64,000 nucleotides of DNA from Raja brachyura. Its lineage: Eukaryota. The position numbers were made by a program, and so were the translations under genes. Positions 1-64,000 of this stretch are shown piece by piece. The stretch lies in NCBI GenBank assembly GCA_963514005.1, contig OY740807.1, forward strand, positions 29,636,001 to 29,700,000, in the 5' to 3' direction. How positions within the stretch are numbered: the stretch's first letter is position 1; each line of letters begins with the position of its first letter. Under the pieces are notes generated by a model that was not told the origin of the DNA, ran no database searches, and was given only the letters and a program-made list of their open reading frames with translations.

Positions 1-170
1 GAAACGATCGCCCAGCTTCCGCTTGGTCTCACCGATGTAGATCAGCTGGCATATGGAGCAACGGATGCAGTAGATGAGGTTGGAGGAGGTGCAGGTGAAC
101 CTCTGTCGGACTTGGAAGGACTGCTTGGGTCCCTGAAAGGAGTGGATGGGGGAGGTGAGGGGACAAGTCA
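1..170 (-). mobile_element. Penelope-like element fragment (GIY-YIG endonuclease region)
   Basis: The reverse strand reads ...QVRQRFTCTSSNLIYCIRCSICQLIYIGETKRKLGDRF. It closely matches 62567-62735 of the Penelope element at the window end. Confidence 0.85.
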
Positions 171-284
171 AAAGAATGGGCAGGTGGGAACGGTGTGTGG
201 GTGATGGGCAGATGGAATGGGTAGGAGGAATCTGATAGAGATTGGCAAGGTATGTGGGAAATAAGGTACATGTGGGAACATAAG

Positions 285-842
285 GTCATATGATAGGAAC
301 AGGATTAGGCCATTCGGCCCATCATCTACTCCGCCATTCAATCGTGGCTGATCCATCTCGCCCTCCGAACCTCATTCTCCTGCCTTCTCCCCATAAGTTC
401 TGACACCTGTACTAATCAAAATTCTAACTCTGCCTTAAAAAAATATCCACTGACTTGGCGTCTTCAGCCTTCTGTGGCAAATAATTCCACAGATTCACCA
501 CCCTCTGAATAAAGAAATTTCTCCTCATCTCCTTCCTAAAAGAACGTTCCTTAATGCTGAGGCTATGACCTCTAGTTCTAGACTCTACCACTAGTGCAAA
601 CATTGCTTTCACTATACTGTATGTTTCAATGAGGTCTCCCTTCATTCTTCTAAACTCCAGCGAGTACAGGCCCAGTGCTGACAAACTCTCATCATAGGTT
701 AACCTACTCATTCCTGGGATCATTCTTGTAAACCTCCTCTGGTCCCTCTCCAGAGCCAGCACATCCTTCCTCAGATATGGTGCCCAAAATTGCTCACAAT
801 ATTCCAAATGAGGCCTTAACAACACCTTATAGAGCCTCAGTA
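285..842 (-). mobile_element. CR1 LINE 3' fragment
   Basis: The reverse-strand peptide LYKVLLRPHLEYCEQFWAPYL...LYSLEFRRMKGDLIE...FFIQRVVNLWN is a typical CR1 ORF2 C-terminus. It is followed by the CR1 3' UTR (ggccattcggccc). Confidence 0.9.
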
Positions 843-856
843 AATACAACCCTGTT

Positions 857-1788
857 AGAAACATAGAAACATAGAAAAATAGGTGCAGGAGTAGGCCATT
901 CGGCCCTTTGAGCCTGCACCGCCATTCAATGTGATCATGGCTGATCATCCATTCAGTATCCCGTACCTGCCTTCTCTCCATACTCCCTGATCCCTTTAGC
1001 CACAAGTGCCACATCTAACACCCTCTTAAATATAGCCAATGAACTGGCCTCAACTACCTTCTGTGGCAGAGAATTCCAGAGACTCACCACTCTCTGTGTA
1101 AAGAATGTTTTCCTCATCTCGGTCCTAAAGGAATTCCCCCTTATCCTTAGACTGTGACTCCTTGTTCTGGAACAATCGGGAACAATCTTCCAGCATCTAG
1201 CTTGTCCAACCCCTTAAGAATTTTGTAAGTTTCTATAAGATCCCCCCTCAATCTTCTAAATTCCAGCGAGTACAAGCCGAGTCTATTCAATCTTTCCTCA
1301 TATGAAAATCCTGACATCCCAGGAATCAATCTGGTGGATCTTCTCTGTACCCCCTCTATGGCAAGGATGTCTTTCCTCAGATTTGGAGGCCAAAACTGTA
1401 CGCAGTACTCCAGGTGTGGCCTCACCAAAACCCTGTACAACTGCAGTAAAATACTCTCTGCTCCTATACTCAAATCCTTTCGCTATGAATGCTAACATAC
1501 CATTTGCTTTCTTTATTACCGATTCAACTTGCAGATTAACTTTTTGGGAATCCTGCACCAGCACTCCCAAGTCCCTTTGCACCTCCGATTTCTGGACTTT
1601 CTCCCCATTTAGATAATAGTCTCCACCTTTATTCCTACTACCATAATGCATGACTCCACACTTTGCAGCACTATATTCCATCTGCTACTTCTCTGCCTAC
1701 GCTCCCAATCTGTCCAAGTCCTTCTGCAGAGTCCCTGCTTTCACTACACTACCTGCCCTTCCACCTACTTTCGTATCATCTGCAAACT
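857..1788 (-). mobile_element. CR1 LINE, 5'-truncated (RT C-terminus, 3' UTR, agaaacat-repeat tail)
   Basis: ORFs 1147-1473 and 1298-1681 encode KCGVMHYG...QRDLGV...RPHLEYCVQFW...RLRGDLIETYKI. Tandem AGAAACAT units at 857-875 mark the 3' tail. Confidence 0.92.
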
Positions 1789-2769
1789 AGGTGGATAGAA
1801 AGACTAGGGAGAGTGGAGGGAGGGAGAAAGACAATGGTGTATTGGATAGGAGGAAGTATTCAATGAAAAGAGTAACTTGTATTATAGCAGCAACTGAATT
1901 TGAATAAAGAACCATTCTATGCAACTAGATTTCAAAGCTTGATTTTTATGAATTGGTTATATGGACTGCAATGTTTTGAATGCCTACAGATATATTTGGT
2001 GCAGTTTAAAGTATCTTATGATTTGGGTTTTATGTCATTTATTGCATTTCTCTTCGGTGCAATAATAATTCCTGTAAAGGTTATTGGACAAGACCGTTCT
2101 CCCAGCTGTAATAATCGAGATAGATATATGCTCCAGAACCATACATGCCTCCAGCCAATTTGTTTCAATATAGTTACAATGCAGAACTAGACATGACTCG
2201 AGCAAAAACTCACAGTGTTGGAGGAACTCAGCAGGTCAGTGAGCACCTGTAAATCATAGACTGACGATGTTTCGGATCGGGACGTTTCTTCAGACTTTAG
2301 CTAAGTTGTACCATACACTGACATTACATCACATTATGGAAATTTGTCCAGCTCTGTTTAATTCACAAAGTTTACACAGACAGATAAATCCAATCCAACT
2401 AAGTGACACCAAACCAAGCAACTGTAATTCATTAGCAGAACTATAGACGTTATTATTGACAGTAGTATCTAGAGGCACTCACTCACCATTAACTGCCTCA
2501 TTGGACATAGGTTTACAAAATGAGATAAAATGCTGGGGTAACTCAGGGGGGGTCAGGCAGCATCTGTTGAACATGGGTAGGTGACCCGTCTTCAGACTGA
2601 TTGTGGGTGGAGATAGAAAGACTTCCTTTGATCATGAGATTAGATGAGGGATGTCCACAATTTTCAGTTATATTCACAACTCTGTAAACAAAACAATCCA
2701 CGTCTACATGTAGCAAGACCGGTCAGCTTTCAGGCACGGGATGTTAAGTGGCAATGATATCCATGCCAC

Positions 2770-3324
2770 CAAATGCTCAACACTTCTACAGGTGCACAGT
2801 AGAGAGTTTGCTGACTGGTTGCATCGTGGCTTTGTTCGGCAACTTGAGCGCCCTGGAGAGGAAAAGTCTACAAAAAGTAGTAAACACTGCCCAGTCCATC
2901 ATCGGCTCTGACCTTCCTTCCATCGAGGGGATCTATCGCAGTCGCTGCCTCAAAAAGGCTGGCAGTATCATCAAAGACCCACACCATCCTGGCCACACAC
3001 TCATCTCCCTGCTACCTTCAGGTAGAAGGTACAGGAGCCTGAAGACCGCAACGGCCAGGTTCAGGAATAGCTACTTCCCCACAGCCATCAGGCTATTAAA
3101 CTTGGTTCGGACAAAACTCTATACATTAATACCCATTATCTGTTATTTGCACTTTATCAGTTTTTTATTCATGTGTGTATATATTTACATGATGGTATAT
3201 GCACACACTGATCTGTTTTGTAGTCAATGCGTACTATGTTCTGTTGTGCTAAGCAAAGCAAGAATTTCATTGCCCTATCAGGGACACATGACAATAAACT
3301 CTCTTGAATCTCATGAATCTTGAA
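2770..3324 (+). mobile_element. Rex1/Babar-type LINE 3' fragment
   Basis: The peptide FYRCTVESLLTGCI...DPHHPGH..LLPSGRRYRS...RFRNSYFPTAIRLLN is followed by AATAAA and a short-repeat tail (tcttgaa). Confidence 0.8.
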
Positions 3325-4474
3325 AACTGACCATCTCCAGTAAGACTTCCTTTGATCGTCTAAGAGATCACCATTGCCGAGCGCTCACTATCATCCTACA
3401 GATCACTTCTATGTTAGAATTTCAATCATCTATCAAAAGTAATGTGCCTATACGAAGTCAGACACTGAGTATCTTACAGCAAGCATTTTGCTTCCTAGCA
3501 CCATAATGCTTTTCCACCACCTAGAAGGAACAGGTAGGTTCCCTGTTTCTACAGTATGATGAAATATTGTTCACTTGCTTTGAAGAATGTAGCTGTAGCA
3601 GCAATCAGAAAGCTTGACACCATTTGGCCGGCTTGATTTGAACGTGCTAATTTCCTCTACCATCGGGGCCATCTACAAATTGTTCCACAGTTAATTTCCA
3701 ATGGTACTCTGTTAACAACTCTTGAACCCACAGGACATTTACCATGGACAAAGACTATCTGTGATGGGAAGCAGGTTCTCTTCCAAGTCCGATAACATTC
3801 TGCATTGCGTATATATTACCAATCCTTCATTGTCGCTGGGTCTAAATGCTTGCACTTTCTGCCTAACTGTTGGTTGAGAAGCTTCACCAGAAGAATGCAA
3901 AGATTCTACAAGGCGGTTCACCACCTGATTTTCTAGTGTGATGAGAAATGAACAATACATGCTGACATACTTGGTGTAATCCAGATCGTAAGAATGAATT
4001 TAAAAAAAAACAATATTTCACATCTGAGATCATCTTTCTGTGATTTCATCCTTGGACTGAGTCTGCTACTCAGCAATTTTTTGGATCCCATGTCATCTCC
4101 ATTACCTCTTCTATCCTCTCTGCTACTGAAACTTATCTTTATGCCTTTGTCTTCCACTTGACTGTTTTGGTGCTGGGATAACTCACTAAAGAGCAACACG
4201 TAGCAAAATTCCTGGCCATGTATTTTTCCATATCCAATCCCAGTGGTCAAACTTTACAATTAAAATCCCACATGTTTAATTTCCTCAACAGCTGTAGTTT
4301 TGGGGCTGTACATCATTTTGCTCACAATCATTAGTCTTTTACGTGGCTACTCATCACCTCACTCCAAATTTCCTCATCTCCCCACCAGTGAGGAACAAAC
4401 CATTCTGTCACCCAGACCTCTCATTCTGGGACCCCTTCCTATGCCCTGCTGCATCTCCTCTATTTCATAAATTC

Positions 4475-4776
4475 ATAAGTTATAGCAGCAGAATTAGGCC
4501 ATTCGGCAGATCGTCCCTCTCAAATACATTCTTCCGCCTTCTCCACATAACCCCTGACACCCGTACAAATCAAGAACCATCAATGTCCACCTTAAAATGT
4601 TCTATTGACAGCCTCCACAGCCAATTAATTCCGCAGATTCACCACCCTCTGACTAAATAAATTCCTCCTCTTCTCCTTTCTAAAGATCTGTCCTTTTATT
4701 CTGAGGCTATGGCCTCTGGTCCTAGACTCTCCCACTAGTGGAAACATCCTCTCCACATCCACTCCATCCAGGCCTT
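4475..4776 (-). mobile_element. CR1 3' end fragment
   Basis: Contains the motifs ttaggccattcggc, agattcaccaccctctgac and cctagactctcccactagtgg shared with the CR1 at 285-842. Confidence 0.75.
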
Positions 4777-6791
4777 ATTGTTCCTTTAAGCAATCCACGC
4801 AAACCATCCACCTTAAATGCTGAATACTGGATGAGATTTTGGTTATCACATTACATTGTTATCACATTCTCTCAGTGTATTGGCTTTTGTTATCTACTTT
4901 ATACTTCTGTGAAGTCTCTTTGAGTATGTTTCTGTTGGATGTTTTGTGCAAATGCCAGCTGTGAAATATGAATGAGATGCTTGTAATTGTATGGAATTAA
5001 TAAATTGAGAATTGGTGGATACGATAAGATCTCTGAGACTGAGCAAAATTACAGATTTCATATACCCCTTCATCAACCTGAGAAACATTAGAGTTTTAGT
5101 CTGTAATGTTCTCCGATATCTTATTTGACCTTTATTGCAAGTTTTTTCAAGGTGGGTGAAATCTGTCGACTGTGTCATGATAGCTTTGAAACGAATTGTA
5201 TGTATTGTGATGGAATTGAAATAACTGAAGTGTGCCATGATGGGACTGAAATGGTTGGAATCTGCGATGGCAGAGTGTTGCTGTTACGTCATTACAAAGA
5301 ACGTTTCAAAGGTCTACTCATCATTGACAGATACTGGATTTGATTCAGATTATGTTATGACTGAAGAATCTCTGAATCATAATTTCACCTGTTTCAATAA
5401 TACATAATTTCAATGTAAAACAATCACATTTTTATCATTCTGAGCAACACAATTCTCTTGGTATATTTTTTTCACGTTCCAATCAGCAAACATAAAATTG
5501 TAGGGTCTTATGTAGATCATGGGAAGTGGCCTAAATTGTGGAAAGGTGTAGTGTTTGGTGTATTGTTTGCTCAGACGATCTCTGGAGAGAGATTGAATTT
5601 TATCAGTATTAGCAGAGCAAATAAAACATTTTAAATAGCAGCTATTGAAAATCTGAGATAAAAACAAAAGGAGCAGGTCGGGTTGTATCTGACGAAAAAG
5701 AAACGGAGCTTATGTTTCAAAGATCTGTTTTTTTTTAATTCCCATTACGCAGCAAACAGTTTAAGATGTTAAGCAGCAGCCTCTTCCTTCTACAGATGAT
5801 GAGTTTGACGCACGTATGTTAATTTTCACATAATGCAAGAAGCTGTCTCTGCTGACTTCATCTGGAGCTTCAAACTCTTTGTGACATGCATCACATTCAA
5901 TGGCTGTTACTTGGACATACTGGAGAACAATACCATTGTCTTGGGGTGTATCTAGGGAACCTATTGTATTAACATAGCTCCAACTGGTTCTCAGTTCTCC
6001 AAGATGTCCCTATACACTAGTTGTGAGATTTGTAAATAGTCCCAATCACTGCTTCAGAGCCCATTTGCAAACCGCATGGAACAAAAAAGGTGAACCTCAT
6101 GTTTTCTCTCTTTCCTTTTCACTATGGTCTCATCAAAGATCCCTCGAAAGCTCGCAGGAAGCTATTAAAAAAAAAATGCTAGATTGCCTTTTTGTAAATT
6201 CCTAATTCTTCGGAGCTGGGAGGGGGAACAATGTATTCCCAATTCTACTCCTCTGTTCTATTCTGGTTTGCTGCCAAATTCATACTCGTATTTAATTCAG
6301 CTGGGTTTTCAGTTGTTCTGGATGGCTGTAGTTGCTGGCAATCTACAAAATTGATTCCTGAGTATTGCAGACCATCTGTGGCAGCATAGGCGGCTTGTGT
6401 TTACTGCAAACTGAGGGACTGAGGTTTTCTCTGTGCAGGAAGGTGACATTGTACAATGGTTGGAGGTGGGACTGAAGTAATTGCAGCCCCCTCTGATTTT
6501 CTTTTTATTGTACAGTTCTCAACGGAAATTGGTGGCTCATTCGAGGAATTGCAGTCATCCAAAGCAAAGCGTGGCACATTGTACACAGGGACCTTTCCTC
6601 AGGCCATAACATTTGGCTGTTGCATTCCCATAGTGAATGTGATCAGTTGTGCACCTCCTCTGATTAGCAAATCTTGTAATGAAGAAATTTAGACGAATAT
6701 ATTTCTCCAATTACATCTTGAGGGAGAACTAAAAATATTGTTTTAAATTCCCACTATAAAGAAAACAGTTTAGGATGTTAAGCAACTCTTA

Positions 6792-7092
6792 AAGCCCTGT
6801 CCCACGGTACGAGTTCATTCCAAGAGCTCTCCCGAGTTTAAAAAAAATCAAACTCATGCTAAGCAGGGAGAATGAACGTAGTGGGTACGTCGGAGCTCGG
6901 GGACGTCACTTAGTGGCTCATAACGCTAACAGCAGGTACTCGGGAAGACTCGTGAAGATTTTTCAACATGTTGGTGTTTTTGAAAAATGTCCACGAGAAC
7001 CGACGAGTGGTCATTACCGTAAATTTCCGAGTTCGAATCAGGGCAAACTCGGGAGAACTCTTGGAATGAACTCGTACCGTGGGACAGGGCTA
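6792..7092. mobile_element. MITE, PIF/Harbinger-like (family A)
   Basis: Long TIRs (agccctgtcccacggtacgagttcattccaagag... and ...ctcttggaatgaactcgtaccgtgggacagggct) and a TTA duplication at 6789-6791 and 7093-7095. A second copy lies at 58756-59084. Confidence 0.85.
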
Positions 7093-7383
7093 TTACTTTT
7101 ATAGATGATGCGTTTGATGCATATGTGCTTCAGCTATGTAAAAATGCACAGCATAAATGTGGCATCAGCAATCAAAATTATTTAAATCTGCTGTCCACAA
7201 AGCTTGTATATCTAATTATATATTTAAGGAATGTATTTGTCGACTTCATCCATGAAAATACCAGGTCCTATCTATTTCTGATATGAATGCAGTACTTTAG
7301 TGATACTTCTGAATTACCAAATTTTTATGAGCTAATAATTCACATGCTTTAGTTTTCTTGATTAGATGGACAGACCGCATGGT

Positions 7384-7510
7384 AGTCTGAAGAAGGGTCT
7401 TGACCCGAAACATGCCCCATTCCCCTCCAGAGATGCTGCCTTTCCCACTGAGTTACTCCAGCATTTTGTGTCTATCTTTGGTTTAAACCAGTATCTGCAG
7501 TTTCTTCCTG
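7384..7510 (+). mobile_element. Short Penelope-derived (pseudo-LTR-like) repeat with hammerhead-like core
   Basis: Reads ctgaagaagggtcttgacccgaaac...agatgctgcc...ctgagttactccagca. It is homologous to the 3' end of the Penelope element at 61990-62120. Confidence 0.75.
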
Positions 7511-7761
7511 AGCAGCATGATACATATGTTTTCTACTTGTTGGTCAGGCATATATATATCCAGTGTGGGTCAAGAGGAGGTGTTGCTTGAGTGTAAATCA
7601 TCTGCCCAATCATATAGGTCAAGCTGATGAATCCAAGGCTTGCGTGTTACTTTCCAATCTGTCTGAAGAGCCCCAGGTATGGCAAATATCATTTCATACC
7701 CGAATACATTTGGTCCAATTTCCATACGTGATGCTGCTGATTTAAAGTAATGTCAGTATAT

Positions 7762-8005
7762 GGTAGAAACCAGGGACTGGTTTACTAAGGAAGGGGACAA
7801 ACTGCCAGAGTAACTCAGTGAGTCAGGCAGCATCCTGGAGAACATGGATGGGTGTCAGGTCAGGACCCTTCCTCAGACAGAAGTGCCACCTCTAGCTTTC
7901 TTTCCACCCATCCCTGTAATCAATCTGAAGAAGGGTACCGCCCAGAAGTAATTTATCCAGTGATGCTGCCTGACCCACTGAGTTACTCCAGCATTTTGTG
8001 TCTTT
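7762..8005. mobile_element. Inverted pair of Penelope-derived short repeats
   Basis: A minus-strand copy (gagtaactcag...gcagcatc...cccttcctcagac) is followed by a plus-strand copy (tctgaagaagggt...gatgctgcctgacccactgagttactccagc). Confidence 0.7.
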
Positions 8006-9073
8006 CCGTGGGTTATATGGTACTAGTCCAAACAACGAGCTCGTGGACAGTGATGACAACGAGGTTGCTCTTCAATGAAAGAAGAAAAAAAAAGAATATT
8101 AAACAAATTCATGTGAAATGTTCTGGATCACACTTTGTATAATGTTTACTGCACAGTCATTAGCAGCAATCACGTTTCAAGCTATCCTTTGAGAGCATAC
8201 TTGTTGCACTGATTTCCTATCAGATCTGTTTAAGAACCTGAAATTTATGCAGCACCTTTCACCAATGAGATGTTGGGACATCCCGGAGTATTGCGTATTT
8301 TTAAGATATATCTACTGTTGTAAGTTAAGAAATACAGCTATGAATTTTCATACAGATATTCCACAAACAGCAATGTGATAATGACCTGATAATCTGTATT
8401 TGTGTTGTTGACTCTGGGAGCTATTAACCAAAGCCTTGGGTAGAATTCCCTTACTTGTAGAATATTGTCCTGGGGGGTTTTTTCATCCACGTAAAAAAAA
8501 AATGGAATCTCCAACAGTGCAGAATTCGCTAAATGCTACATCAGGTTCGGGTAAGATGTTATGCTCAAATATTTGGAAAGGTGCTTGTACCTACAGCTTT
8601 CTGATTCAGATGAAAGATAAAGAAAATGCATTGCCCACAAGTTCCCTTAATGCAAATTATACCAAAAATATAGATAACTATGAAAGAGAACACATTAACT
8701 TATTGCCTTTTCAAGTGCAAACATAATAGGTCAAGATTATTCCAGCCAATACTTCATGTAGAGGCTGGTTTGAATCCACAGTAAGATGCCCTCTGTGCAA
8801 AATGAGCTTGGGTGCTTGTAATTAGTTCTTGATGGTCATGAACCTGTCAAAAACATGCTTTTAATTTAGCACTAACTTTAATTAAATCGGTGGCCACACT
8901 TTAAAAGCTACATGGATGGTTTGAATTAGAAGAATTTCATTGATATAAAGAGAAAAACTTCTTCCAAGGCTCTGGCATAACAAGTTGAGGATAATTTTAA
9001 CTGATCCTGTGATAACGCAGTGGGGTCAAAGTGAATATACATCTATGGGTGCTATTCTCCATGGACATAATTG

Positions 9074-9136
9074 ATTTCATTTCGGAGTCACGTGAGTGAC
9101 TTCGTGAAGAGCCCGCCGGCGCGCATGCTCGACATA
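9074..9136 (+). repeat. DIRS left inverted terminal repeat
   Basis: The sequence atttcatttcggagtcacgtgagtgacttcgtgaagagcccgccggcgcgcatgctcgacata is complementary to the ICR (14059-14095) and the right ITR (14285-14320). Confidence 0.92.
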
Positions 9137-9252
9137 TCGTCGTAACGCGTTGCTGCGACGGCTGGCGGTGGAGCGCGCTCCTCGCCAGCCCTTCATAAGG
9201 GGCCACGGAGGTGAGTATTCCACCTTTAGTTGGTGGTCCTTGTTGTCTGATT

Positions 9253-11010
9253 ATGTCTTGCAGCAAGGACATGGATGGGAGTTCGAAGGGCCGGAGGACG
9301 TCAGGACGAGTTCGCCGGTCAACAGTTCCGGGGCCTTTACCATCGGCAGTACCTGCAGCGCAGGCCGGGACTCAGGCAGAGATGTGGGTAAGCCCTGTGT
9401 TCACAGGTCCAGATCCGCCAGCACACCACAGCTCGGAGGAGTTCGACGAGGAGGAGTGTGGTGTGCCGCCAGAGCAGGGGGACCCTGCCATGGCAGTCAG
9501 GTTGTCAGCGGGCTCGCTGGCGACCTCGAGCAGGGCGCGTGCCGTTGCACGGCCTGTTCCACTCAGCCCTCCGAGAAGGGGGAGGGGAGGAGCCCAAAAG
9601 CCTAACCCTGTTAGGGCTAAGGCATTGCCTGTCGCGGAGGAGCGGTCAGGTTCCAGGGCGAGACCCGGGGCGGCTGTGAGGTCCAGCCGGCACACCCCGA
9701 CTCTCGACGCCGGGACGGGTCGGTTGAGTCGGGTCTCGTCGCGGTCGCCGAGCCCCCCATGGATGGGTGGGCGGCACCATGCGTCGGCAACGTCCACGAT
9801 GTGGGCAGCCGGCAAGACTGCGCGGGCCCCAGGCAGCCATGCTTCGGCTGGTGCCGACACCTCGCCGCATGTGCCCTTAGTGGCAGCGGCTTCAGCTCTC
9901 GCTAAACGGAGGCGATTGAACACGCCCGCGCAGGAATCGCGCAGTTTCGCCTCGGCGGCTGTTAGCGACAACTACCGGCACCGGCAGGGCCTCGACGAGG
10001 TGCGGGCCGATGACAGGAGCCCGGTTTTCTTTTCAGAGCCGGAGGACTCCGACCACCTGAGTGTTCAGGGTGAAGGGCGTATTGACCGTATGGAGCGGCT
10101 GCTGGAGCTCCTGCTTCAACGTCAACAACAGCAGGGCAGCAACAGGCACAGGGCGTCTTCACCAACATCTACTATCAGCCTGGAGCAGCACGAGGAGGAG
10201 GTTCTGGTGGATCCCGTACCACCTCCGGTGGAGGTGCCAGCGGAGGAACTTTTGGATGTGGCGACCAAATTCGCGGCCCCACATACGGCTGGTCTTCCTC
10301 TCAATTCAAAGCTGGCAGCCACAGTGGACTTTCTTAATAATCAGGTGCTGCAGGAAGAAGTCCTCATCCAGGCTATGAGCCGTCACAAGGCTCCATCAAA
10401 CTGCAACTCCCTCAACGTGCCTGTGGTCAATACGCCAATATGGGGCAACATCAGTGCGGCTATCCGTCAACAAGAGCTACAATTGCAGCGGATCCTGAAA
10501 CTCCTCACGGCCGGTATTACCGCCTTTGCGCGGTCGGTGGACGAGGACGAGCTGAATTTGGACCAGGAAGATGCTCTGGCCTTATTGTGCGCGACCCAGC
10601 ACGAAATCAACGGGTTTCGCAAAAACAGCATCCGCCCAGCACTCAACCCGAAGTTTGCAGGATTGTGCAAACCACCGCCGCCGCCGCCGCCCCGTCAGCT
10701 CTTTGGTGAGGACCTCTCGAAGAGAGTCAAAGAGCTTGACGAACAAGCCAAAACGGTGGGGATCATGCGCTCTAAGAGTGCCCCCACACCGTCCGGCTCA
10801 AAAGCTCCATACATTTGCTCACGAGGGTCGGCCAGTGCCTCGACGAGGACTCACCCTCTAGCTCCACAACGACAACAACACCAGAACCAGCACCAAGGGT
10901 CTTTTTTAGGACAGGGTCGGCAGAGATCTTTTTGGAAATCGAAGACGCCGCGCCCTCAAGCCAACCCAGCACCTCCACGGCCACCCACACGTGTCAAGGA
11001 CCGCCGGTAA
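9253..11010 (+). CDS. DIRS ORF1 (gag-like)
   Basis: Uninterrupted ORF; the track starts it at GTG 9211, and the first in-frame ATG is at 9253. It has a low-complexity S/R/P-rich N-terminus and a C-terminal region (VPVVNTPIW...RKNSIRPALNPKF...LFGEDL) in the expected gag position. Confidence 0.8.
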   Translation: MSCSKDMDGSSKGRRTSGRVRRSTVPGPLPSAVPAAQAGTQAEMWVSPVFTGPDPPAHHSSEEFDEEECGVPPEQGDPAMAVRLSAGSLATSSRARAVARPVPLSPPRRGRGGAQKPNPVRAKALPVAEERSGSRARPGAAVRSSRHTPTLDAGTGRLSRVSSRSPSPPWMGGRHHASATSTMWAAGKTARAPGSHASAGADTSPHVPLVAAASALAKRRRLNTPAQESRSFASAAVSDNYRHRQGLDEVRADDRSPVFFSEPEDSDHLSVQGEGRIDRMERLLELLLQRQQQQGSNRHRASSPTSTISLEQHEEEVLVDPVPPPVEVPAEELLDVATKFAAPHTAGLPLNSKLAATVDFLNNQVLQEEVLIQAMSRHKAPSNCNSLNVPVVNTPIWGNISAAIRQQELQLQRILKLLTAGITAFARSVDEDELNLDQEDALALLCATQHEINGFRKNSIRPALNPKFAGLCKPPPPPPPRQLFGEDLSKRVKELDEQAKTVGIMRSKSAPTPSGSKAPYICSRGSASASTRTHPLAPQRQQHQNQHQGSFLGQGRQRSFWKSKTPRPQANPAPPRPPTRVKDRR

Positions 11011-12939
11011 CCACGGAGGTGAGGGGGTCTGGTTCTCTCTTTTCTCTCTGTTTAACTTCCCATGTTGGTGGTCGTTTACGGTTGTTTTTGGATGCATGGG
11101 GTAATTTTACTGGTGATGAGTATGTGTTGCGGAATATTCAGGGGCATAAAATTGAGTTTATTAATGGCGACATTCCTCCATCCCAGCACATGCCTGGTCG
11201 TACGTTCAAATTGTCTGCTGCAGAACAGGCAGCAGGTTACAAGGAAATTTTAGGTTTGGAACAGAAGGGTGTGATTGAGAAAACAGTGCATGAGCCAATT
11301 GAATTCGTTTCGAACATATTTACTAGACCTAAGAAGGATGGAGGCTGTCGTGTCATTATTGATCTAACCCGTTTGAATACGTTTGTAACATATACTCATT
11401 TTAAAATGGATACGTTTGAAACAGCCAAATCATTGATTTCTCATGGCTGCTTTATGGCATGCATTGATTTGAGGGATGCATATTATTCAGTATCCATCCA
11501 GAAAGATGATAGAACGTTTTTGAAATTTATCTGGATGGGGCAACTTTGGCAGTATAAGGCTTTGCCTAATGGGCTTACTACAGCCCCTAGATTGTTCACT
11601 AAATTGGTGAAGCCAATCATGGCTTATTTGAGACAACGACATCATATAGTTATGGCCTATTTAGATGATCTTTATTGTGGGCCACACCCTGCAATTGGCT
11701 GAACAGGGTGTTGCAGCTGCTGTCAATATATTTCAACAATTAGGATTCATTGTCCATCCAGAGAAATCAAAGTTCTGCCCTGCCCAGGTAATTAATTACC
11801 TAGGGTTCACGGTGAACTCAATGAGCATGAGGATAACTATACCAATTAACAAAATTGAGGAAGTCACTAAGATGTGCAGAGATTTAATTGGCACCAATAT
11901 ACCATCGATTCGGCATACAGCCACAGTAATTGGCAAGTTAGTGGCTTTGTTTCCGGCAGCACGATATGGACCTTTGCATTATCAGAATTTGCAAAGAGCT
12001 AAAATTACTGCGTTAAAATGGAACGCTGGTCATTACGATCGATCTATGCAGCTGCCGTCCGAAGCGATAACTGAGTTGCAATGGTGGGTGTGTCACATTA
12101 GCAACTCATTTAAGCCTGTCAGGGAGGCTAATCCGGTGGTATATTTACAGACTGATGCAAGCTCCAATGGCTGGGGAGCTACTGATAATTGCTCTAGTTG
12201 TGGGGGTAGATGGGACACCCTTGAGGCATCGATGTTGTTGACTCAAGGGATTAACTATTTGGAGTTGCTGGCAGCATTCCACGGACTTCGTGCATATTGT
12301 TCCAAGCTTGTTGGAGCACACGTCCGTCTCCAAATAGACAACACCACAGCTGTGGCATATTTAAACCATATGGGTGGTACCAGGTCAGTTTCGTGTGACA
12401 AATTGGCTAACTCAATTTGGCTCTGGTGTATTCAAAGAGACATTTGGATTTCAGCTACCTATTTGCCAGGTGAGCTTAATACTGTGGCGGACACCAGGTC
12501 ACGCAAATTTAATGACAACATTGAATGGATGTTGCATCCTGAGATTTTTGCTAAAGTCACAGCCAAATTTGGTAAACCGGACATTGACCTTTTTGCGTCA
12601 CGGTTGAACCATCAGGTACCAGCCTACGTTTCATGGGAACCAGATCCTGGGGCAATAGCGCTAGATGCATTCTCGCTGGACTGGGGGAATTGGGTTTTCT
12701 ATGCCTTCCCTCCGTTTTGCCTCATCAGTCGGGTATTGCGAAAGATTCAGGCAGATGCTGCCAAGGGCATCCTTATTATACCCGACTGGCCCACACAGCC
12801 TTGGTATCCGGTGGTCTTTGACATGCTCAACGAACCTTGGGTCCTTTTGAAGGGTTGCCCACAATTGGTTACTCACCCTGTGTCAGGGGAGCCACATCCC
12901 TGCCATGGCTATTTAAATTTGTTGGCTTGCAGGTTCTGA
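10815..12939 (+). pseudogene. DIRS ORF2 (RT, RNase H, methyltransferase-like domain) with one frameshift at about 11669
   Basis: RT motifs: FTRPKKDGGCRVIIDL, IDLRDAYY, LPNGLTTAPRLF and YLDD. RNase H motifs: QTDAS, INYLELLA, DNTTAV and NTVAD. MT-like motifs: IDLFAS and YAFPPF. The frame shifts right after YLDD. The true start codon is uncertain. Confidence 0.92.
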
Positions 12940-12977
12940 ACGGGCCGTTAGTCCAATACGGCCTCTCGGCTCGGACC

Positions 12978-13916
12978 ATGGATACCATCGGGGCGTCGTG
13001 TCGAGAGTCCACAAGGCGAAGATACCGCTCGCATATTAAGAAGTGGGAAGCCTACTGCAGCCGCTCTCGCATCACGTACGATGACGTGACAATAACCGAC
13101 GTCCTGGAATTCCTCGCGGGGTTGCACCATGATGAACACTTAAGTTACAGTGCCATCAACAGCGCCAGAAGTGCGCTATCATTCTACCTCAAGATTGGGG
13201 TAGGATCCAACAGGCTAGTGTCCAGACTCATGCGGGGTATATTCAATATGAATCCGCCTACACCACGCTATAATATCACCTGGGATGTCAGGGACGTATT
13301 AACCCTGCTCATGACGTGGTCTCCCATGGAAGGGCTCCAACTGGACCAACTCACCATGAAGCTGGTGATGTTACTAGCGCTGACTTCAGCTCAGAGGGTA
13401 CAGACACTACACAAACTGCGTGTCGACAGAATGACATCTACCCCTACAGAAGTAGTCTTTTTCGTTGACGAGCTACTAAAGCAGCATAGACCTGGGTGCA
13501 CAGGGCTGCAGCTGAAGTTCCCGGCATACCCCGCAGATGCTAGGCTATGTTTAGCCTCACATATCCGCCACTATGTCAAGGTGACGGCACGCATCAGAGG
13601 AATGGAGAGATACCTGCTTGTCACTCATAAGAGACCTCATCATCGAGTGACAGTCCAGACGATATCCAGGTGGCTTCGAGTCGTCTTGGGTAAGTCAGGT
13701 ATCGACACTAATGTGTTCAAGTCTCATTCCACCAGGGCTGCATCGACGTCAGCGGCGAGGGTCATGGAGGTGCCCATGGACCAAATTCTCGCCACAGCAG
13801 GATGGGCGAATGAAGCTGTGTTCCAGCGTTTTTATAACAAGCCTGTTGCTGCTCCTCTACAGTTCGCAGAAGCCGTGCTGAATGCAGGTCAAGAACGTGG
13901 AGATGTCCCCGCATGA
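12978..13916 (+). CDS. DIRS ORF3 tyrosine recombinase
   Basis: The frame is open from 12837, and the first ATG at 12978 is in accATGg context. Catalytic pattern: AQR...K...HSTRAAS...GW...FY. Confidence 0.93.
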   Translation: MDTIGASCRESTRRRYRSHIKKWEAYCSRSRITYDDVTITDVLEFLAGLHHDEHLSYSAINSARSALSFYLKIGVGSNRLVSRLMRGIFNMNPPTPRYNITWDVRDVLTLLMTWSPMEGLQLDQLTMKLVMLLALTSAQRVQTLHKLRVDRMTSTPTEVVFFVDELLKQHRPGCTGLQLKFPAYPADARLCLASHIRHYVKVTARIRGMERYLLVTHKRPHHRVTVQTISRWLRVVLGKSGIDTNVFKSHSTRAASTSAARVMEVPMDQILATAGWANEAVFQRFYNKPVAAPLQFAEAVLNAGQERGDVPA

Positions 13917-14058
13917 GGGGTTTTTGATTTGTTATTAATAAATATGCTTTTGTTTTGCAGTATGAGCTATTGAGCCAGTTTGTTCCTCCCATCCATCCCT
14001 GGTAGTGGTGTGTCAGCATGGACGTGGTCCAGGGCGTGTAATCACAGAAGCTTTGAAG

Positions 14059-14171
14059 TCTTCACGAAGTCACTCACGTGACTCCGAAATGAAATAGTAA
14101 GATTGAACGAGAACTTACCAGTTCAAGGGTTGATCTTTATTTCATGAGGAGTCGAAGTGAGGGATTTCGTG
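14059..14171 (+). repeat. DIRS internal complementary region (ICR)
   Basis: The left half is complementary to the element 5' end and the right half to the 3' end. The two halves overlap on AAT (14093-14095), which is the complement of the terminal ATT. Confidence 0.93.
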
Positions 14172-14284
14172 CCCTCCTCGCCCAACCCTCAATCACCTTC
14201 ATCTGGTAATCTTAGTCAATTCAATCATACTATGCGAAGTCATTTCTATTGTTGGTTCTGTGATTCCACGCCGCTACTTTGAAG

Positions 14285-14393
14285 TATGTCGAGCATGCGC
14301 GCCGGCGGGCTCTTCACGAAATCCCTCACTTCGACTCCTCATGAAATAAAGATCAACCCTCGAACTGGTAAGTTCTCGTTCAATCTTACTATT
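14285..14393 (+). repeat. DIRS right ITR plus right extension
   Basis: tatgtcgagcatgcgcgccggcgggctcttcacgaa is the reverse complement of 9101-9136. The extension pairs with the ICR and ends in ATT. Confidence 0.92.
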
Positions 14394-16669
14394 CCTGCCA
14401 ACTAGTCAGCATGTTCTCAAACCTTATTATTCTGAGATGGATATTCATTTCTTCTGCTGGCCGTGAAGTCAATTGAAACACGTTCAGGTTAAATACAATG
14501 CATAAACCTAACTTCCTATTGCATAAGACACACAATGTGCAAGGCCTGAGATCAAACATTTCTTAAGAATTGATGTACCAGCATTTAAATTTGCACACAC
14601 ATATATGGGGTGTAAGTTTACTATTGTCACATGTACCAAGAAAAGCTTTGTTTTGCATGCTATAAAAACAGGTCAGATATACCATATGCCAATACGATCA
14701 AGTCAAACTCAAGTACAGTAGATAGAGCAAAGGGGAAGGTACAGAGTGTAATATATAGGTTTCAGAATTGTAGCACATCAGTTCCATAGACAAAGTCCAA
14801 TGTCCACAATGGGGTCGGGGTGAATCAGACACCATGTTTATAGGTCACAATCAATTGAATTATGGTTTAACATGTTACGATGCACTTTTATAGGATTTTG
14901 ATTTATTCCAGTAAAATTAGAAGAGCAATGGGATATATCAACATTGATAGCATTGTATCACCATAGGTAAGAATAGTGCATGGGACATTATTTCTAGGTT
15001 CATGTGATGTAAATGTAATGCAGTTGTGTTATACTTTGATATATTAATACAATAGAAAGATATTACACAAAACTGTACTTTGAACTCTGCAGTTTTGGGA
15101 ACAACTAAACAGATTGATGTTTCTATTCTCCTATGGAGCAAACTTGGACTGAGCTATTAGAGACATTTAAAATCAGAAATGTGTTGGACAGAACCGAAAT
15201 GGAGAAAATGTCTCAGTTGTGAAAAATCAAAACCCAGGGAATAAAATAGAAATAAGAAATAATAATCAAAATATTGACATAAAGTATTGCTTAATCAGAG
15301 AATGAATGGGTTGTCAAATAAATTGTGGAGTCCACAGCCACTAGAAGAGGTTGAAGCAAGTATGTGGAGTGTTTTCAAATGGTGTTTATGAGGTGCAAGG
15401 TGGGTGGCTAAATAGGTAGGTGTGTCTGCAATGACAACCCTCAATAATGAATATTCTGGCCAATGCTGCCTTTGAAAGCCACTAAGTGCTCTATTAAAAT
15501 CATTGGCAGTTGTACATTGACTCAGTGGCTGTTACCGGAGATACTGTAATTTTCCTTGTCAAAACCATTGTGGCTGACATTAATTTCCAGTAATTATAAT
15601 GTTTGTTCAGTCTTTGTAGATTTGAAAGTTTGTATAAAAAGCTTAGAATGATATTTCATTTTAAGGAGAAATGTCGTCATGCTTGGTGAAACAACTAACA
15701 TGGAGGCATGTATTAATTTGCTCTATTGAAAAGGAGCAAATGGAATATTCACAAACGCTTGACCAAAAATGGAGTAGATCCAAGGTGAAGAGCTATATGG
15801 TTGGGAATGTTAGTCTTTCAATAACATGAAATGCTTCTGAGTTAATTGCTTATCCACAACACATGAGTCTATTAGTCCTTGTGGAGTTGGGAGATGTCTA
15901 TTAGATTGGGCACTGGTTTGGTTAATGTATACTGTGTTGGGCCTCGGGTCAGGAGCTGCTAGGCATTACATATTTATGTGCTTTAGAGTGTGCTGCTCGC
16001 TCCTCAACTCCTAAGGTCATGACCGGGAGGATGGTCACAGGCCTGATTCAGGAATAGTGTGTGTGCTCCATGAAGCACACCTTCAGTCATTGGCAACATC
16101 TATGTCAAGAGCAGGGTGAGTGTTGAGACGGCATTTTATGTGTGCTGGGGAGGAGGGATTGTATTAATTGCTGAGGGTGTGTGGTTAGGAGACTAGTAAT
16201 ACGTTGTGGAGGAAGAGGGATAGCTGATTGTTCGGGATAATGATGAGGATAACAGCCATCAGTGCAGTGAGGACTCAGAGGTGTAAGGATTTAGCCTAGC
16301 TAAGTTTGACCTTATCTCTTTCCTGCTCTTCTCTCCCCGCCCTTGCTCTGACAGTTGACTTAATGGGATTAAAACCATGTAAGCAGGAACAACTCAGTGA
16401 AGGACGTTCCCTGGGGAACTTTGTCCAATCTTTCTTGTAAAGTTCCAAAAAGAATTATGCCTGGGAACACCATTGTGTCTGTTCCTGGCAAGGAAATCCT
16501 AGCAGTGTTGCCAGGGTAACTTTTTCCATAAGTCAGGAAACTGTTCAATTCACCTATACCCCACTGAGAACATTGCACTTTGTCTAAGGAAGTGATGCAC
16601 TACAGTGCTGAGAACTATATTCTGCACTCTGTATCTTCCCTTTTATTCCATTGTACTTGAGTTTTTTTC

Positions 16670-17135
16670 AGTTTCTTATCTTGCCAGAGATGCGATTGTT
16701 TTCCTTGCCTGGGATCGCTCCAACTGCAGTCTGCAGCCGGAGCTCGCAGTCTCGGGAGAGGCTAGTCGGAAGCTCCAACGACTCGACCAGCCCCGACCCG
16801 GGGTCAGATAGCCCGGCACAGGGAGCTGACACCCCCCCCCCCCCCCGATGCAGGAGCTGATCGCCCCGATGCGGAGGGCCCAAACGCCGCCGGCTACGGT
16901 AGTCAAGATCGTCCCGTCAACGGAGGGCCCGAGGCCCCCAACAGCAGAAGAACAAAGAAAGGAAGAGATTTGAACTTTTTTTTGCCTTCCATCACAGTGA
17001 GGAATGTGGGGGAGTCACTGTGGTGGATGTTTATGTTAAATTTTAATTTGTGTGTTACGTTGCTTTTTATTTGTATGACTGACTCGTATGTTGCAAAACA
17101 TACTTGGCTAATAAAGTATTATTGTGATTGATTGA
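16670..17135 (+). mobile_element. CpG-rich non-coding retroposon-like insertion with a LINE-type 3' tail
   Basis: A GC/CpG-rich block ends in acttggctaataaagta...gattgattga, which resembles the 3' tail of the Rex1-like copy at about 28290-28325. It interrupts an older repeat. Boundaries are approximate. Confidence 0.5.
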
Positions 17136-17964
17136 ACTGATTGTATTCATGTATGGTATATCTGATCTGTTTGGATAGTATGGAAAAGTAGATAGTTTTC
17201 CCTCTACCTCTGCATATGACAATAATAGACAAACCTAAGCCTAAGCCTTTCAACGGATTTACCAATGGTATGATTTATCACTGAAATGGTCACAAACACA
17301 ATTTATTTCAGATTACATTGATTTTTCAATCACTGAGCTCAGAAACAGCTGGGAGAATATGAAGCCCCTTTCTGGATGCAAGAGATAAATCACGATGGGA
17401 TGCTCCTTGTGCATAAATCATGGCACAAGCCAGACATAAGCCTTTGGGCTGGTGTCTGCAAGCTTGCACAAGCAAATTCAGCATTCTAAGACCTTGGAGC
17501 CTCTGACCTTGGCACTGTGCATTTCTTAAATAATATTGAAATAGATTGCCTCCCAACATCACACCAGCCACAATGCAAGCTAGATTCAGATTCAGGAACA
17601 GCTTCTTCCCTGCTGCTACTGAGTGGTCCTCTCATAAACTAAGGGTGTATTCTTGATCTTGCAACCCACCTCTTTGCAGCCCTTGCATTTTTTAAAAAAT
17701 TGCTCTTTTTATGTAGCTGAAAACAATATTCTACACATCAGATTTGACTCGATAACACGCAAACTCTTGCACTGTATGTCGGTACTCGAAGCTAACTCAA
17801 TGAGGAGATACTGGTTTCTTGCTGAGCCATCTCTTCAATCAGTTGTGCAGGTGTGCAGGTTAATTCCCGGGATGGCGGGACTGTCATATGCTGAGAGAAT
17901 GGAGCGGCTGAGCTTGTATACTCTGGAATTTAGAAGGATGAGAAGGGATCTTATTGAAACATGT

Positions 17965-17992
17965 CTGAAGAAGGGTCTCGACCCGAAACGTC
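17965..17992 (+). ncRNA. Minimal type I hammerhead-ribozyme-like motif in a Penelope-derived insertion (about 17963-18058)
   Basis: Reads CUGAAGA-A-GGGUC-UC-GACCC-GAAACGUC: a CUGANGA box, stem II, GAAA, a palindromic ACGU minimal stem III and a GUC triplet. Activity is not shown. Confidence 0.65.
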
Positions 17993-18098
17993 GCCTATCT
18001 CCTTCGCTCCATAGATGCTGCTGCACCCGCTGAGTTTCTCCAGCCTTTTGTGTACCCTAAGATTATTAAGGTTTTGGACATGCTAGAGCAGGGATCTG

Positions 18099-19512
18099 CA
18101 GTGGCGGAAATCCCAGGGGAGCCAGGGGACACATGTCCCCCTCTGTTTTGAGAGGAGGGGGACAATCCCGCCCTCCCCCCCCCACCCAATTTTTTGTAAT
18201 CCGGAGTTTAAAACCCAATGAAATCTCAGCTTTCCGCGAGACTGGGGGTGGGACTGCTGATCGAAGGCGCCGATTGGACGAGAGAGACGTCGGTCAGCAG
18301 GCAATGAGGGCGGGACATGATGATTGAGTGCGATGATTGGAGGAGGGAGACGTGCCCAGGTCATAGGGTCACATCGGCAGCCCTGGACACAGACCTGCAA
18401 CTCATCCGCAGCCAGGATCGATCCCGGCGGAACCTCCACTGGACCATCCCTGTCCCACCCGAGTGTCCCCTCCCCCATGCCCGGGGGTGGCCAGAGACGT
18501 CGGGAGTCAGACGTGAGCGGTGCCCTCAGGCCCACAGCCAGCGCAGAGAAGCAGCGCTCAACCCAGCTCAACTCTGCCTGTCCCGCAAGGTTAACCTACA
18601 GCCCTGCCTGGACTTAAGGGAAATATGGCACAGGCTTACAGCCGGCACGGAGAAGCAGCGCTATCTGCACGTCTCCGGACTGGTATTCCGTCAGTCCAGG
18701 CAGGGCTGTAGGTTAACGCGGCGAGACAGGCAGAGTTTTTTTTTTTGTTAGAAGTAAGTACAATAGTGTGGTACTTGAGTACCTAATACATACATACATA
18801 TTTCCATTCTTGTACAACTTCGTATTTTTTATTTAATAATGAAAGAACAGTGGAAGAAAAAAGAAATAAAGAGAGTTGGAATAGATAGACAAGCGAGTAG
18901 AAACAGATAGCAAAAGAAATAAAGGACATAGAAGAGAAGCTGAAAAGATTGAAATAGAAGGAGAAAGTAAAGAAAAGAGAGATTAGGAGAGATCTACCTA
19001 TTTCGTCTTTTTGCCCATCCGTCACCCGGTTCTAAACCATTTAATTTCTGAGGTTATGTTATGTTGCACCATATGCTTGTAAAAAGTTGATAAAAGGAGA
19101 CCAAGTCTTTGAGAATTGGTTTACTTTGCCTAGTAGGAGAAATCTAATTTCTTCAAGATGAAGCGTTTCAGACAGATTTGAAATACACATTTTGAATGTT
19201 GGCGTGGTTGCGTTTTTCCGAAATTTGAGTATAAGATTTTTTGCTGTTATTAGACCGTAATTAAGAAAAGCTTCTTGGAATATAGTTAGTTTACTTCCCT
19301 CTTCCATTGATCCAAAGATAATCAGTTCTGTATTCGGGTTCAATTTTGAGACAGGCAGAGTTGAGCTGCATTTAGCGCTGGATTGAGCTGAAATTACCGT
19401 TCACAGGGCCCACAGAAGCCTCGCGTGTGTGAGTGTGCGCATGCGCGCGCGGCTGCCAAGAAATTCTGTCCCCCCTGTCCCCTCCATATTTTGATAGCGA
19501 TTTCCGTCACTG
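18099..19512. mobile_element. hAT-like MITE (inner)
   Basis: TIRs cagtggcggaaatc and gatttccgtcactg match at 13/14. The flanking 8-mers gggatctg and ggggtcgg match at 6/8, consistent with a decayed 8-bp TSD. Confidence 0.7.
18736..19347 (-). mobile_element. L1/Tx1-type LINE 3' end, 5'-truncated, with poly(A) and TSD
   Basis: Poly(T) at 18736-18746. The reverse ORF LITAKNLILKF...LEEIRF...FSKTWSPFI resembles an ORF2 C-terminus. A 15-bp direct repeat gagacaggcagagtt lies at 18723-18737 and 19348-19362. Confidence 0.85.
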
Positions 19513-19633
19513 GGGGTCGGAAACTTTGTTCTGCATAGGGGCCAGGACGCATGTCTGTGAGCGGATGGCGGGCCACATCTATCACATGTACACATAGATC
19601 CTGCCCCGGATGGCAGGCGTGTTCACAGAAGGT

Positions 19634-19757
19634 ACTCAAAAATGCTGGAGAAACTGGTGAGGCAGCCTCATGCAATCTTTGCATGTCTCACCCGCTGAGT
19701 TTCTCCAGCATTTTTGTCTACCTTTGATTTTTCCAGCATCTGCAGTTCTTTCTTAAA
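19634..19757. mobile_element. Penelope-derived inverted short insertion with 16-bp TSD
   Basis: cgtgttcacagaaggt is duplicated at 19618-19633 and 19758-19773. The internal arms aaaatgctggagaaact and agtttctccagcatttt are inverted. Confidence 0.75.
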
Positions 19758-21009
19758 CGTGTTCACAGAAGGTGCGCGGTCGTGCCGGTGGCTTTGCGCA
19801 GGATACGGTACAGCCAGAGCATGGTGGGCCGGAAGATTACGGGAAAAAAAATCCGCCTGCATGCTGGATGATTTTGGGTTATCTTTGGGTGCCGACCCCT
19901 GCGCATGTTCCCGATGTTAGGGGAGTCCAGAACCAAGGGCCACAGTTTGAGAATAAGGGGTAAGGCATTTAGAACACAGATGAGGAAACACTTTTTCACA
20001 CAGAGAGTTGCGAGTCTGTGGAATTCTCTGCCTCTGAGAGCGGTGGAGGCCGGTTCTCTGGATACTTTCAAGAGAGAGCTAGATACGGCTCTTAAAGATA
20101 GCGGAGTCAGGGGATATGGGAAGAAGGCAGGAACGGGGTGCTGATTGTGAATGATCAGCAATGATCACGTTGATGGCGGTGCTTGCTCGAAGGGCCGAAT
20201 AGCCTATTCTACTGCACCTATTGTCTATTGTTGACTGCTGGTGGTAAACATTTCAAATAAGCAGACAACCACTCAATCAATGAGTGCAAGTTAATGATGC
20301 ATTAAAATTCCAATAGTAGCAAAGTAAATTTAGCTCATTATGAGATTGATTAAAATATTTAAGTTCCTGAGGGCTTTTAACGAGGTGGATGTAGAGGTTA
20401 TGTCCTCTTGTGGGTGAATCTGGAAATAGGGATCACTGTTTCAAAATAAGACGTCACTTATTTAAGAGAGAGATGAGCCTTTTTTTTCTCTCAAGGGAAT
20501 CACGTGTCTTTGAAACTCCCTTCCTCAAAGGTTGATGGAAGCACAGTTTGAATATTTTTAAGGCAGAGGTAGATAGACTATTGATGAGCAAGGAAGTGAA
20601 AGATTACTATGGCCAGACAGACATGCAGAGTTGAGGCTGCAATTAGCTCAGCAGTAATCTTATTAAAAGGTGGAGCAGACCTGAGGGGCTGAGATGTCTA
20701 ATCCCAATTTGTCCGTCTATTGAATAATTAAAAAAATCGAGATATTTGCCTCTCAAAAAAACATAAACCGATTCACTGTGAGTGGACCTGGGAATCGGCA
20801 GCCAAACAGTGGACTGGGCTTATAATGAGTGTAAGAGGACACTGTAGCAAAGCAAGAAGCAACCTTTTCAAGAATTCCACTTTTTCAGTGGGATCAACGT
20901 TCTTTGCAATCAATGAATTGCTTCTGAAGTGTGAACATGGTTTTGTTAGCTGATCTGATGCCAATTTGCATCCAGATTCCACAAGCAGCAAAAAGAAAAA
21001 ATAATAAAT

Positions 21010-21337
21010 AAGACACAAAGTGCTGCCTTAACTCAGTGGGTCAGGCAGCATCTCTGGAGAAAATGGATAGGCAACAGTTCAGTTCGGGACCAGTCTTCAA
21101 ACCGATTATAGTAGGGGGACAGAAAGCTGGAAGAGAGGAGAGGACAGGATGGGATCACTTGCCAGACTTTGACCCAGCCACACTCTCTTCTCTTCCCCTA
21201 CTACAATCAGTCGGAAGAGGTTTCCTGACCCGAAATGTGCCTCTATATGTTCTCCAGTGAAACTGCCTGACCCCTTGAGTTAATCCAGCAATCTGTGTCC
21301 TTTTTTGTAAACTGGTATCTGCAGTTCCTTGTGTCTA
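21010..21337. mobile_element. Inverted pair of Penelope-derived short repeats (degenerate)
   Basis: gacacaaagtgctg...gcagcatctctggaga on the minus strand is followed by gtcggaagagg...gacccgaaatgt...ctgcagttcc on the plus strand. Confidence 0.65.
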
Positions 21338-21721
21338 GAAAAATTATGACTATCTGATGTTTCTGGATCAGGAAATAAATACTGTCTAGAATATAGAGGA
21401 AGCTCCCTCTTTCAAATTTTGTCATAGGGTATCATCATCAATGCTGAAAGTGACCATTGCCTTTAATGTGTCAGCTCAACCTTTGGTCAACTGAGGAACA
21501 AGATGTTTTAAGGTGAAGACCTCAAACCTGTCTCAAAACGCAAGGTCTACCATGCATTAGCATCAGTGATCCTAGGCCCTTCTGAAATTTGGATAACTTG
21601 CAGCAGGCACATCAATACACTGGATGGATACCACCAAAATCCATTTAATCCATTGACAGGATAAGTGTATCAACATTGATGTCACCACCCCCATTACAAC
21701 ATCACCGGCATTGAGATGTCC

Positions 21722-21975
21722 AGGTGTGGCACAGCGGTAGAGTTGCTGCCATACAGTGCCAGAGACCCGGATTCGGTTTTCTCCAGGTGCTCAGGTTTTC
21801 TCCCACACTCCAAATACGTGCAACTTTGTAGGTTAATTGGTTTAGGTAAGAATTATAAATTGTTCCTAGTGTGTGGGATAGTGTTCGTATACAGGGTGAT
21901 CGCTGGTCGGCGCGGACTCGGTAGGCCGAAGGGCCCATTTCCCTGCTGTATCTCTTAACTAAACTAAACCAAACC
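21722..21975 (+). mobile_element. tRNA-derived SINE (V-SINE/HE1-like)
   Basis: Has a tRNA-like head with an A box (gtggcacagcgg) and a B-box-like ggattcg. The central core is ctccaggtgctcaggttttctcccacactccaaa...gtaggttaattgg. It ends in a CR1-like tail and taaac repeats. Confidence 0.8.
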
Positions 21976-22578
21976 TTAATTACACTCAGTTGGCTCCATT
22001 AGGAAGGGCACATCATTTACATGACCAACTCCTGGCTCTGGAAACAGGCTTCCCGGTGCAAGCTTTGTTATGGGAAGAGATACCAGGCAGAGTAGAAGAT
22101 TTGAGAAATTCTTAAAATGCAGGAAAATGCACCATCCCCACTCGTTCCTGGAAATCCCTCGTCAATGACGGCACAAAGAGGAGAAGGAGTATTGCAGTCC
22201 ATTCATCAGAAGGCCATGTTGTGTAAATGGTGGAAGGAATGCACTACTTCACAGACCCACACCTTCCAAGCACACCTTTCACGTTCTGCCGTTCCCACGT
22301 TGGTTTCAACAGTCATCAAAGAATCGTAGAGCTGGAGTGAAAGCAAGCCCTCAATGATCCTGAGGGACCGCTTAAGAATATACTTCTGGATGAGTACAAA
22401 TCTTCCTAAATGCAACATCTTGGACATTCCTCAGCATTTTCTCAGTAATGCACCAAAATCCTGGCCAGAATTGTGTGCGTAAAGCCAGGGGTGATGCCAG
22501 ACTGGAGTGTTTCTAAGATAGTCTGAACCTTATTTTTTCCAGGGTGAAAAGGTCAAAGACTGGAAGGCACAACTTTTT

Positions 22579-23327
22579 GGGCCTGTCCCACTTAGGCGAT
22601 CTTTCAGCGGACTGCCGGCGACTGTCAAGTTGCCAGCAGTCGCCTGAAAAACTGGCAACTGGAACGGCGACTGTCAGAGTGGAATATACACACAAACACA
22701 TCGCTTCTTTCACCAGCCCATGTGAATTTTTTAGACAGAGCTCCCCTGCTTGCCCTGTCTAAAAAATTCACACGGTGCAATGCCAAAGTGATACAGACAC
22801 ACACGGCGATGAATAGGAAGGTTGGCGCTGTAATTAAGATGGCTAAAGCACAGTGTACGGTAAGTCCTTTAAAAGAGGGGGGGGGGAGAGGGGGGGGAAG
22901 GAGTGGAGACAACTTTTAAGAAGCAAGAGATACATGGCTGTGAAGCTCGGCGGACATTAACATTACCGGTCGGTTATCCTTGGTTCTGAAAATTACTGCT
23001 TACTCTTTTTCCCCCAATGAGCCAATGAAATTCACCGGTCTGCACCGGATACAACCTACGTGAACCTCCGAGAACCTTCGACCTCCTGGCGACCCACCTA
23101 CGGCACGAGAGTTCTCGCTACTCTCCATGGCGGCTTCATTCTAGTCGCCGCTAATTTTTCAACATGTTGAAAAATTTGCGGCGACGTTAATGAGGCCGCA
23201 ACTAGTTTCCAGAATGCGGGAACTCCTCGCGACCATGAAGGCGACTCCTCGGCAACTACCCGCGAACATGTGGCGACTACATAGTCTCCTGCAGTCGCCT
23301 AAAAAGTCACCTAAGTGGGACAGGCCC
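22579..23327. mobile_element. MITE (family B, Harbinger-like TIR)
   Basis: TIRs gggcctgtcccacttaggcga and tcacctaagtgggacaggccc. A second, oppositely oriented copy lies at 44272-46016. Confidence 0.8.
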
Positions 23328-23744
23328 ATCAAGGTGTGAGGGGCAAAGTTTAAGGGAGATGTGTGCAGCAAGTGTTTTACACTGGGTAGTGAGTGTGTGC
23401 CTGGAACAAGTTGCCACGGGTGGTGGTGGTGGAGGCAGATATGAATGGGGAATTTAAGACGCTTTTAGGTACGCACATACGGAGGGATATAGATCATGGG
23501 CAAGAGGATGAGTCTATCTTGGCAACATTCTATCTGATCAGCACAGACATTGTAGGCTGAAGGATCCATTTCTGTGCCATACTGTTCTGTGTTCTATGTA
23601 TGTTCCAAATACAAGTTGACATTGGGTGAAAGATTTCCTTGAGGATTTTTGTGTTAACAGGAAAAAAGCAAGTAAATGTACACGCCAAAGACAATGATGA
23701 AATGAGTGGTCCCATTGTCATGGCATCTTTTAAAATGTGCCTGT

Positions 23745-24082
23745 TGTAGAGGCACCAAACACCGTGAATAAACAGTTTCTTTATTCCAGCATTATAGGTT
23801 AGATATACATGCACGTTTAGTCCTCTAACACAAAAGTCATTGTTGCTGCTGTGAGGCTGTTGCCTTGTGGGCTCGAGCTGAGCTCCTGCTGAGGTGGCAG
23901 GACACTCACGCAAAGAGAGAAGAAGAGGAAGAAGGAGGGAGAAGGTTGACCTGGGGTTCGTTATATATACTAGGACACACCCCTATACACCGTGACAACT
24001 CCTCCCCGCCATTGCTCTGTTACGTGACCCCGACTGACCAGGCTTTGCATAGCAAGTGGTCTAACCACCGGGTGCCATCACA
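23745..24082 (-). mobile_element. Solo LTR (Gypsy-like, 4-bp TSD)
   Basis: TG...CA termini with an imperfect inverted repeat (tgtagaggcacc and ggtgccatcaca). CTGT is duplicated at 23741-23744 and 24083-24086. A minus-strand TATA (23961-23969) lies upstream of a minus-strand AATAAA (23780-23785). Confidence 0.75.
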
Positions 24083-24322
24083 CTGTGGCCATATTTATTG
24101 CAAGGTTCTGGCCAATGTTACAGCTCCTAATAATGTTGGAGTATTGCTTTTTTTTTTCTGTCAACCTTCAGAAGCAGGCAAGTATTTTGAATATTGGCAG
24201 ATGGTAGATGATTCTTCAGATGGACAGTGATATTGTCGATATTCATCCAAAAATATAGACCTGTAGATTTCTTTCAGTTTCTGCCTGCAAAAGCAAAATA
24301 ATAGAGGTAGAACTATTAGCAA

Positions 24323-27030
24323 TGTATATGTGGGGGGGGATCTGCATGTTGTACTGAATCATAGGCTTGATACGACAAGTAAAAAGAAGAATAAGAACCA
24401 GTTAACTAAACTACTAAACGCCACCTGTGAAGAATTAGGTTTTCTTGATGTCTGGAGGAATTTTCACCCTCTAGAAAGAGACTATACACATTACTCAATA
24501 CCGCACTCAGTTTAATCCAGAATAGACTATTTCTTAATGCAGAAAGAAGACTGTTATAGGGTAACGGGTTGCAGAATTGGTGTGACAGATGTATCAGACC
24601 GTAATGCCATATACTTACTGTCAAATGGACAGTAGAAGGAAAAACACAGTGTGGCGATTAAATGTTGGAATACTGAATGATAAAACATCTGTTAATGATA
24701 TTAAATTGGAAATCAAAACTTATCTAGAGGAGAATGACAATGGGGAGGTGGACCCATCCATACTATGGGACTCTTTGAAGGCTGTAATACGAAGTAGGTT
24801 AATAGCTAGGGCATTACATATTAAAAAGGCCGTAATGAAAACATTTAATAAGTTGATAACAGACCCGAAGGATTTAGAACAGAAGTACAAAAATAATAAG
24901 AACCAGAGAACTTATAAGCAAATAGAAGATTTGAGGGGACTAATGGATGGAATATTGGGTCAAGAGGTGGAGAAAAAAGCAAGATTTGTAAAACAGGCAC
25001 ATTATGAGCTTGGCCCTAAATCCACTAAAATACTTGCCCGAAGGCTACGCAAACAACAGGCTGACAACACCATACACAAAATTAAGGACCCCTGTACACA
25101 GAATTTGAAGAGTGATCCAAAAGAAATAGAATATATCTTCCAAGAATATTATAAAGAATTATATACACAAACCTCTACAGTAGATGGGGAATCAATGAGG
25201 ACTTTTTTAAGTACAATAGATCTGCCCTGTATTGGAGAGACACAAAATAAAATGATTACAGCAGAAATATCACTGGAGGAGGTAGAGAAGACAATTGGTA
25301 GGATGAAATCAAACAAGGCCCCAGGCAGTGACGGTTTCCCTATAGAATGGTATAAAATATTTCGGAATGAGCTGAACCCACTCCTTCTGAGAACCTTTAA
25401 CTGGATTATCAAAGAAGGCAAGACACCCCCGTCATGGAAAGAAGCAATTATAACATTAATCCCCAAAGAGAACAAAGACAAGGAAAATTGTACCAACTAC
25501 AGACCGATATCAACTCTAAATGTGGACTATAAATTATATTCTTCATTTATCTCCAAACGATTTGAAAAGTTAATCCAAGATTTAATTGATGAAGACCAGA
25601 CTGGTTTTATAATAGGCAGACAAACACAGGACAGCATTAGAAGAACCCTACATATAATACACACGATTCAAAAGGAAAATACGCGTGCTGTCCTGATAAG
25701 TCTAGACGCGGAAAAGGCTTTTGATAGGGTTAAGTGGGAATTCTTATATCAAACACTAGAAAGATTTGGCTTTACCGAAGATTCAATTCAAGTTATTAAA
25801 GCAATTTACCAGCAACCTACTGCAAGAGTAAAGGTGAATGGGTCCTTAACTGAGAGATTTGTGTTAGGAAGAGGAACGAGACAGGGATGTTGTCTTAGCC
25901 TTACCCTGTTTGCTATATATATTGAACCATTGGCTCAAGCGATTCGTCAGGATAGGGAACTGAGGGGAGTAACTATAAGAGACAGAGAACATAAAATTGG
26001 CCTTTTTGCAGATGATGTAATGGTGTATCTCACGGAAGTAAACACCTCATTTGCAAGGATAATGGGGATCATAGAGAAATTTAATTTTTATGCAGGATAT
26101 AAAGTGAATATTCCAAAAACTCAAATCCTATTCAATTGTCCTCCAGAAGAAATCAAACAAAATTATAATATTAAGTGGGATTCAAAATCAATCAAATACC
26201 TAGGCGTACATATAACAAAAAATATATCAATGTTGTATGGGGCCAATTATAATCACATCAACCAAAACATAAGAAAGGATTACAATCTCAGAAGAAGAAT
26301 GGCATCATATGTGTGTAACACTACAGACATCCACTAATTCACAAAATTGGAGAGAATTTAACTGGAAAATTTTGATTTGTTTCTTTATTACACCTAACAT
26401 AAAAAAACAAGCAAATTCTAAGGCAGCAAACATGCTGGAGGCAATGGGGTCAAACAGACGCAAATCATGCACATATCTTCTGGAGTTGCCCAAAAATAGA
26501 ACCATTTTGGGACAGAGTGAATTCAGAATTAACGGAGGTATTAGGATATATAGTCTCCAAGAAGTGTTCCATTTTATACCTGGGTAATATAAATACAGTG
26601 GTGCTGAAGGAAGATCATTACTTGGTTAAAATCCTACCACAGATGGCAGAAAGGCCATTACAAGAAACTGGCTTGCAGCGGACACACCCCGACTTAGACA
26701 ATGGTTAGACATAGTACAGGACATATTTGTCATGAAGAAAATGACATATTCTCTAAGAGTGAAAGAAGACGAGTTTAACAGAAAATGGCAGAAATGGATT
26801 AGGTATAGAAATAAAGACATCAACACTGTATAATTGTACTGACAATAATGTAAGTTATTGGAAAATGTTTTAATATGAAAATAGTTCTGTATCCTGCATC
26901 ATTAATTGTAAACTGAACCCTTCCACCTACACTGTTGTACGTTTCACTATATTGTTGTATTTTTCTTTGTTATATTTGTGTTTTATTTGTGTATACATAA
27001 AAGCAATAAAAATTAAAGTGGAAAAAAAGA
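24323..27030 (+). mobile_element. L1/Tx1-clade LINE, 5'-truncated within the endonuclease
   Basis: APE C-terminal motifs (GGDL, SRIDYF) and RT motifs KAPGSDG, YRPIS, DAEKAFD, GTRQGC, FADD and KYLG (ORF 24589-26337). AATAAA and an A tail follow. A 12-bp TSD aactattagcaa lies at 24311-24322 and 27031-27042. Confidence 0.92.
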
Positions 27031-28074
27031 AACTATTAGCAAAACATTGACGGCAGTAACTCAACTAAACAACAGTAGCTGCAAGTAGCTGGACCATGTG
27101 CAGTCCTTAAAGGTAACCAATGCATGTGCAAACATTACACAAGGGAACCAACGTTGCGCCATTAATTGAAGCTACAAATGGCTAAATGGCCTTCATGCAT
27201 CATGCAAGATAAAACTTTGGACAGAGGATTCCTTTTGTTGAATGCTATGCTTTTGATGATCACTAACACAGCTTCTTGACAAGAGTGCGTCACAGTGATA
27301 ATTACAGTTACCAATAATGGCACAGACAGGCTAGTGTTCCGTGTTGCTCAAACCTCCCTGATAAGTGCTTATCCCAGAACATTGCTAATGACCCCTGTTA
27401 CCTTTGGGGATAAATAGATTTCCTCTTTGTGTCATTGGCTCTGGTTTACGTTGTCATTGCAAACTATATTCAATATTTGTATGCAATATTTCTTCTACTG
27501 AGAGCTATGTTATAGGGAATCATTCAGTTAGTGAAGCACCGTGTTGGGCTTCTGGCCAATCTATGTGAACAGCTGCAGTATAGAATGCATGTGGCTGGAT
27601 CTGCTCTAATTACCAGGGTTGTAGTTTGCTGTTTATAGTGAATCGTTGAGTTTGTTTTGTTGAAGTGTGGAGGCTGACACAATTGTAGGACTGTTGGTTG
27701 CTCAACTGTGAATTCTGGTAATTTAGCTTTCAGCCCCCTGCAGTGTGTCTTCGTGCTGCTGGTTGGATCCAGCAGCCAAATCTGCCTTATTGCATTTCCT
27801 GTCACCTCAGTAGCTGCTGAATTTGATGCAAGGTTTCCTTTCAGTAGCTATTCTTGGCTGCTGGATTTTGGCAGTATTCTTCAAGCTGTCGGCCTTGGAG
27901 TGTATGTTAATTCAAGACCGTTACTGAGGGATCTCCTCTCTGTTAGAGCATGGACTGAGCACACCATGGAAATGTTCAAACCAGGACAAATCTACAGGTT
28001 TTGACAGTAAGGCCAGTATTGGATGGATATTGATGTTAATGGTCTTTTGCACAACATGAATATTGATTTCTCTC

Positions 28075-29240
28075 ACTTTAGGTAGCCCCATCATTCCCTC
28101 CCTCTCTCTCTATCCCTCCCCTACCCAAGTTACACTACCTTCTCATTTTCACCTTACAAACAGCTTACAATGGTCTGTTTTCTTTATCATCTTTACTTTT
28201 TTGTATATCTTTCATTCATCGTCCTTTAACTCTCCACATCATCGTCTATACCTCTTGTTTCCCATACCTCTAACCAGTCGGAAGAATGAATGAATGAATG
28301 AAAAAGTTTATTGGCCAAGTATTCACGTACAAGGAATTTGCCTTGGTGCTCTGCCCGCAAGTGACAACATGACATACAGTAACAGTTAGGAATGATACGT
28401 AAATCATTAAACATTAATAATAAAACATTATTGATTAAACATGTGAATTAAGTAAAATACCAGAGCAAAAGGAGGCTACAGAATTTTGGTTATTGAGTAG
28501 AGCTACTACTCGTAGAAAAAAGCTGTCTGGCTGTGGCAGCTTTGACAGTCCGAAGTCGCCTTCCAGAGGGAAGTGATTCAAAGAGTTTGTAGCCAGGGTG
28601 AGAGGGGTCAGAGATGATCTTACCCGCTCGCTTCCTGGCCCTTGCAGTGTACAGTTCGTCAATGGAGGGAAGGTTACAGCCAATAACCTTCTCAGCTGAT
28701 TGGACGATTCGCTGCAGCCTCCGGATGTTGTGTTTGGTGCATGAGCCAAACCAGACCTTGATGGAGAAGGTGAGGACAGACTCTACGAAGGCCGTATATA
28801 ATTGGACCATCATTGCCTGTGGCAGATTGTGCTTCCTCAGCTGCCGCAGGAAGTACATCCTCTGTTGGGCCTTTTTGACTGTGGAGTCGATGGTAGCCCC
28901 CCAATTAAGGTCCTTGGAGATGATGGTTCCCAGGAACTTAAAAGACTCCACAGATGTGACTGTGGTGTTGTTGATGGTGAGTGGGGTGAGGGGAGGGGGA
29001 GTTCTCCTAAAGTCAACAATCAATTCCACTGTCTTGAGAGCATTGAGCTCCAGGTTGTTGCGATGGCACCAGGACGCCAGCTGTGTCACTTCCTGTCCGT
29101 AGGCAGATTCCTCCCCAACCTGGATCAGTCCAATCAGGGTTGTGTTGTCCGCAAGGGTCTCAACCCGAAATGTCACACATACCTTCTCTCCAGAGATGCT
29201 GCCTGTTCTGCTGAGTTATTCTAGCTTTTTGTGTCTGTCC
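28075..29240 (+). mobile_element. Penelope 3' UTR/pseudo-LTR fragment split by a Rex1-like insertion
   Basis: 28075-28286 matches the reverse complement of about 62110-62310. The sequence resumes at 29153 with aagggtctcaacccgaaatgtcac. Confidence 0.75.
28287..29152 (-). mobile_element. Rex1/Babar-type LINE 3' fragment
   Basis: The reverse ORF reads ADNTTLIG...WCHRNNLELN..KTVELIVDFR...FKFLG...KKAQQRMYFLRQL...LPSGRRLR. A (TGAA)n tail lies at 28287-28301. Confidence 0.85.
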
Positions 29241-30510
29241 TTGATAATTGCTCGTTTCTAAGCTCTCCCCCCCCCCACTTGAACCAACTACATTTTATGT
29301 TACCAAAAGCGCGTTACAGATCAACTACTGTACCTATCCCACCGCGGGTTCGATCCTCGTGTCTGCCTGTTCAAGCCCTCTAGGCCTCGCTCAGACAGAG
29401 ACACTCCAGAAGTTCACACAATCCCAAGCGTTCTTTGAGAAGATCGACGCTGAGCCTCGTGATCGCGGACTTCCCATTCTTTGCTTGCAAATTGAATCTA
29501 AGCCCCAGACACTCTGGCACCTCTCCGCAGCTTGTCCCAGCTCTGTAGAGAGCAATTCCAATTTGACCAAATCTCCCAGCAACCCTGAAACATAGCCCCA
29601 TTTTGAAGTCCTAGCTGCTCCAGTTTAACCAGGATTAACATCCTCTGACTAAGAAGGTTGCTGACCTCCTGCCCTGCTGTCATCTGTAATTTAGACATTT
29701 TAGGATGATGATGATGATTGTCAATTTGTATGATTATAGCTAGTTGACCGTCGTTGGTGGAAGATAATGAGATATTTGTGTGTGTCAACGATAGCCACAG
29801 TTACTGATCAACAGACCTGTCTGTTTTCACAATTACTCTTGCCTCCCATGCGTGCTGCTTTGGTTACCCATGGGAAATTAACTAATCTTTCATTGCACTA
29901 ATGCAATCAAAACAGTCCCATAATAAAAGATTCCCTTTTATCTGGAAGTCTCCTATTTCTCACTCATCCTCTCAGAACTAGGTCCTTTGTTATATGGTAA
30001 TGGTCGTCTATCATCTCATCACCTTCTTTAATCCCATCACTGCTATGTTGTCGGACTAACAACCCTGGCATCAAATCACTTGTGCAGTGCCATTTCCTTC
30101 AGTTTGACATTGAGAAGACAAAACGCATCATCTTTAAATCCCAAGGCTGTGACTTTAATCTCCCTCCCTGGTGACTCTATGGACGGAACGAGATGATTCT
30201 CAGGTTTTTGTTTAGCTTCGACCCTGAACTGTAATTCTTCACCCTCGGCTTAATGCTTCGTCCAAATGGCTCACTTTTCCTTCTGCAACACTTCTTACTC
30301 CATCATAGCTTTCTGCTCGGCTACCAAGACTCTCAAAGATAACATCATTTCCTCTGTTGCTGCTTCTATTTGTCAGACTCCCATTTGTCACCATCCATTT
30401 GTCCAAAAGTTGCATTTCATGGCTCGATCAATGTGCACTATTTCACTTGTTCATTACCACTATTCTTACTAAACTCTATTGGCTCACTTTTCCAACAATC
30501 ACATACTAAT

Positions 30511-30893
30511 TAGAAACATAGAAAAACATAGAAAAATAGGTGCAGGAGTAGGCCATTCGGCCCTTCAAGCCTGCACCGACATTCAATGTGATCATGGCTG
30601 ATCATCCAACTCAGTATCCCGTACCTGCCTTCTCTCCATACCCCCTGATCCCTTTAGCCACAAGTGCCACATCTAACGCCCTCTTAAATATAGCCAATGA
30701 ACTGGCCTCAACTACCTTCTGTGGCAGAGAATTCCAGAGACTCACCACTCTCTGTGTAAAGAATGTTTTCCTCATCTCCGTCCTAAAGGAATTCCCCCTT
30801 TCCTTAGACTGTGACCCCTTGTTCTGGACTCCCCCAACATCGGGAACAATCTTCCAGCATCTAGCTTGTCCAACCCCTTAAGAATTTTGTAAG
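30511..30893 (-). mobile_element. CR1 3' fragment (young subfamily)
   Basis: Nearly identical to 857-1230 and 55170-55550, with an agaaacat tail. Confidence 0.9.
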
Positions 30894-30944
30894 TTATTTC
30901 TGCATTATTATCAGTCTCACATTGCCTTTAATTACAGTTTTCTG

Positions 30945-31482
30945 AGAAGCACCATATCTGAGGAAGGATGTGCTGGCTTTGGAGAGGGTCCAGAGGAGGT
31001 TTACAAGAATGATCCCAGGAATGAGTGGGTTAACATATGAAGAGCGTTTGTCGGCATTGGGCCTGTACTCGCTGGAGTTTAGAAGAATGAGGGGCGGGGG
31101 GGCTCATTGAAATGTACAAAAATGAAAGGCTTGGATAGAGTGTATGTGGAGAGGATGTTTCCACTAGTATGTGTCTAGGACTAGAGGTCATAGTCGCAGA
31201 ATTAAAGGACTTTCTTTTAGGAAGGGGATGAGGAGGAATTTCTTTAGTCAGAGGGTGGTGAATCTGTGGAATTCTTTGCCACAGAGGCTGTGGAGGCCAA
31301 GTCACTGGATATTTTTAAGGGAGAGATAGATAGATTGTTGATTAGCACAGGTGTCAGGGGGAAAAGGCAGGAGAATGGGGTTAGGAGGGAGAGATAGGTC
31401 AGCCATGATTGAATGGCAGAGTAGAATTGATGGGCCGAATGGTCTAATTCTGCTCCTATCACATGACCTGATGACCTTATGA
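30945..31482 (+). mobile_element. CR1 3' fragment
   Basis: Reads gcaccatatctgaggaaggatgtgctggc...ctgtactcgctggagtttagaag...gagggtggtgaatctgtgg and ends in an atgacct-repeat tail. Confidence 0.85.
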
Positions 31483-31937
31483 CTGGTAAAGGCAGCAAAA
31501 CTCCCTGATTAGTTTGATCGTGTTCTTTGTATTAAATGCCTCCCACCTTTCAATCTTCCTATCCAGAAAAGCAATCTTTTCTTTGTTTTAAGACACATCG
31601 GAGCACGGTGTAATTCATGGTGAATGTCACCAGCGATGCAAGAATTTATTACCCAACCATAATTGCCTTTGGAAGTCTCTCTGCAGCACACAGAGGCAGG
31701 GTGATTCAGAAGGTTGATGCAGCGATGATATTAGATCCAGGCCTTGGCGGATCATGTTCATTCTCTGCAGTGTTTTTACAAATGTGCATGTAAGAAGTTG
31801 TGATTTATTTCCAAAGCAACTAACTTACATATATGTTGAATCTTCAAGCTCTTGCCATCAAACTCTTGTTCCAGTCGCTGTGACTGTTAGACCGTTACAA
31901 AGTATGTACCTCATGTGATTCTTAGTGCAATAGGACT

Positions 31938-32580
31938 AAGTCAAGTCAAAAAGTCAAAAGAGTTTATTGTGTCCCTGACAGGACAATGAAATTCTTTCTT
32001 TGCTGAGCACAACAGAACATAGTAGGCATTGACTACAGAACAGATCAGTGTGTCCATATACCATTATATACGTAAATATACACATGAATAAATAAACTGA
32101 TAAAGTGCAAATAACAGATAAAGGGGTATTAATGTTCAGAGTTTTGTCCGAGCCAAGTTTAATAGCCTGATGGCTGTGAGGAAGTAGCTATTCCTGAACC
32201 TGGTCGTTGCAGTCCTCAGGCTCCTGTACCGTCTACCTGAAGGTAGCAGGGAGATGAGTGTGTGGCCAGGATGGTGTGGGTCCTTGATGATGCTGCCAGC
32301 CTTTTTGAGGCAGTGACTGCGATAAATCCCCTCGATGGAAGGGAGGTCAGAGCCAATGATGGACTGGGCAGTGTTTACTACTTTTTGTAGACTTTTCCTC
32401 TCCAGGGCGCTCAAGTTGCCGAACCAAGCCATGATGCAACCGGTCAGCAAGCTCTCTACTGTGCACCTGTAGAAGTTAGAGAGAGTCCTCCTTGACAACC
32501 GACTCTCCGTAATCTTCTCAGGAAGTAGAGGCACTGACGAGCTTTCTTAATAATTGCATCTGTGTTCTCGGACCAGGAAA
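31938..32580 (-). mobile_element. Rex1/Babar-type LINE 3' fragment
   Basis: The reverse ORF NFYRCTVESLLTGCIMAWFG...RFRNSYFLTAIRLLN belongs to the same family as 2770-3324. Confidence 0.85.
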
Positions 32581-32611
32581 GACTAAAGTATGGCCACTCA
32601 CAGTTGTATAC

Positions 32612-32893
32612 ATTAGAGATACAGAGAGGACACAGGCCTTTCGGCCCACCGAGTCCTGAGCCGACCGGCGATCCCCGTACACCAGCACAATCCTACAGAC
32701 TAGGGACAGTTTACAATTCTTACCCAAGCCGGTTAACCTACAAACCTGTACGTCTTTGGAATGTGGAAGGAAACCAGAGCTCCCGGAGAAAACCCTCGCG
32801 GTCACAGGGATAATGTACATACTCCGTACAGATAGCACCTGGGTCTCTGTTGTTGTAAGGCAGCAACTCTACCGCTGAGCCACCGTGCTGCTC
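32612..32893 (-). mobile_element. tRNA-derived SINE (V-SINE/HE1-like)
   Basis: Reverse complement of the SINE family at 21722-21975 (gcagcaactctaccgctgagccaccgtgc). Confidence 0.8.
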
Positions 32894-34379
32894 GTAGATT
32901 TCACTACATTCCTGAAGATATTTTTGGACATTTATATTTAATGAATGAACAGCACTGGATGTTAAGTGGTACCCAACCAGAAGGCTGCTTTGGCTGATTT
33001 AGATTAACCATGTGGGCCCTTTGTTTTACCTGCATTTGTGGGATATGGACAAGCATTTATCTGCCCCCGAAGACCTGGTGGTGAGCTGAGTCTGATGAAG
33101 AACGCCACGCAGCTGATTACCAAATCAAATTAAAAAAATTAAAACCCATTTCTAACACATGCTATTACAACTTAAGCTAAACCTGACGTATTCAATCTGT
33201 TTCCACACCCACGTCATTCCGACCGTTACTGTAAATATTATTGCACAAAGAATCCTGTCTCTATATGTTGCTTGCACCTATTCTACCCAGTTTGGAGGCA
33301 GAGAAGAGCAACGTGTTTAGAATGTCATTAGAGCATCTCAAGGCTGAACCAGGTAGCCCAATCTAACCTGGGCTTAATTCATGCCTGACGCCATCCAGCC
33401 CCAACATGTCAACTCCCATCGAATTCAAGTCAAGTAGCTCATGTCTATGCAGAGGGACGGGGAAGCTAGTTGCGAATGAGACTTGTGGGCAGGATCAAAA
33501 GTTTTCATGAAGAAATGTCAGTTAATCTGCATAAATGATGGTGTTATTGTGGATAGTAAGCATTCGCATAATTGCACAAATGGGAAACTTTAGTTTAGTC
33601 ATCCAGGAAAGAGAGCTTGAAATATTACAGGTGTAATTCTTCTACATTGTCAATGTTTTTGTTTAACCATGTGGGGCCTTTTTTATGTGCATTTGTGGGA
33701 TATGGACAAGCATTTATTACCCATTAATAATTGCCCCTGAAGACCTGGTGGTGAGCTGAGTTGGATGAACGTACTCCCAAAATGTTGTTGGCTAGGGGTT
33801 CAAGGATTAAAACACAGCGCCATGAAAGACCGTCCATGTATTTCAAATCAGGATAGTGCGTGAATTGGAAGGTCATTCCATTTCACTTTGTGGTGTTCCC
33901 ATTGGCCTCTTATCTTTTTCTTCCTTGGTGGTTCCTTGGTGGTAGTGGTCATAGATTGGGGGGATGGGGGTTGCTTTTGGAGTTGCCTGCGCACATAACT
34001 ACAATACTCTTTCTGCATGGTGCACACTAGAGCTACTGTGCCCCAGTTGTGGAGGGAATGAGTGTTCGAGATAGTTGATGGGGTGCTAATTAGGACAGCA
34101 ATTCTGTCCACAATGGAGTCAAACAGAAGCAGGCTCTTCAGCTCAAACTCAAGCACCAAATTACTTAAATCTCATGTAACTTTACCCGCTAACCCATTAC
34201 CCCACCCCCCACCACGATTCTGCCATTCATCAATATACAGTGGTCAATTAATTTACCAACCCACACATATTTGGCATGCCGGAGCAAACCCTTGTGTTTG
34301 CAGAGAGATCATAAAAACTCCACATAGACAGCTTTGGAGATCGCCGAAAATGTGTGTAAGTGGGACAGGCCCTTGACAA

Positions 34380-34845
34380 AGATTCACCACGCCAGAGAAA
34401 CAAACTGTTTTCTTCATCTGCATCTTGAATAGCTGACCCCTTATCCTAAGACAGCCTTAGCTCTAGACACCCTGGCGAGCAGAAACACACTCTCCACCTG
34501 AGAAATAATTTTGTATGTTTCAATGAGGTCCTCACACATTCTTTTAAACTCAAGAGAATGTAGACCCTCTCTACCTAATCTCACCAAACATGAGAAATAC
34601 ATGAGAATTATTCAAAAGTAACCTTTATGGGACAACTTTTATCCTTCCTTAGGGAAACCAGAAATGTGCATTGCATTGCAGATGCGTTCTCACTAGGATC
34701 CTGCATAATTGGAGCAAGATAAATTCATTCTTGTACTCAAATCCTCTTGCTGTTTAATACCAATATGCCATTTGTCTTCCTAATTACTTACTAAATACAT
34801 GTTAACTTTCAGTGATTCATTAACAATGCCATCAGGTCCTTCTGT
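34380..34845 (-). mobile_element. Old CR1 fragment
   Basis: Degenerate CR1 motifs gattcaccac, tatgtttcaatgaggtc and tactcaaatcctcttgc. Confidence 0.6.
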
Positions 34846-35477
34846 TACTCAGGAGAGGGAGGGGGGCTAACTTTCTTTGTTTTTACTCATGCCCTTTGAC
34901 ATATGCCATTGAGGCTCAGATTAATTCTCCACCACTTTTTGACTCCACGGTGTCTAACTGATTCATAGACTGGGATGAATCATGAATTTCTCCAGCTGAA
35001 CATTGGAAAACCTTCATCTTGGTTCTGTGCCCCCAGACTCTTTTAATTAAGCTCTGGTTTTGTTTCTCTCCCCCCCCCCCCCCCCCCCCCCCCCCCCACC
35101 GCCCCCACTTGTCATGGCCTCAGCTTGACCCAGGCTGCTTGTAACTTTGGCATCAGCTTTTGGAGATTTAATTTATCTCAATTTGATCTGAAACCCTTAT
35201 CCTTGCCATCCATTCAGGCTCTGGCTCCATCTTCAGAATATGTGAGCCCATTAACACCTGCTCCTGAAATATGACTTTACTATCCAGTTCTAACAAATGC
35301 CCCACCTTCCACAAAGATAAACTAAGTTCGTCCCTAAACTGGCCCTATCCTAGTCAGTGCAACGTCCTATTCCCTATATTAGCCGAACAAGGTAGTCTCA
35401 CTATGCCTAAAATTAAAAATACTAGTCTCTTTTGCTTTTGTCTCTCCCTATGATGTCTGTCTTCCCTCAATCATGAA

Positions 35478-36363
35478 GCTAGTATGGATTTGGATTTTCA
35501 ATATTCAAACTGGTGGGCTGTAAGCTGCCGAGCGAAATGTGAAATGCTGTTCCTCCAATTTATGTTTAGCCTCACTCTGACAAGGGAGGAGACCATGGAC
35601 AGAAAGGTCAGTGTGGGAATGGGAAGGAGAATTAAAGTGTTTAGCAACCAGGAGATCATTTAAGTCCAGGCGGACTGAGCGAAGGTGTTCAGCGAAACGG
35701 TCGTCAGTCTGCGATTAGTCTCGCCGACATATAAGAGTCCACATCTTGAACAATGGGTACAGTAGTTGAGGATGGAGGCGGTGCAAGTGAATCTCTGCCT
35801 AACCTGAACGGTCTGTCGGGGTCCCTGGACAAAGTCGAGGGAGGAGGTATAGCGACAGGTGTTGAATCCCCTGCAGTTGCAGGGGAAGGTAGCTGGGTAG
35901 GGGGTGGTTTGGATGGGAAGGGATGAGTTAACCAGGGAGTTATGGAGGGAATGGTCTCTGTGAGAGGCGGAAAGGGGTGGAGTGGGAAGATGTGGCTAGT
36001 GGTGGGATCCTATTGAAGGTGGCAAAAATGTTGGAGGATTATGTGTTGTATGCGAGAGCTGACGGGGTGAAAGGTAAGGACTAGGGGGACTATCTCAGTT
36101 GCGACTGAGGGGGAAGGGGAGCAGGGGCAGAGCTACGGGGTACCGATGTACGCCTCATCTATGATGGGGGAGGGGAACCCCCGTTCCCTAAAGAATGAGG
36201 ACATCTCAGGTCCTGTTATGGAACACCTCATCTTGGGCGCAGAAGCGGCATAGACGGAGGAATTGGTTGTAGGGGATAAGAGTTTTTGCAGGAAGCAGGA
36301 TGGGAAGAAGTGTAGTCGAGATAGTGTGGGAGTCAGTGGGTTTGTAATAGATGTCAGTCGATA
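35478..36363 (-). mobile_element. Penelope-like element fragment (RT C-terminus and GIY-YIG), degenerate
   Basis: The reverse peptide TDIYYKPTDSH...IPYNQFLRLCRFCAQDEVFH is collinear with about 62370-63250. Confidence 0.85.
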
Positions 36364-37246
36364 AATATGTGCACACTGCAGAGAACTGAATTGAAGACAT
36401 TAGCAGAAAAAAATCCATTGTTGTAGTGTAGCACTCTCTGAAGGTTAGTGACTCATGAAACATTGGTAAGGCAGATGCAGAGAGGCTCTTTATTCAGGCT
36501 GGGGAGTCTAGACCTATGCGGTCATGGGATACAGTTATTTAGGACAGATGATGGGAAATATTACTTGGAGGACTTTAAATCCTTTGAATTTTCTACTCAA
36601 GAAGGTTGTGCTTTCTCAGTGTAGTATATTAAAAACAATGGAGTTAGGGAATTTGGAAATATAACTGAACAGAAAAAGCAGTGGTCCAGACATGATCTTA
36701 AGGCAGAGCAGGATTGAGGGTCTTTTTGCTTTTTTGTTCCTTATTCCTGTTCTGTTTCTTGCAGCTATTGATGTGAACCAATCGCTGAAGCTAATGGGGT
36801 TTGGATTATTATCACAGGCTATTTCTCTATAGAACAAAATGCATCCTGTGCTTCTGTCCTGGAGACCTTGGTTAAGCTTGGAACTTGACCAGTTTTGGCC
36901 TCTTTGCATGGTGGTAGAAATTGAAGTTTTGGAAACGGATAAAGTTAATTATCCTTCTGGAAAAGCTTAGTCGCATACAGAGATTCAAGGGACTGAATCT
37001 GTGCATATTAGAAAAGTATAGACATGGCTGATTGGATCAAGGTATGTAGAGCAGCAAAGATTCTGAACTATATAATGTACTAATTTTTTCAGTTATATCA
37101 CTCATGGAAAATCAGAAATCAAAATTTCTTCCCTAATTATTCACTTTTCAGGATCCGGGATTCAATGACATGGTCAACATTAACTGTACATTACTAATTA
37201 CCCTCGAGAACATAGTGATAAATGTTCTTCCAGAATCCCTGCAGTC

Positions 37247-39033
37247 CTTGAAGACTGATAAAAAGTGAATTTATTATGGGGAACAAGGAAATGGCATACG
37301 AGTTGAACAGGTACTTTGGATCCATCTTCACTAAGGAGGACACAAACAATCTTTCTGATATACTAGTGGCCAGAGGTTCTGGGGTGACGGAGGAACTGAA
37401 GGAAATCCACCTTAGGCAGAAAATGGTGCTGGGTAGACTGATGGCACTGAAGGCTGATAAATCCCCAGGGCCTGATGGTCCGCATCCCAGGGTACTTAAT
37501 GAAGTGGCTCTAGAAATCGTGGACGCATTTGTGATAATTTTCCAATGTTCAATAGATTCAGGATCAGTTTCTGTGGATTGGAGGATAGCTAATGTTATCC
37601 CACTTTTTAAGAAAGACAGGAGAGAGAAAACAGGGAATTATAGACCAGTTAGCCTGACATCGGTGGTGGGGAAGATGCTGGAATCAATTATAAAAGATGA
37701 GATAGCCGAACATTTGGGTAGCAGTAACAAGATCGGTCCGAGTCAGCATGGATTTACGAAGGGGAAATCATGCTTGACTAATCTTCTGCAATTTTTTTAT
37801 GATTTAACTAGGCTAATGGCAAGGGAGAGCCAGTGGAAGTAGTGTACCTGGACTTTCAGAAAACATTTGATAAGGTCCCACATAGGAGATTATTGGGTAA
37901 AATTAGGGCACATGGTATTGGGGGTAGAGTGCTGACATGGATAGAAAATTGGTTGGCAGACAGGAAACAAAGAGTAGGGATTAACAGGTCCCTTTCAGAA
38001 TGGCATGCAGTGACTAGTGGGGTACCACAAGGCTCGGTGCTGGGACCGCTGCTATTTACAATATTTATCAATGATTTAGATGAAGGGATTCAAAGTAATA
38101 TTAGCAAATTTGCAGATGACACAAAGCTGGGTGGCAGTGTGAACTGTGCGGAGGATGCTATGAGAATGCAGGGTGACTTGGACAGGTTGGGTGAGTGGGC
38201 AGATGCATGGAAGATGCAGTTTAATGTGCATTAATGTGAGGTTATCCACTTTGGTAGCAAAAACAGGAAGGCAGATTACTATGTAAACGGTTTTGTTGGG
38301 AAAAGTGGAAGTACAACAGGATCTGGGGGTCCTTGTTCATTAGTCAATGAAAGTAAGCATGCAGGTGCAGCAGGCTGTTAAGAGAGCTAATGGCATGTTG
38401 GCCTTCATAACAAGAGTAGTTGAGTATAGGAGCAAAGAGGTCCTTCTGCAGTTGTATAGGGCCCTAATGAGACCACACCTGGAGTATTGTGTGTAGTTTT
38501 GGTCCCCTAATTTGAGGAAGGACATTCTTGCTATTGAGGGAGTGCAGTGAAGGTTTACAAGATAAATCCCCGGGATGACGGGACTGTCATATGCTGAGAG
38601 AATGGATGGCTGGGCTTGTACACTCTGAAGTTTAGAAGGTTGAGAGGAGATCTTATTGAAATATATGAGATTATTAAGGGTTTGGACACGCTAGACAGCA
38701 AACATATTCCCGATGTTGGGGGAGTCCAGAACCAGGGGCCACAGTTTAAGAATAAGGGGTAATCATTTAGAATGAGGAAGACGAGGAAACACTTTTTCTC
38801 ACAGAGAGTTGTGAGTCTGTGGAATTCTCTGCTTCGGAGGGTGGTGGAGGCAGGTTCTCTGGATACTTTCAACTGAGAGCTAGATAGGGCTCTTAAAGAT
38901 AGCAGAGTCGGGGGATATAAGGAGAAGGCCGGATTGGGGTACTGATTGGGGTTGATCAGCCATGATCACATTGAATGGCGGTGCTGGGTCGAAGGGCCGA
39001 ATGGCCTGCACCTATTGTCTATTGTTTATTGTC
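37247..39033 (+). mobile_element. CR1 LINE, 5'-truncated ORF2 (RT) with frameshifts
   Basis: Motifs KSPGPDG, NYRPVSLTS, QHGF, YLDFQKTFDKVPH, SGVPQGSVLGP and KFADDTKL, followed by a ctattgt tail. Confidence 0.93.
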
Positions 39034-39284
39034 CTTCACATGAAATTACTCTGTGGGACATGAAATAGTGCTGTGGGACAGAGTGTTCCTGTATTTACAC
39101 AATGAAGGACCAGCAATGTATTTCTAAGTTAGGATGCTGTGTCCGACTTGGCAGGTAACCTGCAAGTGATGTTCCTATGTGCCTGACTCTCGTGTCACTG
39201 TTGGTAGAGATTGCAGATGTGGGCATCGCTGTTGGATAGTTGCAGATACAATGCAGCCAGAGTTGGAAGTGGAAAAATAGTTCA

Positions 39285-39953
39285 TGCTAGCTGATGAGGA
39301 TCCACCCCAAAACCAGCAACCCTATCTTTTTGCACGGCACTGCTGTCGAGGAGGTAGAAACATTCACATACCTAAGCAGTGTTGTGGACATCACCGGAGG
39401 GGCAGAGGCAGACATAAAAAAGTAGAATCAATAAGGATAAGGTGGTGTTTAACATGCTCAGGAAGATCTGGAGCTCAAAACACAACGCAATCAACACCAA
39501 AATGCACATCTTTAACTCAAATGTGAAACAGGTGATGCTATATGGATCAGATACATGGAAAACAACAAAACACACTACAAACAGGCTGCAAACATTCATT
39601 AACACCTGCCTTATGAGAATACTTAACATCTGGTGGAGAGACAAAGTAAGCAATGTGGACCTGTGGTGAAGAACAAGCCAGGAGCCCATTGACTTACAAA
39701 TTCTGAGGAGAAAATGGAGATGGATTGGACACACCCTCAGGAAACTTGCCACAAACATCACCTGCAAAGCCCTGAAATTGTACCCCCAAGGAAAAAGGAA
39801 AAGAGGTCACCCCAGGAACAGCTGGAGAAGAGGTGCCCGACAGAAATATCTGAGAGTGAGCTCAACTGGGGAGCATCTCGAAAGAACTGCCAACAACCGA
39901 GTGAGGTGGAGGACATTTGCTAGAGAAGCGAAGAGCTTAAGAAGAAGAAGAAG
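39285..39953 (+). mobile_element. RTE-clade LINE 3' fragment
   Basis: Reads IFNSNVKQVMLYGSDTWK...LQTFINTCLMRILNIWW...RKWRWIGHTLRK...PQGKRKRGHPRNSW and ends in an (AAG)n tail. Confidence 0.8.
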
Positions 39954-41778
39954 CCAATGGGGTACCTACGTAGGATGTTTCAAAGGGTCGAATGGCCTAC
40001 TCCTGCACCTATTTTTCTATGTTTTCTATGAATACCCAGTCTTTGACCTTCTCTTGTAATCACGGTGCTTATGCAGCTGGACCGGTTAAATTTGTGGTCA
40101 GTGTTGTTGTTGGGTGACTCGGTGATGGTTGATTACGGAGTCATAGAGTAATAGGCCCTTTGGCCCAACCTGTCCATGGAGACTAAGATGCTCCATCTAA
40201 TCTCGTTCCATTTGCCCGTGTTTGGCCCTTAAACCTTTCCTATCCATGTATGTGTCCATGTGCCTTTAAAAAGCTGTTATAGTACCTGTTCCATATAACA
40301 ACCACCCTCTGAGTGAATGGTTGTCCCTCAAGTTTATATTGAATCTTGCCCTTCTCACGTTAACCAGATGTCCTTTTGTTTTTGATTCCACTACCCTTGT
40401 TATTAGATTCTGCCTTGTTGGCAATGGTCACTGCCTGGTATTCATTTGTGGTACAAATGTAACTTGCCACTCATCAGCCTGTCCTAAATGGAGTGTAAAT
40501 CATGTGCATGTAGAAGTGCTTCATTTGCTGCAGTCATAAATAGAATTATGCCAATTATAAGAGAACCACTTTTGATCTCATGATGGAAGCTTATTGCTGG
40601 CGTAGCTGGCCTGGGCTGGAAAAATTGGCCTCAAACCACACCCAGTTTCCTTTCTGCAAGTTCTGACTCCAGTCATTTCTACCATTGCACAAGTAGAAAT
40701 AGATTGTTAGTTGCAATAGTTTGCCGATCATCCAGTGAATGATCATTTGATTTATTCAATCACGAGAGCTGGATCTCTTTCACACTGACTTGGATTATCT
40801 TGGACGGTAAATACAACTCTTGGCTGTGTGATTTCCATGACTATCTTCAATCTATCGTCAATGGGGTTTTTTTATTGCACCAGTCTGCCTGGAGATTTAC
40901 CATTTCATCCACCCAGTATATTCCAGGTCTCCTGGTGGAAAGGCAAAACTTGTATAGTCATGGACAATCATCTGCAGGAGTCCAGGATATCTTTACATGT
41001 TATGTGTTTGTGGGTCTAGGTCCAGAGCACTGGAGTTCTTTTCCTGATCCCTTCTGTCTTCCAAATCCTGCTTTTCCATTGAAACATGTGAAATCTTGAA
41101 AATTAAACGGAACTATTAGTTTTCCTCCTAAATATTCTGCTTCTCGAGCTCAGCTTCCATTTAGTCTGAAGGTTATATTCATTGTGTTCACTGAAATTCC
41201 ATTAAGCCTATGCTCTTGGAGACTATGCAGTAAGATTTGTGTAACACTACATTTTTGATGTTCATCACTATTTAATGGGACTAAACCTAGAACTGATGTT
41301 CAAGCTACATATGTACGAAAGGCCAATATACCACAAACTGTCTGTGAGTGAATTACAATCTGGAATCTAATTACGAGGTCTTGAGATTAAATTGTGGTCT
41401 GAGCTTGCAGCTTGTTTTTTTTATCAATATGTTGTGCTGATTCTTTTTTGGTTTTGGCCGGTTATACAGAACCTGGTTAGTACAGTAAGATTATCTTCAT
41501 TTTCAGAACCTAGACAAGGCTGGCAAGATCAGTATTTATTGTTCCGTCTCTATTTGTCCTTAAGAAGATAGTGATGACCCACTGCTTTGAATGACTGCAT
41601 TATTGCTGGTGAAGGTTTTCTCACTGTAGTGTCGGGTAGGGATTCCCATGATCTAGAGTCAGCAATGATGATGACAATATATTTCCACATCAGATAGTTT
41701 GTGACTTGGATGGGAACCTGCTGTTGATGGTGTGCCATGCCTTTGTCTTTGTGGGCAGTGAGTGCTGATGCTTGGAAG

Positions 41779-42180
41779 GTCATAAGTTCACAAGTTATAG
41801 GAGTCGAACTAGGCCATTCGACCCATCGAGTCTACTCCGCCATTCAATCATGGCTGATTTCTGCCTCCTAAACCAGTTTTCCTGCCTTCTCTCCATAATC
41901 CTTGCCACCCAGTCTAATCAAGAATTTGCCTATCTCTGCCTTAAAGATGTCCACTGACTTGGCCTCCACTGTCCACTGTGGCAATGAGTTCCACAGATTA
42001 ACCGCCCTCTGACTAAAGAAGTTCCTCCTCACCTCCTTTCGAAAAAAGAGCGGCCTTTAATTCTGAGGCTATGACTTCTGGTCCTCGACTCTCCCAACAG
42101 TAGAAACATCCTTTTCACTCTATCTATGCCTTTCTTTATTTTGTAAGTTTCAATGAGGTCCCCCCTCAACATGTCCCCCT
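41779..42180 (-). mobile_element. CR1 3' fragment
   Basis: Reads taggccattcgacccatcgag...ccgccattcaatcatggctga...tttcaatgaggtcccc, from the same subfamily as 285-842. Confidence 0.8.
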
Positions 42181-42456
42181 CAGTCATGATGGACTGTCCT
42201 GAATGTATAACTGCAGTATGGCTTGTAGATGGTTCACACTGCAGCCATCGTGTGCTGGTAGTGGAGGAAATGAATGTTTATGGTGCCTGAAAGTGTGCAG
42301 CTCAAATAGGTTGTTTTGTCTTGGATGCTGTTGAACTAATTGAGAGTTGTTGGCATTGCACCCCATCCAGGCAAGTATTCCATTGTGCTTCTGACCTGTG
42401 CCTTGTAGGTGAGGAACGGGTTTAAGGTACCAGGAAGTGAGTTACTTCTCATATGA

Positions 42457-42760
42457 TAGTTAGTTTAGTTTATGGGCACAGCATGGAAACAGGCCCTTCG
42501 GCCCACGGAGTCCACCCCAACCATCGATCACCCGTTCACACACTAGTGCTATGTTATCCCACTTTCTCATCCACTCCCTACACACTTGGGGTAATTTACA
42601 GAGGGCCAATTAACCTACAAACCGTCTTTGGGATCTGGGAGGAAACCCATGCGGTCACAGGAAGACCATGCAAACCACACAGGCAGACAGCGCCTGAGGT
42701 GAGGATCGAACCCGGGTCGCTGGCGCTGGGAGGCAGCGGCTCTATCAGCTGTGCCACCTG
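42457..42760 (-). mobile_element. tRNA-derived SINE
   Basis: The minus-strand B box (cgggttcgatcc) appears on the plus strand as ggatcgaacccg. The tail is gtttagttta. Confidence 0.75.
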
Positions 42761-43280
42761 TGTAGGTCTGTAACCTATTCCTGAAAGCACAGTATTTACA
42801 CGGCCGGTCTGGTTAAGCTTCTGGTCGATGGATATTGATGATGGGTTCTTGGCGATGATAAGTGGTTGGACGCTATTTTGTCTGAAATGGTTATTGCCTG
42901 ACATTTCTGTGGCACAGATGTTTGTTTTCACTTGCCTGAAGATTGTCCAGGCCTTACCGCATGCAGGCATGGGCTGCCTCATTTGCTAAGCATTTATTGT
43001 AACATCTCCAAAATAAAATGTTCACTAATCTAAGCTCTAATCATTATACAGCTTCAGCATAACTTTCTTAATTAAATATTCCATGTGTTTATTGGAATAT
43101 AATCTGATTTTCAGAAAAGCACATGCAGGTTGATTTGATGGAACGTTTTTTTATGAAGTTAATTGTCCTGACAATTCATCATCCATTACCGTGTATCTAA
43201 TCTTAAACTGCATTGGTTAATTGCCGCTCACTACATTCTCCAGCACTCTTTCATCTTTTTTAAAATGTCCTGTCTTTCAG

Positions 43281-43355
43281 AAACAAAGGAGGAATTGGAA
43301 GAACTGATGACGGATATTAAGAAGACAGCAAATAAGGTCCGCTCCAAGTTAAAGA
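43281..43355 (+). CDS. STX1A: Syntaxin-1A internal coding exon (75 nt, Habc domain)
   Basis: Acceptor tgtctttcag| and donor |gtaagt. It encodes (K)[24 protein letters not shown](S). KEELEELM and KLKS fit STX1A better than STX1B (KQELEDLT, KLKA), from recalled mammalian sequences. Confidence 0.93.
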
Positions 43356-44271
43356 GTAAGTATGTGATTTTTCGCAGCCATCTGCATCAAAACCTGTTAA
43401 ATTATGTATTGTTCAACATTTCAGATTTTGGAGCCATGGAGAGATACAGCACAAAAAACAGACTCTGGGTCCATTAAGTCCACGCAAACCACAAAGTGGA
43501 GGGGGAATAAACAGAGGGGTATAGAGAAATGGTGAAGGGGAGGAGTTGAGGCCAGCAAAAATCAGCCATGATGATATTAAATGGCACAACAGGCTTGAAG
43601 GTCTTGACAGCTCGCTCCTATTCCCATTTTGTGTTCATGTGATGGCTGTTGTGCAGACTGCAGCTAAGAAATCACTTATAATTTCCCACTACCCCAATGG
43701 ACCATGACGCAGTGAAAGGCCAGCTGGCAATCGGAAACAAATCAGAAGATGTCACTTCCCAGAATCAGCACTGTAAACTGAGCCTCCCATAGAAAACTCT
43801 GTCCTGTCGTTAACATTTGTGTGCAAATGGAAGATCTAACCTAAACCTCTCCTAATCCTTCTCTTTTATTTCTTTAGTAAAGTATCCTCTGAACTCTCTG
43901 CATTCAGTTTGATTCCTACACCCTTTTTCTTGTGTTTTAATATTTTTTATATATCATTGAAGAATCTCACGCATAGAATGCCATTCATTTCCTTTCCTTC
44001 TAATGTGAAGGAATGATGAGTGTCTCATTGCTTGGCAGGGCAATTGAAATCAAATCCATTTTAGCCAGATCCTTTTCAGCTCACTGCAATTAGTCTTTCT
44101 CCAGTGGAGGATTATTTTTATTTTATTGTTCTGCTTCTCTTTTTTCCTTCAGCTCTGCATTGTCATTACAAATCCAAATGCTCCTCCACTGAACCATGAT
44201 CCATTTATTCATTCATTTCCTTAAAACTGGATCAAATTGGTTCCCTTCTTGTTGGGCTAGAATTAACCTGA

Positions 44272-46016
44272 AGGGCCTGTCCCACTTAGGCGACTTTTTA
44301 GGCGAGTGCAGGAGACTCTGCGCTCACCACATGGTCTCCACATGTTCCCGCAATCTGGGAACTAGTCGCGGCCTCAGTATGGCTGCCACAAATCTTTCTA
44401 CCTGTTGAAAATGTTTCTGCGACCAAAACTTGATCGCCATGAAGAAAATCGATACTTTTGTAATCGTAGGTGCAGTTGTAGTGGGGTCGCCATGTAGTTA
44501 TAGGTAGTCGAGCTAGTCGTAGGTAGTTTTAGTCAATTGCCTTTGCATGACCGGGCATTTTCATTGGCTCATTGGGGGAAACAACTGTAAGCACGAGTTT
44601 CAGAACCAAGGAAAACCGACCGGTAATGTTAAATGCCCACCGAACTTCACAGCTGTGTATCTCTGGCTTATTAAAAGTTGTCTGGCTTCTTAAAAGTAGG
44701 TATGTTACAATACCTACCTTTAGCGGTGCTGCAGTTCTGCCGCTCCCCGTGTGCGCCTTTCAGGGGGGGGCGTGTTTAAAATGCCGTTTTTTCCCTAGAC
44801 AGTCCAAATCGATCCATGTCGGGCGATTTCGTCGCTAAAGAGAAATCGCTTCGACATTTCATTCATGAGAGTATTTTTAAACTACGCTAGATTATTTATT
44901 AACTAGAGTAGTTTAAAAATCATCTTCTAAAGCTCTGAACGCCGACAGCAGAACGGACCTAACGTAGGGGAGAAAATAAAGTGCACAGTTTCTTGTTACA
45001 TTAAAACTTGGTTTTTAGGAAGGCTTTAATCACATTTTCATGTTGCGAAAAGGGGACAAAAAAAATGTATGAACCGGCTGTATTTTTCCTGCCAACTTCA
45101 CCGCAAACCGCAACGTTCCAATCCACCGCAATCCTCTAAAACCCACTCACTAGTTGATTTAAATGGCCATTAATTTACAGGCATTAAACACTGAATTCCT
45201 TCCATTTGGCCTATAAATTCATGAAAATGAGATTTAAAAATCATGTCATATTGTGGATTATTGTGTGAATGTTATTTGGACACTTAGGCAATTTTAAAAA
45301 GTTTATCGTTTCTTAAGAAATGGATAGATGTTTAGATCTAGTAATTGAATTTTGTAATTAGCTACAATTAGATAACTATTGTATGCTTTAATTTCAGGTC
45401 ATCCAAGTAAGATTGTTTCATATTTGTTTCAGAATGCTTCAATCTATAATAACTGAAAATGTCATTGAGTTCTCTTAATTTTTAAGAAAGTTATGGGCTT
45501 TTGACTGTTCTAGATCACAGCTTTTGAGTAAAGTCAATGGAAAGACAATGGGGAACAAGATGCTAATTTCCGAGTATGGAAATGGCCATAACTTTTTTAA
45601 TACTGAAGATATGAAAGTGAATTAGGTGTCAAATTAAACTTCCCTTTGTGCTTTATCTGATGGGATAAATTGCAGACTTGATTTTTTAAATCTCAAAATT
45701 TTGTAACATTGCTATTAAAAGTGTCCCCACTCCTTCTCCTCCTTCTCTCTTTTAAAGGACTTACCATACACTGTGCTTGCCGTCGTAACCTTCCCGTTCA
45801 TCGCAGTGTGTGTCGATATCACCTTGGCTTTGCACCGTGTGAATTTCAGACACTGTTACCCCAGCTTTCCCCCGCCCCCGCCTTTGCGATGTGTTTGGTT
45901 GTGTGTTTGGTTCCACTCTGACAGTCGCATTCCAGTTCCCGGTTTTTCAGGCGAGTGCCGCAAACTTAACACACGCCGGCAATCCGCTGAAAAATCCCCT
46001 AAGTGGGACAGACCCT
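44272..46016. mobile_element. MITE family B copy, interrupted by a hAT-like insertion
   Basis: TIRs agggcctgtcccacttagg and cctaagtgggacagaccct, with TGA on both flanks. The interior is the reverse-oriented homologue of 22579-23327. Confidence 0.8.
44697..45714. mobile_element. hAT-like non-autonomous DNA transposon
   Basis: Imperfect TIRs taggtatgttacaa and ttgtaacattgcta, flanked by a ttaaaag(t) direct repeat. It is absent from the sister MITE copy at about 22910. Confidence 0.7.
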
Positions 46017-47047
46017 TGACTCCGATAGTTCTGAAGAACTTACCCCACTTTGCCTGCAATACTATCCTGCATCTCGATAATGACTGACTGGAAGAAACAA
46101 ATATCATTCAGAATAAAAAGATCCATCAAGATGTTTAAAGTATATTAAGCCAGGATTAAAGTACATGTGTGTAAACTTGTATAAGCATGATTATTGTCAT
46201 TCTCTTAATGAAATGTTCCTGTAAATGTGTCCTCTTCCCGATCCTCCCCCCTGGTTACAACCCTCATCTTATAATTCTTGGAAAGTGGTTTTACAATTCC
46301 TAATATTGCAACCGTAGCAAAATATAATGTGACAAAGCATCCAAATCCTCAGCCATATCCTTCACTCTCTTTATTTTGGATGTGCACTAGAAACCTTAGT
46401 CTGCATTGAATTTCTCCCCTATCTGATTTCTCCAATTTCTGAACTACATTATCCCGGTCCCTTCAATATGTTTTATCTTCTCACTAATACTTCTTTCTGG
46501 TTCATTTTCTGTTGCATTTTTTTTGTGTTTGTGCATTGTACTGAACTTTATTTGTTGAGTTCTCGGCACACTCCGAAATATGTGCTGGTTCTCGCTGATG
46601 ATTCAATGATGGTTCAAAGCGTGGACTTTCGAATGAGCAGAGATATTATTAATTGCTTGTCTGGTTGATTGCATTTTGCGGGATAAAGGATGGGAGGTGT
46701 AGAATTTGAGAGCCACAAAGTTGTGACAAACCTTTAGAAAACATTAATTTGCTGACAATTGAACCACTGTATCCACTGCAGAGCACCACGGTTTTGCAAA
46801 GATGTTTTACTCAATACTCCAGTGTGATGAACTAATTATGTGAATAGACTAGAGAAGTTGGAGTTGTTCTCCTTGAAGAGATTTGAAGTAATTTGAGTGA
46901 TGCATTTAAAAGAGTAGATGGAGAGAAACTGTTGAAGAACCAGCGGAGATAGAATGAATGTGAATGGCAAAGGAAGTGAGGGAACATGAGGGAAAAAGCA
47001 TTCATTCCGCAAGTTGCTATGGTCCAGTAAGCACTGGGAGGAGTAGT

Positions 47048-50000
47048 AAACATGGAAACATAGAAACATAGAAAATAGGTGCAGGAGTAGGCCATTCGGC
47101 CCTTCGAGCCTGCACCGCCATTCAATATAATCATGCCTGATCATCCAACTCAGTATCCTGTACCTGCCTTCTCTCCATACCCCCGCTCCCTTTAGCCACA
47201 ACGGCCACATCTAACTCCCTCTTAAATATAGCCAATGAACTGGCCTCAACTACATTCTGTGGCAGAGAATTCCACAGATTCACCACTCTCAGTGTCAAAA
47301 ATGATTTTCTCATCTCGGTCCTAAAAGACATCCCTCTTATCCTTAAACTGTAATCCCTTGTTCTGGACTTCCCCAACATCGGGAACAATCTTCCTGCATC
47401 TAGCTTGTCCAACCCCTTAAGAATTTTGTAAGTCTCTATAAGATTCCCCCTTAATCTTGTAAATTCCAGCGAGTACAAGCCGAGTCTATCCAGTCTTTCA
47501 TCATATGCAAGACCTGCCATCCCAGGAATCAGTCTGGTGAACCTTCTCTGTACTCCCTCTATGGCAAGAATGTCTTTCCTCAGATTAGGAGACCAAAACT
47601 GTACGCAATACTCCAGGTGTGGCCTCACCAAGACCCTGTACAACTGCAGTAGAACCTCCCTGCTCCTATACTCAAATCCTTTTCTATGAATGCCAACAAC
47701 CATTCGCTTTCTTCACAGCCTGCTGCACCTGCATGCCTACTTTCAATGACTGGTGCACCATGACACCCAGGTCTCGTTGCATCTCCCCTTTTCCTAATCG
47801 GCCACCATTCAGATAATAGTCTACTTTCCTGTTTTTGCCACCAAAGTGGATAACCTCACATTTATCCACATTATACTGCATCTGCCATGCATTTGCCCAC
47901 ACACCCAACCTATCCAAGTGACCTTGCAGCCTCCTAGCATCCTCCTCACAGCTAACACTGTCCCCCAGCTTCATGTCGTAAATTTGGAGTTGTTGCATTC
48001 AATTCCCTCATCCAGATCATTAATATAAATTGTAAATAGCTGTGGTCCCAGCACTGAGCTCACTAGTCACTGCCTGCCATTCTGAAAAGGATCCGTTTAC
48101 TCCTACTCTTTGCTTCCTGTCTGCCAGCCAGTTCTCTATCCACATCAATACCGAACCCCCAATACCGTGTGCTGTAAGTTTGTATGCTAATCTCTTATGT
48201 GGGACCTTGTTGAAAGCTTTCTGAAAGTGCAGATATAACACATCCACAGGTTCTCCCTTATCCACTCTACTAGTTACATCCTCGAAAAATTCTATAAGAT
48301 TCGTCAGACATGATTTACCTTTCATAAATCCATGCAGACTTTGTCCAATGATTTCACCACTTTCCAAATGTGCTGCTAACCCATCTTTAATAACTGACTC
48401 TAACATTTTTCCCCACTACCGATGTCTGTAATTCCCCGTTTTCTCTCTCCCACCCTTTTTAAAAAGTGGGGTTACATTAGCTACCCTCCAATCCTCAGGA
48501 ACTACTCCAGAATCTAAAGAGTTTTGAAATATTATCATTAATGCATCCACTATTTCTGGGACTACTTCCTTTACTCTGGGATGCAGCCTATCTGGCCCTG
48601 GGGATTTATCAGCCTTTAATCCATTCAATTTGCCTAACACCACTTCCCGGCTAACCTGGATTTCACTCGGTTCCTCCATCTCATTTGACCCCCGGTCCCC
48701 TGCTATTTCCGGCAGATTATTTATGTCTTCCTTAGTGAAGACAGAACCAAAGTAGTTATTCAATTGGTCTGCCATGTTCTTGTTCCCCATGATCAATTCA
48801 CCAGTTTCTGACTGCAAGGGACCTACATTTGTTTTAACTAACTAACACGGATGCACTACCTTCGCTGATTTATTCTTTTGCCAAACTTGGATGAACAATT
48901 GTTGTAGTTCATTAATAAATGCCTTCCATTGCATATCCACCGTCAACCGTTTAAGAATCACTTGCCAGTCTATCTTGGCCAATTCACGTCTCATACCCTC
49001 AAAGTTACCTTTCTTTAAGTTCAGAACCCTTGTTTCTGAATTAACAATGTCGCTCTCCATCCTAATGAAGAACTCAACCATATTATGGTCACTCGTGCCC
49101 AAGGGGCCACGCACTACAAGACTGCTAACTAGCCCTTCCTCATTACTCAATACCCAGTCCAGAATAGCCTGCTCTCTCGTTGGTTCCTCTACATGTTGGT
49201 CTAGAAACTATCCCGCATACATTCCAAGAAATCCACTTCCTCAGCACCCCTGCCAATCCTCTTCCTCAGCACCCCTGCAAAGACCCCACACATCTCCATC
49301 ACGGACTGTTCACTCTGCTGCCCTCGGGAAAAAGATATCGCAGCATAAGGAGCAGAACATCAAGGTTCTGCAACAGCTTCTTCCCACGAGCCATCAGACT
49401 CCTGAATGCCATGTAATGGGCTGCCACCGTTGTCTATTTATCCTTTTATCCTTTTTATCCATTTTATCCATGTCTATCCTTCTGTTAATTTATCGTGTTG
49501 CACAGGGAGCCAAATGCAACGTAATTTCGTTTGGAACTGCATATATCAATGTATTTCTAAATGACAATAAAGTTTGTTTGACTTTGACTTTGACTTTGAT
49601 TCACCCAATCTATATGTAGATTGAAATCACCCATTATGATTGTTTTACCTTTGTTGCACACATTTCTAATTTCCTGTTTGATGCCATCCCCAACTCCACT
49701 ACTACTATTAGGTGGCCTGTTCACAACTCCCACTACCGTTTTCTGCCCCTTAGTGTTTCGCAGCTCTACCCATATCGATTCCACATCCTCCAAGCTAATG
49801 TCCTTCCTTTCTATTGCATTAATCTCCTCTCTAACCAGCAACGCTACTCCACCTCCTTTTCCTTTATGTCTATCCCTCCTGAATATTGAATATCCCTGGA
49901 TGTTCAGCTCCCAGCCTTGGTCACCCTGGAGCCATGTCTCCGTGATCCCAACTATATCATATTCATTAATAACTATCTGCACATTCAAATCATCCACCTT

Positions 50001-50280
50001 ATTACGAATGCTCCTTGCATTGAGACACAAAGCTTTCAGGCTTGATTTTACAACACTCTTATACAATTATGTTGAAAAGGGGCCCTTTTTGATTTTTGCC
50101 CTGGATTTTTTTTCTTCCTGCCACTTTTACTTTTCACCTTGCTACCTATTGCTTCTACCCTCATTTTACACCCCTCTGTCTCTCTGCTTATGCTCCCACC
50201 CCCCTGCCACATTAGTTTAAATCCTCCCTGACAGCACTAGCAAACACTCCCCCAAGTACATTGGTTCTATTCCAGCCCAC
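47048..50280 (-). mobile_element. CR1 LINE with most of ORF2 (APE endonuclease and RT), degenerate
   Basis: Reverse-strand motifs LCLNARSIRNK, GITETWL, GGGVALLV, IMGDFN, LGTSDHN, KSPGPD and FQKAFNKVPH, then RPHLEYCVQFW and the 3' UTR with an agaaacat tail. It has internal deletions and frameshifts. Confidence 0.93.
49279..49598 (+). mobile_element. Rex1/Babar-type 3' fragment inserted in the CR1 endonuclease region
   Basis: Reads KDPTHLHHGLFTLLPSGKRYRSIRSRTSRFCNSFFPRAIRLLN, followed by AATAAA and a (TTTGAC)n tail. Confidence 0.8.
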
Positions 50281-50421
50281 TAGGGTTGGTTCAAAAAGGA
50301 GCAGGATGTGTTTCTGAAAAAAAGATTTGATTAACTATAGGGAGAGGGAAGGTGTGTCAGACTAGCTGTATTACAGATGAATAGAGTCATAGTGGATGAT
50401 CGACCAAGTTAATGAACTGAA

Positions 50422-50520
50422 CTGGCTGAAGAAGGGTCTCGACCCAAAATGTCACCTCTCCATGTTCTCTAGAGATGCTGCCTGTCCCGTTGAGTTACTA
50501 CAGCACTTTGTGTCCTTTAA
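50422..50520 (+). mobile_element. Penelope-derived short repeat
   Basis: Reads ctgaagaagggtctcgacccaaaatgtcacc...agagatgctgcc. The GAAA box is mutated. Confidence 0.7.
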
Positions 50521-50609
50521 TGATAGGCCAAATTGCCCATCTTCCATTCTGAAACTATTATGTGATTTAATATGGCCTTATGACACAAACTCTTCAATAA
50601 AGATGCTTA

Positions 50610-50820
50610 GTTGGGCACAGTGGTGCAATGGGAGAGCTCTTGCCTCACAGCACCAGGGACCCAAGTTAGCTCCTGACTACAGGTGTTGTGCGTGTGGTGT
50701 TTGCACGTTCTCTATGTGACTGCGTAGATTTTATCCGGGTACTGCAGTTTCCTCCCACCTTGGTCGGCACGGACTCAATAGGCCAAAGGGCCTGTTTCCA
50801 CACGGATTTCCAAACTAAAT
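50610..50820 (+). mobile_element. tRNA-derived SINE, degenerate
   Basis: Reads gggcacagtggtgcaatgg...gtttgcacgttctc...tttcctcccac...gggcctgtttcc...aaactaaa. Confidence 0.65.
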
Positions 50821-52685
50821 GCTTGTGCTGCATTTTGGCATTCTTGACGGTAAAGCAGTGACCAGAAACACGCCCCATATTTCTGTGGTCGGCCAACATT
50901 TTCTGTAGAGTCGGCTCATGCCTGGTTTAGCCAAAGTGAAATTATTTTTTAAATGGTCATTGTTTAATCTTTGCAACGGGGCGGTGGTTAAAGTTAGATT
51001 GTTTAAAGGGCACAAAAGCTTCGCTTATACTGCTCGAAGATGCTTCATTGTTCCAACTCTGACATGACAAGGATGGAAGCAATAACATTCAATTTCTATA
51101 CAAAGTGGTTTAGTGAAGCCAGCAGAGGCAAGAGTGCACATCCCATGCATTGCAAGGAACTGACAGGAATTGAAAAATGAATTGAATTAAGCATCTTTTC
51201 TATTAAGTTAAATGACAGTTTGTTAGTTTAAAATATATTAAAATTAAATGATGCTTCGTTGCATGATATAAATGTCTCCATGAAATTCCTATCTTTCCGA
51301 TTCTAATTATGTGCTTTAAAAAAATGGTTAATAAATATTCAGGTACCAGATTAAATGGTACTTAAAATATAATTTTATTCAAAATGAAAATCTATTTTGT
51401 GACTGAGTTCCTTTGAGGTCTGCGTTCTGGGTATCTCATTCTATCATTTGAAAGGATTGGTGCTGAGCTTAGATCTGCAAGGATGTGGGTGAGCTGCATC
51501 GTTTCAACAGTCATTCCGTTATATATGTCTCTGGTTTACTAAAGCATTGCTCGGCAGCCCTTTATACAGCCGTCTGGTGTAATAGTCCACCAGACTTATT
51601 CCTGTAATTGGTTTTAAGCTATTGCCTAATGGAATGAAAGCCCCTCCCTCGCTCACCGCAGTTACATTGGAGAGATATGAGCAGACGCCATGGAGGTGTG
51701 ACAGTGTCTGGCCATGGATGAATATAATTGGAAATGCAAGATTTTGAGGAGGGATATTGTGACACAGATTTATGGGCTGCAGTATGAGGAGAGAAATGGC
51801 TCGGCCAGGAGCAGCAGAATGCGGGGGGTGGAAGGGGCTCTGTAACATGCCGTGTAATCGTACAACTGAAAAGAATCAGGATTAAGACTGATGAAAATGC
51901 AGAGATCGCCTAAAGCTGCTCTGAGGAGGACATGGGGATTAAATTCACTACAGCTTAGGGGTGCATGGAGGGAGAGGCAAGGATTCCCCCCCAGATCATC
52001 TAATAAGGGTGCATGCGCATGTATTTTCCCCGTAATAGTTAAGATGCACATATCCACCCATCCTTTCCAAAGCCAACAGAATTACATTTCTGTGCATGCC
52101 TTATTATAGTGGAAAGCTGGAGGTTACGTGGAAATGGTAAACTTTAGATTATGTGCATCTGAATTTTCAGTGAATCTTGCCTTTGTTTTAGTCCTGCAAC
52201 ACTAATTTGATCTTAGTCGTTTATCTGGTATAACTGGTTTACCTGTTATACCGCAGGACCCTTGAATTGATGAATCTGGACAGAAATTCCTAATGATGAG
52301 TTTCAGCACAATTGCTCCTCTGCTGAACCTTCTCTCTGTGTTGCTCAACTCTGGCACCCTGACCCTGAATATCACAGTGATGTATTACCTTGGATCATTT
52401 CAGTCTTTGGCAGAGTCGGATACTCAGCATTTATAAATCACCTCTCATCTGATCTTTGTTAGAATCACACTCATAGCTCACGATTTAGCTCTTTAGTTCA
52501 AGGTTCTCCCCATGATCCCTCACACAGTCTCCGTCAACTCTCGATTATTTCATTCTATGCTCAATAATTTCCTGTAGATCTTATTTTCTTGTTACTTCTC
52601 CACATGAGATGACTGAACCATCAATTTTTGATCTCTTTCATGGCCTTTAAATCAAATAAAGTATTCTGTTATGGAGTGGTAATGG

Positions 52686-52812
52686 AGTCTGAAAAAAGGG
52701 TTCTGACCCGAATGTTTACTTATCTATGTCCTCCAGAGATTCTGCCTGACCTGCTGAGTTACTCCAGCACTTTGTGAGTTTTTTTGTAAACCAGCATCCG
52801 CACTTCTTTGTG
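52686..52812 (+). mobile_element. Penelope-derived short repeat, degenerate
   Basis: Reads gtctgaaaaaagggttctgacccgaatg...ctgagttactccagcac. Confidence 0.65.
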
Positions 52813-53186
52813 ATTCTCTTCTTTTATCGACGTCTTTCATAACCTTTTCCAACACTTCTCACCCCTTATCAAATACAAATGCAGGTTCCATTGATGGTGG
52901 GCTTATATTGAGCAGTCTGCCGTCACTGTAATTGCACATGCAAAAAACACATTGCACAATATACTGATAATTCAACCTGAATATTTGTGTACCTATATTG
53001 TACTAAAGATAATTAGATAATTGTACAATGAATATCTTTCTTCTATCTTGGCTGACTGTGGGTGAACAATGAATATAATGTCTGGTCTAATATACAGTAA
53101 TACATTCTGGCCAGCAGCAATTATTCGGCTGTTTTATAAATATATATTTTGTACGAGATATCTAGTCTTTCCTTTTATTCCCTCAG

Positions 53187-53260
53187 GTATTGAACAAAGC
53201 ATAGAGCAAGAGGAGGGACAGAACAGATCCTCGGCTGACTTGAGAATACGCAAGACACAG
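53187..53260 (+). CDS. STX1A: Syntaxin-1A internal coding exon (74 nt)
   Basis: Polypyrimidine tract with acceptor cctcag| and donor |gtcagt. It encodes (S)[24 protein letters not shown]. The split codon A|GT (Ser) joins in frame with exon 43281-43355. Confidence 0.95.
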
Positions 53261-55169
53261 GTCAGTGACTTCAAACTCTATGTATTTCTAATGAATTTTA
53301 TACTGCAAAGACCAATCTGAATGTTTGACAGTGGTGCATAGTTTCTACAAAGGATATACTCAAGTTCTGATTTAACTTTTAGCATTGACAAGCTTATTAC
53401 AACCTTACCAGTTATTAAGTATTTTTCTAGGTATGTTATGACAGGATTGCTGTCTGCAATTTATAAGGGGTCAACATTGATGCTATTCAATAATCACTCA
53501 TTGACATTGCCATTTCTAATTTCCATTGTACCATCCACACAATGTTCTTTGCCCCAATAACAACGGTGCCAATCCCATGCCCGTGACATAGAGTCATCAA
53601 CCACCCATTTACATGTACCCCAATTTTATTCTCCCACTTTCATATATCAATTCACCCCAAATTCTACCACTCAACTGTACACTAAGAGTCAGTTAATCAA
53701 TTTACCTGCACATCTTGAGATGTGGGAGGAAACCTGGGCATCTGGAGGAAACCTGCATAGTCACAGAGAACATGCAAACTCCACATCGACAGCACTGTAG
53801 GTTGGAATTCATTCTGGAACTGTGAGGTGGCATGGTTTATGCCACACTATTTCCTCCCATCAACATCCAGGCTGATATTCTGCCTCTTTCCACCACTTAT
53901 TAGTTTAGTGTAGTTTATTGTCATGTGTACCAGGGTACAGTGAAAAGCTTTTGTTGCGTACCAACCAGTCAACGGGAAGACAATTCATGATTACAATCGA
54001 GCTATCCACAGTGTACAGATACATGATAAAGGGGAAAACGTGAATAACGTTTAGTGCAAGATAAAGCCAGTAAAGTCCGGTCAAAGATAGACTGTCTCCA
54101 ATGAGGTAGATCCCGGGAGTTGGAAATTGAACAGATCAGAGAGCAGATTAAGAAGATCATAGTTAATGGAAGAAATGTTGCTGTAGGAGTACAGCTTTAA
54201 AAGAGTGGAGTGATTGTAATGTGTGATTGCAGATCCATGTCTGTGACTAACACACAAAGAGTCACCTGGATTGGGCACCATCTTGGATCCCATGTACTGG
54301 TATCCTTCACTTCCTGTCAATAATGATGGAATATTTTACCCTCAACTCACAACAAAGTTCCTCTCCCCACAGATGCCCACAATGCATCCTATTCTCTAGC
54401 ACTATTCACAAGCCACGCTGGCCCTCTACTAACTTCTGCCATTCTTAATGCTATTCCACTTTCTTCTCTCACCAATCATACTAACATTCTGTTTCCTTTC
54501 CCATTGTTGATATTGGCACTCTTTGCTGCTGGGCCTCTGCCCGCCCCTTGCCACAACTCATAATTGGCACCGATTCTACAATTCTGATAGGATTCAACTG
54601 CTCCACATGCTGTGGGTGATGATAAACAATGGCAAAAGTAGAGCATGGTTCAATCTCCAGAACAGAGATGGCATAAAGTCAGAGCCAAGATGGGAGGTGA
54701 GAGCTGGAATGGGAAACAGCACTGATTTCATTCTGCAAATGTTCTTAATTGATATGCTGGCACCAGTAAAAGATGGCAGTGGAAGATGCTGCTTGTTATT
54801 TAAAATTCGACTGTTCACATTGTTCTAGAGAAGCTGTGGTGGGCACCTTTTTCAATCTGATTGAAATTCATTCTTGGATCATTCTTGAGATTAGCTGTAA
54901 AAATATGTTCATCTTTATAAACAATTAATTTTAAACTGCTCAGGTTTATCTTCAAATATCTAGCCTGTCTAAACTAAGACTACTTCACAGTTGTTTTTAA
55001 AACAGTATAGAATATTAAGGTCTACTTACTAAAAACCTGTATCAATAAGTGAGTGAGCAAGGTAACGGATCAAAATTCAAGATGCAAGATAACAAGAGAC
55101 TCCTTTAACTAAAGGTCAAAGAAATTGAAAGAAATTCTCGTGTCCTTTGACACTTGTTAACATTCACCA

Positions 55170-55706
55170 TAGAAACATAGAAACATAGAAAATAGGTGCA
55201 GGAGTAGGCCATTCGGCCCTTCGAGCCTGCACCGCCATTCAATGTGATCATGGCTGATCATCCAACTCAGTATCCCGTACCTGCCTTCTCTCCATACCCC
55301 CTGATCCCTTTAGCCACAAGTGCCACATCTAACGCCCTCTTAAATATAGCCAATGAACTGGCCTCAACTACCTTCTGTGGCAGAGAATTCCAGAGACTCA
55401 CCACTCTCTGTGTAAAGAATGTTTTCCTCATTTCGGTCCTAAAGGAATTCCCCCTTATCCTTAGACTGTGACCCCTTGTTCTGGACTCCCCCAACATCGG
55501 GAACAATCTTCCAGCATCTAGCTTGTCCAACCCCTTAAGAATTTTGTAGGTTTCTATAAGATCCCCCCTCAATCTTCTAAATTCCATCGAGTACAAACCG
55601 AGTCTATCCAATCTTTCCTCATATGAAAGTCCTGACATCCCAGGAATCAGTCTGGTGAATCTTCTCTGTACCCCCTCTATGGCAAGGATGTCTTTCCTCA
55701 GATTTG
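55170..55706 (-). mobile_element. CR1 3' fragment (young subfamily)
   Basis: The intact reverse ORF 55267-55638 is a CR1 ORF2 C-terminus. It has an agaaacat tail and is nearly identical to 857-1386. Confidence 0.92.
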
Positions 55707-58489
55707 AACCATCTTAAAAGAAGGCTCATAGCTCAGTGAGCATAATATTGTGGTGTGTAGGAAGCAAGTGCAGATGCTGGTTTAAACCGAAGATACTCAA
55801 AATGCTCCTACCCTATCGAATTTTGCCCCATGCGAGGCCACGATGCAAGGAAATTGAGAAGCTTTCTGGCAACACTGTCCCATCGCCCACAGATGAATCT
55901 TGATAGTTAAAGAGGCTGGGTAAATACTGAACAAGTATATCTCAGAATGAACATCATTAGCAGCAGAAACATTACTTGGTTTGTGAGATAAAGGAATAGC
56001 AACATAACAGACTCATTCCTGCTTTCACAGCTTCTAAAAATATCAAAATGGAGCAAGATTAAAACCAAATAAGTAAATGCGGCCATCAAATCTGTATACT
56101 TTATTCACCAGCGCAAGGCTCACAAACTATGACTATACCCCATTGTTTATTCAGAGTAAGGGTTACTCACTGGGCAATTGTACAGAGTCGCTGTTTATTT
56201 AACAAGGTTAAGGTTCAACTGCATTCTGCTGTTGTTGAGTATTACATTACATTTAACTCCACACAATGGTACTCAACTTTCAATCTAAACTAGTGCCTCC
56301 CTTCCTTCATTATTAATGGGAGCCTCATCATATTGGCCAGAGTGCCTGAAGTGGTCTTTAAAGCTTGTTTAAATATTTAACTAAAATGTCATAATTTTCA
56401 TGTCTTACCCAGTATTTAAAGCTGAAATTGCAAATCATTGTTAATTCCGTTGCGGTAATGCGTGAATAAGTAAATGTAGTAAATTCGGCAACAAGGGCTT
56501 AAAGAAACATTTGGAATGGGAACACTGTCTGATGGCAGCTGCCACTTCCACAGCTTCAGACCCTCTGATGGTGCAATGGGATTTACTTCAACAGGAGTTG
56601 ATTGCATTTTTACATGACACAAACATCAACAATGAGCCAATGCCTGCCCCAGTGTCCAAGGAAAGTCTGCACAGCGCAGCAGTTACAAAGTCAATCTGCT
56701 GCCCTCTGCAGTGTAAGCCGAGTTCAGTTACCCAACCCTGAAACGCCAAGGAATCTATAGTTGCCAGCCATTTCACATCCAAACTGCATCGTGCATTCTC
56801 AAAGAAATGGCTGCGGCTTGTGATGCTGTGTCTGATAGCATTTTGATTTACACTGCAAGCGTTTTATAAATAAACCATCAGAGTGTGTTGCAATGGAGTG
56901 GAGTAATTTACAAGCAGCACAACAGAACTAGCCTCAGATGTACTGTTTTCTGGCTACATTTATTTTAGATCCCTGTGCTCTGAGTCCAATTATACCCAAA
57001 AATCTTAAGAAAATGTTCTTAAAATGTAAATATTTGTTCTCGCTGTTGTTTGCATTATTCAGTAACATTATTTCCTCAGCACTGCAATACCCTATGAGAG
57101 CATTTCCAACCCAATGGTAATGTGTGTAAACTACTTAAAATGAGGGCAACAACACTTGTGATAGCAACCCATATTTTTCCTCTCTCAGGTGTTGGAGCTC
57201 CACGATCTTTGTCAGTGTTGATATTTTGGTGACTGGGCTTGCAGTGGATGGAAGTTTGATTCCCACCGACATCTGTATAAACAGATTAAATACTAATCAG
57301 AGAGTTCTTTGTTCTGGCCCGTCCACTTCAGCCCATCTCGACCTCGAGGCTCCATCCTTGGCCTGACTCCGTCCCAGGCTCCGACCCGACCTTGCAATGT
57401 GCCAATGACCTTGCATTTTGTTATTGTCCAAGGGGAAGGGAATTACTCTGAGAAATAGCATCCAACATTGACAAGGAAGCCGATACACACTGGGGAGCAG
57501 ATTCTGACTAATCCATAGTGATCCATTGCCGGACGTAACCCCCAGACTGCAGACATTTTCTGCATTGTGCGATCCAGAGGCCACTTGATTACACCATGAA
57601 AGCTACTGTGTTACAGTCGTAAATCAAACTATGGTGATTGTTAAAATGCAATTTCTCTTTGTTTGCCATTTATTTGCCATGTGGTTGCACTTTTGCTGTC
57701 GTCTGTTTGTAAAGGTAGAATCCCAAATTCTTAAGGTCTTTTCAGAATCCTTCAATAGCATTGTAGATGTTGCTGTTTAATTGACCTGTACGAGCCACAC
57801 AATTGATGGATATCCACAGACATGACTCACTTTCACAATTGAGTGTGCAACAAGCAGAGAAAGCACAGGATATATTGATTCAGGGAGTAGCATTGTGCTG
57901 GTTGGGGATTCAGCAGTCTATTATATAGGAAGCAATGCCTCAGAATCTTGCAGGCAATGCTTTGCCATAGCAACGCTGCCTCAGTACCATTAACAATTTG
58001 AAGCTAGTGTCAACATCCCTTGTAAACTTTCAATTTAGGTTTAGGATTCATTCTCGGAGAAAAAATAGATAATTTAGCTTGGCATGTAAAGAAGCATTGC
58101 TGTCATCTGCAGTGCAGAGAGTAGCATAATGCTGGTGTCAGGCATGTCTTCAAAGCCCTGTGGATGTAACCGTTGACATCTTTGATGCACAATGAAGTTT
58201 ATCAAATCCAGCAAGACAGATTTCGATAATTAGTGACCTCTTTATTGTGGTGTTGGTGGAATGAAATATTCCAGGATTGCTTTTCAATAATTTTTGGGAT
58301 GACGATGAGGTGGGAGTGTAGCATTCAGGTGGTGGGGTGAGTGTTTAGTAGAATGGTGAAAATACAGAATGAGAGAGCTCCTGATCTTTTAGGAGATGGG
58401 GAATCATTGTAACTCATCTTGACAATGGGTGAATGAGAATATGTAGGAATGGTGCACTGAGGCAGATATTGACAACAGCAGAGATGACT

Positions 58490-59760
58490 GCTTTGGTTTC
58501 TGAAGGGCCCTATTCTCTCTCCAGCTGCACTATTTCCCTTTATGCATTTTATGTATTTTTGGCTTTGCCATCTCCTGGTCCTGTTTTACTCTCCTCATTT
58601 CCTTCTTAAGTGCGCTCCTCAGTTCCCGGAACTCCTCCATGGATACACTTGATCCCAGCTGCCTATACCTGTCCCATGCTTCCTCCTTTGTCCTGACCAG
58701 AGCCTCAATTTCTCTCATCATCCAGACTACCTTACTCCCTTGCCCTTTGCTCTAAAAGCCCTGTCCCACGGTACGAGTTCATTCCAAGAGCTGTCCCGAG
58801 TTTAAAAATAATCAGACTCGTGGTAAGCACGGAGAATGAACGCAGCGGGTACGTCGGAGCTCGGGACGTCTCTTAGCGGCTAGTAACACTAACGGCAGGT
58901 ACTCAGGAAGACTCGCTAACGGCAAGTGAGCACGGGAAGACTCGTGAAGATTTTTCAACATGTTGAAAAATGTCCACGAGAGCCCCAAGTACCGACGAGT
59001 GGCCATTACCGTAAATCTCCGAGTTCGAATCAGGGCAAACTCGGGAGAACTCTTGGAATGAACTCGTACCGTGGGACAGGGGTTTTACAGGAGTATGTAC
59101 ACCGTGAACTCTTGTCATCACACTTTTAAAAGGGTCCCACTTTCCAGGCATTCCTTTGCCTGCAAACAACTCCTCTAATCTACTTTATCAAGTTACTGTC
59201 AAGTTCTTTATCAAGATATCATTAAAGTTGGTCTTGTCCTGATTCAGAATATTAATTCATGGGCCAGCCCTGTCGTTATCTACAACGATTTTAAAATGAA
59301 TGGAGCAGTGGTCACTAGCCCCAAAAGGCTCGCGCATGGACACTTCAGTCACTTGCCTGTCTAAATTTCCTAAGAGTAGATTAAGCTATGCTCTCTGCCT
59401 TGAAGGGCCCTCTACATATTGCTGAGGAAACTTTCCTGAAGTATTTGTAAAATTCCACCACATCTACACTCATAGACAGGGCATTATGACATTCCCTGTC
59501 TATACTTGGAAAGTTAAAATCCCCTACTATGACAACCAAATTAGTCTTACACCTGCCAGCCATCTCTGGGTATATTTGTTCTTTTAATTCTCCTTTAACT
59601 ATTTGGGGACCTATATTCAACTCCCAACAAGGTGATCATCCCCTTTTTATTTCTCAGCTCCTCCCATATAACCTCACTGGACAAACCATCAGTAATGTCA
59701 TCTCAGACCACTGGCGTGGCATTCCCCTCAATCAATAAAACAACTCCCCCTCCTCTTTTA
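58490..59760 (-). mobile_element. Old CR1 ORF2 fragment (endonuclease and linker), interrupted by a MITE
   Basis: Reverse peptides VVIVGDFNFPSID and MMREIEALVRTKEEAWDRYR. Degenerate, with approximate boundaries. Confidence 0.65.
58756..59084. mobile_element. MITE, PIF/Harbinger-like (family A), second copy
   Basis: Same TIRs and interior as 6792-7092, with TAA and TTA flanks. Confidence 0.85.
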
Positions 59761-59844
59761 CCCCACTCCCGCTACCTTACCAATCTAGTTTAACCCCATC
59801 ATTATCTGATTCCAGGATGTACAACTCACTTGACAATTTGACAA

Positions 59845-60470
59845 GATCCTTCATCATGGAATGATCCAAGTAAATGAATGGTATCCATGGTCACTTAATA
59901 GTTTGGATTCAGAACTAGTTTACGCATCAAAGACATTGGGTAGTGGTTTAAGGGTGTCATTGTGGTTGGAAGTCTGTGGCCAGTGATGTTTTACAGGGAC
60001 CAGCACTGAGACCTCTATTGTTTGTGATGTATATGAATTACTTGGACAACATTTAGATGGGTGGGTTAGTATAGTTTGTAGATGATACCAACATTTGTGG
60101 ATTTGCAGACAGTGAAGAAGGCTGTCAAAGGATATCAATAATTTACAGATTATGGCCATTGGAATGGCCATATTTGGAGTTTTATCTGAGCAAGTGTGGA
60201 GTTATTGTACTTTGGCCAGTCAAATGTGAGGGACAAATATGCTTTGGTAGGACTGTTAACAGCATTGATGTATATAGGGATCCTGGGGTCCAAGTCTACA
60301 GCTCCCAGAAAGTAGCAGCACAAAAAGATGGAGTAACATAGGAAGAATATAGTATGCTTTTGACATTGGGTATAAGGATCAGGTAGCCATGTTTCAGCTT
60401 TATAAAAATTTGGTTAGACTACATGTGTAATATTTTCCCCAATGCAGAAAAGATGTGGAGGCTTTGGAAT
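59845..60470 (+). mobile_element. Old CR1 RT fragment
   Basis: Degenerate motifs gtttgtagatgatacc (FADDT-like) and agggatcctggggtccaagt (RDLGV-like). Confidence 0.6.
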
Positions 60471-61364
60471 GATATATCTTCTCTGACTGATCTCTTTTTC
60501 TCTTCATTTCTCCATGAAAAAGTAGATTACAATAGCTTTCTTGCCATTGCATCAGACCAAAAAGATCAATGGCACATCACAGAGCATAAAGCTTTCCAAC
60601 AAGCTAAATGGAAATGGGAGAAAAGTAAATAGAAGCATAGCCTCAAAATAGAAGCATAGCCTTATTACGTACTGTTTGGACACAAGACACTGCTGCATCG
60701 AGCAGTCGATTTGCTTTGGGCCAGTAAATGACTCAGCGTTCAACAATCATAGCGACTGGGAAACTGAGTGCATGTTTAAGTGACATCATCAAGGTCTAAT
60801 GCTGAAGTGATTAACTCCAAACCGGCAGGCCCGCTGGGGCGCAACATAATCCAATCCGAGGCTGAAATTGAATGGGCGCTGAATTGATTCCTGCATACCT
60901 TTCCCAGCAGTATCTGTTCAATAATAAAACAAAATCAATTAGAAAACCTACCTTCTCACGTCATAAATTTCCCATCCTGACAAGTTCCTAACAAATGGCT
61001 TTCATCTATTTTTCAGCTTCTTATGATTACACTAGTTTTAGTACCATTATTACTTATCTGATCACAGTGGGAGCTCTTCTTGCAACACCTTTTTGTTCTA
61101 TTAGTTCTGGAACTCGGCTTATTGTCATTTGAATGGAACTCCTTGGTGACATGAATAATGGATATTGGAAGAACTTCAGTATCATTGCTGAGGACTCCCT
61201 GTTATAGCTCTAAATGTCTATTCTATTCACCTGTTTGTGTTTGGACTATATGTCAGGCATCTAGTCAAGCTTTATCTTCTTCTATTTATGTTTCCCCTTT
61301 AAACAATATTCTCTTATTCCCCTTTCTTAACCCATCTTGCTGAAGCAATGCTCATAAAGTTAAC

Positions 61365-61554
61365 GGGGGTACACAAAAGGCTGGAGAAACTCAGCGGGTG
61401 CAGCAGCATCTAAGGAGCGAAGGAGATAGGCAACGTTTTGGGCCGAAACCCTTCTTCAGACTCCTTCGCTCCTTAGATGCTGCTGCACCCGCTGAGTTTC
61501 TCCAGCCTTTTGTGTACCCTCGATTTTCCAGCATCTGCAGTTCCGTCTTTAACA
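61365..61554. mobile_element. Penelope-derived hairpin insertion with 14-bp TSD
   Basis: A perfect 59-bp inverted repeat at 61367-61425 and 61461-61519. The TSD ctcataaagttaac lies at 61351-61364 and 61555-61568. Confidence 0.88.
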
Positions 61555-62090
61555 CTCATAAAGTTAACATCCAGGTTAATCCGGAGTTAATCTTTTGACC
61601 ATTCTATTGTCTTCAACAAAACATTGCCTACTTCAGCCGCTGCAAAAACAGCCATGACTGATCCCTCCTCAGCCCACCTGTCTGTCCAAGCCTGTGTACG
61701 ATGTTTTCACTCCCAGGCCAAATTATTCGATCATCTCTCAGTGCATTTCCTGTTTTCTGCTCCCCATAGATTTCAGATTGACTAAAATTATTTTATTTTT
61801 ACTGAAGAACTCGCAAACTGTTTTCCAGAAATGTTACTAAATCAAAAATTCAACGATGATGAAGAAACAAAGGAAATTAGCACATGTAAGAAAATAATGC
61901 TGTAAAAATGAATGGCACTGGAAATTAGTAACTGCTTGGGCCTGATCATTTCCACGCCAGTACTAAAGGAGGCAGCTGTGGAAATAGTATGTTTAAGAAG
62001 GAACTGCAGATGCTGGAAAATCGAAGGTAGACAAAAAAGCTGGAGAAACTCAGCGGGTGAGGCAGCATCTACGGAGCGAAGGAGATAGGC

Positions 62091-62118
62091 GACGTTTCGA
62101 GTCGAGACCCTTCTTCAG
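62091..62118 (-). ncRNA. Minimal hammerhead-ribozyme-like motif in the Penelope pseudo-LTR
   Basis: The minus strand reads CUGAAGA-A-GGGUC-UC-GACUC-GAAACGUC, in the same sense as the Penelope ORF. Confidence 0.65.
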
Positions 62119-62350
62119 ACTGGTCAGGGATCAGGGAAAAGAGAGATATAGATGGTGATGTGGAGAGATAAAGAACAATGAATGAAAGATATGCAAAAAA
62201 GTATCGATGATAAAGGAAACAGGCCATTGTAAGCTGTTTGTAGTGTGAAAATGAGAAGCTAGTGCGACTTGGGTGGGGGAGAGATAGAGAGAGAAGGAAT
62301 GCCAGGGCCCAAGGGCTGAGGGAGGTGGGAAGGGGAGGAGGCAGCCAGGG

Positions 62351-64000
62351 TTAACAGAATTGAGAAAATTCAATGTTTAAGCCCAGAGGATGCAGACTCC
62401 CCAAGCGGAATATCAGGTGCTGTTCCTCCAACTTGCGGTGTTGCTCACTCTGGCCGAGGAGGAGGCCCAGGACCGAGAGGTCAGATACGGAATGGGAGAG
62501 GGAGTTGAAGTGCTGAGCCACCGGGAGGTCGGGTTGGTTATTGCGGACCGAGCGGAGGTGTTCGGCGAAACGATCCCCAAGCCTCCGCTTGGTCTCACCG
62601 ATATAGATCAGCTGGCATCTGGAGCAACGGATGCAGTAGATGAGGTTGGAGGAGGTGCAGGTGAACCTCTGTCAGACTTGGAAGGACTGCTTGGGTCCCT
62701 GAAAGGCGTGGATGGGGGAGGTGAAGGGAAAAGTGCAGCATCTCTTGCGGTTGCAAGGGAAAGTGCTCGGGGAAGGGGTGGAGCGGGATGGAAGGGAAGA
62801 ATTGACAAGGGAGTTGCGGAGGGAGCGGTCTTTGCGGAAGGCAGACGGGGGGGGAGATGGGAAGATGTGGCGAGTGGAGGGGTCACGTTGGAGGTGGCGA
62901 AACTGGCGGAGGACTATCTGTTGTATGTGCCAGCTGGTGGGGTGTAAGGTGAGGACCAGGGGGACTCTGCCCTTGTTGTGAGTGGGGGAATGGGGAGATA
63001 GGGCAGTGTTGCGGGGTATGGAGGAGACCCTGGTGCGAGCCTCATCTATAGTGGGGGAGGGGAATCCCTGTTCTCTGAAGAACGAGGACATTTGTGATGA
63101 CCTGGTGTGGAACACCTCATCCTGGGAGCAGATGCGGCGTAGACGGAGGAATTGGGAATAGGGGATGGAGTCCTTACAGGAAGCAGGGTGGGAGGAAGGG
63201 TAGTCCAGGTAGCTGTGGGAGTCAGTTGGTTTGTAGTGGATGTCGGTCAGGAGTGTATCACCTGCAATAGAGATGGTGAGGTCAAGGAATGGTAGGGAAA
63301 TGTTGGAAATGGTCCAAGTGTATTTGAGTGCCGGATGGAAATTGGTGGTGAAATGGATGAAGTCAGTCAGTTGTGTGTGGGTGCAGGAGGTAACACCAAA
63401 GCAGTCGTCAATGTAACGGAGGTAAAGGTCGGGGGTGGGGCCCTGGTACGTCGAGAACAAAGATTGTTCGATGTGCCCGACAAAGAGGCAAGCGTAGCTG
63501 GGGCCCATGCGTGTGCCCATAGCTACGCCTTGTGTTTGGAGGAAATGGGAGGAGTCAAAAGAGAAGTTATTGAGGGTAAGGACCAACTCCGCCAGGCGGA
63601 GGAGGGTGTCAGTGGATGGGTATGGGTTGCTCCACTGGTCGAGGAAGTACCGGAGGGCTTTGAGACCATCCTGGTGGGGGATGGAGGTGTATAGTGACTG
63701 GACGTCCATGGTGAAGATGAGAGGATGGGGGCCTGGGGAATGGAATGCGTGGAGCCGACGGAGAGTGTCTGAGGTGTCTTGAACATAGGTGGGGAGGGAT
63801 TTAACAAAGGGGGATAGGATGCAGTCAAGGTATGTGGAAATGTGTTCGGTGGGGCACGAACAGGCAGAGACAATGGGTCTGCCGGGGCAGTCGGGTTTGT
63901 GGATTTTGGGGAGAAGGTAAAATCGGGCCGTGCGGGGCAGGGAAACTATGAGGTTGGAGGCTCGGGGGGGTAGGGAGCCGGAGATGATGAAGTCGGTTAT
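62351..64000 (-). pseudogene. Penelope RT/GIY-YIG ORF with a single in-frame TGA at 62672-62674
   Basis: By manual translation the frame is open from 64000 to 62675. It then hits TGA and stays open through the GIY-YIG domain to TAA at 62351-62353. Confidence 0.88.

Follow-up and report, generated by a model that had tools for sequence, protein, structure and literature searches.

Among described DIRS retrotransposons, AcaDIRS1 and AcaDIRS2 of Aplysia share with the element analyzed here the order of gag, pol (RT-RH-MT) and tyrosine recombinase (YR), short inverted terminal repeats (ITRs) with a right extension, ICR halves that overlap on AAT, ATT termini and a length of approximately 5.2-5.8 kb (PMC3266345). 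A survey table in the same source gives DIRS elements that start with NTT and whose ends vary at base 2 (CTT/CAT, TTT/TGT, GTT/GAT and TTT/TAT; PMC3266345). Dictyostelium DIRS-1 provides precedents for the mechanism proposed below, namely ICR-based restoration of the ends, a single-stranded antisense cDNA and a reverse transcriptase acting in trans (PMC7192593). DIRS-1 also tends to enter earlier copies, for which the family studied here has one tandem case (L204). DIRS-1 is described with approximately 40 intact, centromeric copies, whereas the present family comprises thousands of dispersed copies with a measurable target matrix. According to PMC7192593, YR specificity has yet to be addressed by experiment.

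Two bacterial systems are also relevant. In integrons, the recombinase cuts on the bottom strand, identity between the partners is needed at base 1 only while base 2 is lax (PMC2811028), and the product of a single exchange is resolved by replication (PMC4792948, PMC3442271). CTX-phi is integrated at dif by XerC: a single DNA strand folds so that two of its inverted segments, far apart in sequence, make up the recombination site, one exchange takes place and replication resolves it. The phage relies on recombinases of its host and on a single fixed chromosomal site (PMC3442271).

The element under study lies within a 64,000-nucleotide stretch of Raja brachyura contig OY740807.1 (positions 29,636,001 to 29,700,000), referred to as the window, and all coordinates are positions in it. 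Its features, all on the plus strand, are:

9074..14393, DIRS1-like retrotransposon of 5,320 bp with ATT at both ends; the alignments of all 39 nearest copies reach both ends, 38 of them in one piece
9074..9110, left terminus, complementary to the ICR left half (37/37); base 9074 is probably target-derived
9092..9136, left inverted terminal repeat (45 nt, 96%) with a perfect core at 9101-9136 (36/36)
9253..11010, ORF1, gag-like by position, open; no Pfam match
10776..12939, pol with RT, an RNase H region and a methyltransferase-like part, read in two frames (10776-11702 and 11665-12939) owing to a frameshift near 11,668 that is private to this copy
12978..13916, tyrosine recombinase, open; R140, K168, HSTR 250-253, W276 and Y286 present
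14059..14171, ICR, its halves overlapping on AAT at 14093-14095; varies in step with the 3' terminus
14285..14329, right inverted terminal repeat with a perfect core at 14285-14320
14315..14393, 3' terminus complementary to the ICR right half (78/79); its last two bases are probably target-derived
14394..14403, right flank, the target side bearing the sequence preference (+4 to +13; matrix of 47 independent sites)

The repeat counts of the initial annotation proved exact: 9074-9110 pairs with 14059-14095 at 37 of 37 positions, the ITR cores pair at 36 of 36, and 14093-14171 pairs with 14315-14393 at 78 of 79, with the lone mismatch at 14125/14361. Likewise, both the AAT overlap and the ATT termini it had described are present. 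Each match ends no more than one base from the listed edges, and the complementarity is far beyond chance; the fold scored z = -17.7 as plus-strand RNA and z = -19.7 as minus-strand DNA, and none of 100 shuffles equaled it in either case. The structural hallmarks of DIRS1-like elements were found, including ITRs with a right extension, an ICR that matches both termini with halves overlapping on a 3-bp junction, and NTT termini whose trinucleotide occurs once in the empty site without other target duplication. Assignment to the Ngaro or PAT-like YR retrotransposons was rejected, as long direct repeats are absent and the terminal repeats are inverted rather than split direct. Across 143 copies, 11 shared variant states are mirrored between the ICR and the 3' terminus and none is unpaired throughout a lineage; these mirrored changes support templating of the 3' terminus by the ICR. 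Taken by itself, the anatomy of the element is ordinary.

Downstream of gag, RT, methyltransferase and tyrosine recombinase are co-oriented in the DIRS1-like order, and the YL/IDD and HSTR motifs as well as the catalytic R, K, HxxR, W and Y residues were all found. Pfam searches returned RVT_1 (E 1.4e-11), Phage_int_SAM_4 (E 6e-7), Phage_integrase (E 1.5e-5) and, weaker than the curated cut-off, Dam (E 0.0016); neither RNase H nor gag was matched by Pfam, and both are assigned by position. ORF1, with 603 codons from stop to stop, is open, as is the YR frame with 364 codons; both had been annotated as intact. The break in pol had gone unmentioned: a frameshift near 11,668, directly after the YLDD motif, leaves pol as two frames, one of 308 codons and one of 424. 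This frameshift was found in none of 43 close sisters (13 of the 99 fetched copies were unscored) and may be a real change or an assembly error. The copy described as structurally complete is therefore complete in its termini and not in pol; since an autonomous DIRS1 copy has three open frames, it is not autonomous and would depend on RT from another copy, acting in trans, to move again.

The predicted YR model (pLDDT 92.9) has Cre as its top match in a fold search (Z 19.2, rmsd 3.3, 274 aligned residues), and alignment with the integron integrase 2a3v gave Z 17.0 and rmsd 7.3 over 263 residues. A phmmer search of the YR against solved structures returned nothing relevant, and a profile search returned weak matches to Cre and XerA. 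The nearest named YR proteins share 51% identity (from a skate) and 39-50% identity (from echinoderms, coral and abalone). Both open frames are CpG-rich, with observed/expected ratios of 0.83 (ORF1) and 0.80 (YR) versus 0.36-0.40 in the flanks. Ratios of 0.75-0.80 occur across all five subfamily bins, and high CpG is thus a family trait that does not date this copy.

The recency of the insertion is indicated by its empty allele. The predicted empty site with one ATT was present in five of eight public runs (X7 was thin over the flanks, and X9 and X12 had no flank coverage), and in four other samples the element was missing at this position. The empty allele skips 9074-14390, joining 9073 to 14391 with three letters that fit either side, and shows no gain or loss apart from the shared ATT. 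The insertion is therefore a recent one and is likely to be polymorphic. Genome-wide, at least 6,153 exact 5' ends of the main family and 1,928 of a sister lineage were counted, compared with a survey maximum of 2,091 copies in zebrafish, although the counting methods differ (PMC3266345). There are 6,696 canonical 3' ends; most copies carry ATT at both ends, and 80 of 81 scored 3' ends bear the exact terminal hexamer. If every copy were full length, recent DIRS DNA would amount to approximately 33 Mb (6,153 × 5.3 kb), about 1.2% of the assembly. That this is a young DIRS1-like element is practically certain. The identity, youth, active family, ATT preference and single retained ATT expected from the initial annotation were upheld, and none of the outcomes it had named as contrary (highly diverged copies, no ATT preference, sharing with distant species) occurred. 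The literature searched, including the consulted parts of PMC5941688 and PMC4350176, yielded nothing on this DIRS family.

Variation at the trinucleotide locates the join. At 3' ends, 15, 318 and 13 variants were found at bases 1, 2 and 3, respectively; at 5'-type ends, 201 and 25 were found at bases 1 and 2, the latter being counts without a denominator that pool 5' ends with ICR matches from both lineages. Base-1 variants therefore favor left ends (201 versus 15), base-2 variants favor right ends (318 versus 25) and base 3 is fixed; binomial tests on the end counts gave p values of 5e-75, 3e-77 and 2e-35. The family joins its target between A and TT of ATT (A|TT), and the end counts show the integron-type pattern of a join after base 1 with base 1 matched and base 2 lax. 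The base-2 variants are mostly A or G (approximately 54 A, 38 G and 8 C by eye among 100 listed of the 318), a spectrum unlike that of transition mutation. All 24 fetched matches starting with G were 5' ends and none was an ICR. An origin of the G-starts by later mutation was rejected, as the same context at 3' ends gave 11 G among 15 variants versus approximately 83 G among the first 100 of 201.

The target preference is one-sided. The matrix from 47 independent sites reads ATTCYY and extends to about +13, without a mirrored arm left of the join. C occupies +4 in 99 of 103 main-lineage sites although the donor has T, and in 14 of 50 sites of the sister lineage with the same donor core, which argues against pairing right of the join. 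(L212 was left out of the +4 counts and the left-flank test, and kept in the sister-lineage variant table and the 81 3' ends.) Placing the +4 specificity in the recombinase was considered and dropped, since all parts co-vary by lineage; a difference within the 5'-ACC copies (9/18 versus 5/32, p 0.02) is suggestive only. To the left, T at -1 was found in 24 of 26 G-start copies versus 11 of 49 A-start sites (p 3.5e-9; p 4e-8 for the G-starts against a 40% background), and this holds in both lineages (8/9 and 14/15). In A-start sites T at -1 showed no enrichment (24/77, p 0.61), the donor-matching C at -2 was present in 31/77 (p 0.0002, uncorrected for seven tests) and the donor A at -3 was slightly depleted (14/77). 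Given the unenriched -1 and depleted -3 positions, leftward pairing spans at most one to three bases, and the leftward preference could also be protein readout rather than pairing.

A quarter of the 3' ends (1,687/6,696, 25%) adjoin one motif of a CR1-like LINE, which occurs 143,524 times in the genome, with 126,124 empty sites carrying one ATT. The matrix, built from 47 sites other than the LINE site, predicts a LINE share of 1.7% (+4 to +6), 12% (+4 to +13), 9.5% (-2 to +13) or 4% (-10 to +14). Sequence preference can, on these predictions, explain up to about half of the LINE-site insertions; dedicated targeting by tethering is not needed, though tethering may contribute. Joint amplification of LINE and DIRS as one unit was rejected because the LINE-site copies are 0.3-13% distant from the copy at 9074..14393.

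Overall, the best explanation is a young DIRS1-like copy of a family that joins at A|TT by a single exchange from folded cDNA, a combined reading to which we give an even chance. The exchange step by itself, in which a folded, single-stranded cDNA would integrate through a single exchange of strands, is held slightly short of that, and it fits the data better than the textbook double-stranded circle. Reverse transcription would yield a minus-strand cDNA, as in Dictyostelium DIRS-1, with ends rebuilt on the ICR. With both ends still paired to the ICR, a duplex of 113 bp would result in which the two termini make up the bottom strand. Using protein readout, the recombinase would bind the target on its right side (TTCYY, reaching about +13 from the join) and cut the bottom strands at AA|T, and the freed 5' end would test leftward pairing, needing a match at +1, or a G-T wobble plus a match at -1. 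A second exchange would not follow; host replication or repair would resolve the junction and make the plus strand. Indeed, among 100 unselected 5' ends, all from one contig (C1), second-crossover or ICR-opened copies numbered zero (upper 95% bound 3%). The one end among the 100 with a donor-type left flank belongs to L204, which sits in tandem behind an older element, and L212, a candidate ICR-opened copy, is in fact an inverted 3' rearrangement. This evidence consists throughout of finished insertions, with neither an intermediate nor a free circle junction among them.

The resemblance to IntI1-mediated attC × attI recombination lies in the joining of NTT after base 1, the matched base 1, the lax base 2 and the one-sided core (PMC2811028, PMC4792948, PMC3518468, PMC10127599). 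A folded single-stranded donor is a feature of integrons and a presumed one of the DIRS family. In contrast, IntI1 is bacterial, acts at G|TT and GTTRRRY and reads attC via extrahelical bases, which a DIRS donor, as a perfect duplex, would lack; base 3, tolerant on one partner of IntI1 (PMC2811028), is strict here. The two do not belong to one family, and the likeness is confined to mechanism. More generally, we tentatively suggest, at somewhat less than even odds, that the integration of DIRS elements resembles that of integron cassettes and CTX-phi: the ICR would serve as the partner strand of the attachment site besides templating the ends, the recombinase would swap only the cDNA-end strand at N|TT, and replication would complete the process. 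Neither an N|TT crossover map nor an integron-like DIRS model was found in the literature searched, and older DIRS papers may already state the crossover.

The most serious competitor, though unlikely, is a double-stranded circle that undergoes two exchanges over an unmatched 6-8-bp spacer left of A|TT in the manner of Cre or Tn916, with repair that always keeps the target spacer and with the ICR site masked by accessory sequences. Both the A|TT join and the one-sidedness of the target matrix follow from it as well, the junction AAT six bases left of ATT would make an 8-bp spacer, and the similarity of the YR fold to Cre, a two-exchange enzyme, speaks for it and against a single exchange. Two exchanges followed by strongly biased repair would also leave just this one outcome, but the bias has to be complete (second products 0/100), the targets lack a mirrored left arm, and the ICR of a duplex circle would be an identical 113-bp site that was nevertheless opened in 0/100 copies. 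Tn916 itself leaves donor coupling sequence at either end.

Considerably less probable is a linear folded cDNA on which the recombinase acts like a topoisomerase, with one nick and one ligation, the other end being joined by target-primed reverse transcription or host repair. A single join point and one-sided recognition are compatible with it, and in Dictyostelium the DIRS-1 cDNA is mostly linear and PCR of the circle junction failed (PMC7192593). Against it stand the base-precise ends, with the terminal hexamer exact as counted above, and the empty allele, in which, the shared ATT aside, no letters were gained or lost. Joining through repair tends to leave scars.

Least probable is the textbook model (stated in PMC3266345 and PMC7192593) of a double-stranded circle recombining with its target over the entire 3-bp ATT overlap, which accounts for the one ATT of the empty allele and the ATT at both ends of most copies but is largely refuted by the polarized counts, as a 3-bp heteroduplex should send mismatches to either end. 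It also predicts that positions +4 to +13 show no preference, where a strong one was measured, and none of the 100 copies was opened at the ICR. Of the initially annotated circle that integrates at a trinucleotide, the trinucleotide ATT stands; the description was too coarse for a join after base 1, a lax base 2 and a one-sided preference of about 13 bases, and the copies speak against a circle that is double-stranded throughout as the substrate.

The element is a new member of the known DIRS1-like type with a testable mechanism. With natural integration products in the thousands, an empty allele that has been confirmed and a map of the cut at base level, the family allows substrate, cut strand and target to be specified for testing. 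The approximately 33 Mb of recent DIRS DNA also represent a large source of presence/absence markers. If the single-exchange reading is true, the family would provide a case of eukaryotic single-strand tyrosine-recombinase integration with a one-sided 13-bp target that differs between sister lineages, and its scar-free, sequence-biased 5-kb integrase would be of interest to tool builders. It would then revise the textbook circle model and tie a vertebrate retrotransposon to integron chemistry.

On recount, the terminal anatomy of this DIRS1-like copy proved exact in every detail claimed by the initial annotation: the complementarity counts (37/37, 36/36 and 78/79, the last with one mismatch, 14125/14361), the overlap on AAT between the two halves of the internal complementary region (ICR) and the ATT at both termini. 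The element and its interpretation as a recent, possibly polymorphic insertion were confirmed and supported, respectively, and ORF1 and the YR frame are open as described, but pol is broken in this copy, being split near 11,668 directly after YLDD, a change shared by none of 43 young sisters. The relevant features of the window are:

9074..14393 (+), DIRS1-like retrotransposon, 5,320 bp
14059..14171, ICR, complementary to both termini
14033-14049 and 14256-14272, 17-nt inverted repeat (94%) flanking the ICR on both sides
9175-9195 and 14171-14191, 21-nt direct repeat (76%), one unit immediately internal to the left inverted terminal repeat (ITR) and the other just 3' of the ICR; a possible promoter or template-switch element
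24586-26334 (+), 62675-64000 (-) and 28493-29215 (-), other retroelement frames

The last three frames yield two RT matches (E 1e-39 and 9e-7) and one match to ALKBH8_N, a domain typical of the LINE C-terminus. A 9-nt direct repeat also lies just 5' of the ICR and just 5' of the right ITR core. The 3' region of the element folds far better than shuffled sequences (z -17.7 and -19.7). Pfam domains occur in DIRS order (RT, a weak Dam-type methyltransferase, phage-integrase domains), and the recombinase retains R140, K168, R253, W276 and Y286, which are invariant across 88 aligned sequences. Its dN/dS is 0.09-0.15 against eight divergent copies and 0.38-0.44 against two close ones; among named proteins it most resembles one from a skate (51%) and others from marine invertebrates (39-50%), which makes a cartilaginous fish the likely host.

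In the 2.7-Gb genome there are 6,153 exact 43-nt 5' ends and 6,696 exact 3' ends whose next base is other than T, together with 1,928 exact 5' ends of a sister lineage. For the 39 copies with the closest 3' ends, identity across the alignment is 98.9-99.7%, mean pairwise distance is 0.38% within a cluster of 45 copies, and the window copy carries nine singleton substitutions among 44 young copies. Subfamilies lie at about 0.5, 2, 5, 10, 13 and 22% from it with identical termini. The first 63 5' ends listed on one contig (C1) were sampled, 60 being fetched unselected and three already fetched; both ends lay at most 6.2 kb apart in 53 of the 60, and all three frames were open in 8/47 scored unselected copies versus 23/40 near copies. 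Sister copies L176-L215 share the donor junction core (the element's own end-to-end junction) with the main lineage and differ in target preference; their recombinase similarity to that lineage is graded, and mosaics among them are suggested. In L212:4990-5791 the 3' part is inverted and the normal 3' terminus absent, possibly by fold-back in reverse transcription. In eight other organisms (B-I, runs X3-X19), 39-58% of sampled words were present; summed element depth, which is not copy number, was very high in B and C and low in D and E, hinting at a DIRS burst limited to some lineages.

The predicted empty site with a single ATT was recovered in five of eight public sequencing runs, representing four samples, three organisms and three studies: in X1 and X3 the flanks met as a joint of 9073 to 14391, and in X2, X4 and X8 one contig each spans both flanks. 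No filled junction was found among the matches listed for the eight runs. In X2 (organism A), 3 of the 2,056 flank bases disagree with the window, a within-species level, and one unbroken contig runs over the site, so polymorphism of the insertion within the host species is likely. The site is also empty in organisms B and C, whose flanks differ more, which shows that the empty state is ancestral. Independently of the runs, ATT is present once at 126,124 LINE sites that lack an insertion, compared with 1,687 filled sites that have it at the element's 3' end.

Rare non-ATT targets were used to distinguish donor from target bases (bases 1-3 being the terminal ATT, negative positions lying left of the join and +4 onward in the right flank). 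Variants of the 3' end numbered 15 at base 1, 318 at base 2 and 13 at base 3, and those of the 5'-end motif, which matches the ICR too, 201 at base 1 and 25 at base 2. Among 40 fetched base-1 matches, with T and C over-sampled by choice, G marked 5' ends in 24/24 and T or C marked ICR mutations in 9/16. Copies with a non-A start had an A-N-N 3' end in 30/30 scored cases (ATT in 26). Because variants are polarised by end and non-A starts accompany A-N-N ends, the left end takes its base 1 from the target and the right end its bases 2-3, through a single join at A|TT. This polarity is incompatible with random segregation across a 3-bp overlap.

At 47 independent sites, C was preferred at +4 (45) and a pyrimidine at +5 (45), +6 (41) and +9 (40), fading toward +13, with little on the left apart from -2 to -4. 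The +4 preference does not reflect pairing, as the donor base there is T; C occurred in 14/50 sister copies versus 99/103 of the main lineage despite identical donor cores, both sets containing copies chosen for non-A starts. On the left, T at -1, the donor base, was present in 24/26 copies with G at base 1 versus 11/49 A-start sites, an association seen in both lineages, and C at -2, matching the donor, was enriched (31/77). This pattern is predicted by a bottom-strand cut at AA|T, whose freed end, beginning T-A-G, would test the target leftward, with T-G wobble permitted. A hot spot in a LINE that we take to be CR1-like lies in the terminal codons of an RT frame, which encode WNSLP, and received 25% of insertions versus at most 12% predicted from sequence preference; Pfam gave no match for this frame and only a weak RT match for a neighbouring one. 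The window holds eight such CR1-like target motifs, all empty. Recurrent sites in other repeats hold three copies each (L056/L066/L084, L035/L050/L120 and L047/L083/L119).

Eleven shared variant states are mirrored between ICR and 3' terminus (143 copies) and states left unpaired are seldom seen (no more than seven copies each, many at CpG), so one of the two is copied from the other every cycle. If the substrate were a fully double-stranded circle, ICR and junction would be identical over 113 bp; integration at the ICR, leaving the junction inside the copy, would then be expected, and donor bases should remain at some left ends if two exchanges spanned an unmatched spacer. A donor-type left flank was seen in one of 100 unselected 5' ends. 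It belongs to a sister-lineage copy that had inserted directly after a complete older element, being joined head to tail, through one ATT, to the 3' terminus of a member of a third and older DIRS family (L204, L216:3375-8271, L218). In a folded minus-strand cDNA the two ends would together make up the junction duplex's bottom strand, and exchange of that strand alone would give the canonical layout each time. Flank data and folding geometry agree, and the bottom strand is thereby implicated twice, independently.

In each feature that could be tested, the element is DIRS1-like (PMC3266345, PMC9210276). NTT starts and ends variable at base 2 already appear in Table 3 of PMC3266345, and for DIRS-1 a single-stranded cDNA that is mostly linear has been described (PMC7192593). 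The integron integrase IntI1 makes its cut at G|TT in the bottom strand and requires identity at base 1 alone, base 2 being lax (PMC2811028); integron secondary sites are GNT (PMC3518468, PMC10127599), and the junction is resolved by replication (PMC4792948), likewise in CTX-phi (PMC3442271). The predicted fold of the recombinase is that of tyrosine recombinases in general, with Cre as its nearest match, and does not decide on mechanism. A literature search, with primary Goodwin and Poulter work outside its reach, found no integron-like model for DIRS. Taken together, the sequence patterns favour, rather than prove, integron-like single-strand exchange in DIRS family integration, and the worth of the element lies in its being a natural experiment, combining a confirmed empty allele with a base-level map of integration.

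Follow-up and report, generated by a model that had tools for sequence, protein, structure and literature searches.

How does a retrotransposon with three successive reading frames translate the last of them? The question is raised by an element in a stretch of 64,000 nucleotides from Raja brachyura (hereafter the window), in which the frame of a tyrosine recombinase (YR) lies behind gag and pol. An earlier note on this DNA had proposed splicing as the route to the recombinase. Of the two junctions that it named, 11018^12933 is supported, as the same joint exists as DNA in a sister family, and 9210^12933 is left without support. Judging from the sequence signals, it is likely that YR is expressed through a splice from a donor just past gag (D2; last exon base 11018) to an acceptor at the end of pol (A3; first exon base 12933), removing the RT, RNase H and MT regions, and that YR is probably reached via a predicted -1 frameshift at UUUUUUA. 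The features concerned are as follows.

9074-14393, + strand: full-length DIRS1-like retrotransposon, with ATT at both ends
9074-9136, + strand: left terminus (9074-9110 complementary to the left part of the internal complementary region, ICR; 9092-9136 the inverted repeat of 14285-14329)
9203-9215, + strand: first 13-mer, with donor D1 (GT at 9211-9212)
9211-9263, + strand: predicted 53-nt 5'-UTR intron, from D1 to acceptor A1 (AG at 9262-9263), 7 nt ahead of the gag ATG
9271-11010, + strand: gag (ORF1), 579 codons, ATG at 9271, stop TAA at 11008-11010, named by position and by likeness to ORF1 of relatives
10776-12939, + strand: pol (RT, RNase H, MT), frame open from 10776, in two frames in the window copy
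10902-10908, + strand: slippery heptamer U UUU UUA, coding for Phe-Leu in gag, with a predicted -1 shift into the pol frame
10908-11018, + strand: pol-frame linker of 37 codons from slip site to D2, predicted by coordinate arithmetic to be common to Gag-Pol and Gag-YR (frame open from 10776)
11011-11023, + strand: second 13-mer, with donor D2 (GT at 11019-11020) in phase 0 of the pol frame, 8 nt past the gag stop
11019-12932, + strand: predicted 1914-nt intron with the RT, RNase H and MT coding sequence, exactly missing from RT-less sister copies
12912-12918, + strand: UUUAAAU in -1 register in the pol/YR overlap, probably incidental
12915-12932, + strand: acceptor A3 (AG at 12931-12932) in phase 0 of the YR frame, inside the last Cys-Arg codons of pol
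12933-13916, + strand: YR exon, 327 codons, first ATG at 12978 (PF13495, E 6.1e-7; PF00589, E 1.5e-5)
13937-13942, + strand: AATAAA, a possible poly(A) signal, 3' of the YR stop and 5' of the ICR
14059-14171, + strand: ICR, left and right parts overlapping on AAT (14093-14095)
14285-14393, + strand: right inverted repeat and right extension

Ngaro elements carry split direct repeats and no MT. An Ngaro-like or PAT-like assignment was rejected here: 7500-17000 holds no long direct repeat, and the terminal repeats are inverted, so that split direct repeats are absent. DIRS1-like elements are defined, in the available passages of PMC3266345, by an ICR complementary to both ends, in which the two halves share a 3-bp junction that is the complement of the trinucleotide at the termini. 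The window element has this architecture. Its ICR matches the left end at 100% (14059-14095) and the right end at 99% (14093-14171), with the AAT overlap and ATT ends, and the inverted terminal repeats (9092-9136 and 14285-14329) are 96% identical. The start base is shared, within one position, by 37 other copies. In the flanks of the window copy, the one copy considered, no target-site duplication was seen.

The gag frame gave no match in a Pfam search that included LAP2alpha; ORF1 of sister family B shows 21-41% similarity to ORF1 of distant elements. The pol frame carries an RT domain (PF00078, E 1.4e-11 in the window and 2.1e-22 in the relative L082), and in the window copy it is disrupted by a frameshift near 11668. 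MT is putative, with a match to PF05869 (Dam) at an E value of 0.0016 that falls short of the Pfam cut-off, and RNase H, which has no Pfam match, is presumed from its motifs. The third frame, open over 12822-13916, exceeds the cut-off for PF13495 and does not match rve; it is a tyrosine recombinase and not a DDE integrase. In five of 40 families it has no in-frame ATG ahead of codon 102.

The 64 kb contain the exact sequence CCACGGAGGTGAG at two places only, 9203 and 11011, with donor GTs at 9211 and 11019; the acceptor AG lies at 12931-12932, the exon start 12933 is in phase 0 of the YR frame, and the first ATG downstream (12978) stands in ACCATGG. All this is as the earlier note had read it. 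Its further suggestion, that the duplicated 13-mer may balance the products, finds no support. When the element was shuffled block-wise by dinucleotides, 105 of 500 shuffles still held some exact repeat of at least 13 nt. The match ends at 13 nt, 21 of 37 close copies differ within the 5' 13-mer (mostly GTAAG instead of GTGAG), and in sister families B, C and D the sequences at D1 and D2 are unlike. The identity of the two 13-mers is incidental, and not beyond chance as a repeat. Chance does not account for the splice signals themselves, with donors and acceptor in the correct phase. The ACG within the 13-mer, viewed as a start codon, is in frame at both sites and absent at D1 in families B-D.

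Among the 37 close copies 75% of all positions are invariant, so that conservation at this depth is uninformative. The best phase-0 donor reaches at least 5/7 at D2 in 22 of 26 families, as compared to 16 of 260 pol windows and to 6/26 and 1/26 in the other phases. The surrounding linker is variable in both length and residues. The window D2 itself scores just 5/7. At the start of the open YR frame, 34 of 40 families have a best phase-0 YAG with at least 10/14 pyrimidines (7/40 and 11/40 in the other phases). Moreover, the last stop ahead of YR is TAG in 16/40 families (background 16%, p 3e-4), and 14 of these 16 have a pyrimidine score of at least 10 (background 7%). The acceptor shifts between families and the open YR frame shifts along with it; for instance, the sequence PPF-AG is present in 16 of 23 families with YR open from there vs 2 of 17 with it closed. 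At the PPF site the pol codons themselves impose part of the pyrimidine tract. L212, without a good donor, and L225, without a phase-0 acceptor, are exceptions. The p values for donor and acceptor are overstated, because the D2 scan window was chosen after seeing the data, the scores are simple counts of agreement with a consensus, and the families are related. The interval 11019-12932 has the near-consensus GT-AG ends, the phase and the conservation of a U2-type intron. The expectation that donors and acceptor would be conserved among relatives is borne out for D2 and the acceptor in most distant families, but not for D1. Four RefSeq gene models from two echinoderms join gag, a pol-frame 'FFR' linker and YR without RT.

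To the signals, their phases and their conservation are added DNA copies that lack exactly this intron. In L081 and L083, 83% relatives of the window element, the base before D2 is joined to the base after A3, so that D2 and A3 mark the exact left and right ends of the deletion. A search with a 25-nt stretch of L081 returned 104 genomic matches at three mismatches or fewer (100 listed), and the reversed control none. At 30 of the 30 loci checked among these matches the gag end adjoins the YR start, with no pol. The copies retain the 5'-UTR intron, and the 104 matches constitute one amplified non-autonomous family. We infer that it descends from reverse-transcribed spliced RNA. The tree places two changes on the gag side of the joint and one on the YR side, which implies that it arose in one or two events. 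Since donor and acceptor both contain AGGT, a template switch could yield the same joint. Exact removal is seen in this sister family only: exact-pattern searches run without a positive control found no D2^A3 copy in family A, that of the window, and a single chance match in families C and D. In contigs from four runs (15/36 joints listed) and from one run guessed to be RNA, at a share of 0.16 (15/25 joints listed), none of the listed joints falls at a predicted site, which carries no weight either way. YR matches with odd open frames (332, 383, 416 and 652 aa) were considered as spliced copies and rejected; three are full length and one has an unrelated deletion.

At 10902-10908 an X XXY YYZ heptamer stands in register with the -1 frame open. 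A U6N or A6C heptamer in register is found in 25 of 26 families vs 6 of 182 pol windows and 2 of 93 gag windows, always upstream of D2 and with the pol frame open. There is no clear stimulating fold in four pseudoknot-free foldings (z 0.70 and -0.61 for the window, -0.69 and -2.06 for L082). Translation of gag would shift -1 at UUUUUUA near the gag end and enter the linker. Unspliced RNA would then give Gag and Gag-Pol, and D2-A3 spliced RNA Gag plus a fusion protein, Gag-linker-YR, with some 910 residues, so that one slip site would serve both RNAs. The fusion, which like the slip we infer from sequence, would bring the recombinase into the particle as Gag-Pol brings integrase in LTR elements.

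D1 most likely has a different task. In families A-D its distance from the element start is 137-138 nt, and it pairs best with A1 (9263), an acceptor that the earlier note overlooked, together with the slippery heptamer and the pol frameshift. The predicted 5'-UTR intron measures 51-63 nt in families A-D and in the RT-less family, though the sequences are unlike. Its signals are kept in four families of this genome and missing from most distant families; a donor of at least 6/7 within the first 400 nt occurs in only two distant families among the 18 element starts listed, whereas D2 is near universal. D1 most likely serves the 53-nt intron, as a feature of families in this genome. Exact-pattern searches for D1^A1 spliced DNA copies in families A and B, again with no positive control, gave no match.

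It remains to weigh other ways of reaching YR. The earlier note had D1 splicing to A3 (9210^12933) and a free recombinase starting at ATG 12978; this could be the only route or run in addition to the D2 splice. Of the two donors D1 is indeed the stronger, reading GTAAGT in families B, C and D and in 22 of 51 A copies, and the intron that it opens is so short that D1 might skip to the far acceptor. An ATG is usable at codon 15 in families A and B and 17 in D, an in-frame exon-1 ATG exists in 14/17 B and 11/12 C copies, and the absence of D1^A1 copies as well means that D1-spliced RNA may simply never be copied. However, exact-pattern searches of families A and B (no positive control) gave no D1^A3 match, Met stands at codon 15 in just 3/40 families behind a conserved G-L/I-S segment, the first Met past A3 in family C is codon 104, and D1 has its own acceptor 53 nt downstream. 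This route appears unlikely. A scheme with the same D2-A3 splice, in which ribosomes stop at the gag TAA and restart at the codon directly after it (TAA CC ATG), giving free Pol or free YR and no Gag fusions, is more doubtful still. That ATG is found in families B and D, in the RT-less family and in 2/12 C copies, in frame with pol and, past the joint, with YR; in L130 a YR frame of 329 codons is open from this ATG, and most RT-less copies have lost the slip heptamer. Against this, the young family of the window has ACG there and 10/12 C copies TTG, and most distant families lack such an ATG yet keep the slip site.

Splicing could also be dispensed with. The RT-less family might go back to a simple deletion at microhomology, and protein constraints might account for the motifs that resemble donor and acceptor; the shared AGGT, the frequency of internal deletions with short shared ends among copies, and a single origin compatible with the tree would fit. 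But the family-B element has 56,467 pairs of shared 4-mers, each a possible site of such a deletion, and the joint uses the single pair named beforehand; the four other deletion joints inspected at base level (L038, L078, L084 and L091) are not GT-AG; and donors and TAG acceptors are enriched in distant families in a phase-specific manner, all of which makes this account very improbable. Marginally more improbable is a second -1 frameshift in the pol/YR overlap, yielding Gag-Pol-YR with the splice signals as by-products. In 36/38 distant families YR occupies the -1 frame relative to pol, UUUAAAU is in register at 12912 of the window, and such a shift is called probable for Ngaro by Poulter and Butler 2015, as quoted in the available part of PMC13003380. 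Yet UUUAAAU is missing in families B-D, any heptamer occurs in just 10/40 overlaps (pol background 42/182 windows), U6N or A6C in 1/40 compared to 25/26 at gag/pol, and the exact RT-less joint and D2 are left unexplained.

The D2-A3 splice with a slip at the gag end can be extended to a reading that we hold to be rather probable. The animal DIRS1 group would have a frameshift-plus-splice switch, in which a -1 slip at the gag end leads into a short linker and a conserved donor picks Gag-Pol or Gag-recombinase. The acceptor would have moved several times within the MT region, explaining the long and short pol/YR overlaps that the available parts of PMC3266345 and PMC9210276 tabulate; in our comparison of families, overlap length follows acceptor position. 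Spliced RNA could found RT-less families that spread in trans, and here the retained 53-nt 5' intron would be a second control, perhaps marking the RNA to be copied. The scheme offers exact sites for translation of the second and third frames, explains why YR frames are often without a start codon and why two overlap lengths exist, predicts a Gag-recombinase fusion that would package the integrating enzyme, and provides a route by which non-autonomous families arise. For the engineering of DIRS assays, it means that a YR annotated from its first ATG would be truncated.

We did not find this scheme for DIRS in the literature searched, which left out Poulter and Butler 2015 itself, Goodwin and Poulter 2001 and Poulter and Goodwin 2005. 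The window element resembles DIRS1-like elements without long ORF overlap, as the available passages of PMC3266345 and PMC9210276 describe them, in its inverted terminal repeats, 3-bp AAT overlap in the ICR complementary to ATT ends, right extension and gag / RT-RH-MT / YR order. It differs in that its YR is predicted from spliced RNA and its pol from a -1 slip; those passages contain neither 'splic' nor 'intron' and nothing on programmed frameshifting. The sole published proposal found for reaching YR, via the available part of PMC13003380, is the Ngaro frameshift in the pol/YR overlap. Ngaro-like elements share a YR frame that overlaps the pol end in the -1 frame, but their frameshift is placed in that overlap, whereas here the slippery sites are at gag/pol. 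The LAP2alpha exons of TMPO and ZNF451 derive from DIRS1 gag, and the colonising sequence is inferred to have brought a splice acceptor and poly(A) signal (PMC4495291, in the part available). A1 is likewise an acceptor directly ahead of gag; the lineage is another one and the window gag has no Pfam LAP2alpha match. The scheme bears on how DIRS gag turned into host exons.

Retroviruses and Ty3/gypsy elements make Gag-Pol by -1 frameshifting, and env by splicing. They share with the window element an X XXY YYZ sequence near the gag end (UUUUUUA is the HIV-1 heptamer), a full-length RNA that has to retain its introns and a 5' donor upstream of gag. Three things differ. Here splicing is predicted to yield the integrating enzyme; the slip site comes before the donor, so that splicing would change the sequence that is read after the frameshift; and the ends would stay on the spliced RNA, which could itself be copied.

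Expression of the tyrosine recombinase (YR) of this retrotransposon likely involves splicing from a donor just beyond the gag stop (D2, GT 11019) to an acceptor in the YR frame (A3, AG 12931-12932). The overall scheme, in which a slip would give a Gag-recombinase fusion, is likely too, if by a shade less. Both readings are drawn from sequence comparison. The features of the window element are:

9074-14393: full-length DIRS1-like retrotransposon with ATT ends and inverted repeats
ATG 9271, stop 11010: gag
10902-10908: slippery heptamer U UUU UUA in the gag/pol overlap
pol: reverse transcriptase (RT) match and a weak Dam match, with a frameshift near 11668 that recurs in no other copy among the 36 with coverage there
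12822-13916: YR frame
14033-14049 and 14256-14272: 17-nt inverted repeat (94%) enclosing the internal complementary region (ICR), whose halves overlap by AAT

Upstream, positions 7789-8007 hold a short element, probably a MITE, whose inverted 46-nt arms are 85% alike. The 2.7-Gb genome holds the window element's family, A, and family B (full element L082; DNA identity 76%), to which families C and D have YR identities of 64% and 54%. Family A is young and large, all 127 scored YR matches being 100% identical as rounded values. Seven of 37 copies (L049, L050, L051, L054, L057, L064, L066) lack about 162 nt of gag, in frame, at window 10187-10350, and this common deletion defines a subfamily. 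A family-A element is inserted in the YR of the RT-less copy L142, near 4761, and L040 and L067 carry a 5' DIRS fragment ahead of a complete copy; all three read as DIRS inserted into DIRS.

An earlier note proposed a subgenomic YR mRNA spliced from a donor ahead of gag (D1, GT 9211) to A3. The two 13-mers with donors D1 and D2 are present as it described, A3 stands in phase 0 of YR and the ATG at 12978 lies downstream. It also named the junction 11018^12933, which occurs as a DNA joint in a family without RT. In its copies L081 and L083, the last base 5' of D2 is directly joined to the first base 3' of A3. A 25-base stretch of L081 has 104 matching places (57 + 47), against none for the reversed control, and at 30 of 30 inspected loci the gag end adjoins the YR start without pol. 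Twenty further loci read at length, like L081 and L083, mostly keep the element ends and have an expanded 5' region and a retained 5' intron. These copies are an amplified RT-less family; a genome pattern search found no such D2-A3 copies of families A, C or D. Because the joint needs two changes on the gag-end tree (46 rows, L136 standing apart) and one on the YR tree (45 rows, support 65/16), it arose once or twice, or once with recombination in addition. The rows comprised 10 chosen family-A, 17 full-length B and 19 RT-less copies, with L135, L142 and L143 left out for partial cover. Since D2 and A3 have AGGT in common, a template switch there possibly produced the joint; however, the family-B element holds 56,467 shared-4-mer pairs, and the joint is the very pair named beforehand.

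Copies L135 and L136 differ from the rest in the 3' end of gag, where they preserve the slip heptamer, but their joint is exactly the same; they are a second origin or a recombinant. In the RT-less family (L081:1085-3249, L130, L136) the 5' part of gag is replaced by different sequence, 1.9-2.4 kb long, in which units of 108 and 280 nt are repeated in tandem. An AATAAA 3' of the YR stop and upstream of the ICR (window 13937-13961) is found in 24/37 A, 17/20 B, 12/12 C and 7/8 D copies, with a U-rich tract ending in CAG downstream of it in families A, B and C. Among the RT-less copies (set: L081, L083, L125-L144), none of the 20 in which the YR end is present has it, three inspected ones having AACAAA. 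Having lost such an early poly(A) signal, the non-autonomous family might more readily make ICR-containing RNA.

Distant relatives (80 loci on metagenome contigs, YR identity 36-48%, grouped into 44 families) carry comparable signals, scored by simple counts of matches to a consensus. Twenty-two have a gag end and pol start, giving 26 families with A-D. Within 150 nt before the RT start, a window chosen after inspecting the data, the best donor in pol phase 0 has at least 5/7 consensus positions in 22/26 of these related families and at least 6/7 in 14/26, versus 16/260 and 4/260 windows inside pol; phases 1 and 2 give 6/26 and 1/26. For acceptors, six families without a pol end and two with a frameshift or stop were left out, giving 40 with A-D. 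In 34/40, at least 10/14 bases scored ahead of the best YAG in phase 0 of the open YR frame are pyrimidines (other phases 7 and 11), the PPF codons at one of the sites being pyrimidine-rich anyway. The last stop ahead of YR is TAG in 16/40, versus 16% of 1157 other stops in the same frame, and 14 of the 16 follow a pyrimidine tract; in these families the YR frame opens exactly at the acceptor. Acceptors lie at a terminal Cys-Arg (the window too), near -79, near -200 or 3' of a PPF motif (-214), and the extent of the open frame tracks their position. A movable acceptor could explain why both long and short ORF overlaps are tabulated in PMC3266345. In homologues P0133-P0138 and P0142 (L133-type) the YR frame reaches 950-1377 aa through an extension of 600-1000 aa that resembles neither gag nor pol of family B; they are probably DIRS elements with a very long pol/YR overlap.

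D2 lies 3' of the gag stop, in pol phase and not gag phase, and pol, which has no conserved ATG, is in the -1 frame where the two overlap. Heptamers of the form U6N or A6C stand in this register in 25/26 families, versus 6/182 pol and 2/93 gag windows (other registers 1/26 and 0/26), and the pol/YR overlap has no heptamer excess (any heptamer 10/40, U6N/A6C 1/40). On these grounds one -1 slip near the gag end would serve two RNAs, the unspliced giving Gag-Pol and the spliced Gag-linker-YR (546 + 37 + 327 codons). Folding tests gave no clear stimulating fold downstream of the slip site. Stop-restart may add a route to pol/YR, as an ATG stands two bases 3' of the gag stop in families B, D and the RT-less family, but family A has ACG there and most C copies TTG. 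As for the fusion itself, four RefSeq models (XP_072032829.1, XP_072043497.1, XP_071483612.1, XP_071502116.1), predictions among 148 homologues plus cluster members, run from gag through an 'FFR' linker into YR and contain no RT.

The proposed D1 route fares less well. D2 and the acceptor are kept in distant families, whereas D1 is absent from most, and no DNA copies joined 9210^12933, or from D1 to the acceptor before gag, were found in the genome for families A and B. This splice is unlikely to be a real route to YR, but it may give a minor product, since each of families A-D has some usable ATG. Control by the duplicated 13-mer is most improbable: an exact repeat of such length arises in 105/500 shuffles of the element, the first 13-mer is altered in 21/37 close copies, and the flanks of D1 and D2 are unlike in families B-D. 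In families A-D the distance of D1 from the start of the element is 137-138 nt, with a YAG 53-60 nt further 3' and the gag ATG 4-9 nt beyond in all four, the intron sequences differing. Since this predicted 5' intron is present in every copy inspected, it stays in the RNA that is copied. In retroviruses a packaging or priming signal lies downstream of the major donor; that the 5' intron holds such a signal would be a guess by analogy.

The element is of a known type, and its expression scheme is probably undescribed. In the literature searched, to which the main reviews did not belong and which leaves novelty in print uncertain, no description of DIRS splicing or a gag/pol slip was found; it took in excerpts of PMC3266345, PMC6681497, PMC9341512, PMC5633606, PMC9210276 and PMC4495291. 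Splicing in the excerpt of PMC7192593 concerns a reporter intron. For Ngaro, a probable pol/YR frameshift is attributed to Poulter and Butler (2015), as quoted in PMC13003380. PMC4495291 derives the LAP2alpha exons of TMPO and ZNF451 from DIRS1 gag and infers an acceptor before gag: at window 9262-9270, too, an acceptor directly precedes gag.

What the first reader, a model, noticed from the sequence alone, without database searches (positions are those of the whole stretch)
17963..18058. Dispersed short Penelope-derived insertions carrying a minimal hammerhead ribozyme core
Seen: the motif CTGAAGAAGGGTCTCGACCCGAAACGTC is best preserved at 17965-17992 (+) and 62091-62118 (-). Decayed versions occur near 2266-2295, 7387, 7855-7880, 7924, 21075-21100, 21210, 28278/29153, 50426, 52689 and 61431-61460. 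It comes from the 3' terminal region of the Penelope element at the window end. Established: Penelope-like elements carry minimal type I hammerheads (CUGANGA, stem II, GAAA, palindromic minimal stem III, NUH) that are thought to cleave as dimers. Here there is an extra A after CUGAAGA and a weak stem I. Inference: a very abundant ribozyme-bearing non-autonomous family places several sense copies in the host pre-mRNA, where they could pair up.
Basis: partly seen in the sequence, partly recalled or inferred. Interest (0 to 1): 0.7.

Follow-up and report, generated by a model that had tools for sequence, protein, structure and literature searches.

The report
Penelope leader stubs overlapping hammerhead, promoter
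This 95-base insert in a syntaxin-1 intron is one of tens of thousands of stubs of a Penelope-type jumping gene carrying its known minimal hammerhead motif; the stubs likely arose when the copying enzyme ran off the capped front of the element's own RNA, and they likely do not cut the host RNA.

Summary
Observation confirmed; interpretation mostly not. The 28-nt motif at 17965-17992 has 50,608 exact copies in the genome. It is the known minimal hammerhead of Penelope-like elements; the extra A is a described feature. The family is autonomous and Neptune-type: three loci carry an upstream core, a 1,190-aa RT-GIY-YIG frame and a downstream core. The short inserts match the first ~95 or ~130 nt of that unit. 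Of 103 copies picked by a 3' anchor, 48 start within 6 nt before the core and 2 at the cut site. Starts fall on an initiator-like A with a motif-ten match at +18..+22 and show an excess of a preceding G (14 of 24, 26% expected). Best reading: run-off copies of capped, uncut RNA, not a separate non-autonomous family. The host gene is syntaxin-1 (+). Only 2 of the 12 listed window copies keep an intact core, 1 of them sense. Stem I is 2 bp, the hammerhead fold is disfavoured, the core decays neutrally, and sense copies are not depleted (36:33). Host RNA cleavage is unlikely. This scan reported the run-off reading before, in this and other genomes.

The parts
17963..18057 (+). Short Penelope leader copy without tail, inserted in an older LINE fragment in syntaxin-1 intron 3, sense; no target duplication
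   Evidence: 96.8% to the leader of full-length L171; LINE label recalled
17965..17992 (+). Minimal type I hammerhead core: first box 17965-17971, unpaired A 17972, 4-bp stem II 17973-17984, second box and palindromic stem III 17985-17991, predicted cut after 17992
   Evidence: layout as in PMC4209133
17979..17983 (+). Motif-ten (CGANC) match, at +18..+22 from the inferred start A in full-length elements; overlaps loop II and the 3' side of stem II
   Evidence: consensus from PMC5580651; function inferred
61991..62121 (-). Downstream pLTR leader with intact core and 36-nt tail of the window-end element
62122..62359 (-). 3' untranslated region of the element, pyrimidine-rich, ending at the initiator-like site
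62360..64000 (-). 5'-truncated Penelope ORF: RT, linker, GIY-YIG endonuclease, broken by a stop before the endonuclease; the insertion ends about 100 bp beyond the window with an inverted short copy and an 11-bp duplication
   Evidence: (RVT_1 E 9e-7, just under its cut-off; GIY-YIG E 6e-5)
61366..61553 (.). Fold-back insertion: minus-strand leader copy with a broken core joined to a plus-strand copy starting at +35; flanked by a duplication of about 14 bp; folds as a 66-bp hairpin
   Evidence: -137 kcal/mol, z -19
7384..7507 (+). Decayed leader copy with tail, older subfamily, cleavage triplet lost
50417..50514 (+). Decayed leader copy, G12 lost
52686..52776 (+). Decayed leader copy
28099..29236 (+). 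UTR-bearing copy split inside the core by a later insertion (about 28287-29152)
2219..2296 (-). Decayed leader copy
7808..8003 (.). Decayed inverted pair of an older subfamily
21013..21330 (.). Decayed inverted pair of an older subfamily
19628..19758 (.). Fold-back copy lacking the core, flanked by a target duplication
43281..43355 (+). Host syntaxin-1 exon
   Evidence: (E 2e-8 to syntaxin-1A)
53187..53260 (+). Next host syntaxin-1 exon
   Evidence: motif match and splice sites; no Pfam hit

Best explanation
The insert is a copy of the first ~95 nt of the transcription unit of an autonomous Neptune-type Penelope-like retrotransposon, likely made when the element's reverse transcriptase primed at the leader near the RNA's front and ran off its capped 5' end. 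Shown: each full-length unit carries the leader twice, before and after the ORF; short copies end at two fixed 3' sites 36 nt apart and start sharply just before the hammerhead core; ORF-linked copies are 5'-truncated at scattered points. Inferred: transcription starts at the A three bases before the core; priming at the downstream leader gives long truncated copies and priming at the upstream leader gives the stubs; the template was not cut by the ribozyme; the core overlaps the downstream core promoter, which may help keep it invariant. After insertion the stubs decay neutrally and likely do not cleave host RNA.
For: Full-length loci L171-L173 (3 of 18 fetched): core 163 nt before the first ATG, 1,190-1,191-aa frame, second core about 3.98 kb on. 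5' ends of 103 anchor-picked copies: 48 at -6..+1 of the core, 18 at +2..+12, 5 at +13..+24, 2 at the cut site, 2 beyond it, 2 at -20..-7, 26 further upstream; mode at -3 with 17. Long copies start at scattered places. G before the start: 8 of 14 at -3 (p 0.017), 6 of 11 at -2 (p 0.058), 4 of 21 at 0 (no excess); all subfamilies pooled 14 of 24, 26% expected, p 8e-4 (overlapping set). Initiator-like site and CGANC at +18..+22. Duplications of 9-18 bp in 26 of 56 solo copies, control mean 0.08. Short and long copies share the unchanged haplotype (39 of 102, 44 of 73) and the commonest variants. The same boundary is among the best-supported loose ends in all four public runs laid. Internal priming at two tail sites, extension of both target strands and use of uncut RNA are shown for the anole element (PMC11167929). 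Extra G read from a cap: PMC4038843 passages.
Against: No RNA 5'-end data; the start site rests on DNA junctions. G counts are small and the sets overlap; R2 junctions carry non-templated G without a cap reading (PMC13000458). The second motif-ten element (+27..+29) and the DPE do not match, the initiator match is 5 of 6 in the young subfamily, and the motif-ten match was looked for after the start was inferred. About 3 of the 48 peak copies seem to carry another subfamily's UTR, and 7 ends at -4 are fold-back joints with microhomology. The sample is mostly the first 3-4 Mb of one contig. Short copies are more diverged (1.9 against 1.1 changes), and a few variants occur mainly in short copies (6:1, 5:0, 6:0; p 0.04-0.24, uncorrected). 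The site also looks like a 3' splice acceptor.
Confidence: 0.75

Rival explanations
1. One reading: a non-autonomous ribozyme family whose sense copies pair up and cleave the host pre-mRNA.
For: All conserved core letters and the palindromic stem III are present; the focal copy is sense in a syntaxin-1 intron. Stem I pair 2.1-1.1 is U-A in 16 and U-G in 5 of 22 copies. Dimeric motifs of this kind show low cleavage in vitro (PMC4209133).
Against: 2 intact sense cores 26.6 kb apart against 5 antisense in the gene span; orientation 36 sense to 33 antisense. Hammerhead-like fold -4.0 against -27.1 kcal/mol in host context, stem I probability 0.001; dimer helices -12.7 against -19.7. G12 changed in 8 and C17 in 9 of 76 copies, within the range of other CpG sites (0-15). 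The anole motif cuts only with its protein; 8 of 9 Xenopus dimers did not cut.
Confidence: 0.06
2. Some stubs are themselves transcribed from the internal promoter they carry and are re-copied in trans, as a SINE-like family beside the autonomous one.
For: Stubs keep the motif-ten match and both priming sites; short copies outnumber long ones; a few variants are seen mainly in short copies. The Drosophila Penelope promoter is internal (PMC2377424 passages).
Against: Stubs lose the bases upstream of the start; no short-only haplotype exceeds 3 of 102 copies; 73 long copies may under-sample older subfamilies.
Confidence: 0.12
3. The shared 5' boundary is a splice acceptor or a stall of the reverse transcriptase at RNA structure, not the RNA start.
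For: A pyrimidine tract and AG lie just before the core in all subfamilies seen; in D. virilis an intron ends at helix I (PMC4209133).
Against: No constant upstream exon: the target duplication abuts or lies within 6 nt of the core in 19 of 26 cases. Ends are ragged over -4..+10. A stall would not explain why only 2 copies end in the next 14 nt upstream while 26 pass far beyond.
Confidence: 0.06
4. Copies come from ribozyme-cut or circularised RNA, as proposed for retrozymes.
For: 2 of 103 copies start exactly at the first base after the predicted cut.
Against: 94 of 103 copies include stem II and the sequence upstream of the cut; no head-to-tail arrays among the window copies.
Confidence: 0.02

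Closest known systems
Minimal hammerheads in pLTRs of metazoan Penelope-like elements (Cervera and De la Pena 2014, PMC4209133; parts 1-2 of 4 read)
   Same: Core boxes, unpaired base between 9 and 10.1, G10.1-C11.1, palindromic 15.2-16.2, place in the pLTR, thousands of solo copies tied to truncated elements, pairs on opposite strands.
   Different: Helix I is 2 bp (4-5 bp in most; 2 bp in D. virilis); helix II is 4 bp and nearly invariant across subfamilies; the copy number (50,608 exact) is well above the 4,000-9,000 reported for coelacanth and frog; the shared start just before the core is not described in the parts read.
Neptune/Nematis-type endonuclease-positive Penelope-like elements (PMC8557442, passages read)
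   Same: RT, CX2-5CxxC linker, C-terminal GIY-YIG, partial-tandem pLTR, 30-40 bp tail, adjacent inverted truncated copy.
   Different: About half of the sampled young copies are fixed-start stubs rather than randomly truncated ends; clade not tested by a tree.
Anole Poseidon element PAc (PMC11167929; parts 1-2 of 4 read)
   Same: Two internal priming sites defining the tail; insertion from uncut RNA; both target strands extended, which fits the fold-back pairs.
   Different: There the ORF starts inside the hammerhead; here the main ATG lies 163 nt downstream of the core and beyond the tail.
Non-LTR retrozymes (bioRxiv 10.64898/2026.07.22.740005; parts 1-3 of 5 read)
   Same: pLTR-derived, non-coding, type I hammerhead.
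   Different: Retrozymes are defined as tandem arrays with a ribozyme in each unit; these copies are solo or head-to-head and start at the core.

Membership tests
Minimal type I hammerhead of Penelope-like elements | Conserved core boxes and a cleavable triplet | tested here: met
   17965-17992; descriptor hit, 0 in shuffles
Minimal type I hammerhead of Penelope-like elements | Unpaired base between 9 and 10.1, G10.1-C11.1 pair, palindromic 15.2-16.2 | tested here: met
   features from PMC4209133
Minimal type I hammerhead of Penelope-like elements | Helix I of 4-5 bp | tested here: not met
   2 bp, pairing probability <=0.001; matches the 2-bp D. virilis variant
Minimal type I hammerhead of Penelope-like elements | Compensatory changes in stem II | tested here: inconclusive
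   1 two-sided change in 88 cells over 22 related copies; the stem barely varies
Minimal type I hammerhead of Penelope-like elements | Self-cleavage as dimer or with protein | not testable with these tools
   needs an assay; folding predictions disfavour it unaided
Minimal type I hammerhead of Penelope-like elements | Located in both pLTRs of an RT-endonuclease element | tested here: met
   L171-L173; the upstream core of L173 carries one change
Neptune-type EN+ Penelope-like element | Single ORF with RT and C-terminal GIY-YIG | tested here: met
Neptune-type EN+ Penelope-like element | CX2-5CxxC linker between RT and endonuclease | tested here: met
   3 of 3 full-length frames; criterion; shared with Nematis
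Neptune-type EN+ Penelope-like element | pLTR, 30-40 bp tail, inverted truncated neighbour | tested here: met
Neptune-type EN+ Penelope-like element | Placement in an RT tree | not tested
   no reference sequences were fetched
Non-LTR retrozyme | Tandem units each with a hammerhead | tested here: not met
   window copies are solo or inverted; genome-wide arrays not surveyed
Non-autonomous SINE-like family | Own lineages distinct from the autonomous partner | tested here: inconclusive
   shared main haplotype; few short-biased variants

The most novel reading that the evidence does not exclude
In this lineage the hammerhead core sits at the very start of the RNA and doubles as the downstream core promoter (initiator plus motif ten inside stem II), so the motif is kept partly for transcription. 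Tens of thousands of cap run-off stubs record the transcription start and show that the Penelope enzyme primes on the upstream leader of its own uncut RNA, which would account for pLTR stubs and fold-back pairs.
Probability: 0.35. Interest if true: 0.55.

Novelty: new member of a known kind. Interest (0 to 1): 0.3.

Why it matters
The motif and its dispersal are known, and the host-cleavage idea is weak. The useful part is mechanistic. The role of the Penelope hammerhead and the origin of pLTR and inverted structures are open questions (PMC8557442). The stub junctions give a large natural read-out: where the RNA starts, that it is copied uncut, and where priming occurs. If the core also serves as promoter, conservation of the motif cannot be taken as proof of catalysis. 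Intact full-length units exist in the genome, so each point can be tested.

Tried and rejected
Rfam: no hit in the window. Poseidon label: my first guess, dropped after the linker check. Window-end copy as source: rejected, it is 5'-truncated. Spliced upstream exon supplying a better stem I: no constant upstream sequence; a possible splice donor at the main ATG stays untested. Genome-wide counts of linked 5' and 3' parts were not obtained; boundaries rest on a local sample. Public runs: no RNA holder listed; contigs cannot show RNA ends, and the empty site in relatives was not resolved because the host site is itself a repeat. Covariance model: not built, as stem II barely varies; RNAalifold did not recover the hammerhead stem and gave -6.7 kcal/mol. 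The focal insert folds no better than shuffles (z 0.25). Earlier-findings search by sequence: nothing. Luense et al. on dimeric Penelope hammerheads is not held; only its title was seen. It, and the unread supplements of PMC4209133, may already list this motif. Paper searches showed no report of the fixed start, the cap G or the promoter overlap; the library lacks most subscription papers and Repbase.

Full report
Observation. The motif is exact at 17965-17992 (+) and has one mismatch at 62091-62118 (-); 4 window matches at up to 3 mismatches, none in 100 shuffles. BLAST with the element's end recovers the listed copies and three more. The genome (2.7 Gb; likely a cartilaginous fish, recalled and not tested) holds 50,608 exact copies of the motif and 76,488 of a 23-nt stretch further into the leader. 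No Rfam hit.

Setting. The window lies inside a syntaxin-1 gene on the + strand. Coding exons were found from about -66,900 to +136,200 in window coordinates, with two inside the window at 43281-43355 and 53187-53260 (using recalled motifs, E 2e-8 to syntaxin-1A). The focal insert, 17963-18057, is sense in intron 3, inside an older LINE fragment (label recalled). It has no target duplication and about 1 bp of the host repeat is missing.

The parent. The window end carries RT and GIY-YIG frames on the minus strand. This copy is 5'-truncated; just outside the window it is capped by a partial core and an inverted short copy, and the unit is bounded by an 11-bp duplication. A protein search of the genome gave long open frames. 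Of 18 such loci fetched, 3 (L171-L173) have an upstream core 163 nt before the first ATG, a 1,190-1,191-aa frame, and a second core about 3.98 kb later. All three have the CX2-5CxxC linker that marks Neptune and Nematis (criterion in PMC8557442, passages). The short inserts equal the first ~95 or ~130 nt of this unit; the two 3' ends lie 36 nt apart, the known tail.

The ribozyme motif. It fits the minimal hammerhead of PMC4209133 (parts 1-2 of 4), including the extra base before stem II, which that paper lists as conserved. That paper already reports solo and opposite-strand copies tied to truncated elements. Here stem I is 2 bp. In host context the hammerhead-like fold is -4.0 kcal/mol against -27.1 for the best fold; the dimer helices give -12.7 against -19.7 (energy models omit tertiary contacts and protein help). 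The descriptor passes 2 of the 12 listed window copies, and 11 copies in 264 kb against 0 in shuffles. In the gene span 2 passing cores are sense, 26.6 kb apart, and 5 antisense; all leader-like copies are 36 sense and 33 antisense. Among 76 copies picked by the 3' anchor, G12 is changed in 8 and C17 in 9, like other CpG sites. In 73 UTR-bearing copies core CpG sites changed at 7 of 146 and other CpG sites at 20 of 657; non-CpG 3 of 730 against 20 of 2,993 (a set partly picked by the core). Across 22 hand-picked copies of several subfamilies (of 82 near-complete ones) stem II shows 1 two-sided change in 88 cells; the stem I pair next to the cut is U-A or U-G in 21 of 22. So masters keep the motif, inserted copies do not.

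Where copies start. I took all 103 exact anchor matches held in the first 2.93 Mb of contig C1 (the 100 listed plus 3). 5' ends relative to the first core base: 48 at -6..+1, 18 at +2..+12, 5 at +13..+24, 2 at the cut site, 2 beyond, 2 at -20..-7, 26 further upstream. About 3 of the 48 may carry another subfamily's UTR, and 7 ends at -4 are fold-back joints. ORF-linked copies start at scattered points. A set of 112 core-picked copies gives the same peak (67 within 0-5 nt). The mode is the A at -3. Counting that A as +1, the site resembles the initiator and +18..+22 match the revised motif-ten consensus CGANC; +27..+29 and the DPE do not match (PMC5580651 passages). A G precedes the start in 8 of 14 copies at -3 and 6 of 11 at -2, but 4 of 21 at 0; pooled over subfamilies 14 of 24, 26% expected. 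An added G is read as a copied cap in PMC4038843 (passages), though R2 adds G without that reading (PMC13000458, one passage). 26 of 56 solo copies have 9-18 bp duplications (control mean 0.08), 19 of them within 6 nt of the core, so there is no constant upstream exon.

Mechanism. The anole element primes internally at two tail sites, extends both target strands, uses uncut RNA and cleaves only with its protein (PMC11167929, parts 1-2 of 4). A transcript from the upstream pLTR holds the priming sites twice. Priming downstream would give long, variably truncated copies. Priming upstream would give stubs that end at the cap. Both in one event would give the fold-back and stub-plus-long pairs. 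These steps are inferred. Short and long copies share the main haplotype and the commonest variants, which fits one source; a few short-biased variants leave room for some stub masters.

Comparison and verdict. It is a new member of a known kind: a Neptune-type element with a minimal hammerhead. It is not a retrozyme by the tandem criterion (bioRxiv 10.64898/2026.07.22.740005, parts 1-3 of 5). Also seen in passages: PMC6765202, PMC2377424, PMC8969392. Six searches showed no paper on the fixed start or the promoter overlap, but a key paper was not held. I recorded the run-off reading and tested the G before seeing that this scan had reached it on other DNA; those notes are not independent support, and they prompted the clade check. 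The motif-ten overlap is the only added point. Interest 0.3.

Noticed in passing
L171:2792-2920 (leader to first ATG): An upstream ATG in the leader opens a frame of about 41 codons that overlaps the main ATG; a splice-donor-like site sits at the main ATG. It could regulate translation or form a first exon.
   Followed up: no
window 61366-61553; 152994-153179 in window coordinates (L029): Fold-back joints recur with the second arm starting at +35, where a 3-nt match to a cap-extended cDNA end would allow self-priming. Public contigs show many joints between the same two places with G-A between (joint kind not displayed).
   Followed up: partly
window 61366-61553 and other head-to-head pairs: About 30% of short young copies (32 of 105) sit in inverted joints; they would form long perfect hairpins in pre-mRNA, possible substrates for editing or small-RNA processing.
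   Followed up: partly
G000:C1:685429 and L076:9697-9743: Rare head-to-tail duplications of the core within one short insert; natural candidates for a dimer cleavage assay.
   Followed up: no
L005, L006, L010: Some stubs have 14-18 unrelated bases between the target duplication and the element start; origin unknown.
   Followed up: no
leader +48..+111 (L171:2741-2873): A stem between the start of the upstream frame and the tail is kept in all subfamilies aligned; it may be the protein-binding or priming element.
   Followed up: partly
window 9199-13916 (+): Overlapping long frames (603, 308, 424, 364 aa) with gag-like, RT/RNase H and tyrosine-recombinase-like sequence: a near-intact DIRS-type retrotransposon (label from reading the translations).
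   Followed up: no
window 24586-26337 (+): 583-aa L1/Tx1-like reverse transcriptase frame (label recalled).
   Followed up: no
window coordinates -66,946 to +136,200: The syntaxin-1 gene spans over 200 kb; intron 3 is about 63 kb.
   Followed up: partly
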